NCBI GenBank assembly: GCA_977020255.1
Contig: CDROCS010000868.1
Span: forward strand, 930,001-994,000
Direction of reading: 5' to 3'
DNA: 64,000 nt
Source: Obrimoposthia wandeli
Taxonomy: Eukaryota
Each line of letters opens with the position of its first letter. The first letter of the stretch is position 1. Below the pieces are notes generated by a model that searched no databases, was not told where the DNA came from, and saw only the letters and a list, made by a program, of their open reading frames with translations. Made by a program: the position numbers and the translations under genes. Below, in pieces: positions 1 through 64,000 of this stretch.

Positions 1-211
1 ATAAAATATCGGATACATTTAAATATATTTCTATTAGAGTGTAACAAGTATTTTCGTTTTTCATGATCATTCTTTCAATCTATTATACTGGGAGACGTTT
101 GTTAAAATATATTCAAACTATTTATTATTCGAAAACGCTGAAATTGAAAGTTCTAAAAATATTTAAGTATTTATATTTTATTTAAAATAATATATTTTGA
201 GCTTTATTATA

Positions 212-474
212 ATGAGACATACAAATATTGAAATTTTGTCAGTTTAAGGACAATATTTCGAACAAGGCGTGAAAGATTCTGAAGCTACAAGATCCACATA
301 CAAATACAAAGAGAAAATGTAATTTCACTACTTAAAGTCTCAAAAGTGGTAAAATAGATTTAAGTCAGGAGATTCAAGCCTTAAAGTTAGACCTAGATTA
401 AGAAGGCCTTTGTCGTACGAATCTAAACATCTTCGTAAAATAGTTGAAGCTGATCAAAGAATGTCTATATTATA
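212..474 (+). pseudogene. mariner transposase remnant, N-terminal HTH part
   Basis: ATG at 212; broken frames give ...RFKSGDSSLKVRPR / GRPLSYESKHLRKIVEADQRMSI, resembling the mariner WFxRFKSGDxSL..PRxGRP region; stops and frameshifts present. Confidence 0.75.
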
Positions 475-3412
475 AGTTGGTAGAAGGATGGAGTTTAAAT
501 CACTTAACCCCCCCTCTCTTGTGCGTACACAATGTTAAAGGATTTCACAACATAAGGGTGTCACACCATAAGGGTATATGTTGACTCACCATAAGGGTGT
601 CTTGCTACACCATAAGAGTCTGGCTCAGAAAGGTTATGATAGGGGGAGGGGAAAGGGTCAAGTGATCTAGTCTCCACCCTTCTTTTGGTCAACCACTAAA
701 GGGTTATGGTCGCCCATAATTTAAAGGGTCAGGCAGAGTTTTGACTTGAAGGTTTTAAGGTATGGTCATGACCGTCTATGGTCAACCAACATATCTAATG
801 GGTCATTGTCGTCCATAAATCAAAGGGTCAGACTAAAAACAAAATCAAGTTTTAAATATCAAGGTTTTAGTACATGGTTGGAATCATCTTTAGAAGGTGA
901 ATTCACCCATAAAGTATGGTCGTCCATAAATGAAAGGGTTGGGCTAAAGACAAAATCAAGTTTTAAATATCAAGGTTTGAATACATGGTTGTAATCATCT
1001 TTAGAAGACAAATTCATCCATAAAGGTATGGTCGTCCATAGATGAAGGGTTAAAAATAAGAAAACAATAATAGAATTAATAGAAAACAATACTATGTTTG
1101 ACGGCCATTCAAAACCTCTTTTTTGGTAAAGGTTGATCAATCATTTAATAACATTCCTTAATTAATTAATTTTTTTTTAAACTGATACATTTGAATTCTT
1201 TATTTTTAAAGAACTTTGTTAAAAAAATGTTTATTTATATAATTTGATTATTAACATTATTCGATTTACACTTTAAATATTCGAAATTATCTTTAACACA
1301 TTAAAACAAAAACTTCAATTTTTTAAATTTGTATCGAATATTGAAATTTTATTTGCAAACACATGTTATTCAAAGCTACTGAAAGCTTCGTCTATAAATT
1401 CGAATATCAAATCTTTAATTATATTGCTTTATATGTAAATAAATCAAATTATGTACATATTTGATTATCAACTTAGTATTTCTATTTATTATTCGACTTT
1501 CTAAAATAATTAAAATGTATTGTAAGAACACATAAAATTAATTATCGATTGTATGAATTAATACAAGAATGAATGCAAGTTACAGCAAGATTAATAGAAA
1601 ACAACAGTTTGAAGGTATAAATGAATATTAGTAAAATATTAATGTATTTGAATGTAATTAAATGATCATTTCAATAAATGAGAGTTAGATTGAATGTAAA
1701 TGAATGCAAGTATGATTGAATGCAGCTACAAGTACAAGTAAAAAAGAAAACGATTGCAAGTATGAATGTCAATTATGAATGAAAATTAGTAAATATATAA
1801 TTGAATTTGAATGCTAGTTTGAATAAATGAGAGTTAGAATGAATGTAAATGAATGCAAGTAGGAATGTAAGTGAATGCAAGTTTGAATGCAAATACACGA
1901 ATCATTCATATTTTCATTCATACTGTCAAACATAGTATTGTTTTATATTAATCTTGCTGTAACTTAATCATTCTAACTTTTAAAATAACTCAGTATCACT
2001 GCTTCTTATAGTTGCTTACTTGTTATTAATCTAACTGTAACTTAACATAACCTTATTCATACGAAAACTCTATTTTAATTTACTTATAGTCTAAATTACA
2101 CTCGCATTCAATCAAACTCTCGATACTCTTATTTTTTCAATTACATTCACTTGCTAAGACTCTTACTTGTATTTGCATTCATTTGCATTCATACTTGCAT
2201 TCATTTACATTCAATCTAACTCTCATTTATTCAAACTATCATTCAAATATATTCAAATACATTAATATTTTACTAATTTTCATTCATAGCGTCAAACTTA
2301 GTGTTGTTTTTTCTATTAATTCCGCTGTAACTTAGTCGTTGAATCGGAAAGAAGAATGTATAAAGAATGGATTTTCTTACTTTGTAATGTTATTAACTTA
2401 ATTTTGAAGATGATATTATGAAATTACATAATGAATGTGTTATATTTTGTATTATTCTCTGACTTCTTTCTTATTTTATTTTTTATTTTAATATATAATT
2501 TAAGTTATTTAAAGAAATTTTATCATAATTCTTTAGATGCATAAGCCTGGAAAAAACTTTGATCTAAATTTTCATATAGAATAGTGTTTGTGTGTTTACG
2601 TAATACATTCCTTAACTGTTAAGAGTGGACTTTAGCCTAAATTTTCACATAGAATAGTGTGTGTGTGATTACGTAATACATTCCTTAACTGATAAGAGTG
2701 AACTTTAACTTTCACATATAATAATTGATTGAATACTATATAATTTCTTAATTTATGCCAAATCTTGTGAACGACCATAAAAATTTTATATGATTAAACT
2801 CGTAATAAGTTGACAAATACAACCATGTACTTAAAACTATGAAATTCCAACTTTTTTTAACCCTTCATTTATGGACGACCATACCTTTATGGATGAATTT
2901 GTCTTCTAAAGATGATTACAACCATGTATTCAAACCTTGATATTTAAAACTTGATTTTGTCTTTAGCCCAACCCTTTCATTTATGGACATCCATGATCCT
3001 TTGGATGTGATGGCCAACCATAGTTGACCTCAATTATACCTTCAAAGCTTCAAGTCAAAACTGACCTTGACCCTTTGATTTATGGATGACCATGACTCTT
3101 TAGATGTGATGGTCAACCATAGACGGTCATGACCATACCTTAAAACCTTCAAGTCAAAACTCTGCCTGACCCTTTAAATGATGGACGACTATAACCCTTT
3201 AGTGGTTGACCAAAATAAGGGTGGAGACTAGATCACTTGACCCTTCCCTCTCCCCCTCCCCCTATCATAACCTTTCTGAGCCAGACTCTTATGGTATGGC
3301 AAGACACCCTTATGGTGAGTCAACATATACCCTTATGGTGTCACACCCTTATGTTGTGAAATCCTTTAACATTGTGTGCGGGGGTTAAGTGATCTAAACT
3401 CTTCTACCTACT
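475..3412. mobile_element. Non-autonomous Polinton/Maverick-type element (2.9 kb, non-coding)
   Basis: TIRs about 475-1053 and 2853-3412; termini AGTTGGTAGAAG...CTTCTACCTACT; perfect 6-bp TSD ATTATA at 469-474 and 3413-3418; 5'-AG..CT-3' ends with a 6-bp TSD are Polinton hallmarks. Confidence 0.85.
1540..2340. repeat. Inner inverted array of GAATGCAAGT-type AT-rich repeats in element 1
   Basis: gaatgcaagt-rich tract about 1540-1900 faces an acttgcattc-rich tract about 1910-2340; the same repeat family occurs in the arms at 34.8-35.8 kb and 39.0-40.2 kb. Confidence 0.75.
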
Positions 3413-3890
3413 ATTATATTTAGGGCTTTCTAAAGATAGGAAACACAGAGAGCTACAGCATTTATGAAAAGTAAGTCAGAGGTGTAAGTTGAACCATATA
3501 AATGTCAGAAAATCAAAAAAAAATGAAAAGCGCATAAATTTGTGAAAATTTATTGAAATATCAATTGGATGATAAATTTTTGAAACGAGTTATTACTAAT
3601 GATAAAAATGAGTTTATTTAAGTAACTCAGAGAAAGGAAACCCGTGGTTAGATGTTGTCAGTCTGCAGAACCGGTAGCTAAAGTAGAAATATTCGACAAG
3701 AAGTACTTACTGTTTGTTTGGTGGAATTTCAAACAAATAATTCCCTTTGAGCTGCTTTATAAAGACGAAACAATAAACTCTGATGTTTATTGTGAACAAC
3801 TAGATAGAATGTATCCATAGTTGAGGGATAAATTTTCTTATTGTGTTAACCAAAAGAAATTAGCACTACAAAGCCTACGAATAAGCATTT
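3413..3890 (+). pseudogene. mariner transposase remnant, catalytic (DDD) part
   Basis: DDKFLKRVITNDKNEFI (cf. FLxRIVTGDEKW) and KKYLLFVWWNFKQIIPFELLYKDETINSDVYCEQLDRM (mariner MLxVWW..GII..ELL..G.TIN...YC.QL). Confidence 0.85.
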
Positions 3891-4923
3891 CAAATATTCA
3901 ACCTGATATTGATTTGCTATATAAAAACATGCAATCCCATCCCTCCCATTAAATTGTTTTTTAAATTTTAGAAAATTTGAAGTTTAATTGTATTTTTTAT
4001 TGTTATTTTTGCAAACAAGTTTTCTATTAAAATCTCTTTTTATTTTTAAAAATACTTATTAATAAAAAAAAGTAGTATTGATCACTAAAAATTGTTTTTT
4101 TTTTGGAGCCCTGAATTTTGTTTTTCAAATTTCGGTAGCCGTATTATAAAAACGTTTGAGAAAACATCGATCTAAAGAACGATAAAATAAGTCACAAAAT
4201 TTTTTTATTTGGTCATTAGACTACAATATAGATTAAAAATTAATCTTTTTGTGTGCAGCATTATTTATTTATGGCAATTTAAGATTTAATATTTAACAAT
4301 GAAATAACAGAGACTTTAAAAAATTCTTTTTATAATTTCTATTGATTTTTTTTGTAAAACTTCTTGTTTATTTTGAATTTAGAACAAATGAAAAGAAGAT
4401 TAACTCGTTAGTTATATAAACAGAACAAGGTGTATAAGACAATTAAAATAATCTAGTTATGAACAATGTCACTCTCGAAAACCCAAAATTCAGTAGCTTA
4501 GAGGATGAAAGCATATTTAGAATTCCAAAAACTTTGGATCCATTGACTATTCAAAATTTTTTAATTGAAAAAAAAAATATTTCTTACGTTCTAAAAAACT
4601 TACAATTGCTATCATCTATGATTTTTTCCCAATTTGTAAATATTTCAACAATTTTCCGGCATAGAATAGAATAAAACACATTTTTCAATAAAACATATAT
4701 ACTGAAATCTGAGCATGAATATATATGAGCAAAATAGGTTAAAGATTTCAAAAAATGAAATGTTTAATATTTGGAGTCAAATTTATGAAGCAAATATCAA
4801 TTCAAATACAACTTCAATTTCAACATAGTGTTTTGAATTAATAAACACATGAGTTAAAGTCTCAATGTGTCTACATAACTGTAGTATGAAAATAAATGAA
4901 TTCTGAAAAGGTTTGTAACTTAC

Positions 4924-5118
4924 CATCGGAGTAATTCCCAGAATTAAGGAACTTCAGGTCGGAACGGAGAAGCTGATGGATGAGGAAGTTGTTGACCTCA
5001 AACTGCCGAGTGTTGTGGAAGAAGGAGAGGGAGTATGGAATGTTCATCCAACTGTCAACCTGTTCCAAAGGTTCAGGATCTCTCATGTTACTTTTAACAA
5101 GTTCCCAAATTTTTACAT
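4924..5118 (-). CDS. Probable internal exon of an unidentified host gene
   Basis: Acceptor ttattcaaAG, donor GTAAGT, 195 bp open frame (VKIWELVKSNMRDPEPLEQVDSWMNIPYSLSFFHNTRQFEVNNFLIHQLLRSDLKFLNSGNYSD), more GC-rich than flanks. Confidence 0.7.
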
Positions 5119-5892
5119 CTTTGAATAATTGAAATAAATAAAAACTTGAACTTAACTTATATTTTAATTTTTTTTCAAATCCTGCATCTAAAGAAATAAC
5201 TTGATCATTGGACAGATATCATATGAAAATTGAGGTTTTAAGATCAAATAAATCAGAGATGGAAATAACATCTAATTATATCAAAACCTTAAAAGATTCT
5301 TCTCCTGTATCATTGTTCAAACTAAAAGAAAGCAAATAAAGTACTAGGAAAAGGTTTTTATGCATGTTTGTATTAATTTAAAATGATGTTTTCTTCATAA
5401 ATTTCACAAAACTCCATGTTGATATAGCTCCATTGTTATTTTAGAAAATATAATTATAAAAGGTACGCATTAATTTGAATAAAGGTAGAGTACTTTATTT
5501 AATCGTAAAAATTTCATTTATTTGGAATTTTTAAATACTTTCTAAACTTTAAAATGACGTTCTGCAAAGTAGTTTGATTCACAGCACACTATTCTTCAAT
5601 TTTTAGGGCAGCACATTGATTACATACATTTTTATTTCAAATTAAACTAAATTTTTGAATCTAACTAGTCCTCAATTTTAAAATCTTTATTTCTCTCATT
5701 AATATATAAAAATATAATAGTTTAAATTTCAACAAAATAAAATAATAATTCAGAATGACACATAATAATGATTAATATAATTTAAACATATTTGAGAGGT
5801 ATTTTAATTAATGAGAGTAGGGAGAAGTGATGACTTCGACTCAAGGCAATAGGTCACCCACGAGAGGAAGGATTCTCCTGAGTACGCTGTAG

Positions 5893-5940
5893 GTTGCCAT
5901 GGCAACACATGTAGTTGTCATGTGTGTGTCCCATGGCAAC
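5893..5940. promoter_or_regulatory. Pair of RFX X-box motifs
   Basis: Perfect palindrome GTTGCCATGGCAAC at 5893-5906 and GTCCCATGGCAAC at 5928-5940, in a GC-richer island inside AT-rich DNA. Confidence 0.6.
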
Positions 5941-7365
5941 CAATTTATCCTGGGTACGTCATTATTTTGTTTAAACCTATCAATATTTAGGCGCACCAAA
6001 TTCAAATTTTCAAGCTCAAATTTTCTAAAAATTATTTATTGCGAATTTTTGAAAAAGTTATTTTAGTTTAAATTTTCAAAAAACTCAAAGATTTCAAAAA
6101 ACTTTAAAATATTTATATTTTGTATTACTTTTAATAACAAGTAACAAATATTTTTCAAAATTCAATCTTAGCGTTTTATATTATTATCCAAAGGATCCTT
6201 TCATCATAAAGACTTTATGTTTAAATACATCAATTTCGTTTATATTATTCAAACAAGTGTGATCTATCTAAATGATAATACATAATATAGTTTTAATCAG
6301 GTCAATGTATATAGGTTATTATATACTATGTCTATATTATTTTAATAGGAATTTTATAATATTACCCATTGTTTTTTAAAAAGAAGAATTTGTTTTAACA
6401 AATCAATGGAATCAATTAGGCTAAGAAGAGTATATAAGAGATTTTTTTTAGTTTCATTTCATCATTTGTGATGTATTTTAATTAATGTAATGTGTGTGCT
6501 CAACCATGTTTGCATTTTTGGCTGGATTGTTGAGACACACTTATATTTCACTTTCAACATCCAGAACTATTTCCTTTGGCAATGAAAATCCAACTTCATA
6601 TAAATATGCAGTCAAATGATTAATGCCAATAAAATTGAAAGGGATTTATTTCCAAACCCAGGTTATGTTACAACAATACTAATTCCAAATATTTTCAGGG
6701 ATTGTTTAATAAATCGAATTTTGAGAGTGCGATCTGCTTGAATAGTAATACGTTGTTCTTGTTCGATTAATGACTTTTCGGAATTCTTATGTGTTTTAAT
6801 AATCTAATAATCTAGAGATGCAAGATGAGCTTGTATTATTTCGGTGGTTATTTATCCATTTGGATATACTTAAAATCAAAAATAAACATCAGTAAATGTT
6901 TCTATATTAAGATGTTTCTCGAAATTGTAATATTTTCGAATATTTTCTACAATTTTCCCATTTTATGACAGATTTAATATTTTTAAAAACATAGTCCCTA
7001 ACTCAAATCATTTGGTAACAGTAAATATAATTTCAGGCTACCTGTGTGTTGTGTAATGGTATTGTTTAATAGTGGGGTAATAGTGGATGAAAATGTATAA
7101 TTAATATTTATAATAAATTAGTTTTTATTTAAGTTTATGTATATTGATTATGTATGCTACTAGGTAGCCTTATATGTGAATAAAAGATCTTGTTGACTTG
7201 GTTTTTTCTATTAGATAAACCCCCTCGGTTGGTAAAATTTACAAAACTGTGTTGATAAAAACAATTTTTACAAAACACTGAAGAGTTAAACTGAATTGAA
7301 ACATACATTTTTAACTTATAAATAAAAGTGGAAATTACGCATAAATAGGATTTTTCTAAATAAAC

Positions 7366-7739
7366 CGACAGACCGAATTATTCCTGGCGGTTCCAACTGT
7401 GGTGTGAATCTTGTGAATCCACTGTCAAGTTTCGAGAAGCAATATTCTACCTGTTCGGGCTTGGGACGATTGGCCGGGTGGTTGGATGTATGCCTAGCAG
7501 GACTGACGTCGGGCCGCACTCCAACCCATCGCGGAAGAGTGGTGAGGCACTTCTGTTTCGGAAGTGGGAGTGGTGGGCACTTATTGTAGACAGTCACTGC
7601 CTGTGTGTCTTCTGTTATGGCAGTGGCAGATAGATAAATCGTGTTCACATAGATCCCCACTAAAGATCCCCAATAATCTTTTGCCGCAAAATTCCTAAAT
7701 TGTCTCATGGAATAGCTTGACTCCAGTTTCAGTACAATT
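7366..7739 (-). CDS. Probable internal exon of the same host gene
   Basis: Acceptor ttcaattttAG at 7741-7740, single open frame, donor GTTTAT at 7365; phase-1 end joins exon 4924-5118 in frame (..GIIRSV-D-VKIWEL..). Confidence 0.65.
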
Positions 7740-8999
7740 CTAAAATTGAATAATTGGTGTATTTTTCAGATACATTTTGAAAATTGTATCGTTTATTAAA
7801 AGCATCTAATAAAATGACAGATTTGTTAGATTTATTAAAACAGTCGCTTGACATTGCACTATGATCTAGATTTTTAAGTGACCATTTATATTTATAATTT
7901 TATTTTTGGTCTAGATATCGTGGCTTTTCGAAACTTTGATAGTTTTTCCTTGTCAATTTTCTGAAGGGAAATCTGTATTATACTAAAATACGGCCATTTA
8001 TTCCAATCTAACTATTGTTTTGCACTTGAAACAAAATAGCTTATCGAGTTTCAGAAATTTAATTGAATGTGGTATTTTAGTCAATTTAATCTAAATAGAA
8101 TACAAGTGATTAAGAACAAAGCAGTGAGGATTATTTTAAAAATAAATGATAAAGAAAGACAGGCAAATAACTATACATTTGAACTACATTGGTTACTGAC
8201 AAATGCCGAAATATAGTTTAAAACACGTTTATTGATTTGAAATTAGCTTTAAAGTCACCCCCATGTGTATATACACTGTGTATACTTCTAAAAATTGAAA
8301 TCTCGGTTCAATTAATTTGAAAAGAAATGACGATAATAGAAGATTGTTATTGCAAATATCTAAATAGAAAACCATAAAATCGTATCTTCTGAATGTTATA
8401 TTAGTTTGTCATTGGAAGTTAGAGAGTGTTGTAATTTTGAAGAATTCAGAAGACCCATGACGTTCCTGGTTAAAAAACTATTACAGTTAACTATTGAAAG
8501 TATCTGGTTTATAAAGAGCTGTTGAATAATATATTCTAAAAATATGTTTTAAAATTGGTGCTAAGTTATGCTTAAAAAATATAAACAAAATTGCGTTTGT
8601 CAAAATTTACGTTTTAACATTAGATATGATAATTAAATTTAAGAAATAAATGTGAAATGTATAATTACATACATGTACAAAATCTTATTTTATTTACAAC
8701 CACTTGTGAATATGGCCAAACGAATGCCAGTAAGTGTATTTAAAACTAAAATTAATTAGTGAAAATAAATAAAACGTGCAGGCTAAAATTCAGACAAATA
8801 TAATAAATTAAAGAATTATATGCTGAGTATTTTTTCAAAAATGTCCTATATCAAAAGGTTAAATCGATCTATTGGTGCTGCTACGACCTTGAGCCATAAT
8901 TTCTCAAAGGAAAAGTTATCTTTACTAGCAGAAGTTCGATTTAAGTAATGGTTGGAAGGACAGATTTCAACTATGAGGCGCAATTACATTTAGAGAAGT

Positions 9000-10020
9000 C
9001 AAAAACTGGGCACAAATCTTGAACACAGTTTTCAAATACCCATATCTTTCACCATTTCAAGTCAGAAGACAAAGCTGAACTTCTGAGGGAATAAAGCGAG
9101 GTGGCTTTAACAGTAGAACACTGAACAGAGAACAGTACTTAGGAGTGTTTCCTCAGTCTCCATTCGAGTCAAGGCCAAACAGATGGCATGTTACATGAAG
9201 AACAGTTATTTTAAAGAAGGTCCTTCTTGGTGATTTAGCTTTATGAAAAGGCGTCATATCTCCCTCATGACAAGAACTACCATCTCACCAGATTACGAAG
9301 AAATGATGGTCATCTTCCGCACCTACTACAAGAACAAGATTACTGAATAGAATATCCAGCCAGACCACATCACCATTATGGACGAGGTGCCCCTCACTGT
9401 CGACATCCCATGAGCCGCACTATCGAGCAAACATGAATCAATACAGTATATATACGCTCCACAGGGAACGAGAAGAGGAAAACAATGCCAAATGAACATT
9501 TTCAGGTCGGCGTCATTGTAAAAGTAAACCCGACAGGCTAGATGGACGAGAAGAAGATGAATGTGTGGCTGGGAGAAGCCTACTTCAGAAGACAAGGTGG
9601 TTTTTCCCACACATTTTCATCCTTATTGATCTATGACTCGATGCACGCCCATCTCATCAATACCTTCAAAGTACAAGTGAAGCAAACTAACTCAGAGCTC
9701 GCCATCATTCGAAGAGGAATAACCACAGAACTCCAACCGCTAGATATTAGTTTTAACAAGTCATTGAAGGTTAAATTGCGAGCCACGTGGGAGCAGTGGA
9801 TGACAGAAGGTGAGCACACCTTTACCACGACGGGGAGGCAACGCTGAGCTAGTTACACACTGGCTGCCAATGAATCGTCGATAAGGACAAGGTATTAGTC
9901 TCATCTATCACCCGACGATTCGTGAAAGCTGTAATCATCACTAGACAGCCAGGTAACAGCGTCGATGATGATGTGGATCCTACAATGCTTGATGTCGAAA
10001 TTACCCAACTGCTAAACTGA
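9000..10020 (+). pseudogene. pogo/Tigger-family (DDE_1) transposase remnant
   Basis: MKRRHISLMTRTTIS, IMDEVPLTVD, G*MDEKKMNVWL, SLLIYDSMHAHL, ITTELQPLDISFNKSLKVKLRATWEQWM are pogo DDE_1 motifs; many stops and frameshifts. Confidence 0.9.
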
Positions 10021-11482
10021 GATACAGAGGTTGACGAATTTGATGGGCTTGTGGATGAAATAGTTTTGTAGTAGTTTTAAAAACATTCTTTGAACCGAAA
10101 AATGTTTTTCATATTTTTTTAAAAAATATATTAACACTAATATACTTTACTTTTAAGTACATTCTAAAAATATAAAATTTAATATAAAAAACTTTAAATT
10201 AATTAAATTTTTATATAATATCATAAAAATACAACTTATTCCTTTGCGTAATATGTAGAAATAAAATAATCAATTAATAGTTGATTGCTTGATAAATTGC
10301 TTCTATCAAATTACACTTTACGGGTAGAATTTCAAAAATAAATTTTAGTATATATAAATTAGTGGGCAGAGAATCAGCTTAAATATATCAAATAAATCTG
10401 AGCTGAGGTTAACGAAAACAAATATTATTCAATAATTGCTAGATAATCCTTCCATTGATTGCTTGCATCTTTTGATGAAGACATAATTAGATTCAATCGG
10501 GAAAAACATGATTACCAGTTTTAAAATTTAAACTAGAGTTCGAAATTTTAGGATTTTTACAACAAAAATATTACTTATCAGAATTAAATTGTTAGAATCT
10601 CAATAAATGACACATAACTTTTAAATGGCAACTTTCAAGGGATGATACCTTCAACAACAACAAAAAATTATTTTTTAAGTTATATATAATAGACTCGCTC
10701 AAACCTTCAAGTTTCAAATGTTTCATTTTTATTATTTTTTCTATATCTAAAGTTTTAATAATTTACACTAACTTCCCTTCTAAGGCCCTCTATGCATTTA
10801 TTTCTTTATATAGCAAACAAACTTTGTTCATTAATTTCCCTTATTTTCCCTAACTTTCAAACATATATCGAATAATTTTCACTTATCAATAATTCACTTT
10901 TAGAATATAATTTGCAGTTATGAGCTCTAATTCATCCTAAATTCACTTATTATACATGGCAAATATAACCACCGTATCTTCAGTTTTTTTTCAATATGTA
11001 TCCGAATTAACAAAACCTCTTTCAATATACAACTCTGAACATTATCATATAAACATTACTTTACATTTTGAATAATAATAATAAAGATAGAGCAAGTAAG
11101 AAAGCCATTTATATGGACCAAAAGGTAATAATTATAGGGAGTATCCATAATAAATCCATGACTCCTCGACGATTGATTAAACTTCTGTTCTCCTTTAAAT
11201 AAATTAGTAATAATATTTATATCAGTCTTTTTGATGACTTCATTATTCAAGCATTACCCGTGATCCATTTACATTAGTTGTTTTTCTCACATTAGACCAT
11301 TAGATTAAGATAATTTGAGAAATCATTTGACACACAACTTGACTCATACATAGAGTAAACGTTAACTCCCGTAAACAAAAGTTAATCAGCTATTGGTAAT
11401 AGTTTTGCTTTCAAAAAGTATTAATTTTTCAATGTGATTTATTCAAAATTATGAAATCAATAATATATTAGAATTATACACA

Positions 11483-11612
11483 CTAATCCTAACCCTAACC
11501 TTATCATCACCCATATCATAACCACTGTCATCATCTTCATCACCCATCATCTCTAACCAACACTCTAACCCTAACTCTAACCCTACGCCTAATTTTAACC
11601 CAAACCCTCTAA
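11483..11612 (+). repeat. Degenerate CCCTAA-like (telomere-type) repeats
   Basis: ctaatcctaaccctaacc...ctctaaccctaactctaaccctacgcctaattttaacccaaacc. Confidence 0.4.
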
Positions 11613-12514
11613 TACATACATTTACTTTGTTCATATATTCTATAGTATTGGATGGGGATTTATTTAATTAAATGTATTTAAGACTATAAGGAGTATAGAT
11701 ATTTCTAAAAGCTCACATTTATTGAATATTTATTTTAAAAAATTTCGATTTCTTTGTTCTAATCTAATTTAGAACTAAAGATGAAAGAAATTACAAGAGC
11801 AACATAAGATTATGACTAAATTTTGTAACGAAATGAAAACATCAATATCAAGCATGCACCGGAGCGAGTTTAGAGGAGTACCTTTGGGAAGAATGTTGTC
11901 TCAGTAAATTTTCATAACGTATAATAAATAACTACAACGTAGATCAATAAAAAATATTATTTGAGTGAATTTCATTTGTCATTCCCATTTCTTACATGTT
12001 ATTATTTTTCTTAATCTTATCTATAAAACGTACATTAGGATCATATTGTAAAATGTTTATCTTCTTCATTGATTGTCCATAAAACTCCCTCCAGCATTGT
12101 TCAGTTCTTCACTACAGTATGTAGTTTTAATATTTATATAAAAAGTACACATGGTATAGCTTTGAATCTTTTTTATTCGACATGGATGCCTACATTAGAT
12201 GATGTCTTAAAACGGCAATCACGTAAGGAGCTGTTATTTGTTGCAATGTACATCCAATTATTGAAGATTTGTCTAATGTAAAGGTGTCATTCTTTCCGCC
12301 TAATGAAATCTCGTTACTTCAGACTCTCGATGTTAGAATCATCTGAGCTATTAAGGCAACACATCGCAAAGAATTGCTAACATTTGTGATTCAACGTATT
12401 GATGAGGAAAATTATATGGGATACTACTATAAACAGATCATCTATACATTATTAGTGACGATGCATCCACAATTGGAAATTTAAGAAAAGAATATGAGAC
12501 AAGGTAATTTAGTA

Positions 12515-13345
12515 GTATTGATAATTTAGTAGATTAATTTGAAAATTTCAAATGGAATCAGTATATTTTAAGATAATAACAATATTTAAAAAATCAATCA
12601 ATATATTTATTTTAGGGAATCAATATTTGAATATCATTGAAATATTATGGAAAAAGTAATGATTGAATTTAATTTCAAATGAAAAATTAATCGATTTTTA
12701 GAACACATTACAAATATTTACTTGCATTAATTACGATATATTTCCCTGCATTCAATTAATGTAATTATCAACATACATAGTGACAAGATATTATTCACAT
12801 GAATGCTTCTGTCATAAATTAATGGCTAGTAAGTATATGTTTACTTAATGTATTGATATATAATGAAAATTTATAATTTCAAATGGAATCAGTATATTTC
12901 AAGATAATAACAATATTTAAAAAATCAATCAATATATTTATTTTAGGGAATCAATATTTGAATATCATTGAAATATTATGGAAAAAGTAATGATTGAATT
13001 TAATTTCAAATGAAAAATTATATGTATTGATAATTTAGTAGATTAATTTGAAAATTTCAAATGGAATCAGTATATTTCAAGATAATAACAATATTTAAAA
13101 AATCAATCAATATATTTATTTTAGGGAATCAATATTTGAATATCATTGAAATATTATGGAAAAAGTAATGATTGAATTTAATTTCAAATGAAAAATTAAT
13201 CGATTTTTAGAACACATTACAAATATTTACTTGCATTAATTACGATATATTTCCCTGCATTCAATTAATGTAATTATCAACATACATAGTGACAAGATAT
13301 TATTCACATGAATGCTTCTGTCATAAATTAATGGCTAGTAAGTAT
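12515..13345. repeat. Local tandem triplication/duplication
   Basis: 12515-12836 repeated at 13024-13345 (offset 509) with a third partial copy at about 12877-13020; near identical. Confidence 0.9.
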
Positions 13346-14838
13346 GATAAAAGTGATCACGAAGTATTACTCAATTAGCCATAACTAATATTCCTACGGT
13401 TACAAACATACACACACGCACACAATGTCACAAATAATGACTAACAACTAAGTAAATACATTATCCTAAGTGCTTACTGTCATAAAACAAGGCTTAGAAA
13501 CTATGATGAAATTTCAATTGAATTATACAATAAATTAGTCTAGGCATTTAATATTTTTACGGTACAAACACACACATGAATACATATAGTAACAAGTTTT
13601 GCAAAACGTGGCATTCATTATTACTCATTCACACAGATACATATAGTAGCAAGTTTTTCGTAAATCACCTTTCTTACACATACATGTCTGATTTTTTTTA
13701 TTATTTAACTAATATAATATTTCAAATATAGTTTTTCTTAAATATAAAGCCACTTCTTTTAAAAGATAGTAATACAGTTCTTATATACTCTTCTCGGGCA
13801 ATTAATTTCTTTGTTGCATTTGATAATAAAATACATGTTATAACCTAGATATATGAAACTAATTGAAATGTAGTTAATGACACTTGTTTAAATTATTAAG
13901 AAATTGAACAAGTAATCAAATGTCAATAGAAAGACATAGCAAGTAATTTCGTATATGTGCAAAAATGTATTTGTTCCCAGAATTTAAATTTAATAAACTA
14001 CTTGCAAATAGTTATAATTAGTTTTAACTATAATATTTATTTATTTTAATATAGATTCTATAAGTCAAAACTAAAACAACCTTTTATCGACCCCAACTCC
14101 ATTTAATCCAAATTATTTATCTTTACAAAAATATAGTTGAGTCGCTGTTGGCTGAAAATTTATAATTGTGGCCAAAATTTAGTTAATTTGTACATTAAAT
14201 CAGTGCCAAAATATTTTATTGATCATCATTAGATTTTGAAATATTACAATGAAATTTCAGATTTCCTGTTTAATCTTATAAACGGCCAATTTATGAAAAT
14301 CAGCCTCTTCATTTCCGCAGTCTCAGATAAGATTAAGATGATATTTATGAGAGTCAACATTTAAATATTTGTTAAATTATTTAGATAGTATGAATAATTG
14401 AGTATCATATTTGTGTGAATTTTAAATTTCTTTTTCTCTCTTAAAATATATCCATTCGCCTTACGCAATAAAATTTCGCTTAAAAATGTAGGTTATAGAA
14501 AGTTTCACTTTATGTACAATTTCAATTCAGAAGTAAAAACTTTGATAGGCACTTGTGAAGTAACATTTTAATATAGCTGAATAGGTTAAAATAAACTTCA
14601 TTACAAATAATGGGGGGGAAATCAGAGTTACAACCAGCCGGAAATATCTCGTCAGGTCAGTATCGGCAAGTAAATTTTAAAAAATCTAAATTTAAAAATA
14701 TATATAGTCTATAATTTATTACTTTTATTTATAAATTTTAAATTATGTTTAATTTAAGTTTAACTTTTCAATGTTTTGTATAACTTACAAACTCTGTTAC
14801 ACAAAAAGATTAAAAAAATTAACTAATTAAACAGTTAT

Positions 14839-16902
14839 AACTGACTCACAAATCACTACTATGTTGAATTACAAAATGTATTATATAGCCAGACACACAA
14901 CAAGCACTCTAAAGTGCATCATCTGTCATCACTTGGCCAATTGCACATTCCACAATCACCAGGTAATTCAGCAATTAAGTGTACCCGATCATCAAACAAA
15001 CAAATCGTGGAGTTAAAAAACACATATCTGCAACATTAATATTGCTATACAATTCACCTCAAAACTAACCCCACTCTGCTCTCCATCTGACTACTTATCT
15101 ACCTACTTAAATTCCACATACAAAACCTTATTCCACAGTTATCAAACATAACTTACGAACAGTTCTAACTATCTCTTTACCTTGACATCTTATTCTCGCT
15201 ACCTTAACCTTACCATCATTAACTGACATCAATTTGATTACCCTTCCTAACAGGCAAGTTCCGCTTTCATTTTTAATTTATAGCAAATTTATAGTATGAT
15301 TTGATAACCATTTAAAATTTGGTTCAATTTCAACAGTTTTTTTATCTTTTCACATTTCCAGACAAATTCAATTGTTTTACTTCATCGTAAAAATATTTAT
15401 TTTTATGTTCTTTTAATACCTTTATTTCCAAAATTGTAATTATTTTACGCTTAATTCCTCAGCAATCCGTTTCTACTATCTTACTTTACAATTATTAATA
15501 AATCGCATAACCCAAGCTCATACTCTCACTAATCTACTAAAACTGAAATAAATATTCACCTGAAAACCATCTGAAACTGATGTGATTAATGCTACTGTAT
15601 GCTTCTTTCTTTCTGCATCATCACTCTTGTTTTGAAAACTCGAACTTGATGGTCATTTTTCTCACCCTTTGATAGAAATTCTGATTTATGCCACCATAAA
15701 TCATTATTGGTACATTGAAATGCGTCGCTGCCACGAGACAAAATATCTGTTGGCTTTTGTTGAGAGAGAACATATCGCCATTGTCCAGGAATTATGACTT
15801 TTTGTATCTGTCTTACACAAATAATCACAAAATATTTAAAGCACCTTCTGGGTTGTTTGATCTTCTAAATCACGGTCTACTATCACTCTAAAACACAATT
15901 CCATTGACGTCTTTCTTTCCATCGCTTACAAACAACTCTGACAATCAAATAACTTCGCATGCTGCTTTAGTTCTAATCTTAGAATACTTACTGATTTTAA
16001 AGGAGTCACTACTGGTCTTTCCTATTGTAAAAGTATAATTTACATCGCCATCATTGCTAATCCACTTCTTCGCCACCATTCCAGGTTTTTTTCCCAACTT
16101 CAGTAAAATCATTTTTCAAATTTATTACTTTTCCACTGAACGAATCTAATGTGTCGACCATATAGACAGATTCAAGGATTAATTCAGCAACTCTTGGCAA
16201 GGTCTGGTCAAATTAACAAGCATTCCTATTTCGGTTGTAGATCTTTCATATTCTTCATTTTCAACATTATCAATTTTCCAAAATCTTCGTAATTGAACGT
16301 AAAGGTCAGCATTTGTTGAAAAGGCATAAATGAAATTTGTTTGATTTTCTACATATCTGCTCACCTTTACTTTCCCTATGCTTGTCCAGCTAGTGGAGTT
16401 AACCTGGATACAGAGTTAACTCGATTTCCTACGATTTCTCTAATTGACAGTTGCAATTCAATTTGGTCTTGCTTTTTCTATAGAAACCTTATAGAAAACC
16501 TTATTCCCTTTAAATGATTTCAATGTCTTCCTGCTTCTAAAATATTCTCGAATTTACGAACAGGTTGATTAAAGTTAGTTTAAACTCTATACATTCGTTG
16601 TTTTCGGAAATATTCATGATTATGTATACTAACAGCCATTGAAAGTTTCTTTAGAATTATATTCTTTGCTGTACTATAACATCAAAGAACAAAAATTTTA
16701 CACATCACCAAAACAACCGAAATACACTCCTACAGCAACTAAAACTGACTCACAAATCACTAAAATACCACTGAACATCCAACTGTGTTGAATCAAACAA
16801 TATATTATATATATTATATAGCCAGACACACAACAAGCACTTTAAAGTACATCATTCCTCCTAACATGACTTGATTGACCAATCCACAGGTAATTCAGCA
16901 AT
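14839..16902 (-). mobile_element. Decayed, internally deleted BEL/Pao LTR retrotransposon
   Basis: Diverged direct repeats 14839-14975 and 16743-16902 (LTR-like); minus-strand pol fragments QLRRFWKID, VTPLKSVSILRLEL, QWRYV..KPTDILSRG..LWW and NDGKVKVARIRCQGKEIVRTVRKLC. Confidence 0.75.
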
Positions 16903-19900
16903 AAACAATTTTCTCAATCTGTATGAAAAGTTGGAAGAAGTATTTTTTAAAGCAAGGTTAACTATCATATACTAATATGTCTAATTCGATGTTTTTAGTT
17001 TTAGAAATACATTTTAAAAAAGAAAATTCATTTAAATTTTATTAAAATTGGATGAAATCAAAAGGTTCGACATTAAATGTAGAAAAATCTGAAACTATTT
17101 AACGAATGATTGTTTCTCGTTTAGCTAACATGTCAAAAGAAAGGAAAAACTAAATTTGATTGAATTTTGTTTCTTTATTTTTTATATAGAACTGATAGTA
17201 CTTGAGGCGTTTTTATTGTAAATACCACAGGAAAATGAGGCGGTTTAAGAAATGTAGATTATTATTATATATCACAAATATAAAAACACATTATATATCA
17301 CAAATATAAAAACACATTGAATTGTGAAAACAGTCAATCAAATAAATAATGTATCTAAACAAACAGAAATATTGATTGGACCACCTATAAAGTTATCTAA
17401 ATTTCACTTTAAATAGTCTCTCCTATAGGATACCCCAGAATGATAATTAAAACAAGTGCAAAGATTCAAAATTCATGTACACTTTTAATCTTTAAAAAAT
17501 TATAAAAACGTAAGTGTAAGTGTACATTTTAAGAGAGAATCAATTATAAGAATATATGGAGTATGGATAAGTAAAGTGGATTTCCGGAGTATAGAAATTC
17601 GCGGTTGTTTAGATAGAAAACGTAAATTTGCATTTATTGAGCCAATGCATTTATATCACCAGGACACTGGAGAATTGCAGAGCCGTAAATAGATAAAAAC
17701 ACAACAAAAACAAAAGGGCATGTTCATTTACGCACTTGAAATGCATCTTAACTTATTTTATATTCTTCTAAATATATCCTTTTTCTTGACATATTACTTT
17801 AATCCAAACTGATTCAAACTCTTCAAAAATTGCGATACACTAATAAATTACTTTATTAACATTTTCTTAGTGTATAAAAAATTTACTGGTGTAAAATAAT
17901 TATAATATGTGTTTTGTTGTTTATTTCTTTTATTAATGAGATTAATTAATCTATAAATAAATTATTTTCATTGGTAAATACGGTCAATTTAAATTGTACT
18001 TCCGTGTCCAGTGAAAATTAAATTGGCATTAAAACTTAATTAATAAGAGTGCTCTTCAATATATATTGCAAGAAAAAAACTATATAAAAATATATTTCAG
18101 CAAAAAAATTAAAATTAATTAAATTTATCTCATTGTATTCACGAACGATGAAGAGATAAAACAACTTACTTACTTTCTGTCACGACTATTTTATTTCATT
18201 TCAGCTAGTTTTTTACTTCGACAAATAATATTTAACTTAGAAAATAAAATAAGATTTAATATGTATGGTTGATGACTAATTGCTGCTTTAGTAAGTTTTG
18301 CTTAATCGATATTTAATCGAAATTCAAATAGGCTAATAGAAACAAACGGCACAAAAATATATCCTGAAATTTACAACAAGTTATGAAAAAGTCAATCTAA
18401 GTCATCTGCCGCAGAAATAAAGCTTTTCTCGATTAAAGAAATTTTTAAGAAATTATCGGAATTTTCTTCCAGGCAATGTAAATGATTTTATGATTGCTAT
18501 GTGTAACTATAAATAAATTTGTATGAATACTTGTGAGTTTTATTATATTAAAATAAATAAAATTTAGATCAAAAAAGTCAAGTTTCTGCTTTTTAGATTT
18601 TAAAAGTTGCCCTAATGATAATATGAGCTGATGAGTTTTCTGATTTCGAAAATGAATATGGTCCTACTTACTGCCATATTATTTATTCGTAATTGTCGCA
18701 ACTGGGTAAAAGGGAAACGGCTAGGATTTTGTTAGAGCTACATTATATTTCCTAAGTTGAATTTGAACTTTGACCATTTTCTACTTTCTCCTTGATAGCG
18801 CTTAACTTCAGACTACATGTTGACGTCTATAATAGTTTTTCCCATGCAATAGAGTTCAGACAGCTTGGAAAAACTAAATCCTTCTTTAGTTTGTGAAATA
18901 TTTTCAATTTTTGTCCAATAGTTAAAACTGTTATTTTCCCATTCAAATTATTCGGTGACACAGTTAACACTGATGAAATTTTCTTTCTCACGAATTTAAT
19001 TTTTACAGATTTTTTTTGTCAATTTTCTTTTTTTAACACGCTTTAAATATACCGAAATCTTTTATAACACCAATAATACACTATAAGAAAGATAAAAATA
19101 AATATCTCATTTCTCATTTCTCATTTAACCTTTTCATCGAAGACCTTTTCTTCCACACTTTATTGATTTATCAAACCTTTGATTAAATTTAGTAAATTAA
19201 AAAATTTACTTCAAAACAGCTTCTCAACTTACCCAGCTTATTATGGAAAAATATTTATCATTACTCGCTTCAAAATGTCTACAAGAAGTGCAATGAATTC
19301 GTAATGATTTAGCACTTGTCCATGAGTACATGCTTTTTGTGTTTATTAATGTATAATAAACTTATGATATGTTCTTCCTACTAATGATTCACTCGGATTA
19401 TCCTTTGTATCTCATTTCCTTAGCACTACAGTGACAGGCTTTATTTGGACCAGCATCAAAACATTTTATGCGGATTTCCAGACTCAACATACCACAATTG
19501 TATTTTAGTAGTATAGTGTCGGTACAAACTCAAAGGAACAAAGCCCCCCGGTGAGGGCTGTTTCTTTGAGTTAGTATCAATACTTTAGTGCCTAAAAAGT
19601 CTAAATATAGTCATTTTTAGACAGAATGTCGTTCAAATTGCTTAATATTGCTTAAAATTACACATCAAGTCTCAAAATCGCGCATACTAACTCAAGACAA
19701 TAGGTCCCCGGGGGGTACCTTTTACTGCAAAACCAATTTGACGCTGTATGCAGGATTTCAAGACTTGACCTAATTTTGGTCTGAAAATCACACATAATAA
19801 CTCAAAGCAATGCCCTCCTCCCGTGGGAAGTACCCTTTGCTGCAAAACTATTTTGACGTAGTATGCACGATTTCAAGACCATTTCCAATATCGCGCTATA

Positions 19901-20153
19901 TATCTTACCGTTTAAAACAAATTAGTAAATGATTTTAAGTGACCAAAGTCTCCCTTGCAGAGCCTCCTAAGAGGGGAGCTATTCATCCGAAGACAAGGCA
20001 GCCCCTTTGGCAAAGATTATATATTTATATTAATTTTGTTTAACCTTGAAAAAAAAGAAAGTAATATCAATAAATTATTTATTCATATGATTACAAATCG
20101 GCGTCTCATGATGATAGTAGTATAGAATATCTTCCATAACTATTAAATGTATA

Positions 20154-20342
20154 TTAACTGTATATTAAATATTTTAAAAATAAAACCTTACCTTGATGAT
20201 ATTGAAAATGTTCTAGTATCCTTAATTCGAAAAGTTCCGGAGAACAATATACTGAAAAATATTGAGATGTATAAAGTTTGAAAATGTCTTCTTTAAGGTT
20301 TGTGCGAAGAGCACATAACATATCCAACGTACTTAGAGTCAT
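20154..20342 (-). CDS. Small ORF of unknown function inside the Polinton
   Basis: 62-aa ORF between protease fragment and TIR; no motif recognised. Confidence 0.2.
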   Translation of the reverse strand: MTLSTLDMLCALRTNLKEDIFKLYTSQYFSVYCSPELFELRILEHFQYHQGKVLFLKYLIYS

Positions 20343-20509
20343 AATGATGAAAAACTAAAGTGTTTCGATTATATGAAAACCTAACTTCAATATAATTGGT
20401 CAACTAATCAAATTAATCTTATATAATAAATAAATCGATTCAACACAAAAGTTGTATTGTTATATACAAGTGAATGAATGAATGATGATAATATAATACA
20501 AATGATGCT

Positions 20510-20690
20510 ATACACTATCACGTCTCACGAAGAACGCAATCCAGTGTTCACCAGGTAAATTACTCGTATGAGAATTTACAACATATCGGCCAGGCTTTAG
20601 AGACGGTATTTCATCCATAGAAAACACTCCTTTGAATTTATGTTCCAATAATTCAATTCCCACAGTATTAACCTGTTTAGAACTACATTT
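20510..20690 (-). pseudogene. PRO: Adenain-like cysteine protease, N-terminal fragment
   Basis: Hand translation LEHKFKGVFSMDEIPSLKPGRYVVNSHTSNLPGEHWIAFFV fits Polinton protease FxGVF..D..P...VNT..S..PG.HW. Confidence 0.85.
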
Positions 20691-20720
20691 ATTAAGATCA
20701 ATAAATAATCAACACTTATT

Positions 20721-21439
20721 TCATCCTAAAATTGCACGTTTGCCTTTAGTTACTTGAATTTCAGTATTGAAAACACGGTAAATTATAATGTTTGATGGAT
20801 GTTCCAATCCCTTGAGAAACTTTACTTCAAGTCTTAGATTACCTTGTATCGGTAATTGATGTTGATTTATATCAAAGTCAGGGGCCAATACGAATGTAAA
20901 AAATGGATAACCTATGTTTATATTCTTATCCAATAATCCCATGTTTCTAACCAGTGATTGAATATATTCAAACATGTATTCATCTTTTTCAAAGTTTGTA
21001 GTGTACGTTTCAACAAAATCAGTGTTTCTACTAAGGGAAATTGAACCGACATTACAATGATCAAATTCTGAAGTGTCTGTTTCACTAGACCCGTTCATTT
21101 TAATTTTATGTTTAAATGTAACCAAAACAAATTTAGGTAATTGCTCATCATCAAAATTAGGTGATTTATAAAATGTTGTAGAACCTTTAGGTAGTGAATA
21201 ATGTACCACGTTTCCCCGTCTATATGGATAAACCGCATTTTGAGTTTCCAAACCAACCTTATGAGCATCAAAACTGATGGTTCAACTCGTACACGTCTAA
21301 CTTTCATTTTGGCATCTAAAAATTTTATTCTATAATGAGTTGTACCTATTTTTAGTGACATGTTTGCATTGGAAATAATCAATTTTATACCGACATTCAT
21401 ACCGGGAAGCAGATATTTGGGTTGTTCAAGATTGTTCAT
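20721..21439 (-). pseudogene. MCP: Polinton major capsid protein, C-terminal part, frameshifted
   Basis: QPKYLLPGMNVGIKL, KFLDAKMKVRRVRVEPSV, FTFVLAPDFD, GNLRLEVKF, NIIIYRVFNTEIQV; N-terminus missing. Confidence 0.88.
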
Positions 21440-21614
21440 TCTGTTTTATTAAGACCCAGTACAAATTCCATATTAAACATTATACTTGAAATATTAGATT
21501 TTTACTTGAATTTAATGAATTTATATTTTTCAATATATAACATGCTAAAAATATGATTACATTTAGATAACGTATTTAACTAATCCATTCAAATCTGTTC
21601 TATTGAAATCGTTG

Positions 21615-22256
21615 TCAAACAAGATTTTTTGAATTGATATTTTTCTCTCCTAAGTGATAATATTCAAATTTTGTTGATACATATTTATGATGTATGGTTG
21701 TTTGGGAAGTTAAAATACCATTATCATCAGATGCTAAGTAATTTTCACGGTTTAATTGATTATTTAGGAAACCCAATTGATTTTTCGATTTTTTCAATAG
21801 TTTTATATAGAATTTCTGTTTATTTACAGTTTTTATAACAAGTACCTTTTTTATTTTATCTTCACCATATGTACCAAACTCACAATAAAGATTAGCAATG
21901 CATTTTGATGATTTTATTTCTACTTTTAAAATTTTCTTTATAATAAATTTAACAGGTTTCTGCTTATCATTATGAATTTTCTCATGTTTAAATTCAACAT
22001 TTAATGAGACAGTATCGGTTTTCTTAGCACTAACCGTTTCCTTATAATTAATTTCACCACCCTTGTGTAAAATAACAGGTGTATTACTATAAGTAAATTC
22101 TGTCAATGCAACTTCCCATTCACTATGAAGTTCTATTGAATTTTCCCAATCAACAATTAATTTCGATGCATTATTATCAGGTTGAGTGTTTGGACAACTA
22201 TTAGATGGTAACACAATATAGAATTTTTTTACTCTATCTGGTTTGCTTGTATCCAT
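21615..22256 (-). pseudogene. mCP: Polinton minor capsid (penton) protein, C-terminally truncated
   Basis: FYIVLPSNSCPNTQPDNNASKLIVDWENSIELHSEWEVALTEFTY is the typical FY.TLPSN...N..S...L...L.G.WEVAL.E N-terminus. Confidence 0.88.
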
Positions 22257-23100
22257 GTTGGTGTTTTATACCCATGCCACTTTACGTAATATTGTTTATT
22301 CTTACCTCGACCTTTAGATTTAATGAATTCTAGAATTCTTTTGGTTTATCAATAACTTGTAATTCTTGCTCATAAAACTTTCCCTCTATCAGACTTTTAT
22401 CCTCAACTATGGTGTTATACATTACGGGGTTTGCATGTAAATTGATTTTTGCTATTTCAAATACTTCATTACTCCAATTATTATCAAAACTTTTAATAAA
22501 AGGTGTTGTACTTAGGTGTGATATGCGAACAAAATCTCCAACTTTGTATTTGGGTTTCTTTATTATTGATTTTTTATTACGAGAAAACCAATCATCAAAT
22601 GAAATATCAATAGGTTTCTTACCACCTAAACCGCGATGTGGTGAGTGATTATATGAAATTAACAGTTTAGCCTTTACCTTTACCCATTTCTTTGATCCAA
22701 TTACAACAAAATGTTTCTTTAATTGATCTCTTGATGTCCTATTAAATCGTTCAACTAAGGCCGCTTTAAAGTGTGAAAACACAGAGTATTGATTTACTCC
22801 TAATTTATCAAAAGTTGCTTTAACATGTTTGTTATAAAACTTTTTTCCAGCATCTGTTTGTACATTATCGGGTACAACATCAATCATATTTTTGATGGCA
22901 GCATCTATATCTTTACCGGATTTTTATTTTACTAGTTCAGCACGCCTAAATCTGGTAAATACATCAATACATGTTAATATATATTTGTAACCGCTATTTA
23001 TACGTGAAATTTCTTTACTCGATTAGCTTTGATATCAACACCAGGTTTCCAATTTGTATCAACATAATTAGGTATTTTTATTTTGTCGAAATTCATTTTA
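22229..23100 (-). pseudogene. INT: Retroviral-like integrase with C-terminal chromodomain
   Basis: GYKYILTCIDVFTR, VQTDAGKKFYN, KAALVERFNRT, SYNHSPHR; after a frameshift KSKGRGKNKQYYVKWHGYKTPTWI (chromodomain). Confidence 0.92.
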
Positions 23101-23129
23101 AAGAAATATTATCTTTGATTTTGTTCATA

Positions 23130-23595
23130 CACCATACATTTGTAGAAAATATTGGTTCTTATTCTCAATTCATCAGGACATGATTGAGTAAAATCAAGAA
23201 ACAAGTAATCATGAGGACTTTTAGTTGCATCTTGAAATGAATTTATCAAATATTGCCTGTTATTAGAAAATGCTTAACGTGAAACATAGTCAATAAACGT
23301 TTGATCACGAGGATTCTTAAACAAAACCAAGTAATGTACGTTTAAATTACGTGTTATCTGTTTACCGCATTGATGAAATAGGTTTTGAGTAATGAAAATT
23401 ACGGTAACACAGTTTGTCTTGCTATTTTAGTGAATAAATTATTAAAGTTTGACTCTTTATTTGCTTCATCATACAAGTCATCAATTACTATAAGATCATC
23501 ACGTTTTAACCGTTTTAACCAGTTTTGATCAAAACCATTGATAAATTTAATGTTTTTAAGTTTACATAATTCACTTTTAGTTAACCCGGATTCGC
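23130..23595 (-). pseudogene. ATPase: A32-like DNA packaging ATPase, Walker A region deleted
   Basis: DDLIVIDDLYDEA (Walker B), VIFITQNLFHQ, NVHYLVLFKNPRDQ, DATKSPHDYLFLDFTQSCPDELRIRTNIF. Confidence 0.88.
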
Positions 23596-23656
23596 ATCAT
23601 TTTTAAGTTTCATTATAATAATAATAATAATAATAAGATAAGAATAAGAATATTAT

Positions 23657-23941
23657 TTATAGGCATTTTATTAATATATACACTGAAAACAATTTAAAAA
23701 TTGATACAGAAAATGTTATATACATCATGTTTGAACGATTTATCTGAATGAAATTTTCAAAATCCTTTTTCCATTTGATATCTCTATAGACATAAGTGTG
23801 AACAATTTTCTTTATATTATCACGAGAAAGTCCATTAAAACTAGAAAAGTACTGAACTCCATTTATTGTTCCGTTCATAATTTCATCAACAACATCATCA
23901 ACTAATTTATCGTTTATATTCATTTTTGGATAAATCACCAA
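23657..23941 (-). CDS. Accessory ORF of unknown function in the Polinton
   Basis: 94-aa ORF co-oriented with flanking Polinton genes; no motif recognised. Confidence 0.35.
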   Translation of the reverse strand: MVIYPKMNINDKLVDDVVDEIMNGTINGVQYFSSFNGLSRDNIKKIVHTYVYRDIKWKKDFENFIQINRSNMMYITFSVSIFKLFSVYILIKCL

Positions 23942-23944
23942 ATT

Positions 23945-24760
23945 TCAATTGTTTATACTATGAAATTTTACATTTCTTACTCGTCTTTCAATTATATGTC
24001 AACATAATGGACATGGTAGAAATACTACTTCAATATTCAACTCAGGTTCTTTGAAAATGTATGAAAGTATATTTATATAATGTTTTTCAGGGTTTAATTC
24101 TAAATTAGATAAATCACAAATCATTTCAAATAGTGATTTGTAATCTCCATATCGCATTATTTTATATTTTAAAACAGATTTTATTCTGTATTTTTTGTGA
24201 AAAACCTTTTCAAATTTCTGATTTGGTTGGTATCTATCAACATTTTGAATTTTTCTGTAGTTATAGGATATTCAATTATACAATCTGTTTGGATTTTCTC
24301 AATAACATTACCATCATTATAGGGTCCTAAACTTTTTGAATAACATATATCAGGTAATTTTACAACAATATCTGATACATATACTTTTCCAATCAATGGT
24401 GATGTATCAAAATCAATTTTCTTATTACTAGTTTTAATTATTGGTACATTTGAAACATTCAATTTTAAAAGAAATGTACATGTAAGAAAAAATTTCATAT
24501 GTTACTTTATTGGTTTAAGATACCATTCCACTTCGGATATTGCACCTTGACAGTATATACATTTTACTTTATCGGTTGAATCATCAGCATGTTTATCCGG
24601 CTTTAGCTAAATCATATGTAGATTGTTTTCCTTTAAAATTTATAAATAACGACTTCAATCTTTCACTTTCACGTCAATACTTCACTTGTAAAACTTTCCT
24701 TTTAGATTAATCTACTTTTCGTCTAACTAAAACATCATGAAGTATATAATCAACAAGCAT
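23945..24760 (-). pseudogene. IAP-like (BIR + RING) gene remnant
   Basis: ESERLKSLF..YDLAKAG / DKVKCIYCQGAISE..PIK*HMKFFLTCTFLLKLNVSNVP gives a BIR with C,C,H,C ligands, in frame with ORF 24181-24498; near 24030-23970 VVFLPC-PLC*HIIERRV resembles an internally deleted IAP RING. Confidence 0.78.
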
Positions 24761-24762
24761 TT

Positions 24763-25040
24763 TTAAAAATCAAATACATATATTTGTTCATAAGAAACTT
24801 TCAAGAAAAAAACAATAGACTTGACTTGACAATGATAATTAAAATCTTTAATACCATGAATAATCACTTTTCCACTAGCAAACACATTAACACATAGAGG
24901 ATAAAACTTTAAAATTCTGAGTGCTGTAAACAATTCTGGTTCAAACATACAATTTCTTCCCATTTTCAAAGATATCTTAAACAAATTAACCTTCTTGTTG
25001 ATATTTGCTCTTCGCACCAACCTTAAAGAAGAAATTGTTC
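24763..25040 (-). CDS. TATA-binding-protein (TBP)-like ORF, single repeat
   Basis: ANINKKVNLFKIS..NCMFEPELFTALRILKFYPLCVNVFASGKVIIHGIK matches the TBP repeat consensus ..IDL..LA....YEPE.FPGL.YR...P....LIF.SGKVVITGAK. Confidence 0.72.
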
Positions 25041-26094
25041 AATATCATTACAATCAAAGTATCACATGATCACATAAATAAATGATTTATTGAAATTACT
25101 TATTATTTGAATTTTTTAAGGTTAAAGGTTTACAATAAACAAAATAATCTAAATATACAATCTTTGCCAAAGGTGCTGCCCGGTCTTCGGATAAAGGGCT
25201 CCTTTCTTAGGAGGCTCCGCAAGAGAGACTTTGGTCACTTAAAATAATTTACTAAATATATAGCGCGATATTTGAAATGGTCTTGAAATCGTGCATACTA
25301 CGTCAAAATAGTTTTGCAGCAAAGGGTACTTCCCACGGGAGGAGGGCATTGCTTTGAGTTATTATGTGTGATTTTCAGACCAAAATTAGGTCAAGTCTTG
25401 AAATCCTGCATACAGCGTCAAATTGGTTTTGCAGTAAAAGGTACCCCCCGGGGACCTATTGTCTTGAGTTAGTATGCGCGATTTTGAGACTTGATGTGTA
25501 ATTTTAAGCAATATTAAGCAATTTGAACGACATTCTGTCTAAAAATGACTATATTTAGACTTTTTAGGCACTAAAGTATTGATACTAACTCAAAGGAACA
25601 GCCCCCAGAGGGGCTTTGATCCTTTGAGTTAGTACTGAAACTATATACTACTTATTTAATTTATTTGAATTTACCCATTTGAATTTAAAATCACAATAAA
25701 TGTAAATATCAGATGGGAAATGGTTTTTCATGCGATAATATAAACAAATTCATTTTTTTACCATAAAATGAGCATATAAAATCATTTGGTGCTTCGTCTA
25801 TATATAGTATATATATATATATATGTAGCAGTGATTCTTAAATTTTTTGTCGGCTGCACTCTTGTAAGTTTAAAAATATTTCATCGCTGTCTCCTAAAAC
25901 TATAAATATATAATTGCAAAAATATATGGCTCCTGAAATGTGATCAATTTACTATTCTCAAGTTAGTAAACAACTATCAATCATATTCTGAAAAAAACAG
26001 AGAACTTGAATTGCGGTGTAGCATGATTTGTAAACAAATGGTGTGATAATTTAGTTCGAAACAATTATTCGTTTGAGAGATTCCAATGACACAC

Positions 26095-26198
26095 CTAGGA
26101 CTTAGCGCCGTTCTCCTTTTTGTCCTTCCGGGAGGTAGAAACCGTATTTTACGTAGCCTTTCGATGACACTATTATTTTCTTTGATGAATTCAATGCA
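26095..26198 (-). CDS. Tentative host-gene exon
   Basis: ttttacctAG acceptor, GTGTGT donor, CIEFIKENNSVIERLRKIRFLPPGRTKRRTALSP; phase-2 end is compatible with exon 7366-7739 (a 1-in-3 coincidence is possible). Confidence 0.35.
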
Positions 26199-27699
26199 CT
26201 AGGTAAAATTGCATCAGCATTCACAAGGACACCAGAATGATTTAATATGGTTAAGTTAATAATTTTATTTTAATTAACACGCTAGATGCCCGAAAATTGA
26301 TTATTTCTTAGCCTAACTAGTCTTGTTCTTTTTTAAGGATAAAGGTGCTAGAAATCTTCAATAAATACGCAAATGAATATGGTAAATTTTCTATGAGTAA
26401 TTTACTCTTCATCCTTGTTAATAATCCGTGTATATCTTTGCTTTTTATTCAGATGATAATTATTTGTATTAGGGAACAGTTCCAAACACCGAAAATGTAC
26501 ACATACCAAAGTAATTTTAATCCACAAAAAAGTATAAATTCAAAAAAATCAATTAATTTCACATTGACGAATTAAACAAATAATAATAAAATTATCATGT
26601 GATTTTAAATCGATAAATTATAAGCATAATTCTTAAAAATATACTCGTGTACTCAAACGTTGAATTTTTAGCCCGCAATATCTATACACAGATTAAAATA
26701 TTTGACAGAAAAATAATGTGTGAAAAATAATTTTTAAACAAAGATGTAATATGAATTTTTCCGCGAAATTCCATTTGGCAATCACTGACATAAAGAATCT
26801 AGATATGGCATCAAAAGTGACATGTACATTTCTAAATAACCTATATTTAGTAAATATGTTAACCAAAAATATTGAAAAAAACGAGTTAAGAACAAACGCT
26901 TAACGAAAAACAAAATTACAACTTTAAAGCTAAGTTTACCTGGAATAGCTTCCAAATGAAATTTTGCTTTTTGCCTTAAATTATTTAAATACTATTTAAT
27001 ATGAGTGACAGAATTTTAATTGGTTTCTAATTTTAAATGGAAACCAAACCTTATAACAACCAATTTAATATAACATTCATAATGCTTTCATTGGTAAATA
27101 ATTAGATAAATTATTATTTGAAAATATACAAATATTTAAAATTAAAACTATTTAATATTATTAGATTAAAATTATTAAATTTATAATTTTATCGAGAAAT
27201 TTGTGTTTAAATTCTATTCAATTCTACTTTATTTCTTCGATTCTTTGCCAATTTCCCATATAATTATTTTTAACAATTCATGAGTTAATAACTTTTTCTA
27301 TTTTTAATAATTATAATTATTTATCAAGTTTTTTCTTTAATTTGATGTTAATTTGATGTTATTTAAATAATTTTTAGCATTATTTTTAGACAAAAATTTC
27401 CCATTCTCACATATTTATTTTATATTTTATAACTAATAACAAATCTTTGAACAAAACAATATGAAAGAGCTATTGACAGATTCTTTCAGTCTTTAAAAGC
27501 TAAAAAGGCCGAAAGTAATGATTGAAAACTGAAGTGTGCCTTTCCGCAAAATAATTCTAATTAAATGAAAAGTAAAAGTCAAATAAACTTTACTTCACTG
27601 GTGAGCTATAATGTAACAAAATAGTTGAAACGTTCTTACAAAAGAATTTATCAAAGATGAAAACCACATTCTTTTAAAAATATTTTCAATTAAACTTAT

Positions 27700-28700
27700 T
27701 TATCCAGCAATAATTAATTTCTACAATTTTATGTCCATCGACTGTATTTATCAGGGACAATGCCCTTATCAATAAGGTTATTATATTCTTCTTACTCGTT
27801 TGAATTTTCTTTGTATCTAATTTTAGTATTACAGTGTCAAGCTTCATTTCAGCCCTCGCCAGAACTATGTGATCTTCAAGACATAACATATTGCACTTAT
27901 AAGTTGGTGATCAAAAATGTCATGTGACATCTGAAAGAAATTCTGAGTTTCTTTTAATGTTTCTTGGAAAGGTTTTCACTTTTAGTTTTCTTGTAAGAAT
28001 AGACTTTATGACTCCCTGTATAAGACCAGCCAAATTTTTGATACAATCAATGATACAGTTTGAAGTAGAGTAAGGCTTTCAGATTCTTAAATAATTAGAT
28101 ATTGCTCTTCGAACATTTGTTTGCAGTTATTGATGAACCCTTTAATTTTCTGTGGCCAGTTGACCAGATTTGACTTTCTTCCTTGGAGTTGTAAAGTAAA
28201 TTTATTTAGAAATTTAAAAATGTCACTCAGAAAAAAAATCATTCAATATGTTCTGTACTTGCTTCATTTTGGAGTTCGGTTCAACCAATTCAGATTAGAA
28301 CTTTAAAAAGTGTTACAGCTTGCCAAAAATTCACTAATATATAAGGACAGTTTTCGGATTGCACTCTAATCTTTGTAAGCAAAGTTTTAAAACTTTCTTT
28401 TCAAAAAAATTGTGGAACAATCTGTTTCCTGTTATTTGCAACTTCTATATTGTCACACATTGTTTTGATCCTAAGAGTTTTCGGTGTGCTTTGCAGTGGA
28501 AATACATTATATGGGTCAATTATTAATTATTCAAAATCTTTCATCACTTCTAATAAAAAAAGATTCTTCACTCATATCATTTTGATACTCAAAATTAACA
28601 TGTGAAAACAGTAAGACCTCGTTAGTACAATTCATCTTGTCAATAACTGTCATTCTTGAAAGAGGACCATTGATATGACTTCTGTTTTCAGAAGTTTTTC
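27700..28700 (-). pseudogene. Highly decayed hAT transposase remnant
   Basis: IMYFHCKAHRKLL (hAT HCxxH motif) and LQLQGRKSNLV; frames heavily broken. Confidence 0.45.
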
Positions 28701-30949
28701 TGAAGTACAAGGTAGCAAAGCTAATTTAATAAAGTTCTTTCCACGTCCTTGAGGTTCTCTGACGTTTACTTTTAGTTTTCTTGTAAGAATAAAGACTTTA
28801 TGACTTCAGACACTAAATAATTGGACTTTAAAGATTTATTCTGTGGTGCTTTCTATTTCTTGAATAAGTCATCTAATTTTGTTGCTTTCTTTAAATTTTA
28901 TTTCAAAGTCGTTTCTATTTTTAACAACAGACAATAGGTGTTTTATTGTTCTGATGAATGTCATTTATACCTTTTTATCAAATAGTTGGACATAATAAGA
29001 CCTCATTCGACACAAACTGACCTATTATTATACTGTTCATTAATGCATTCTAAAAACAAACAAAATACAACTTTGTATTGCATAATTCTTTTCTTTTTGC
29101 TAATGTATCACATTCTATCTTGCTAAAATATACAATTAAAAGGAATAAAAATATACTTACTACGTAGAAATTAAGTAGAAACAGAATAAAATAGAAATAA
29201 AGTTTTTTTAATTTTTTTAAAGATATATATAATTCAGACAAAACTTCCAAGGACATTAGATTAAAAAGTTTACATTTTGTATAATAAATTTTCAATTAAA
29301 CTCGTTAAAATTTGGAAACATATATATAATTGTGCATATATTCTTTCTCTATATAAATATAGCTGTGGATCACTCTGAAATCTCGGAAGAAAACACTTTG
29401 AGCATTACTGTTCAACACGATACAGTATCCTTCATTCTTGTGGTTTATTGGCGATTTATTGTTTTGGATTGTAATGTTCCTTTCCGTCTCCATGATCTAC
29501 TCTACACTACATTCCTTGTAGACTGATTCATTTACATTTATTGTCGTCAAAACCGATGCTAAATTCAAGCACACGATGAGTGTTAATTGAACTTGGCTAT
29601 TATACGATCTGGATAGAGTTAGAAATTAGTCGATTTTATGCCATCACTCTACACTAATTGATTCAATTCAGACTAACACGGTAATCTGAGAAAAACGATA
29701 AATCAATACAGTCATTATTATGAAAAATTAATGCTAGTGATATATTACAACGTGATTTATGAATAAAAGTTCTATGCTCCTAAAAGGTTGCTCGTCAATG
29801 GAAAATTTATGTTCTCGGACAGACTTCTAAGCAACTTTGTAATAGACTTCAACTTGTTCATCAACTATACTAAGATAAGATTTATCAATATAATGTCAGA
29901 AGCAAATTAGTGATTACACATAACTCAAATGAGCATCAAACTTTAAAAACAGGATTGCTGAAGTTGTGAATTTATTGTGTCTGGAATTTTTAGGTGACAC
30001 TGTCTTCAGCTTTATTTTGCAATTATCAGAATTATTCCTATTCTGTGTATATAATAACAAAGAGGTATTCAAATTTGCACAAGCATATTCAAAAATTCGG
30101 TCATTTTTCTTTTCAAAATTTTTGTTTTTCTATTTAATTTCGTATACTAAATATTAATGAAGCCGTAATGTTAAAGTGTAATACTATTTATAAAGTGAAT
30201 CTGTAAAATTAAAATAATTAACTCTATTCCTTCAAATTGGAGTATATCACTAGGGTGAGTACTAAAGAAAATACCTAATAAACACTTTTCCAAATCATTT
30301 TCATTTTTCTAAATATTATTAAACAACAAAAACCAGAAAAAATGATTTATGTACTGTAAATTTACCTAATATATTTTTAATATTGTTCTTAATATTACAT
30401 AATTTTTATTTTATAAATTGTTTTAATATTTCAAATAGTTATCAACTATATCAAAAGTTAATGTTTCTAAAAATCATTTTAATCTGAGAAATTATTCAGA
30501 TATAATTTAAGTACATTAGTTTTGGTAAGTCTAATATCAATAGCAAGAATCCCATCGACTTCTGTTGTATTAGATCGATATCATTATTTACAAAATAGAA
30601 AACGTGGAATCAGAAAATACAAAATGATTAATACGGTTGCCAATGAACTTTATGAACTATAGACGAAGTTAAATATAGGTTCATTAAAATTCGAATTTAT
30701 AGAAAAGAGATTCATATATACCAAAAATTAAGCAAAGAATCAAAACATAGTAATTTGTTTATGGAAGTTTTAAATATTCATGATTAAAATGTTAAAATAT
30801 TTAAAGAATCTGAAACATTTTAAAAAATATAAATCGATAATAAATCAAAAATTTGGTCGATTGTTTATATTGGAATAAAAACGAAATAAGAAACTATCAC
30901 AGAATTTTAGGTTAATTAAAGAAATAATTCATTTTTCAGATTAGTTAAA

Positions 30950-32170
30950 TAGAGATGGCACACATCATGATTATTTACCACCCGATAAACAAGTTGATAA
31001 GGAAAATGTACATCAACTTTCAAGCGTATAATTTCAACAGGTTTATCAACTCGTAAAGCTCTAACTTTATTAAAACAAGCTGAATTATCAACATCACCAG
31101 TTAGGGGTTTACGAAAAGCTGTTTATAGAAGTGGTAAAAATGAAGAAATTAACAATTACGATTGTTATTTATGTCTACAATTTGATGGTAAAATAATGAA
31201 TGTTTACGATGAAAATCACGTAGAAAGACTTGCTATATGTTTAACATTAAAATAATTTTCATAAATAATAGCATTTAAAACAGTACCGCACAGTATAAGC
31301 AAAACTACTTGTACATCTATGATGGAAGTCGTTACAAAATATAATATTTTATTCAAATTGAAGTTAATAATATGTATTACTACATCGACTAATACGGGTA
31401 ATTTAATTGGAGTGGAGACACAATTAAAAAGACTGAACTCTAACATTAGTTATGAAGGAAGTAGATTCCATGTTTTAGATCTAATTTTGAGACACGTTTA
31501 CAATAAGCTATTGTAAGTAAATTTTAAAGTCTTAATTTGAAGTACATTTTTATTGTTAGATTAAGAAAACATTTTCAAAGCTTACTAAATAACTATAAAG
31601 GTGATAGATCTGTTTTTAAGATCCAACTTGATGTTGTATGGAGAAATGATTTTAAAGAGATGTGGAATTTAAGTAATGCGTATGCATATTACAGGAGATT
31701 CAATAAGAAATTATATTATTTTATTTTGCAAATCTGGTAATATATCAAATGCTCGCTGGAATACAAAGGCCTAAAAAGACCTAAAAAAAGCCCCTAAAAA
31801 CTCTAAAATAATAGACAAAAAAATAAAATAAAAAAATAAGTTTATAAAATAAAGTATTTCTTAATATCAAATGATAAAGACGGAGACCTAAGAATATTTT
31901 TTTGATTTTATTGTAGATTATTGGTGGGAATCACTATTTCATTTAGTCATAAAAATATTTTAATTGAGATAATTTAGAATCACAACTTGGACCACTACAT
32001 TACCAAAATACCCAAAAGGGTTTTATTGTTTACAACGCCATTTGACGAAGGACACCAACTGTTTAGACATTGCTTACAGAAATGAGATATTTGAGCGGGC
32101 ATTAGCTCAGATACAACTTTTAGTACCGAGATGCCAATATAATGACAATTTAGAATTGCGTGGTAAGACA
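30950..32170 (+). pseudogene. Decayed hATm-like transposase remnant
   Basis: LQFDGKIM..HVERLAI, TSTNTGNLIGVETQL..RFHVLDLILRHV, NARWNTKA motifs. Confidence 0.6.
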
Positions 32171-34859
32171 GTTTTCAATCATGAGGCGATCTAATATTTA
32201 ATACATAATTTATGGACTTTGATCTATTTTTGTATTTCAATTCGCAGTACTTATAATGTTCACATTTGATTTTTTTTCAGTTTTATAAAAAGAATAAAAA
32301 ATAGAATATTGATAATTGTTTTCGAAAATTTAACTTTTTGTTAAAATAGTGTACCCTAGTATTCACACCTTAGATTTTGTTATCTTTGAATGATTTTTAA
32401 TAGTTTCAATTTAATTATTTTGACATCTCAAATATTATAATTAAAATTACATTAACGAAGGGAAAATGCTTAAGTAGATTTTCTGTTTAACATGATTTGG
32501 TCGACATATTTAAAATAACATTCTGACATAATGCAGACAAGTATATACAAGTCCTAGAAAATATATCCCTGAGACTGGCTATGTACGAATGAGATCATGT
32601 TATCGAAGTTATTTAACAAAATATTTTAAAACACTAATGAGTTTAAGAACAATTGAATGACTAGCGTATTTGCCAGATGTCAATTATATTGAAAAGGTTT
32701 GGTAAGATCTTAAATAAACCAATCGAAAAAAATATGACATTTTCGATGATTTAAAAATGCTTAGAGAAGGAAAATCCACACTAAACTATTGATCATATAA
32801 AGATTATATTTAATGATTATATATATCCTTGACTGCAAGATTGCAAAAATGTTTCAATTTATTATGTCCTATTATTATTATTATTATTGGGGTTTTCTTT
32901 CAAACTCTAGAATCTTCGTATGGAGGCCCCCAACGTCAGTTCTGTAGCGATAGAGCTTACACATGGATGTGACCTACCTAAGAAGAATTATTGCGGACAG
33001 GTCGAAATTCGCAAGAGTGAAATAGAGAGACAGAAAGTCACCAATCTTGGGTAATTTGTATCACCGACTACACAGCGTCCATGACAATTCCATAACAGGA
33101 AGTCATCGCCAATTACCGGACTCGCAATACTGATTAAGTAAGTATTTAAGGCGAGTGGTAGTTAATTTACTCGCACAATTTTAGATAGTTACAAGAATTG
33201 CAAGTGGAATTCGAATCGAAGCAGAAGATATACGGTGAGAGTAAGCCAGCCGACAAAAAGCAACAATCTACATAATCAGAAATGTTGAAGCAACTCCCAC
33301 AACGAGATAGGACGCTGGTGGATAACCAAAAATCAAGTGACAGAAGAACAACCACCTACAGAATCAGAAGTGATTGAAGCAACTCCCACAAATAGATAGA
33401 ACGTGGACAAAATATCCAGGAGAAATCGTGAGAGACTCACTAACATAATAATTTGTATTTTCATAAAGTTTTGTAATCAGAAACCAAAAATATCATATTT
33501 GCAATATTGGTTTATAAAAACCTACAAAACCCTGTATAATATAGATTGTGTTGTGGAACCTAACTCTTTAATCATGTCTACGATAGAAAACATGACTCTT
33601 AAATTAATAATTAATTTGTATTTCATGAATTGATAACAATTCGTATTTCGTGAATTAATAATAATTCACCATTTCAGAACTTGTTAATAGAATAACCATA
33701 TTCACCTACATTAATGATTCATATTTCATAAATTGATAATCGAATAATTCATATTCGAGTAAACGAGTAAAAACGTATCGCTGTGGTTTTTTGTAAATTC
33801 TCCATTGAGAACTAGTATTTGTGTCCCCTGTAGATTCCCTAGTAGATAATTCATAATTGTTTTTAGCGTATAGTTTCCAGTAAAAACCAGACAACTATTG
33901 CTAGTAGTAGGTAGAAGGATGGAGTCTAGATCACTTGACCCCCCCCCTAAAGGGTGTCATACCATAAGGATGTCACACCATAAAGGTGTCTTGCCACACC
34001 ATAAGGGTATATGTTGCCTCACCTCCGGTGACCCAACATATACCCTTATGGTATGGCAACACACCCTTATGGTATGACACCCTTTAGGAGGAGGCGGGAG
34101 GGGAGGGGGAGGGGTAGCGGGGAGGGGTCAAGTGATCTAGACTCCATCCTTCTTTGATATACCACTATGGTCGTCCATAGTTTAAAGGGTCAAGTGGCTT
34201 AGTCTCCACCCTTCTTTTTGAGATATACCACTATGAAAGGGTCAATTGGCTTAGTCTCCACCCTTCTTTTTGAGATATACCACTATGAAAGGATCAAGTG
34301 GCTTAGTCTCCACCCTTCTTTTTTGTGATCTCGTCCATAATGAAAATTTAGGATAAAGTTCACACTTACCAATTAAGAATGTATGACGTAATCATACACA
34401 CACTATTTTATGTGAAATTTAAACTAAAGTTCACTCTTATAAGTTAATGAATGTATTACGTAATCACACACATACTATTTTATGTGAAATTTAGATCAAA
34501 GTTTTTCCTAGGCTTTCACATTTATAGAATTATGATAAAATTTCTTTAAATAACTTCAATTATATATTAAAATAAAAAAATAAAATAAGAAAGAAGTCAG
34601 AGAATAATACAAAATTAAACACATTTATTATGTAATTTCATAATATCATCTTCAAACTTAAGTGAATAACATTTACAAAGTAAGAAAGTCCATTCTTTAT
34701 ACATTCTTTTCGTTTCAACGACTAAGTTACAACGGAATTAATAGAAAATTAGTAAAAATATTAATTTATTTGAATATTTGAATGAGAGTTTGAATAAATG
34801 AGAGGTAGAATGAATGTAAATGAATAAAATTATGCATGCAAGTATGAATGTCATTTACA

Positions 34860-35480
34860 AGTAAGAGTCTTATCAAGTGAATGTAATTTTAAAAATAAGA
34901 GTGTCGATAGTTTGATTGAATGCAAGTGTAATTTAGACTATAAGTAAATTAAAATAGAGTTTTTGTTGAATAAATTATAGTTAGATTGAATGCAAGTATG
35001 ACGAGCAAGTGATTGATAGTATGAATTTCAATACAAGTAAGTGGGTTTAGCAAGTGAATGTAATTTTAAAAATAAGAGTGTCGATAGTTTGATTGAATGC
35101 AAGTGTAATTTAGACTATAAGTAAATTAAAATAGAGTTTTCGTTGAATAAATTATAGTTAGATTGAATGCAAGTGAATGATAGTATGAATTTCAATACAA
35201 GTATGTGTCTTAGCAAGTGAATGTAATTTATAAAATAAGAGTGTCGAGAGTTTGATTGAATGCAAGTGTAATTTAGACTATAAGTAATTTAAAATAGAGT
35301 TTTCGTTGAATAAATTATAGTTAGATTGAATGTAAATGAATACAAGTATACATTCAAGTGAATTCAAATACGAGTAAGAGTTTCAGCAAGTAAATATAAA
35401 ACTATGAATGAGTGACAGTGAAAATAAGAGTGTCGATAGTTTGATTGAATGAGAGTGTAATTTAGACTAGAAATAAATTA
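34860..35480 (+). repeat. Tandem repeats of about 160-180 bp in the left arm
   Basis: Unit caagtgaatgtaattttaaaaataagagtgtcgatagtttgattgaatgcaagtgtaatttagac... recurring at about 34875, 35051 and 35213. Confidence 0.85.
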
Positions 35481-36269
35481 AAATAGAGTTTTAGTATGAA
35501 TAAAGTTATGTTAAGTTACAATTAGATTAATAACAAGTAAGCAACTATAGGAATCAGTGATATTGAAGTATGTTAAAAATTAGAACGACTAAGTTATGGC
35601 AAGATTAATAGAAAACAACACCAAATTTGATAGTATGAATGAAAATTAGTAAAATATTAATGTATTTGAATGTATTTGAAAGATAGTTTGAATAAATTAC
35701 AGTTAGATTGAATGCAAATGAATGCAAGTATGATTGAATGCAGGGTCAAGTACAAGTAAGAAAGAATACGCAAGAATTGGCAAGTACGAATGCCAATTAT
35801 GAATGAAAATTAGTAAATATATTAATGAATTTGAATAATTAAAATGTCTTTACAAATTTAGTAAATTAACTCAACAACAATTTTTTTTGTTTAATTACTT
35901 GATATTTTTTGCCATTGTCCGTTTAATATAATATGAATATTCAATTTATTTCTTCAAAAATTCATTTTATATGTTAAATAATATTCTTTATCACATTATT
36001 GTGGTTTTTATCAAGTGATTTTAACCTTAAACTATAAAAATATTTTAATTATAAAGTTAGTAGCTGTATATGAATATTCAATTTATTTCTTCAAAAATTC
36101 ATTTTATATGTTAAATAATATTCTTTATCACATTATTGTGGTTTTTATCAAGTGATTTTAACCTTAAACTATAAAAATATTTTAATTATAAAGTTAGTAG
36201 CTGTACCCCGCCCACTGCATATAACATAAATTTCAAATATAAAGTACTATTAAGTTTATTATTTCGAAT

Positions 36270-38480
36270 AGTAAATGTTTTTTCGAGTTATTTAATTTTG
36301 TTTACTAATTTATTTATTTGTTGTTGTATATATTTAGTTTAAAATGTTGTAAGTTATTACTTTAATATAATTTTCAACAAAAACTTCAAGTAGTTTACTT
36401 ATTAAACATAAGTTTAATGTTTTGTACAATAAATTGACTTGTAAACATAATTTATTTTGATATATTTTCAATTTAATATGTTGTAAGTTATTACTTTAAT
36501 ATAATTTACAACAAAAACTTCAAGTAATTTACTTATTAAACATAAGTTTAATGTTTTGTACAATAAATTGACTTGTAAACATAATTTATTTTGATATATT
36601 TTCAATTTAATATGTTGTAAGTTATTACTTTAATATAATTTACAACAAAAACTTCAAGTGGTTTACTTATTAAACATAAGTTTAATGTTTTGTACAATAA
36701 ATTGACTTGTAAACATAATTTATTTTGATATATTTTCAATTTAATATGTTGTAAGTTATTACTTTAATATAATTTACAACAAAAACTTCAAGTAATTTAC
36801 TTGTAAACTACAATATTTATTTGTTGTTGTATATATTCAGTTTAAAATGTTGTAAGTTATTACTTTAATATAATTTTCATTAAAAACTTCAAGTAATTTA
36901 CTTATTAAACATAATTTTAATGTTTTGTACAATAAATTGACTTGTAAACATAATTTATTTTGATATATTTTCAATTTAATATGTTGTAAGTTATTACTTT
37001 AATATAATTTACAACAAAAACTTCAATTTCTTGTAAACTATTTATTTGTTGTTGTATATATTCAGTTTAAAATGTTGTAAGTTAATACTTTAATATAATT
37101 TACAACCAAATCTTCAAGTAGTTTACTTATTAAACATAATTTTAATGATTTGATCAATAAATTGACTTGTAAACATAATATAATTTGCATATTTTCAATT
37201 TAATATATTGTAAGTTAATACTGTAATATTTCATTACATAAAAAGTAATTCATAGTTTACTGTCGTTTACAATAAATTGACTTGTAAACATAATATATTT
37301 ATGCATAACATAATATATTCACTTTAAAATGTTGTAAGTTATTACTTTAATATAATTTTCAACAAAAAAAAAACTTCAAGTAGTTTACTTATTAAACATA
37401 AGTTTAATGTTTTGTACAATAAATTGACTTGTAAACATAATTTTTTTTTTTTGGTATATTTTCAATTTAATATGTTGTAAGTTATTACTTTAATATAATT
37501 TTCAACAAAAAAAAACTTCAAGTAGTTTACTTATTAAACATAAGTTTAATGTTTTGTACAATAAATTGACTTGTAAACATAATTTTTTTTTTTTGGTATA
37601 TTTTCAATTTAATATGTTGTAAGTTATTACTTTAATATAATTTACAACAAAAAACTTCAAGTAATTTACTTGTAAACTACAATATTTATTTGTTGTTGTA
37701 TATATTCAGTTTAAAATGTTGTAAGTTATTACTTTAATATAATTTTCAACAAAAACTTCAAGTAGTTTACTTATTAAACATAATATTAATGATTTGATCA
37801 ATAAATTGACTTGTAAACATAATATAATTTGCATATTTTCAATTTAATATATTGTAAGTTATTACTATAATATTACATTACATAAAAAAGTAATTGATAG
37901 TTTACTATCGTTTACAATAAATTAACTTGTAAACATAATATATTTATGCATATATTCACTTTAATATGTTGTAAGTTATTACTTTATTATAATTTTCAAC
38001 AAAAACTTCAAGTAGTTTACTTATTAAACATAAGTTTAATGTTTTGTACAATAAATTGACTTGTAAACATAATTTTTTTTTTTGTTGGTATATTTTCAAT
38101 TTAATATGTTGTAAGTTATTACTTTAATATAATTTACAACAAAAACTTCAAGTAATTTACTTGTAAACTATAATATTTATTTGTTGTTGTATATATTCAG
38201 TTTAAAATGTTGTAAGTTAATACTTTAATATAATTTACAACCAAATCTTCAAGTAATTTACTTATTAATCATAATTTTAATGATTTGATCAATAAATTGA
38301 CTTGTAAACATAATATAATTTGCATATTTTCAATTTAATATATTGTAAGTTAATACTGTAATATTTCATTACATAAAAAGTAATTCATAGTTTACTGTCG
38401 TTTACTATAAATTTACTTGTAAACATAATATATTTATGCATTTATTCACTTTAATACGTTTTAAGTTATTAGAATTTGTG
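36270..38480 (+). repeat. Central AT-rich satellite array (about 134-bp unit with 90-100-bp variants)
   Basis: ttgtaagtt anchor at 36347, 36481, 36615, 36749, 36850, 36984, 37075 and onward. Confidence 0.92.
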
Positions 38481-39329
38481 TTCTTGTATTCAATGATTAA
38501 CTTTTATTAAACTATTATATAACATTGAAATGTTTAAAATACTTGAGCAAAATAAATTAATATAATAAAAGGATATTAAAATGTATTTTAGTTTAAGATA
38601 AAAAAATGAGGTTATACGAAGTTAATCTAGTTTAAAAACAATTAATACCAAAATTACTTACCAGAATGTCGAAATAATAAACTTAATAGTACTTTATATT
38701 TGAAATTTATGTTATATGCAGTGGGCGGGGTACAGCTACTAACTTTATAATTAAAATATTTTTATAGTTTAAGGTTAAAATCACTTGATAAAAACCACAA
38801 TAATGTGATAAAGAATATTATTTAACATATAAAATGAATTTTTGAAGAAATAAATTGAATATTCATATTATATTAAACGGACAATGGCAAAAATATCAAG
38901 TAATTAAACAAAAAAAAATTGTTGTTGAGTTAATTTACTAAATTTGTAAAGACATTTTAATTATTCAAATTCATTAATATATTTACTAATTTTCATTCAT
39001 AATTGGCATTCGTACTTGCCAATTCTTGCGTATTCTTTCTTACTTGTACTTGACCCTGCATTCAATCATACTTGCATCCATTTGCATTCAATTTAACTGT
39101 AATTTATTCAAACTATCTTTCAAATACATTCAAATACATTAATATTTTACTAATTTTCATTCATACTATCAAATTTGGTGTTGTTTTCTATTAATCTTGC
39201 CATAACTTAGTCGTTCTAATTTTTAACATACTTCAATATCACTGATTCCTATAGTTGCTTACTTGTTATTAATCTAACTGTAACTTAACATAACTTTATT
39301 CATACTAAAACTCTATTTTAATTTATTTC

Positions 39330-40140
39330 TAGTCTAAATTACACTCTCATTCAATCAAACTATCGACACTCTTATTTTCACTGTCACTCATTCATAGTTT
39401 TATATTTACTTGCTGAAACTCTTACTCGTATTTGAATTCACTTGAATGTATACTTGTATTCATTTACATTCAATCTAACTATAATTTATTCAACAAAAAC
39501 TCTATTTTAATTTACTTATAGTCTAAATTACACTTGCATTCAATCAAACTATCGACACTCTTATTTTTTTTTAAAATTACATTCACTTGCTAAACCCACT
39601 TACTTGTATTGAAATTCATACTATCAATCACTTGCTCGTCATACTTGCATTCAATCTAACTATAATTTATTCAACAAAAACTCTATTTTAATTTACTTAT
39701 AGTCTAAATTACACTTGCATTCAATCAAACTATCGACACTCTTATTTTTTAAAATTATATTCACTTGCTAAACCCACTTACTTGTATCGAAATTCATACT
39801 ATCATTCACTTGCTCGTCATACTTGCATTCAATCTAACTATAATTTATTCAACGAAAACTCTATTTTAAATTACACTTGCATTCAATCAAACTATCGACA
39901 CTCTTATTTTTAAAATTACATTCACTTGCTAAACCCACTTACTTGTATTGAAATTCATACTATCAATCACTTGCTCGTCATACTTGCATTCAATCTAACT
40001 ATAATTTATTCAACAAAAACTCTATTTTAATTTACTTATAGTCTAAATTACACTTGTATTCAATCAAACTATCGACACTCTTATTTTTAAAATTACATTC
40101 ACTTGCTAAGACTCTTACTTGTAAATGACATTCATACTTG
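39330..40140 (-). repeat. Mirror tandem repeats in the right arm (more copies than left)
   Basis: Reverse complement of the 34860-35480 unit; this tract is longer. Confidence 0.85.
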
Positions 40141-43100
40141 CATGCATAATTTTATTCATTTACATTCATTCTACCTCTCATTTATTCAAACTCTCATTCA
40201 AATATTCAAATAAATTAATATTTTTACTAATTTTCTATTAATTCCGTTGTAACTTAGTCGTTGAAACGAAAAGAATGTATAAAGAATGGACTTTCTTACT
40301 TTGTAAATGTTATTCACTTAAGTTTGAAGATGATATTATGAAATTACATAATAAATGTGTTTAATTTTGTATTATTCTCTGACTTCTTTCTTATTTTATT
40401 TTTTATTTTAATATATAATTGAAGTTATTTAAAGAAATTTTATCATAATTCTATAAATGTGAAAGCCTAGGAAAAACTTTGATCTAAATTTCACATAAAA
40501 TAGTATGTGTGTGATTACGTAATACATTCATTAACTTATAAGAGTGAACTTTAGTTTAAATTTCACATAAAATAGTGTGTGTATGATTACGTCATACATT
40601 CTTAATTGGTAAGTGTGAACTTTATCCTAAATTTTCATTATGGACTAGATCACAAAAAAGAAGGGTGGAGACTAAGCCACTTGATCCTTTCATAGTGGTA
40701 TATCTCAAAAAGAAGGGTGGAGACTAGATCACTAAAAGAAGGGTGGAGACTAAGCCAATTGATCCTTTCATAGTGGTATATCTCAAAAAGAAGGGTGGAG
40801 ACTAAGCCAATTGACCCTTTCACAGTGGTATATCTCAAAAAGAAGGGTGGAGACTAAGCCACTTGACCCTTTAATCTATGGACAACCATAGTGGTATATC
40901 AAAGAAGGATGGAGTCTAGATCACTTGACCCCTCCCCGCTACCCCTCCCCTCTCGCCTCCCGCCTCCTCCTAAAGGGTGTCATACCATAAGGGTGTCATA
41001 CCATAAGGGTGTGTTGCCATACCATAAGGGTATATGTTGGGTCACCGGAGGTGAGGCAACATATACCCTTATGGTGTGGCAAGACACCTTTATGGTGTGA
41101 CATCCTTATGGTATGACACCCTTTAGGGGGGGGTCAAGTGATCTAGACTCCATCCTTCTACCTACTACTAGCAATAGTTGTCTGGTTTTTACTGGAAACT
41201 ATACGCTAAAAACAATTATGAATTATCTACTAGGGAATCTACAGGGGACACAAATACTAGTTCTCAATGGAGAATTTACAAAAAACCACAGCGATACGTT
41301 TTTACTCGTTTACTCGAATATGAATTATTCGATTATCAATTTATGAAATATGAATCATTAATGTAGGTGAATATGGTTATTCTATTAACAAGTTCTGAAA
41401 TGGTGAATTATTATTAATTCACGAAATACGAATTGTTATCAATTCATGAAATACAAATTAATTATTAATTTAAGAGTCATGTTTTCTATCGTAGACATGA
41501 TTAAAGAGTTAGGTTCCACAACACAATCTATATTATACAGGGTTTTGTAGGTTTTTATAAACCAATATTGCAAATATGATATTTTTGGTTTCTGATTACA
41601 AAACTTTATGAAAATACAAATTATTATGTTAGTGAGTCTCTCACGATTTCTCCTGGATATTTTGTCCACGTTCTATCTATTTGTGGGAGTTGCTTCAATC
41701 ACTTCTGATTCTGTAGGTGGTTGTTCTTCTGTCACTTGATTTTTGGTTATCCACCAGCGTCCTATCTCGTTGTGGGAGTTGCTTCAACATTTCTGATTAT
41801 GTAGATTGTTGCTTTTTGTCGGCTGGCTTACTCTCACCGTATATCTTCTGCTTCGATTCGAATTCCACTTGCAATTCTTGTAACTATCTAAAATTGTGCG
41901 AGTAAATTAACTACCACTCGCCTTAAATACTTACTTAATCAGTATTGCGAGTCCGGTAATTGGCGATGACTTCCTGTTATGGAATTGTCATGGACGCTGT
42001 GTAGTCGGTGATACAAATTACCCAAGATTGGTGACTTTCTGTCTCTCTATTTCACTCTTGCGAATTTCGACCTGTCCGTAATAATTCTTCTTTTTTTCGG
42101 TCAGCCCTAACCATTTCATTTATCTTTCTCTTTTTTTCACTTTAGTCTTAATTCTTCTACGGCCTTTTTTTCACATTTCCCCTTACTTATTATCACATTA
42201 TCATGGCCTTTCAAAGTCTCAATTTATTCAGTTTTTTAAGCTTAAAAATATTTATTTTAACTTTAATATTTTAATGTTATTTTATGATTTTAACTTTATA
42301 ACCTTCACTGAGCAGGTTATTTATTTACTATAAATAATTATGTTATTTATTTAAAATTTACTAATACTAATACTATCACGATTACAAAATAAATACGTTT
42401 GTTACTTTGATTGTAAAACTATAATTTAGCTGACAGTTTCTTTATCCCCTACTATAAACTAAAATTGAAGAAAAAAGTATGTATAAATTCTCAGAAACTT
42501 TAAGTAACTTCATAATTTTATAAATCATTTATTAAATTAATTTTCAAATAAACTAAATTCAATCAAAGTCTGTAAACTAACAATTAAACATTGTTATTAA
42601 TTTAAGAACTTGAACTGGCATTGTACTTTATCACTACTATTCAAGGTTGCAATACAAAAATTGACAAAAAGATAAAAAGAAATATCTGAAAGGATATTTA
42701 GTTATATAAAATAAATCGTTTATAAATCTATTATTAAAATTATTTCGGTTGTGATAATAAAATAAATAAATAGTTACTTACATTTCTTAAACAACTTATT
42801 TTTAATATACCCATTATTCTAATTTATTGTTAGAAAATGTTCTTTTGCTTTAAGTAAAAGTTTAAATATTGTAAAATATGTCAGCCATATAGTTGATGTA
42901 CTTCTAACTGATTATAATTTTAAAATAAATATATTAATTATTGTATAAACTAAAAGCACTCTTGACATAATAACCACCTCTTATTTATAAAGTATCGAAA
43001 TATTTTGAAATATTCACCATGAATTAAAATACATTCAATGAATACAAATTTAAAGATTAGTGCAGATTTTGCTTAACAAAACTTTTATATTCGATAATTC

Positions 43101-43949
43101 TTGAAACTTTGAAGTGAACCATATCAATAATTAACTACAACAACAACAAAAATTTACTGACATAGAAGTTAATTTGAAACATTAATTAATTAATTAATTA
43201 AAATAAAAATATTCAGTCACAGTTTCAATGTTGACAGTGCTAATTGAGTGGCAAATAAATTGAACAGCTACTCATCACAAATAACTATGTCCATTGAAAT
43301 TGAATGAATTTTAAACAAATTCCCCTATGTGACAGGTCAAATTATTAAAGGAAATAAAAACACATTTTAAATAATTAAATTGTATGGCAATTTTCTATTA
43401 GAAAAAAACTATGTTTTGATTATTTTTGTTGTGTTTTTCATGGACGTATCTTTACACACTTTCGCTCAGTGTTTAATAGTCCTAAATCTTGTAGGAACTT
43501 AATTTTGGAATCTATATTTTGAGTTTTTTTAAATATATATTTTGTAAATATAAAAGATACCTTGCGGATTAAAAGCGCTAACGTCGAGCAAATTTAGTTT
43601 TTGATTTCTTTTCACATATTCTGAAAATTTTAATTAAAATATTTCATATAATTAATATGACAAGAAGATTTTTTTTATTCAGAGTGGTGACAAGAATATC
43701 GACTATACTGAATTCTCAACATTAGTAATTTACTGTATTTTTTTATTAAACAATCGATATTTTAATTGTTGAGAAAAATGCTACGCATTGTTTCTTTTGT
43801 AACTGCTGTGAAACTGGTTTCTCTCACCTCACTGCCATGAAAAGTAGGTTGCGCTGCCTATTAAATGTTAAGCTGTTGTCTATGCCTCATACTCAGTGAT
43901 ATTTAAACATGCATGATGAACAAATTTTGCATTCTTAAACAATCTAAAC

Positions 43950-44160
43950 ACTACCCAGGCATTAAGGGCGACATCCTGGATTTGTCATTTCCCCGTGTAT
44001 TAACTAATTTATTTGGAACTTCTTGATAAAAGAATTTTTATCAAAGCCTGTTTAGATTTTTTCAAATGCTGGACATCGTAGCTTATAACTGCTGTTTCCC
44101 CATCAAATTATTGTAATTATAGTATACCTTTTCCTATAACTGTTACGACCACCACCACTA
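43950..44160 (-). pseudogene. Possible piggyBac-like transposase fragment
   Basis: Only IQDVALNAWVVFRLF resembles the piggyBac D.A..NAW motif. Confidence 0.25.
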
Positions 44161-46460
44161 TTCATTTCCCTATGGGTATTAATGATTATTGCGATTTTCA
44201 TAATATAACCTGATAAAGCATGCTATTAATGTATTGATGATATATATTTTGTTTACAAGTCTTTCTTAGTGTATATTTTAATCATTTTAGAGTGATATTC
44301 AAGGACTAGGCAAGTAAAGTTATGAATTATTAAATAAATGGCTAATAATTATAATTGTCGACAAATTAAAGGGCAAATTAATTTTCAAAATTAAAAATGG
44401 AAATTAGAAAATTACTCAGAGAATTTAAACTACTTAATTACTGTTAAATAGTCAATTAACGTCAAGGGACCTAGGCTGACTATTATTCAGTTACCTGAAG
44501 TAATACGTCAGTTATGGATTTTAAAAGGAAGAAATTGTTGGGAGTCAGCTGACAACGATATTAGTCGGCAGTTAACGAAGCAGAGTAATAAATTCGTCAT
44601 TGGACAACGATGTAGAGCCAGTCAGAACTGATAGTGGAAATAAACGTACCAGTATATGAACGCATGCGACAGATAAATGACAGTTGCAACGGAAACTTAA
44701 TTTTGCATTGATTATACCATTGAAAGTGGAAACTGAATCTGCTTTGGTTGTTGAAATCCGTATGACCTATTTTGTATTTTGTAAACTAATATATATTTTT
44801 CATAAAAAATATTAATTTATTTTTGTTAAAAAAAGCCATCATATTAACTCACGGACCTGTAACGGTCCCAGCTTGTTAAGAGATTCTCTACTCTCTAACT
44901 GAGTAACTCTCAACCCGCGCTCAGCATTAGGTTTAGGACTGACAGTAGTGTAACATGGTTAAGTTCTTTCATATATGATTAGTTGTAAACTATGGCCACC
45001 CACACTACTAACTTGATCTTTTTTATTTTCAGAATTTGTTAATTTTCATAAGAACCCCGACTTATTCAAGGTAGAATAGCGCTCAAATAACAATCAAAAG
45101 TATGGTGCTGTGGTACTTTGAGCTGCAGCAACATTGTTGAGCAGTCACTTAAACAGACGGCCATATCTAACTTCAGATTTGCGAAAATTAGAGTAGACCC
45201 GACATATAAATATTTAAGAACTCACGAGCTACAGGCTTCCATAATAAGTGCAATAACATCAACCTAACAATACAAGAAGAACAAATACAAATTATAAAAC
45301 TGCTCACAAGCGAGCTTGTAAAATATTGCAGGTTCAGTAAGATATGAATTATTTACTCAAAAAATATATCTTGAGTTATTTAGTGTATTCTAAATTATTA
45401 TTTACTTTTAGATCATAATCTAACTTTTTTCTATTTTTATTGTTAATAGTTTATTGCTGAATCACAATAATTCAAATTCAAATTGACCAATGAGGACCGA
45501 GTTTTTGCAGCATAGAAATTATATTGATTAATCTATACATTAACATTATCTTTGAATATACTTATTCTATGTCTATGGTTAGTTAATAGTTTATATCTCG
45601 ATACTAGTAAAGACTCATCCTTCGTAGCACCTCTGAGTAGTATCACCTCTTACAAGTACGAATTTTTACTATTCCCATATTTAGGATCGAATAAGTTGTA
45701 TGTTGTAGCTTCGACAGAGTTTTACTTTAAATGAACCTTGTGTCACTCTGCCAAAATAAAGCAATAAGCACTTAATCGGTGTTGACAAATTTGTAAGTTA
45801 AGAAATGCCAATTTAATCATTTAGTTATTTTAAATAATTTCATTTCTTATTAAGAAAACAATTTTGCAAACAGCAGTTAAACTGAAGACTTTTACTTTAA
45901 TAAAAATTCACTAAATATATCTCACGCTGCCGCCTTCGAATTTTTAAAATCAAAATATCAACGGGATTGATACATTTTTAAGTATATATTTTTATATATT
46001 TTTTAAAAAAAATTCAAATTACTTTAAAGAAAATTGAATTCCAATTAGCTGTTGTACTTGATTACTGTCAATGCCTGTTGTATGAAAATATTATCTCACG
46101 ACAAAAAACATTACAAAATAGTTTTCGTTTAATTGATTTCATTTCCTTTTATATTTTTCAACAAATAATTGGAAAATGTTTCAACTAATTTAATACGACT
46201 ATATTTCGAATAAATATGAATGTCAAGTGAGCAATATTTGGTAAGCACAACTGATGATGTGAGATTAAATTATTTCAAAAATATTTTCAACCTCAGTATA
46301 AAACTAACTTTTCAAGTTTTTTAATAATTTTAATAATTAATTCATTACAAAGCTATTGCACCGGGCTTTACAGATGACGCAAAGTCAAATGAGATTTATA
46401 ATTTAAAAAATATATTTTAAGAAACTTGTGGATATTATTAGATTTGAAAAATCAGCTTAC

Positions 46461-46633
46461 CCCAGTTTGCATTTGCTTCTGAGATTGTGAATTCTTCGTA
46501 AACCTACGCCAGTAGCTTTCTTTGGATACTTGAGATTGGGATAGTCAATCCAGCCGCAATCCAATGGCTTCTTGGGAAAAACTTCCAACTTCGTTTTGTA
46601 GAAAGAATCCTGGAAAAGACCCAGTCTACGAGA
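46461..46633 (-). CDS. Tentative host-gene exon
   Basis: Acceptor ctgcAG (or ttttccAG at 46610), donor GTAAGC; only one open frame: DSFYKTKLEVFPKKPLDCGWIDYPNLKYPKKATGVGLRRIHNLRSKCKL. Confidence 0.5.
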
Positions 46634-49430
46634 CTGCAGTTGAGAATGACAGGGTAACATTGAGATATTTTCAGAAACTCAATTGGAAAGGGTAATTCAA
46701 CACGGTGAAGCTATCTAACCATAATCAATTTACTGTAAATACATTTTTCCTTTAATAACCAGGATAGTCATCCAATTTTGGAGTGTAATATGCTTCGAAA
46801 AAAATTAACAAGTGGTAATTGACAGAGTTAAAAAATTAAAATCACAAATAAGTTGTATAAAATTATTTATTAAAGGTTGAAAACCACACAATTAATGAGT
46901 CAATTGAGCTTCAGTTTATTGCACAATTTTTTGTTATTCTGGTTTATACTCTGTCGAACACAGTTTCAGGGAATTGCAAAAATGGGAATCAGATAATAAT
47001 GAACGATTTTTGGTCTTGATAGGATTTATAGAAGAAAAATCCGATTCACAAAAGTAAGTTGAGCCGAAACGCGAATGTGTTTTGACGTTCTTATGTTTTA
47101 CTTGAGATACATGCTTTCAGACATACACTTCGAGCCATTACTAAAATATCAGCTTTTAATGTTAAAATTTATATTCCAGTGAAATTATTTCACATCAAAT
47201 ACTTGGGATATGTTGCCATAAATATCATATTCGTTTAAATGTATTTTAAATGTAAACAATAATGAATCCGTTATTTTTATAATCTTCTTTAAATCAATAA
47301 ATCGAATATTTAACTCTTGCAAAACATCATCGACTCATTGTTACTTAGTCAGTTATAACTAATATCTACAAAATTTTAATTGTTACTTTACTAATTTTAT
47401 TATATATATATATAGCTTCTTTATAACGGTTTTTAGATACAGTATATCTTTTAAGAAGTTTTCCAGTTTTAAAATAATGACTACAAAGTACATAAGTCAA
47501 GCTTTAAACTTTGAAATGTAAAATAAATCATATGATATGCTGAGAGGATTTGGCTTAATTTCAAATACATATATTTCATCGTTTCAAATGAAGCCAGTGT
47601 GCTTTTGTAAATGATATTTAACGTTGGGAACGAGTAGCAAGTTTGTTGTTGAATAACAAATATCAATGAGGTTTGATTCTTAAAGGCGACGGGAGTGCTC
47701 ATCATTACAATGATAGTTATATCCTTCTCTTGTAATTCGAGATTCAATAGACTCAATTTACCAGTAAAATCGGCAAGAAAGCCAAGTCACTTAATTAATT
47801 GCTATATATATATATTTATTTATTTTTCATATTTCCTAATATGATAGTTAAAAATAGCTATGTTCGACATTTAAAAAATAAAAATAGAAACTTACTAATG
47901 ATAAGTAAGTCAGTAAAATTTCATTAAATATATCATAATTTTCAAAAATTACTGATTATTTCTTATTGTGGACGCAATTGACGTATTGGCCACCCCTACA
48001 CTACAACATGTGTTTAATTCCATGTAAAATTCTATAAATATAAAGAAAGCATTGTATGATGCAATTCTGATTATTTAAACTGAGCTGATAAAATAAATAT
48101 TCAATATAAATTTTGTCCACTTCTTTTATTTTTTTAATGTTTTTTTTAAATTTATTGACTGCATTTGCAAATATTTCTAAATGTTAATAATCACAATTAC
48201 CCTAATAATCGCAAAGACGATAAGTAGAATTAACACTATACAACAAGATCTAACTTTCGAACAACAGTAACATATTATGATAAATAATATTCAACTGCAT
48301 TCACAAGTTACATTTTAATCGCATACAAGAAACGCAGTGCAGAGTATCATTAGTCATAAATTAAATTAGATTTTCCGTAAATGCCTGATCATCCCGACAT
48401 TTAGTTGAAATATATCCGAAATTATCTATACTATCTACTTGAAACTTGGTATATTCAGCTATAACATCCATAACTAGTAACATTCCAAATTTAAACTACT
48501 TCGGATGTGTGAAAGCGTGCAGGGGTATTTCTAAAGATGTATTAAAGGGGGTTTCCAGATTTTGGTAATAATAACATGGATTATAGTTAGCAGTATTCAT
48601 TATGTATTGAAAAATTATTCATTATACCTATCATACAAAATTACTGTAGTTCATTGAACGAGCAGCTAACTGATCGATGACACCTACAACAAAGGATTGC
48701 AGGTTAGTTGTTGTTAGATTTGTACAACTAGCGATTGATGCAGACAATATGGGATAGTATACAGTAGGGTGGCTCGAAAACCAAAATTTTAGAAATTGTA
48801 TTCGCATGACTTGGGAAAAGGTGCCAATTGATGTAGAATTGAGGCTTGCAAAATTTCAGATTGATACGAATAGTCCTTCCGATCGCACAAGAGCCTTAAA
48901 ATATCAAAAAATGGAAAAAATCGTTTTTTTTATAAAATGCGAATTTCTAGTATCTTAATACAAAATATTGCCTGACATGATGTTCCATTGATGTCATTTG
49001 GTACTAAGCATCATATGTACGAAATTTGAAGGAAATCCGATAACGTTTAGCGTTCGCACAATGAAGTTATCGATATTTTTCACTCATTTTAACGCTAAAT
49101 TATTATTTTTTCATTATATTTGAATTTTTCGTATCTAAATGAGAAATTATTGAATGCGACGATGTTTAAATGATATTATATACTACTCACGAATATATGT
49201 ACCAAATTTGATTGAAATCGATTGATGATGACTCTAAATATTGATTTGGAACAATTTTTATTTGTAAAATTTAATTAATAATCTTTAAATACAGTAGCTC
49301 CCGTATCAAAATATCATTGTAGTGGTTCTGTTGATTAATTTCAGTTTATTGATTACTCCCGACGCCTTTATACCCGCGTACATACACACACGGGTGTCAC
49401 ATTGTTTAGCGTTCGCGGTAGCTACTGCTA

Positions 49431-51865
49431 GTGAATCATAGTTTGCAGCATCAGTGCTGTTGTGTCTCGTTCAACATGGCTGCGGCTAGTTCAACTCGCA
49501 ACTATGTTGTATTTCCCTTATTCGAACGTGTATACGACTTGAAAGATAACCAATTACCTACTTATGAAGATGTTCTTAGATGTATTCTGTTCAAAAAGAG
49601 ACAAATGCAAATGAACTCAGGTGGCCAACAACCGTCATTATCAATTATTTGCAAAGATGTGACTTGTGAAATAATGAAAATATATTCGAGTGCTTCTATT
49701 CCTGCATTGAGGGAACCACGAATCATCAGTCTATTGAAAAGCTATCATGCGGAATATGCAAATCTGATTAAACCTTATAAAACTCGTTGCAATACGGATA
49801 GTTACAAGGCTAAAACGGATGCATTTCTAGATCGTTCAAAAAAATTGTTTGATTTTTCAAGATGCAAATGTTTCAAACGTTTCAATCCTGTGGTTGCTCT
49901 AAAGATAACAAAGTTCCCCAAATTGAACAATCATTTGTGCTGGATCAAAGGAGTGCCCGTAAAATGTATATTGGATCGAAGGATGTAAAACAATCTACTC
50001 AACTACAAAAACGAGAAGAAAGAAAAAGACGTCGCGCTGAAGTTTCATTGCCGTCAACTAGTGCAGCTGCAGATTACGTCGAGCTGTCAGAGACTGATGG
50101 AACTCAAACTGATGAAAGCTCAGCTATTACTGATGAGGCTGAGTTTCAGGAGTTTATGCCATCTAAGACGACCATGAAAAGAATATGTTTAGACCCAAAC
50201 CAATCCAAAAATGACCAACAGAACGAGAGTATAATTTCCAAGCGCAAGTCTCTCCCATATTTTTCGGAAGCCTGTGACAGAGTTGGGGTGTCAGATCGTG
50301 CCGCAGCTCTACTATCAACCTCATTACTAGAAGATATTGGTGCGGTGAAAAGGAATTGCCCCGATAACATTATTGACAGGTATGCGTGTAAATTATTTTA
50401 GAGTGTTTGACTAATGACTATATAATATATTATAAATACTTAATATTAAATAGTAGGATTCTTCCCAACAATAAATCAATTTAATTTTAACAGGCATAAG
50501 ATTCACCGAGGAAGGGTACAGCGACGAACAGATCAAGCTAAGATTAGGATTATTTCGCATGTAACCAGCATATATTTCGATGGAAAACGAGATGTTACTC
50601 TTATTAATGATAAAGATGGAGACAAATATTACAGAAAGAAAATAACTGAAGAACATATTGTTCTTGTAACTGAACCTGAATCAAAATATTTGGGCCACTT
50701 TACACCAGCTACTGGAAGTTCTCTCAGTATTCATAATGGAATACTCCGTTTTTTGGAGGAGAAGAGTCTACCAAGGACCTCGTTGGTTGCCATCGGGTGC
50801 GATGGAACCAATGTTAATACAGGGACCAATAATGGAGTCATCAAAAGACTTGAAGACACATTAACATTTTCAGTTCATTGGTTCATTAGCAGGCTGCATG
50901 GCAATGAATTTCCATTACGGCGGCTTTTTACTGTCCTTGATGGTAAAACTTCAGGGCCGAAATGTTTCACTGGGCCGATAGGGAAGCAGCTACCAGCTTG
51001 TGAATGTAGAAAAGCTGTTGCATTTACAGCTATTACAGGTCCTCCCTTGCAGCTTATAGACAAAAGTGATCTCAGCACTGACCAAAAGTATTTGTATGAG
51101 ATGCATGCCGCTATTTCGAGTGGATTACTGCCAGATGATCTGGCTAAACGTACACCAGGTAGTTTGAATCATGCAAGATGGGTCACAACTGCCAACAGAA
51201 TCCTAAGATTATATGTAAGTGTTGAGTTTCCATCGGAAACGTTGATGAAGCTGGTTAGATTGGTCATGACGGTCTACATCCCTATGTGGTTTCAAATAAA
51301 AGCCAATCCTTTTGTTCACAGTGGTGCTATCCACGTTTTCCAAACAGCGAAATTAATGAAGTAACAGGCCAATGATGTGCAAGAGGCAGTATTACCAGTA
51401 TTGCAACGCAACGCATATTTCGCTCATCCAGAGAATGTTCTGCTATCCATGATTTCGGACGAAAGGCCACAGATTCGCGAATTAGGATGGAGGAGAATTA
51501 AACGTTGCAGATCTGCAGGCTCGTCTCCATCAACAAGAACTTTTGTGATCCCTAAGTTAGTTAAAAACTGCATCGATTACACGGACATGATTAGATGACA
51601 AGATATCGACGTCACTGAACCTCCGATGACAAGAAACATAACAAACTGTGAATTGGATACAATCATCCAAAATAAAACGCCATTCCAGTTCTTAAAATAT
51701 CTGCTCCACACACAAGCAGTGGAACGGAATATCAAACTTGTCAGCTTTGCTTCGCTTAAAGTTTGCGGTCATGAATCAAGAGAAGGGTACATCCAAGCTC
51801 GTCTATGTTCACGTGAGCGCGTACCAACATTTGAATCAAAACAAGATTACGCCTCATTGAAATAA
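49431..51865 (+). pseudogene. hATm transposase with one intron (50380-50493), a frameshift and premature stops
   Basis: LPTYEDVLRC, KVPQIEQSFVLDQRSARKMYIG, IYFDGKRD, IGCDGTNVNTG, LHGNEFPLRRL..LDGKTSGP, HARWVTTANRILRLY, HTQAVERNIKLV; the GT-AG intron restores the frame; frameshift near 49870, stops at 51362 and 51596. Confidence 0.92.
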
Positions 51866-52348
51866 TTTTCTATCTAATATTAACATTATATCACTTTATG
51901 TTCTTTCATATGAAATATGTTGTTATTAACTGTAAAAGGAAACGTTTTTTTTTATTAAATGGATTTGCACATTCATTTGTAATTCTTAAACTTATGTATA
52001 TTGTTACTCAATAAAGCTATATAATGGAATATTTCGAGATTTTATTTGTCCTATAAGTTATACAAGTATATAAATCCTACAAGCTCGTCTATGTTCACGT
52101 GAGCGCGTACCAACATTTGAATCAAAACAAGATTACGCCTCATTGAAATAATTTTCTATCTAATATTAACATTATATCACTTTATGTTCTTTCATATGAA
52201 ATATGTTGTTATTAACTGTAAAAGGAAACGTTTTTTTTTATTAAATGGATTTGCACATTCATTTGTAATTCTTAAACTTATGTATATTGTTACTCAATAA
52301 AGCTATATAATGGAATATTTCGAGATTTTATTTGTCCTATAAGTTATA
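51794..52348 (+). repeat. Tandem duplication of the transposase 3' end (269 bp x2)
   Basis: 51794-52062 repeated at 52080-52348 (offset 286, 17-bp spacer). Confidence 0.93.
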
Positions 52349-52620
52349 GGTGTTCCTGTATTTTTTGCGCGCGCACACGAGAAAAGAAGATGCCGCACAT
52401 GGTCTTTTATTTTAGCGCACACACTTAAAATTCTTTTTGTACCAGGCACACCATTCTTTTGTTTTGGGATTTAAAATATGTAAATGATTGGTCATTTATT
52501 AAAGATTATAATTTTGTGTACTATTTATATTAAAAAATTATATTATATTATTAGATTTTATTTTTGTTTAAATAATGAACATTACTAAAAAATTATTTTT
52601 TCAAATTCTTTACTCATTAT

Positions 52621-53136
52621 ATGCCTGCCGATAAGAAACGTAGAAAAACAGCTTCGACATTCAAAGAAGATTGGCTAAAAGTAAGTGTTAAAACCGCGAC
52701 ACCCAAGTCACATGAAGAAATAGATGTGCTATTAAAAGAAATCTTCGAATATGATGAAAGAAAAGGAATTAAATGTTATTATTGTTGTGAAGCTCAGGTT
52801 GACGGAGAATTTTCATATGGAAAAAGAAGTAATGATGATGTATGGAAGCTTGATTTTTTGAAAAGACATTTGAAAAGTAGAGCACACTTAAATGGTGTAC
52901 AAAAACTTAGAAACCAAAATCCTTTATTATCTCCTCGTGGATTAATGAAAATAATATACGAGTCTTCTGAAGTAAAAAAGAGAAATGATACTCGAGTGGA
53001 TGATATTTTAATTCTTATTGACAACGTTTTGTTGGCTGTAAAAATGAATAATTCTATGCTTTCCGTACAACATATTAATGACCACATGGCTAAATATGTT
53101 CATGTTCCGGAAAAAAAAAAAAAAAAAAGGCTATAA
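52621..53136 (+). pseudogene. N-terminal fragment of a second hAT-family transposase (TTF-type zinc finger, ZNF862/C17orf113-like)
   Basis: FKEDWL..FEYDERKGIKCYYC..FSYG..WKLDFLKRHLKSRAH; truncated at an A-run (about 53111-53128). Confidence 0.7.
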
Positions 53137-55615
53137 CTAATATAAAAATATGTAATGGGTTATTCTTGTAGAAAATATTATTTTACACACATTGGACCAA
53201 TCTACATAAATGACAGTGCAATTATTTACGTTATACGTATATTATAAATAAGTGGCAATGCCGTAACGTCATTGTGCGAACGCTAAACATCGACACATTT
53301 CGTTCAGCTCACGTCCATATATTAGTGGGAAGCAAATAATATCATTAAAACATCATTTTGGCAACTAATTTCTCATTTAGATACGAAAAATTCAAATATA
53401 ATGAAAAAATAATAATTTAGCGTTAAAATGAGTGAAAAATATCGATAACTTCATTGTGCGAACGCTAAACGTTATCGGATTTCCTTCAAATTTCGTACAT
53501 ATGATGCTTAGTACAAAATGACATCAATGGAACATCATGTCAGGCAATATTTTTGTATTAAGATACTAGAAATTCGCATTTTATAAAAAAAAACGTTTTT
53601 TTTTCATTTTTTGATATTTTAAGGCTCTTGTGCGATCGGAAGGACTATTCGTATCAATCTGAAATTTTGCAAGCCTCAATTCTACATCAATTGGCACCTT
53701 TTCCCAAGTCATGCGAATACAATTTCTAAAATTTTGGTTTTTACCACCCAAGACGAGCCACCCTAGTATACAGATAGTGATCTTATAACAAACAACAATT
53801 GTGTGACGGTTACCCGGACCGCTACGTATTAAAAAGCATTGATTATGTAAATAATTATTTAACCATTTTTCAATTTACATTAATAACATGGGCCCCTCTT
53901 GGCCCCTTTTTAGACTGAGGGGGTTTTCGGGCGGGATTGAACCCCATCCCAATATCCCATTGACGCGATGTTATTGGAAATTGTAATTTTAGTATTTCCT
54001 TGAAGATATGTTCAAATTCATGGTCCTGTTGACTTTCAGATATAATATCTCAGAGAATCCTGAAGGTTTTCGGTTATTTTTTAATATTTCAAAAATACTC
54101 AGTTCTACAATTGTGCATAATTTTATTCAATTCGTTAATTTGTACTCAGAAAAGAATTAAAGTAGTTTATTTGAATTGCGTTTGAAGCATTCATACAAAT
54201 TTGCTGACAATGGATACATTTATATCATTAGAATGCATTGTTTATTCTAACTAAACTAAGTAATTATTGAATTGTTTACAAGATAAATATAACATTTGTA
54301 TACACCTAGTGATACTCAACGGTGATAATCGTCAGAGTTTTGAATTACCTATAATAAATTAATGCAATTTTAGGTAAAATAAATAATACTTAGTATAGGA
54401 ATCCGCACACTAACTTCAAAATGAACCGTGATAAGAAAAATCAACGGTGATACAAACATAGACACACATACACATACAGACAAAGTACTGTATGTGATTT
54501 CATGTATAACTTATACTATAGAAAGTAATTTCATTTCAACCGTGATAAGGAAAATTTACCGTGATACTATTTTACATACAATGTAAGAAAAATTAAATTA
54601 AATTGTAAGTTATTTATTTTTTCAATTTAATTTTTAAATCAGGGTTTCTCTGTCTGATAAAGCTCACTTAATAAAAGCATATGAAACTGGCAAAGACATA
54701 ATTTATCGATACCGAAATTTTAAAAAAAAACGGAAAGAGCAAAAGGTAAAACGCTTAATTGAAGAATGGATAAAGAATAAAGAATATAATTTAAGAATAA
54801 ATGGTATTTAAAAAAATAATAATAAATCTTACTTTTTCTTTATATTCCGTATTCAATGACTGTTCATATTAGGCTTAAAAGCCCCTTCGCAAAATACTTA
54901 AGTTTTCATTTCATAACGTGATCATAAAGATCACAATTAATCACAAACGAAAACAAAAATATGTAGCTGAAAAATACGCTACAAAAATACAGTCACTACA
55001 TCACTGTTCACCTGACTCATATCACCGTTCAAACTGAAATATTATACATACCTTACGATATGCATTGAATAATTTTCTATCCGACACATCATAGAAATCC
55101 ACTGAATTTACAAAGGTATTGGCAAGTCCTACAAACCATGGATTGTTGACAAATTTGGTGTTGTAGTTTTTAAATATTCTTTTCATAAAAAAATAAGAAG
55201 AAATATAAATATAATAATTTAAATTATAACTCTACTTGGAATGATGTAAGTTGCCCAGTTGTTGTTTTTTCCAGGTGTAATTTGGGGCTGATCTCATCAC
55301 AGGTTAGTTGGAATACAGATAAGCTAAACTTATTAATTTATTTATTGATCCGAAATACTTTGAGTTTTCCGTATATATTTAAATCTAAATTAACTTCATT
55401 TAAATACTAGATAGAAAGTTAACACAATTTCATTAATAAATAGTTTACATTTACTATTGTTTTAAAAATATAAGCCGACATCACTTTTTTAATACGATAA
55501 AGCCAGTTTCCCATGTTTACTGTTATGTACAGCATCCAGCCTTCATTTACCACTAATACTGATCTTTGACAAAAGTTATAACACTAGAAAGGTTTCCAAA
55601 TGGTATCGTTATAAA

Positions 55616-56406
55616 AGTTAATCCCAAAGCTCAATGATTTTCCGAATGTCTAAATAGATTCTTCCATCATAAATCGGTGTTAATGGAAAGAAAACGTCAT
55701 TAGAAACCAGACATTGGCACACAAGAGGCTCAGTGAAAGTGTTGAGTTTAACTGGTGCTGTATACGGATGGATCCAAGAACAAAAGAAGGTCTAACGGCA
55801 TCGGGACTGTTGTGGTTACCAAGAGAGATGCAGGATGTCTGGATAGGCTCACACAGGTGTAGATTTTGTAGTCAGACAGACATTCCTCCAAAATAAGAAC
55901 TTTCTAGTTGATTCATTCCATGATGCTGCTAAACAATCACATGGGTATATATTTATTGACTTTACACAAGCTTACACAGATGATTTACGTGTTTAACATA
56001 TATATTTAATTCTAAGGGAGTTAATCCCAAAGCTCAATGATTTTCCGAATGTCTAAATAGATTCTTCCATCATAAATCGGTGTTAATGGCGTCATTAGTT
56101 GGCACACAAGAGGCTCAGTGAAAGTGTTGAGTTTAACTGGTGCTGTATACGGATGGATCCAAGAACAAAAGAAGGTCTAACGGCATCGGGACTGTTGTGG
56201 TTACCAAGAGAGATGCAGGATGTCTGGATAGGCTCAAACAGGTGTAGATTTTGTAGTCAGACAGACATTCCTCCAAAATAAGAACTTTCTAGTTGATTCA
56301 TTCCATGATGCTGCTAAACAAGCACATGGGTATATATTTATTGACTTTACACAAGCTTGCACAGATGATTTACGTGTTTAACATATATATTTAATTCTAA
56401 GGGAGT
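55616..56406 (+). repeat. Tandem duplication (about 400 bp x2) containing an RNase H-like remnant
   Basis: 55616-56021 repeated at 56019-56406 with an 18-bp deletion; one frame reads VLYTDGSKNKRRSNGIGTVVV (retroelement RNase H YTDGSK..G.G motif). Confidence 0.75.
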
Positions 56407-56630
56407 AACTGTTTATAAACAAATAGAGAACAATTATAAAAAATTAATTTGCAATGCCCTTTAAGAAGTTGATAGTAAAACATAAACGTAAAGTAAAGGC
56501 AAATCCTAAGAAATAAAAAAAGAATCATTAAGAAAAAAGAAGTGAATAAATGAATCAAGTCTCTAGTTCGAAGTAAAATAAAACTTAAATGGCTTCGAAT
56601 ATAAACAATATTAAAAATAAACTTTTTTAA

Positions 56631-56935
56631 ATGAAGAAAATACAAAGAAGCATACCCTATTTTAAAGCTTTGGTCAAAGCCTATTTTCATAAGAGAATGA
56701 GTATTCTTAAATCATTTCCATCTTTTGTTGTAGATGATTTAATGGAAGTTTTGTATAATATAGTTTGGGTTTGAGTAAAATTGGAAAACGGAGAAATTTA
56801 GAAAAACTCTTCTAGATATTGCTAATGTAAAAAGTAAAAAAGGGAAACGAAATATTATTCTTAAACAGAATGGTGGTTTCATAGGGGCTGTTAAACCGGT
56901 TGTTGCTTCAATTATCAGTAGTATTATACACGTAC
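56631..56935 (+). pseudogene. Small basic Polinton protein ending in a GG|F-type hydrophobic tail
   Basis: MKKIQRSIPYFKALVK..KRNIILKQNGGFIGAV..VVASIISS. Confidence 0.6.
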
Positions 56936-57025
56936 ATAAACAATTATTTCTAAAATCAGCTAAAGATATGGGTGCTAGCCCTTCTTTACCTAAACTTAAA
57001 TTTTCTTTTTATTCAAATTGTTGTA

Positions 57026-58037
57026 ATGGAGAAGATATGGTTCAATCCAAAAGATCCAATTGGCTACACAGGAGTTTCAAAATGGGCAAAAGAAATTCAA
57101 GAAAACGTAGAAATGGCTGAGTGATCAGTTTGCCTACAGTCTGAACAAAGCCGATGAGAAGAAGGTTTCCAACTAGAGCATACAAAACCAACGGTCCTAA
57201 TAATTTATGGCAAAAGGATTTGATAGAGATGATCCCATATTCTTACATTAATAAAAGATACAGATATATTTTAACTCGTTTGATGTATTTCCAGTATACG
57301 TAATTCCAGTTAAAGCAAAGTCTTCAATAGCTATGCTTGAGGCCATTAAAGAAATATTAAAAGAGGACATTCCACAAAATGTGCAAACTGATTTAGGAAA
57401 AGAATTTTATAATAAGCAAGTTCAATCATTATTTAAACAAAATAATATAAATCACTACTCAGTGTTTTCACAATACAAAGCAGCAGTAGTAGAAAGATTT
57501 AATCGGACTTTAAGAGATCGAATAAAAAAGTATTTCACAAAAGAAGGAAATAAAAAATGGATCCAAGTTTTACCTAAAATAATACATGCATATAATCACT
57601 CTGAACATAGACGTCTCAAGGGAATGAGACCTGTTGATGTTACTGATAAAAAGTCTATAGATATTTGGATAGACATGAATAAAAAAGAAAATCTTAAAAA
57701 GGCTTAATATAAGAAACACGAATATGTTCGAATTTCTAAAATTAGCTTTTTGCCATTTATCAAAAGTTTTGATCAAAATTGGAGCTATGAAATATTTTGT
57801 ATAAGTAAAATTGATCAAAAGAGTAATTCAATAATGTATACTATTAAAGAGGCTGACAATAATATCATTCAAATTAAATTTTAAGAACAAGAACTACAAG
57901 TATGGTCAAATAAACTTAACGTTTTCTGTATTTTAAAATTATTAAAATCTAAGGGTACTGGTAAACATAAACAATACTTTGTTAAATAGCATGGTTATTC
58001 AGATCCAAGATAGATATCAGCATCTAATATAATATGA
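57026..58037 (+). pseudogene. INT: Polinton integrase with chromodomain
   Basis: MEKIWFNPKDPIGYTG, NLWQKDLIEM, VQTDLGKEFYN, KAAVVERFNRTLR, AYNHSEHR, KSKGTGKHKQYFVK*HGY. Confidence 0.93.
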
Positions 58038-59048
58038 CATTTATGTATATGGTTTTACCTAGTAACGGATGCCAAAAGACTCAGCCGGATAATGACGTTA
58101 GTAGCTTTATTATCGATTGGGAAAATCCTATAAATCTACAGGGAGAATGGGAAGCGGCTTTAACATAATTTACTTATTATAATTCTTCAATTACTATCAG
58201 AAAAACTCAGATATTTCGTTTACAAAAGAAATTAAGTATGATGAAGCAAATAATCTTGTGATCGGGTTTGATAGTAAAGGGAAATTCTATTACAATTGTA
58301 TAGATAAAGAAGTGAAAGTATTATATGAAAAAAACAAATTCATATTTAAAAAAGATTATTTTTTATTCACTTGACATTTGAATCTAAAAAAGAAGCTCTT
58401 CAATTCGGTTTGGATAGTGAACATGCAATAGGTATTAAAATCGGTTAGAAATATTTGAGATAGAATAGCAAAAATAATGTTTTTTGAAACGAGAGTAAAA
58501 GATGTAGGGGAACTGAAAAAGATTTCAAAAGATTATAAAATAGATAATGAAGTGAATTTATGTAAATTAATACAGAAGGAATTTAGTAAATATTTGGATA
58601 AATGTGTAACATTAAAAAATGGTATATTGACGTTTACAGTAAAGAGGTTTCCTTTGATGATAAACTCGCTAAAAACCTGGGTTTAACCAGAAATACATTT
58701 GAAACCCATACAGTAAAAACCATAAAAGCTAAAAATAAGGCAAAACTTTTAAATGCTATTAATCAGTTATATATTTATACTAGTTAAATAGAATCAACAC
58801 TTGTTGTAAGACTACGACTTCCACTTTTGAGAACAATATGGATATTTCATAGTCAAACTAAAGTTAGGAAAATTATCGGTATTTGTATAGATCAACCAAT
58901 GTATCTTCCAGTTTCTCTCTTATCTATAAACAATATTGAAGTAAATATTAGAAATGATTCCGGAAAATTAGTAGATCTCACGTACGGAGCCAAGACAAGT
59001 TTAACAATACATTTAAGAAAACAAAATGGCGAATCCGGCAATAATTAA
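58034..59048 (+). pseudogene. mCP: Polinton minor capsid protein
   Basis: ATGA overlap with the INT stop; MYMVLPSNGCQKTQPDND..IDWENPINLQGEWEAALT; C-terminal MYLPVS..NIEVNIRNDSGKLVDL..TSLTIHLRK. Confidence 0.88.
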
Positions 59049-59395
59049 AGCTTATAGTCAAAGCTAACAGGGTAGAGAATTACCATATTTTGTTGGTAAA
59101 CAATATGGATCCGGTTGGCTTAGAACATTAGGTAGATTTGCTTTTCCTCTTTTGAAGAGACTCAGCGATTTATATCAAAATTAGGAAATAATTACCTTTC
59201 ATCTAAGGATAATAAACTAATACCAACTTTTAAGAAGTATGCACCTAATTAACTTGATAATTTTTTACCTGATGTTGCTAATTTGATTTGAAAAGGTAAA
59301 TCAAGTAAAAGCCAAGAAGGTAGAGGATTTAAACGTAAAAATGAACAAAAAATTAATATAAGGAACACAATTGAAGGAACAATATTAGAAAAATG
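59026..59395 (+). pseudogene. Conserved Polinton putative core protein (QxGxG motif)
   Basis: YSQS*QGRELPYFVGKQYGSGWLRTLGRFAFPLLKR. Confidence 0.65.
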
Positions 59396-60606
59396 AGTTG
59401 CACCAAAACTAAATTGTGTATTTTTGATAAACCTCTTCGCAAGAAGTTGCTACCTTTGAAGAAATATCTCTAGTTAACTCAGTTTCAGGAACCTCTTTAA
59501 CCGATTTAGAATTTAATATTAATGGTTCCAAACGGGATTATGTAGATTTGAATGATACTTTGCTTTATGTCTAATAAATTGAAATGGTACTAATTTAGCA
59601 GAAAATGCCGATGTAACACCTGTTAATTATCTCTTTAATTCTTTATTTAGTGATGCCATTGTTACTCTTAATAATGTTAAAATTGAAGGTGGAAATTCTT
59701 CCTATGCTCATAAAGTTTTGATTGAAAGTCTATTGAATTATAGAACTGATACTCAAAATACTAATTTGGCAACCATTGGTTTTATAAAATGGCTGCAACT
59801 AGTAAAGAATAGATTGCAGAGTCTGAAGCTTTTGAAATGTGTGGATCTAAGAGACTAAACTTCTTTAAACAACCTAAATATTTAATTCCTGGTGTTAATG
59901 TATATATTTGTTTGAAACGCAATAAATATAGTTTTTCTTTGTTAGGCACAACATTATAAAACTTAGACTTTATATTTTGGATGCAAACCTGTATGTCTGA
60001 AGACTTAAAACCAAGCAAACAGTTTTAATGGCACATAATGTAGGAATGGGAAAAAACAATGCTTGTTATCGTATTAGAGAAACTAAAATTATAGCATACT
60101 CTTTGAATGAGCGTACGCAAGCTTTTAATATGAATCAACTATTTGGTTATACAAAATTACCCAATTTAGATTTTAATTTAATTTCAAAATACTGCAAATT
60201 TCCTAGGAAATTATACGACAGATGTAACACAATTTAATAATCTTAATGTAGGTTCAGTGACACTTTCAAAAAATAGTGATTATCGTGAAACCTATGAAAG
60301 AGATTTTGAATGTAACGCTTATATCTTGGCTTATATGCAATCCATTATTCGGAATTTTGGTCAACTAGATAAATATAATCAATGGTATCTCTTTCTCAGA
60401 GTGTTAAAGCAGCAGTCCGTTCTTCACATTTGTTTTGACACCAGACTTTGATATAAACCAATGCCAACTACCAAAATATGAAAATTTACGACTAGAAATT
60501 AAATTCAATGCAGCTTTAACACATCCTACTACGGTGCTTATTTACGGAGTATTTGATTCGGAAATACAAATCAATAAAAACAGAACTGTCATATTATAGA
60601 ATTAAG
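59393..60606 (+). pseudogene. MCP: Polinton major capsid protein
   Basis: CTKTKLCIFDKP, LEFNINGSKRDYVDLNDTLLYV, KQPKYLIPGVNV, VLIYGVFDSEIQINKNRTV; multiple lesions. Confidence 0.9.
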
Positions 60607-60619
60607 TAAGTCATTTTTT

Positions 60620-61030
60620 AAATGTATATGTATTAATTTTAATTTAGTTCAGTACAAGTACAAGAATCAGCAGATAAGGTCCTGGGTGATAAATTCAATG
60701 GAGTTTATCCTATTGATATGATTCCATTTTTTCAATCTGGAGGTTACATTATCAATACTCATACTTCGAATTTACTAGAACATTGGATAGCTATTTATGT
60801 TAAAGAGTGGATAATAAATGTATTTGATCCACTTACAACGTTTTATCCACATAAGCTTGTTTCAACTGTTCAGAAAGGACGAAGATGAGTATTTTACAAC
60901 AAGATACAATACCAGGATCCAGCAAAGAGAAACTGTGGACATTATGTATTTTATGGTTATCGTTGCAAAACGATTAGTGTGTTATAAAAATAAAAAATTT
61001 AAATGTTTTATTTTGAATTATTTTTTTTAA
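60620..61030 (+). pseudogene. PRO: Adenain-like cysteine protease remnant
   Basis: DKFNGVYPIDMIP, GYIINTHTSNL.EHWIAIYV, followed by Q....TCGHYV.F-like sequence. Confidence 0.8.
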
Positions 61031-61242
61031 ATCCCCAAAAATATAAGGGTAAATTAATAAAAGATATAAGACGAAATTTTTTTTAATACATTTATTAAAA
61101 ACAACATCACAATGAGATCTGTCAGCAAAGATAAAGTCCATCCTAAAAAACGTTTTGAAATAACAAAAAGTTAGAGTCAAGGTGCCATAGGGATATAAAA
61201 TTTTAAAAAACTAATCTAAAAAAATCAAAAAATGAAAACCGT

Positions 61243-62330
61243 TTAAATTCGGAAGTGTCCATAAGCCAGGCTAGCGTTCTTTTCTACCCAAAAGCGCTTG
61301 TCGTCATTACTACTAAAAGAGATTTTGTTTATTTATGTGAATACAGTTTATGGGCTCATGAAATAAATCTAGTTTGCTCAACGCTTTCAATACACCCAGT
61401 ATCATAACCTTTCCGGTAGGCCTCATGCGTAAGATTGTTCCTTCCCACACCTTTTTCTCCCATTGTACATGTATTATTAGTATAGAGGACTATTTAAGAA
61501 GATATTTATGGGTAGCAAGTAAGTTATACTTAAACATTGCCGATAATAATTGATTTTTTAAACTAACATTCTTAAATTCTAAAATGAAAAAAAAGATTGA
61601 ATTTGCAGTGATATTTCTGTAATTCTATATATTGAAGCACATACATACTGAATTTGGAAATATATAAAACCGTTTGACCTATATAACTCGGTCGATCGAG
61701 ACAAATGTTCTGTTTTCCTAATAACACTGCTACCAGGTCATCTGCGATTATAAAAGTATGCGTGAAGTTGTACTCGGTAGTATATGTTATTAGTTCGCTC
61801 TCATCATTGCAAACCCGTAGACAGTTACATTTTGGCAATTCTTCTACAGTTTTACCAAAGAGACTATTACTTTTTAACTTATAAAATCCCGATCGACTTT
61901 GCTAGGGACCAAATTACGTTTTTTAAAATCTTCTCAATATCGTTTTTAACACACAAAGTTTTGACGAAAGCTTATGAATCCAAGTGACTATCGCTCCCAA
62001 CTTTAAGTGGAATAGATGAAGAGACCAATGCACCATTTAATTTAACTTGTCTTCATGAGTTAATAATAATTTCTCAGCTTTTGAATTAGGTGGACATTGA
62101 TGAACAGGAGCCATTGGAAGATCATCTAATGTGTCGTGCACATTAGAAGGGATTGTTAAATTGACCTCAACCAAATAACCAACATTTGATGAAACTGTAT
62201 CAACAGTCGCCAAATCTGTCATCAACTTATTCAACTCTTCCACATCATACACCCACGAAAGTTGGTATTGGGTAGAGGTTGAGTAATTGCTCTTACATAT
62301 AAATTATTAAGGTCGATGTACAGAATCTCT
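61243..62330 (-). pseudogene. pPolB: Protein-primed family B DNA polymerase, polymerase domain only
   Basis: ILYIDLNNLY.RAITQPLP (motif A), GYLVEVNLTIP..HDTLDDLPMAP, KLKSNSLFGKT (motif B), C-terminal SSNDDKRF..LAYGHF; DTDS motif not found. Confidence 0.9.
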
Positions 62331-63330
62331 GTGGATTGAGTTTTGACCTCATGATTTTGTGGCCTTTGTAATACGGGTTCTGGCAGCAGAACCGTATCAT
62401 CTGCAGTAGGAGTTGGAGTAGTAGCAGGGGATGAGGTAATACCGTTCCATTTGTCAGTGAAGAGGTGCCACTCATAATTGTTCAACTCAACGATGATTGA
62501 ATAATTTCTGACAGGAGCTTCGCTGACTGTCGAGAGAGTTGGTGTGAGGCCATCCCATTCGCTGAGGAATATAATTAGATCCTCATCCTCGTCATACTCG
62601 ACCATGATGCTGTCGTGGATTTCTCGGGCGAGTCGGAGTTGTCCCAATCCTTGAAGAAAGCAGTCAAATCCTATTCCTCATTCTCCTGTGTTTCCGATAA
62701 AAAACTTGTGTCATCCGCATCTGGTTCTTCATTGCTGAAAAGCTTCTCGTCGGAATCTGGAGCGAGAATTGTTTTTGGCTGAGACAACAGGATCAATTGC
62801 CACGGACATTGATATTTGATCCTTGTCTCAATGTTGTAAAAGAGGTTACTTCTTTTCCTCGTCGATGCCTCCAACGGTCTCCTTGCTGCTTCTGCCGAAG
62901 TTGACCAGACCTATGGGGCCTTTGAGAAATTGATTGCGTTCACATTAATAAATGTTTGATAAATAAATAAATCTCGTTGATGAGTAAAATCATCCAAATT
63001 TTCTATCGAATCCTGACTAATCAGTTCGATATGTTGGGATCTCTGTATCCTTCTCCTCGTACTGCTTCCCCCTCCTCTTGCTGCTGTTGCTGCTCTTGGA
63101 GTCGAAGTGACAAGAGGTTCATCCAGGTCCATCGACTATTGACTAGTTAAGTCAAAATATTACAATGCCGCTCCTCTTGCTGCTGTTGATGCTGCTCCTC
63201 GTGCTGTTGTCGGTGCTGCTCCTTCTTCTTCTCTCGTCAGATCGAGAAGTTGGCTTACCACCATCGAGTCTTGGCTAAGTAAGTCATTATACTGTGACGG
63301 TGGTAGCGTTCGTCACTGCACTGGAGGGAG
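62330..63330 (-). pseudogene. GC-richer, low-complexity acidic accessory ORF upstream of pPolB
   Basis: ORF-track pieces 62911-63132 and 62671-62874 plus the upstream stretch lie in one frame separated only by single stop codons; 62231-62647 follows after a frameshift. Confidence 0.5.
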
Positions 63331-64000
63331 GTATCCATACAGTTGCTCGTAGAATCAATGTCAACATTATTAAAAAAACAGAATTTCATGATTTAAAATT
63401 TGTAAAAAACAATGAAAACATTTATCCTTATATACACAAACATCAGACTAACCCTCTTTCAAAGTCCAATGAGAGCATCTTAGTAGTATTTTTTAAAGTT
63501 TTTGACTACGTATGTGTGTGTATGTGTATCATAGGCTAGAAAAATATTTTCAATTAATTTATTCAAAATGTTTTATTATTTTGTTAAGAGTTTCTGAGTT
63601 TGTATATTTTGAGCATTAGAGATTTTGTGTAAGATGGCCAATAAAACATTACATTTTTTGAGTCAGAATGAATGTTTATCATGTTTGCCATCAGATAGCC
63701 TCTCAGCCACTTTGGCACTGTATGGGTACAATATGATATTTCCAGTTTTAAGGTGTCTAAAATGGGGTTAAATGTATTCCGTGGTTCGGTGAGATTGTAA
63801 GTGGGAAATAGATTGAAATTAAAAAACACATATACTTACTTTTTGCATATAACTCATAAAGTCCTATATAGTGATTTAATGGCAGTGGCATTGTACATGA
63901 CAAATTTGGGGATTTCAGAAGCTAAATAGTAAGCAAAGAATCGTAGACATCTGCTCAAAATCGCTCTTCATGGAATTCAAGTACCGTATGCGCTTAATCT

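Follow-up and report, generated by a model that had tools for sequence, protein, structure and literature searches.

Structure of the Locus

The window considered in this study, a stretch of 64,000 nucleotides from a contig of Obrimoposthia wandeli, contains a gene-less element whose two ends are flanked, outside their terminal motifs, by inverted copies of the same 923 bp. The window sequence consists of A, C, G and T only, free of N. The features of the locus, and of a second element of the same family elsewhere in the window, are as follows.

32980..33902, + strand: left copy of the 923-bp flank, with an outer half of ~40% GC, an 87-bp internal direct repeat and an AT-rich inner half
33903..36267, + strand: left TIR, 2365 bp, which starts AGTAGTAGG
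33913..34153: subterminal hairpin of the left TIR, 95 paired columns with 5 mismatches (-101.5 kcal/mol, z -16)
34184..34503, + strand: 52-bp and 72-bp tandem repeats of the left TIR; the right arm is longer by 78 bp
34841..35513, + strand: ~177-bp tandem array of the left TIR, containing 11 of the 19 substitutions between the arms
35931..36204, + strand: perfect 137-bp tandem duplication, on the left arm only
36268..38668: asymmetric centre, mostly a satellite of ~17% GC in ~134-bp composite units (about 36282-38471)
38669..41169, - strand: right TIR, 2501 bp, which ends CCTACTACT
40903..41159: subterminal hairpin of the right TIR, 110 paired columns with 8 mismatches (-117.9 kcal/mol, z -24, 0/100 shuffles)
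41170..42092, - strand: right copy of the 923-bp flank, in inverted orientation, standing where a TSD would be expected
42079..42110: right outer junction, with a mismatch at 42079, 13 matching bases and then unrelated pyrimidine-rich DNA
469..3418 including the TSD (element 475-3412), + strand: diverged relative of the same family, with ~580-bp TIRs and an internal palindrome at 1577-2333

The sequence at 32980-33902 and the reverse complement of 41170-42092 align without gaps and are identical at 922 of 923 positions (BLAST E = 0), the sole mismatch (32993/42079) lying 14 bp inside the outer edge of the copies, just as an earlier note on this DNA had described them. The gap-free inverted match extends inward to 33938, 959 bp in all, and is first broken by a homopolymer (C9/G8). 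The same note spoke of a 9.1-kb palindrome, for which its coordinates are exact, but the inverted unit is not a pure palindrome, being interrupted between the arms by the 2401-bp asymmetric centre.

Its claim that there is no TSD also holds, at the inner as well as the outer boundary of the mirrored flanks: neither the outer boundary nor the two candidate inner termini have direct repeats of 2-10 bp, and a scan of outer offsets -15..+5 / -5..+24 found none of 6-10 bp. A 6-bp TSD of the copy at 33903-41169 would match at only 2/6 positions with the terminus at 33903 and at 4/6 with the terminus at 33906, which may be the true left terminus if the single-AGT end of the relative is the rule. The far (outer) junction has no TIR, end motif or TSD. 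Among the matches listed there is no mirror of 31000-32979 to the right of 42092 and no displaced outward continuation of the symmetry, the regions 32890-32990 and 42085-42140 having been re-examined. A possible hAT-like end at 42110 was rejected, since nothing in the window pairs perfectly with its 12-mer (3 matches at 2 mismatches).

Between the inner arms (33903-36267 and 38669-41169) there are 19 substitutions, over 2225 aligned columns, and 12 indels, which include +16, +78, +162 and +13 on the right arm and +137 on the left; repeat copy number does differ, as had been noticed earlier. Eight of the 11 substitutions within the ~177-bp array are explainable by shuffling of units. Near-perfect tandem duplications occur four times in the window, with periods of 137, 286, 403 and 509, and could be biology or assembly. 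A search of Rfam over 30000-45000 gave one match, of mir-3117 to the end hairpin, which was treated as chance since it lies below the gathering score (27.8 bits vs. 80).

A Polinton-Type Element and Its Relative

The end motif by which Polinton/Maverick elements are defined, 5'-(AGT)2 // (ACT)2-3' (PMC8097293), is present at 33903-33908 (AGTAGT) and 41164-41169 (ACTACT), inside the two 923-bp copies, and the TIRs are long, as befits such elements. Genes for a protein-primed PolB, integrase, ATPase, protease and capsid are absent, there being no stop-free frame of at least 100 aa in 33903-41169. Judged from its sequence, the segment would be a non-autonomous, gene-less, Polinton-type element that works like a Polinton derivative, a label given because of the end motif and the TSD of one relative.

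That relative, at 475-3412, lies outside the palindrome and serves as a control, the single one within the 64-kb window. Its 6-bp TSD (ATTATA, 469-474 / 3413-3418) is the placement that leaves AGT at both ends, in one instance only and at a TA-rich site where nine placements fit in all, the eight others being of 5-7 bp. Its flanks differ from those of the palindrome and the 923-bp piece is not beside its ends. The earlier note had proposed to check whether the piece borders the TIR at other loci; at this one it does not, and the 923 bp are therefore not a family-wide TIR, insofar as one relative can tell (n = 1). The family's terminal 29-mer is confined to the two elements (13/13 matches at up to 6 mismatches), with none near 32980 or 42092.

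The end hairpin of the relative is weak (z -2.2 and -1.5) compared with the near-perfect hairpin of the element at 33903-41169 (z -16), and its internal palindrome is diverged (244 paired columns with 30 mismatches). The relative has the greater part of the long arm in single copy, and adjoining its left TIR it retains 28 bp of deep-arm sequence, plus satellite-like traces. The window also holds a coding Polinton-type remnant (19507-25652) with AGTAGT ends and a TIR different from that of the element at 33903-41169; no coding parent with the latter's TIR was found in the window, and the ORF at 61575-61901 had no match in PDB and NCBIfam searches.

Nature and Source of the 923-bp Piece

No homologue of the 923-bp piece was found in Pfam and protein searches of the following frames. 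Pfam gave just a weak DDE_3 match to the left of the piece (E = 0.094, in one of six stop-masked frames) and, in one of 12 frames, one unrelated weak match. A word-indexed protein search with one frame of the right copy had no match among 78 candidates, and a full HMMER search with a second frame had none at E ≤ 0.001. The fewest stops in any frame of the piece, 11 in 307 codons, were equalled by 31 of 500 shuffles. Judged by eye, the motifs of the outer half might be those of the last part of pol in an LTR retrotransposon, a likeness that none of the searches bore out.

The earlier note considered the left flank to be the original, on the grounds that similar sequence continues to its left while the right side changes abruptly to AT-rich DNA. 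The difference is real over the next 90 bp outward (47% GC on the left vs. 34% on the right), the GC-richer sequence to the left of 32980 persisting for ~90 bp, as far as a (TAT)n run and a Tc1-like remnant, but both sides are at 19% over the following 90 bp. Composition scores of order 0 (n = 90-150 bp) favour the right flank, those of order 1 (n = 60) the left, and those of order 2 neither. With the scores split by order and no homologue of the piece at hand, calling the left flank original goes beyond the evidence; the odds lean only a little towards the right side being the copy.

That the TIRs are older than the flank copy is not established either, the tests ranging from p = 0.009 to 0.2. 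One substitution in 923 bp of flank vs. 19 in 2225 columns of TIR gives p = 0.013 (Fisher), but the contrast is weak because shuffling of repeat units could explain part of the TIR substitutions: once it is discounted, p = 0.17 (1/923 vs. 8/1552) or 0.20 (1/923 vs. 11/2225), and binomial tests give p = 0.093 with 12 substitutions and 0.009 with 20.

How the Flank May Have Been Mirrored

The best explanation, and one that I consider a little likelier true than false, is that repair copied from the opposite arm, ran past the terminus and was then rejoined to unrelated DNA. The starting point would be a non-autonomous Polinton-type element with long TIRs already in place. A break or fork stall would occur at one element end, plausibly at the subterminal hairpin (~240 nt at each end), and the free 3' end would pair with the opposite TIR, either of the same molecule folded back or of the sister chromatid. 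This first junction would lie in the outermost ~200 bp of the TIR, concealed by identical sequence; the candidate zone for the switch, 33903-34101, lies mostly inside the left hairpin (33913..34153). Synthesis by the host's repair machinery, rather than by a polymerase of the element, would pass the AGTAGT end and continue 923 bp into the opposite flank. Rejoining to DNA on the broken side, through microhomology or end-joining, would form the second junction, at the cost of the TSD and of some of the original flank.

Fold-back copying that overran the terminus, as the earlier note had proposed, is the simplest route to this structure, in keeping with a relative that has no 923-bp piece and a far junction with neither TIR nor TSD. 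The homogenisation of the TIRs that the note expected would reach at most their outer ~200 bp: there are no substitutions between the arms in 32994-34101, then five in 34102-34332, the first at 34102. Deeper within the arms, 15 of the 19 TIR substitutions could be polarised with the relative (alignments inside the array being possibly to paralogous units), five having the derived state on the left arm and 10 on the right one, and the arms, with derived states on both, are therefore separately evolved sequences. The proposed capture of flanking DNA and enlargement of the element find no support here. There is no sign that the 9.1-kb unit ever moved, since AGTAGT ends survive intact within it and neither a TSD nor an end motif marks its outer limits.

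A mismatch as close as 14 bp to the second junction would be expected about 1.5% of the time were its site uniformly placed (by simple arithmetic). Its position fits, as expected, either error-prone synthesis or a hidden microhomology of 13 bp; chance matches of 11-14 bp occur in 5/5 1-kb test regions. No templated insert at this junction was found within the window. The family has other fold-back products, the end hairpin in the present element and the internal palindrome in the relative. Most likely, the 923-bp overrun is an accident of a known kind, represented here by a single copy.

Alternative Explanations

It is possible, though unlikely, that a single template switch at 36267/38669 copied the full 3.3-kb arm, element end and 923-bp flank together. 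TIR and flank symmetry would then be equally old and the inner differences would have arisen later from repeat instability. The density of substitutions outside the 177-bp array does not significantly exceed that of the flank (p = 0.17), and the relative's TIRs are just ~580 bp, with most of the long arm single-copy there. For Galileo (PMC3573991), TIRs are proposed to have extended inward by such a route, and in Mu killer (10.1101/2020.01.07.897926) one element end is duplicated in inverted form. Against this, all 12 indels and 19 of the 20 substitutions lie inside the AGTAGT ends, and the relative's 28-bp deep-arm piece and satellite-like traces suggest that long arms predate the copy at 33903-41169.

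Assemblies are known to run into trouble at long inverted repeats, and I give a similarly low probability to an artefact. In that case an amplification or read chimera, or a misjoin via the identical ~200 bp at the termini, would have placed sequence of the left flank at the right end, and the contig would have been continued into the true right flank with no Ns between. The final sequence would be the same; the flank copies are 99.9% identical, with their sole mismatch at the edge, the part least reliably polished, and the window has other local duplications (94.8-100% identity). However, an artefact needs two false junctions in N-free sequence, the asymmetric centre and the divergence on both TIR arms are unlike a simple fold-back read, and the diverged fold-back structures of the relative indicate that folding back occurs in this family in vivo.

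It is highly improbable that the 923 bp are the surviving part of a larger true TIR whose outer ends eroded on one or both sides. The GC-richer ~90 bp left of 32980 could place its left end near 32890, but the lack of a mirror among the matches listed, of a TSD outside the outer ends and of the piece at the relative speaks against it, and a composite TIR of 3.3 kb was rejected for want of TSD and TIR at the outer junctions.

Panhandle replication is a standing model for Polintons, and the element itself might have captured the flank, excising imprecisely with 923 bp of host DNA, forming a TIR panhandle that a Polinton polymerase filled in, and re-inserting with no TSD. This would yield exactly symmetric extended ends, and coding Polinton-type remnants are present in the same window. 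I rate it lower still, as neither TSD nor end motif is seen at the outer ends, ends of host DNA would presumably be poor integrase substrates, and the two outer flanks give no sign of one shared target site.

Alternative (sister-chromatid or hybrid-end) transposition, with the integrase making the inverted duplication, is barely credible and was rejected: Ac/Ds sister-chromatid events do duplicate element and flank in inverted form, but they leave the far breakpoint with an element end and a TSD (10.1101/2020.01.07.897926), neither of which is found at the outer junctions here, and the terminal 29-mer stays within the two elements.

Significance

If reads confirm the template switch with overrun, the locus is a clean, small case of long TIRs rearranging host DNA without transposition, the host having gained an inverted duplication of a kilobase and lost the TSD, with a deletion as a probable further result. 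The locus would also explain some Polinton copies without TSDs and is predicted to be able to seed hairpin RNA against the flanking repeat. One locus adds little to known mechanisms of repair, the process itself being already known.

A bolder reading, which I consider very unlikely, is that the family renews its ends time and again by fold-back copying, triggered by hairpins, at three nested scales (the 240-nt end hairpin, the 2.4-kb TIR and the 923-bp flank), and in its boldest form that panhandle replication fills in captured host DNA. Mirrored flanks in place of TSDs would then be a regular product of the family and the footprint, in the genome, of the postulated Polinton replication intermediate. 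Should mirrored flanks be frequent genome-wide in this hairpin-ended family, the finding would carry far more weight, bearing on how Polinton ends replicate, which is not known to have been demonstrated by experiment.

Comparison with Known Systems

Mavericks/Polintons (PMC8097293, PMC6431247) share with the present family the (AGT)2//(ACT)2 ends, the long TIRs and, in the relative, the 6-bp TSD; unlike them, the element here has no polymerase, integrase or capsid genes, and no TSD.

Galileo (PMC3573991) likewise has long, internally repetitive TIRs that grow when tandem repeats expand and when repair copies on past the other TIR, but it belongs to the P superfamily, with a 7-bp TSD, and its extension is inward into internal sequence, not outward into host flank. 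Mu killer and Ac killer (10.1101/2020.01.07.897926) also have element ends duplicated in inverted form, with double-stranded RNA possible; the Ac cases are made by transposase, with 8-bp TSDs at the far breakpoint, whereas the outer junctions here have none. At eri-6/7 of C. elegans (10.1101/2024.01.15.575659), Polinton TIRs are again substrates for local structural change, there through inversions among several copies that result in direct repeats, here as a mirrored flank round one copy.

Rearrangements at PLP1 of the DUP-TRP/INV-DUP type (PMC4352052) resemble the proposed event in that the first junction is concealed in inverted repeats. Their second junction shows microhomology of 1-4 bp or end-joining, with point mutations near junctions, and one case has an inverted segment of 254 bp. 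That junction goes back upstream in PLP1, and a triplication results; here it leads to unrelated DNA, and the outcome is a simple inverted duplication, probably accompanied by a deletion.

Expansion of the plastid inverted repeat by double-strand-break repair, in the model of Goulding et al. 1996 (bioRxiv 10.1101/2021.06.21.449227), runs like the proposal made here: one repeat is broken, the other is invaded, and copying repair crosses the junction, so that single-copy DNA is gained. That case concerns an organelle genome, and the present one a nuclear transposon TIR, where the overrun would have gone outward and removed the TSD.

Structure of the palindrome

The gene-less Polinton-type element considered here (the focal element) lies inside a larger palindrome, whose inverted arms were placed by self-BLAST and an exact repeat search at 32980 to 36267 and 42092 to 38669, with 2401 bp between them. 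The element itself is bounded by two motifs:

33903 (start): AGTAGT, left end motif
41169 (end): ACTACT, right end motif

Outside these motifs, as an earlier note had described, the flank is mirrored without an indel: 922 of 923 positions are equal in a gap-free comparison of 32980-33902 with 41170-42092. The sole mismatch (32993/42079; left G, right A) lies 14 bp from the junction, and the gap-free match of the arms continues to 33938, where a C9/G8 run makes the first break. Chance is excluded as the source of the mirrored flank. The reported lack of a target site duplication (TSD) was also confirmed: direct repeats of 2-10 bp are absent from the outer boundary and from both candidate termini, 33903 and 33906, and shifting the offsets around the outer boundary revealed none of 6-10 bp.

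At their inner ends (36264-36267, 38669-38672) both arms finish in the self-complementary TCGA, a 4-bp direct repeat that bounds the centre. A 5-bp inverted match, TGACC, lies 5-6 bp past the outer edges (32970-32974, 42099-42103), slightly out of register and probably by chance. The 64 kb also hold four near-perfect local duplications, at 12515-13345, 35931-36204, 51794-52348 and 55616-56406 (periods 509, 137, 286 and 403), reflecting either frequent tandem duplication in the genome or a trait of the assembly.

The focal element and its relative

No frame between the AGTAGT ends stays open for 100 aa. The terminal inverted repeats (TIRs; 2365 and 2501 bp) contain tandem repeats of 16, 52, 72 and about 177 bp, and the centre is satellite of about 17% GC. 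Folding predicts a hairpin at each end, beginning about 10 nt inside the terminus, with z about -16 for both (40 shuffles); the right one, at -117.9 kcal/mol and z -24, was matched by 0 of 100 shuffles. PMC8097293 defines Mavericks by (AGT)2//(ACT)2 ends and 6-bp TSDs. The focal element appears to work like a non-autonomous Polinton; no coding parent was found within the window, and formal membership is withheld.

A diverged relative at 475-3412 matches it at about 74-90% identity in blocks of at least 40 bp. The relative is older, its TIRs of about 580 bp differing by 42 mismatches in 546 columns, and a 6-bp TSD accompanies the placement in which both of its ends begin with AGT; 8 other placements of 5-7 bp fit the TA-rich site as well. 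Its end hairpin is weak (z -2.2 and -1.5), as opposed to near-perfect in the focal element, and the stretch matching the focal end hairpin is not mirrored. It carries its own diverged internal palindrome (1577-2333), which together with the focal end hairpin shows that other fold-back products exist in the family.

Just past the right junction, 42103-42123 matches, in 19 of 21 columns, a repeat that lies within the TIR of the relative (at 2965-2984), a score reached by none of 500 shuffles and by 1 of 319 genomic controls, for one of 4 targets tested; it is possibly chance, possibly a family remnant.

Other elements in the window

19507-25652: degraded Polinton-type element with AGTAGT ends, TIRs of about 585 bp and a 5-of-6 TSD
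56779-61901: second Polinton-type remnant, with integrase ORF 57255-57704
48777-53741: unclassified element with inverted repeats of about 430 bp (10 mismatches in 421 columns)
9542-9844: fragment of a DDE_1 transposase (Pfam E=7.8e-09)

The TIR of the first differs from that of the focal element, and its end hairpin is short (z -3 and -6). Its integrase-like ORF (22333-22923) is 64% identical at the DNA level to ORF 57255-57704; relatives of the latter have rve, in many cases together with a chromodomain (181 matches among 669 candidates). ORFs 20724-21281 and 21618-22265 appear capsid-like by their motifs; 61575-61901 presumably resembles a PolB motif and had no match in Pfam, NCBIfam or PDB. 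Inside the inverted repeats of the third, ORFs 49422-51364 had no Pfam match and 52579-53133 a weak zinc-finger match.

Origin of the mirrored flank

An arrangement of flank, TIR, centre, TIR, inverted flank and then unrelated DNA requires two junctions, the first within the identical ends of the TIRs and the second at an outer edge. The account I favour, by a modest measure, is overrun of a terminus during host repair copying between the TIRs. A break or stall at one element end, for which the end hairpin is a plausible trigger, would be followed by a template switch to the other TIR; host repair synthesis would then continue past the terminus into the flank before rejoining.

Between the arms there is 1 substitution in the 923 columns of flank, against 19 substitutions plus 12 indels in the 2225 columns of TIR (Fisher p=0.013). 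Repeat-unit shuffling could explain 8 of the 19, and with the remaining 11 p is 0.20 and the binomial tail 0.093 (0.009 with all 20). There are no substitutions in 32994-34101 and five in 34102-34332. The evidence somewhat favours a recent event that began in the outer 200 bp or so, and is also compatible with a single fold-back event that copied the complete arm. The latter is unlikely, though it gains from the loss of the contrast when the 177-bp array is left out (8 TIR substitutions in 1552 columns, p=0.17). The homogenisation of the TIRs proposed earlier can be seen in the outer 200 bp or so at most, with the first TIR substitution at 34102.

A sequencing or assembly artefact is about as doubtful as whole-arm copying. 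The relative polarises 15 of the 19 TIR substitutions, assigning 5 changes to the left arm and 10 to the right; being derived on both arms, they make the two TIRs distinct sequences, not one collapsed copy. That the 923 bp, which occur only twice within the 64-kb window, belong to an eroded larger TIR is improbable. Capture of the flank by the element is a shade less probable again: the ends suited to recognition by an integrase survive undamaged inside the palindrome, the outer ends lack motif and TSD, and the earlier picture of a captured flank and an enlarged element is unsupported. Least credible is alternative transposition by the integrase, which would leave an element end and TSD at the far breakpoint, as described for Ac killers (10.1101/2020.01.07.897926); it is disfavoured because the outer junction has no TIR, the terminal 29-mer of the family having all 13 of its matches inside the two elements. 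The mirrored flank is real in the sequence; most likely it is an isolated inverted duplication that arose when repair copied from one TIR to the other.

As to which side is original, the 90 bp left of 32980 have 47% GC and those right of 42092 have 34%, each followed by 19%. The left outer flank ends in a (TAT)n run and a weak match to DDE_3 of the Tc1 type (E=0.094, about 32664-32753); in the right outer 90 bp the purine skew points the same way as that of the arm (0.79 vs 0.61). By Markov scores the right flank is preferred at order 0 (90-150 bp) and the left at order 1 (60 bp), with neither side preferred at order 2. Protein searches, in which large libraries covered two of three frames of the right-hand copy, found no relative of the 923-bp piece. 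A weak hint that the right arm is the copy comes from the G/A mismatch 14 bp from the junction, taken with the polarised TIR transitions, which run from GC to AT in 7 of 8 cases; the right arm would be the new strand if the mismatch arose during synthesis. Alternatively, a concealed 13-bp microhomology may begin at that mismatch, as 5 of 5 test regions contained chance matches of 11-14 bp, or the mismatch may come from faulty polishing.

Comparison with known systems

A panhandle model exists for Polintons. Published sources describe expansion of the plastid inverted repeat (a model retold in 10.1101/2021.06.21.449227), a two-junction model (DUP-TRP/INV-DUP; PMC4352052), rearrangements at Polinton TIRs in eri-6/7 (10.1101/2024.01.15.575659), capture inside TIRs by Pack-TIRs (PMC8277862), Polinton cargo and TIRs of about 2 kb (Pannagram), and Mavericks/Polintons generally (PMC6431247). 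Galileo TIRs, according to PMC3573991, extend inward, whereas the flank here is mirrored outward; the same paper says, giving no detail, that Polinton inverted repeats also expand. A full-text literature search, its scope exclusive of most subscription papers, found no title or passage on outward overrun at a Polinton among the matches listed. The finding would gain greatly in significance only if mirrored flanks turned out to be frequent across the focal element's family; repair copying between inverted repeats is already known, and outward overrun into the flank at Polinton-type TIRs would be a variant of it.
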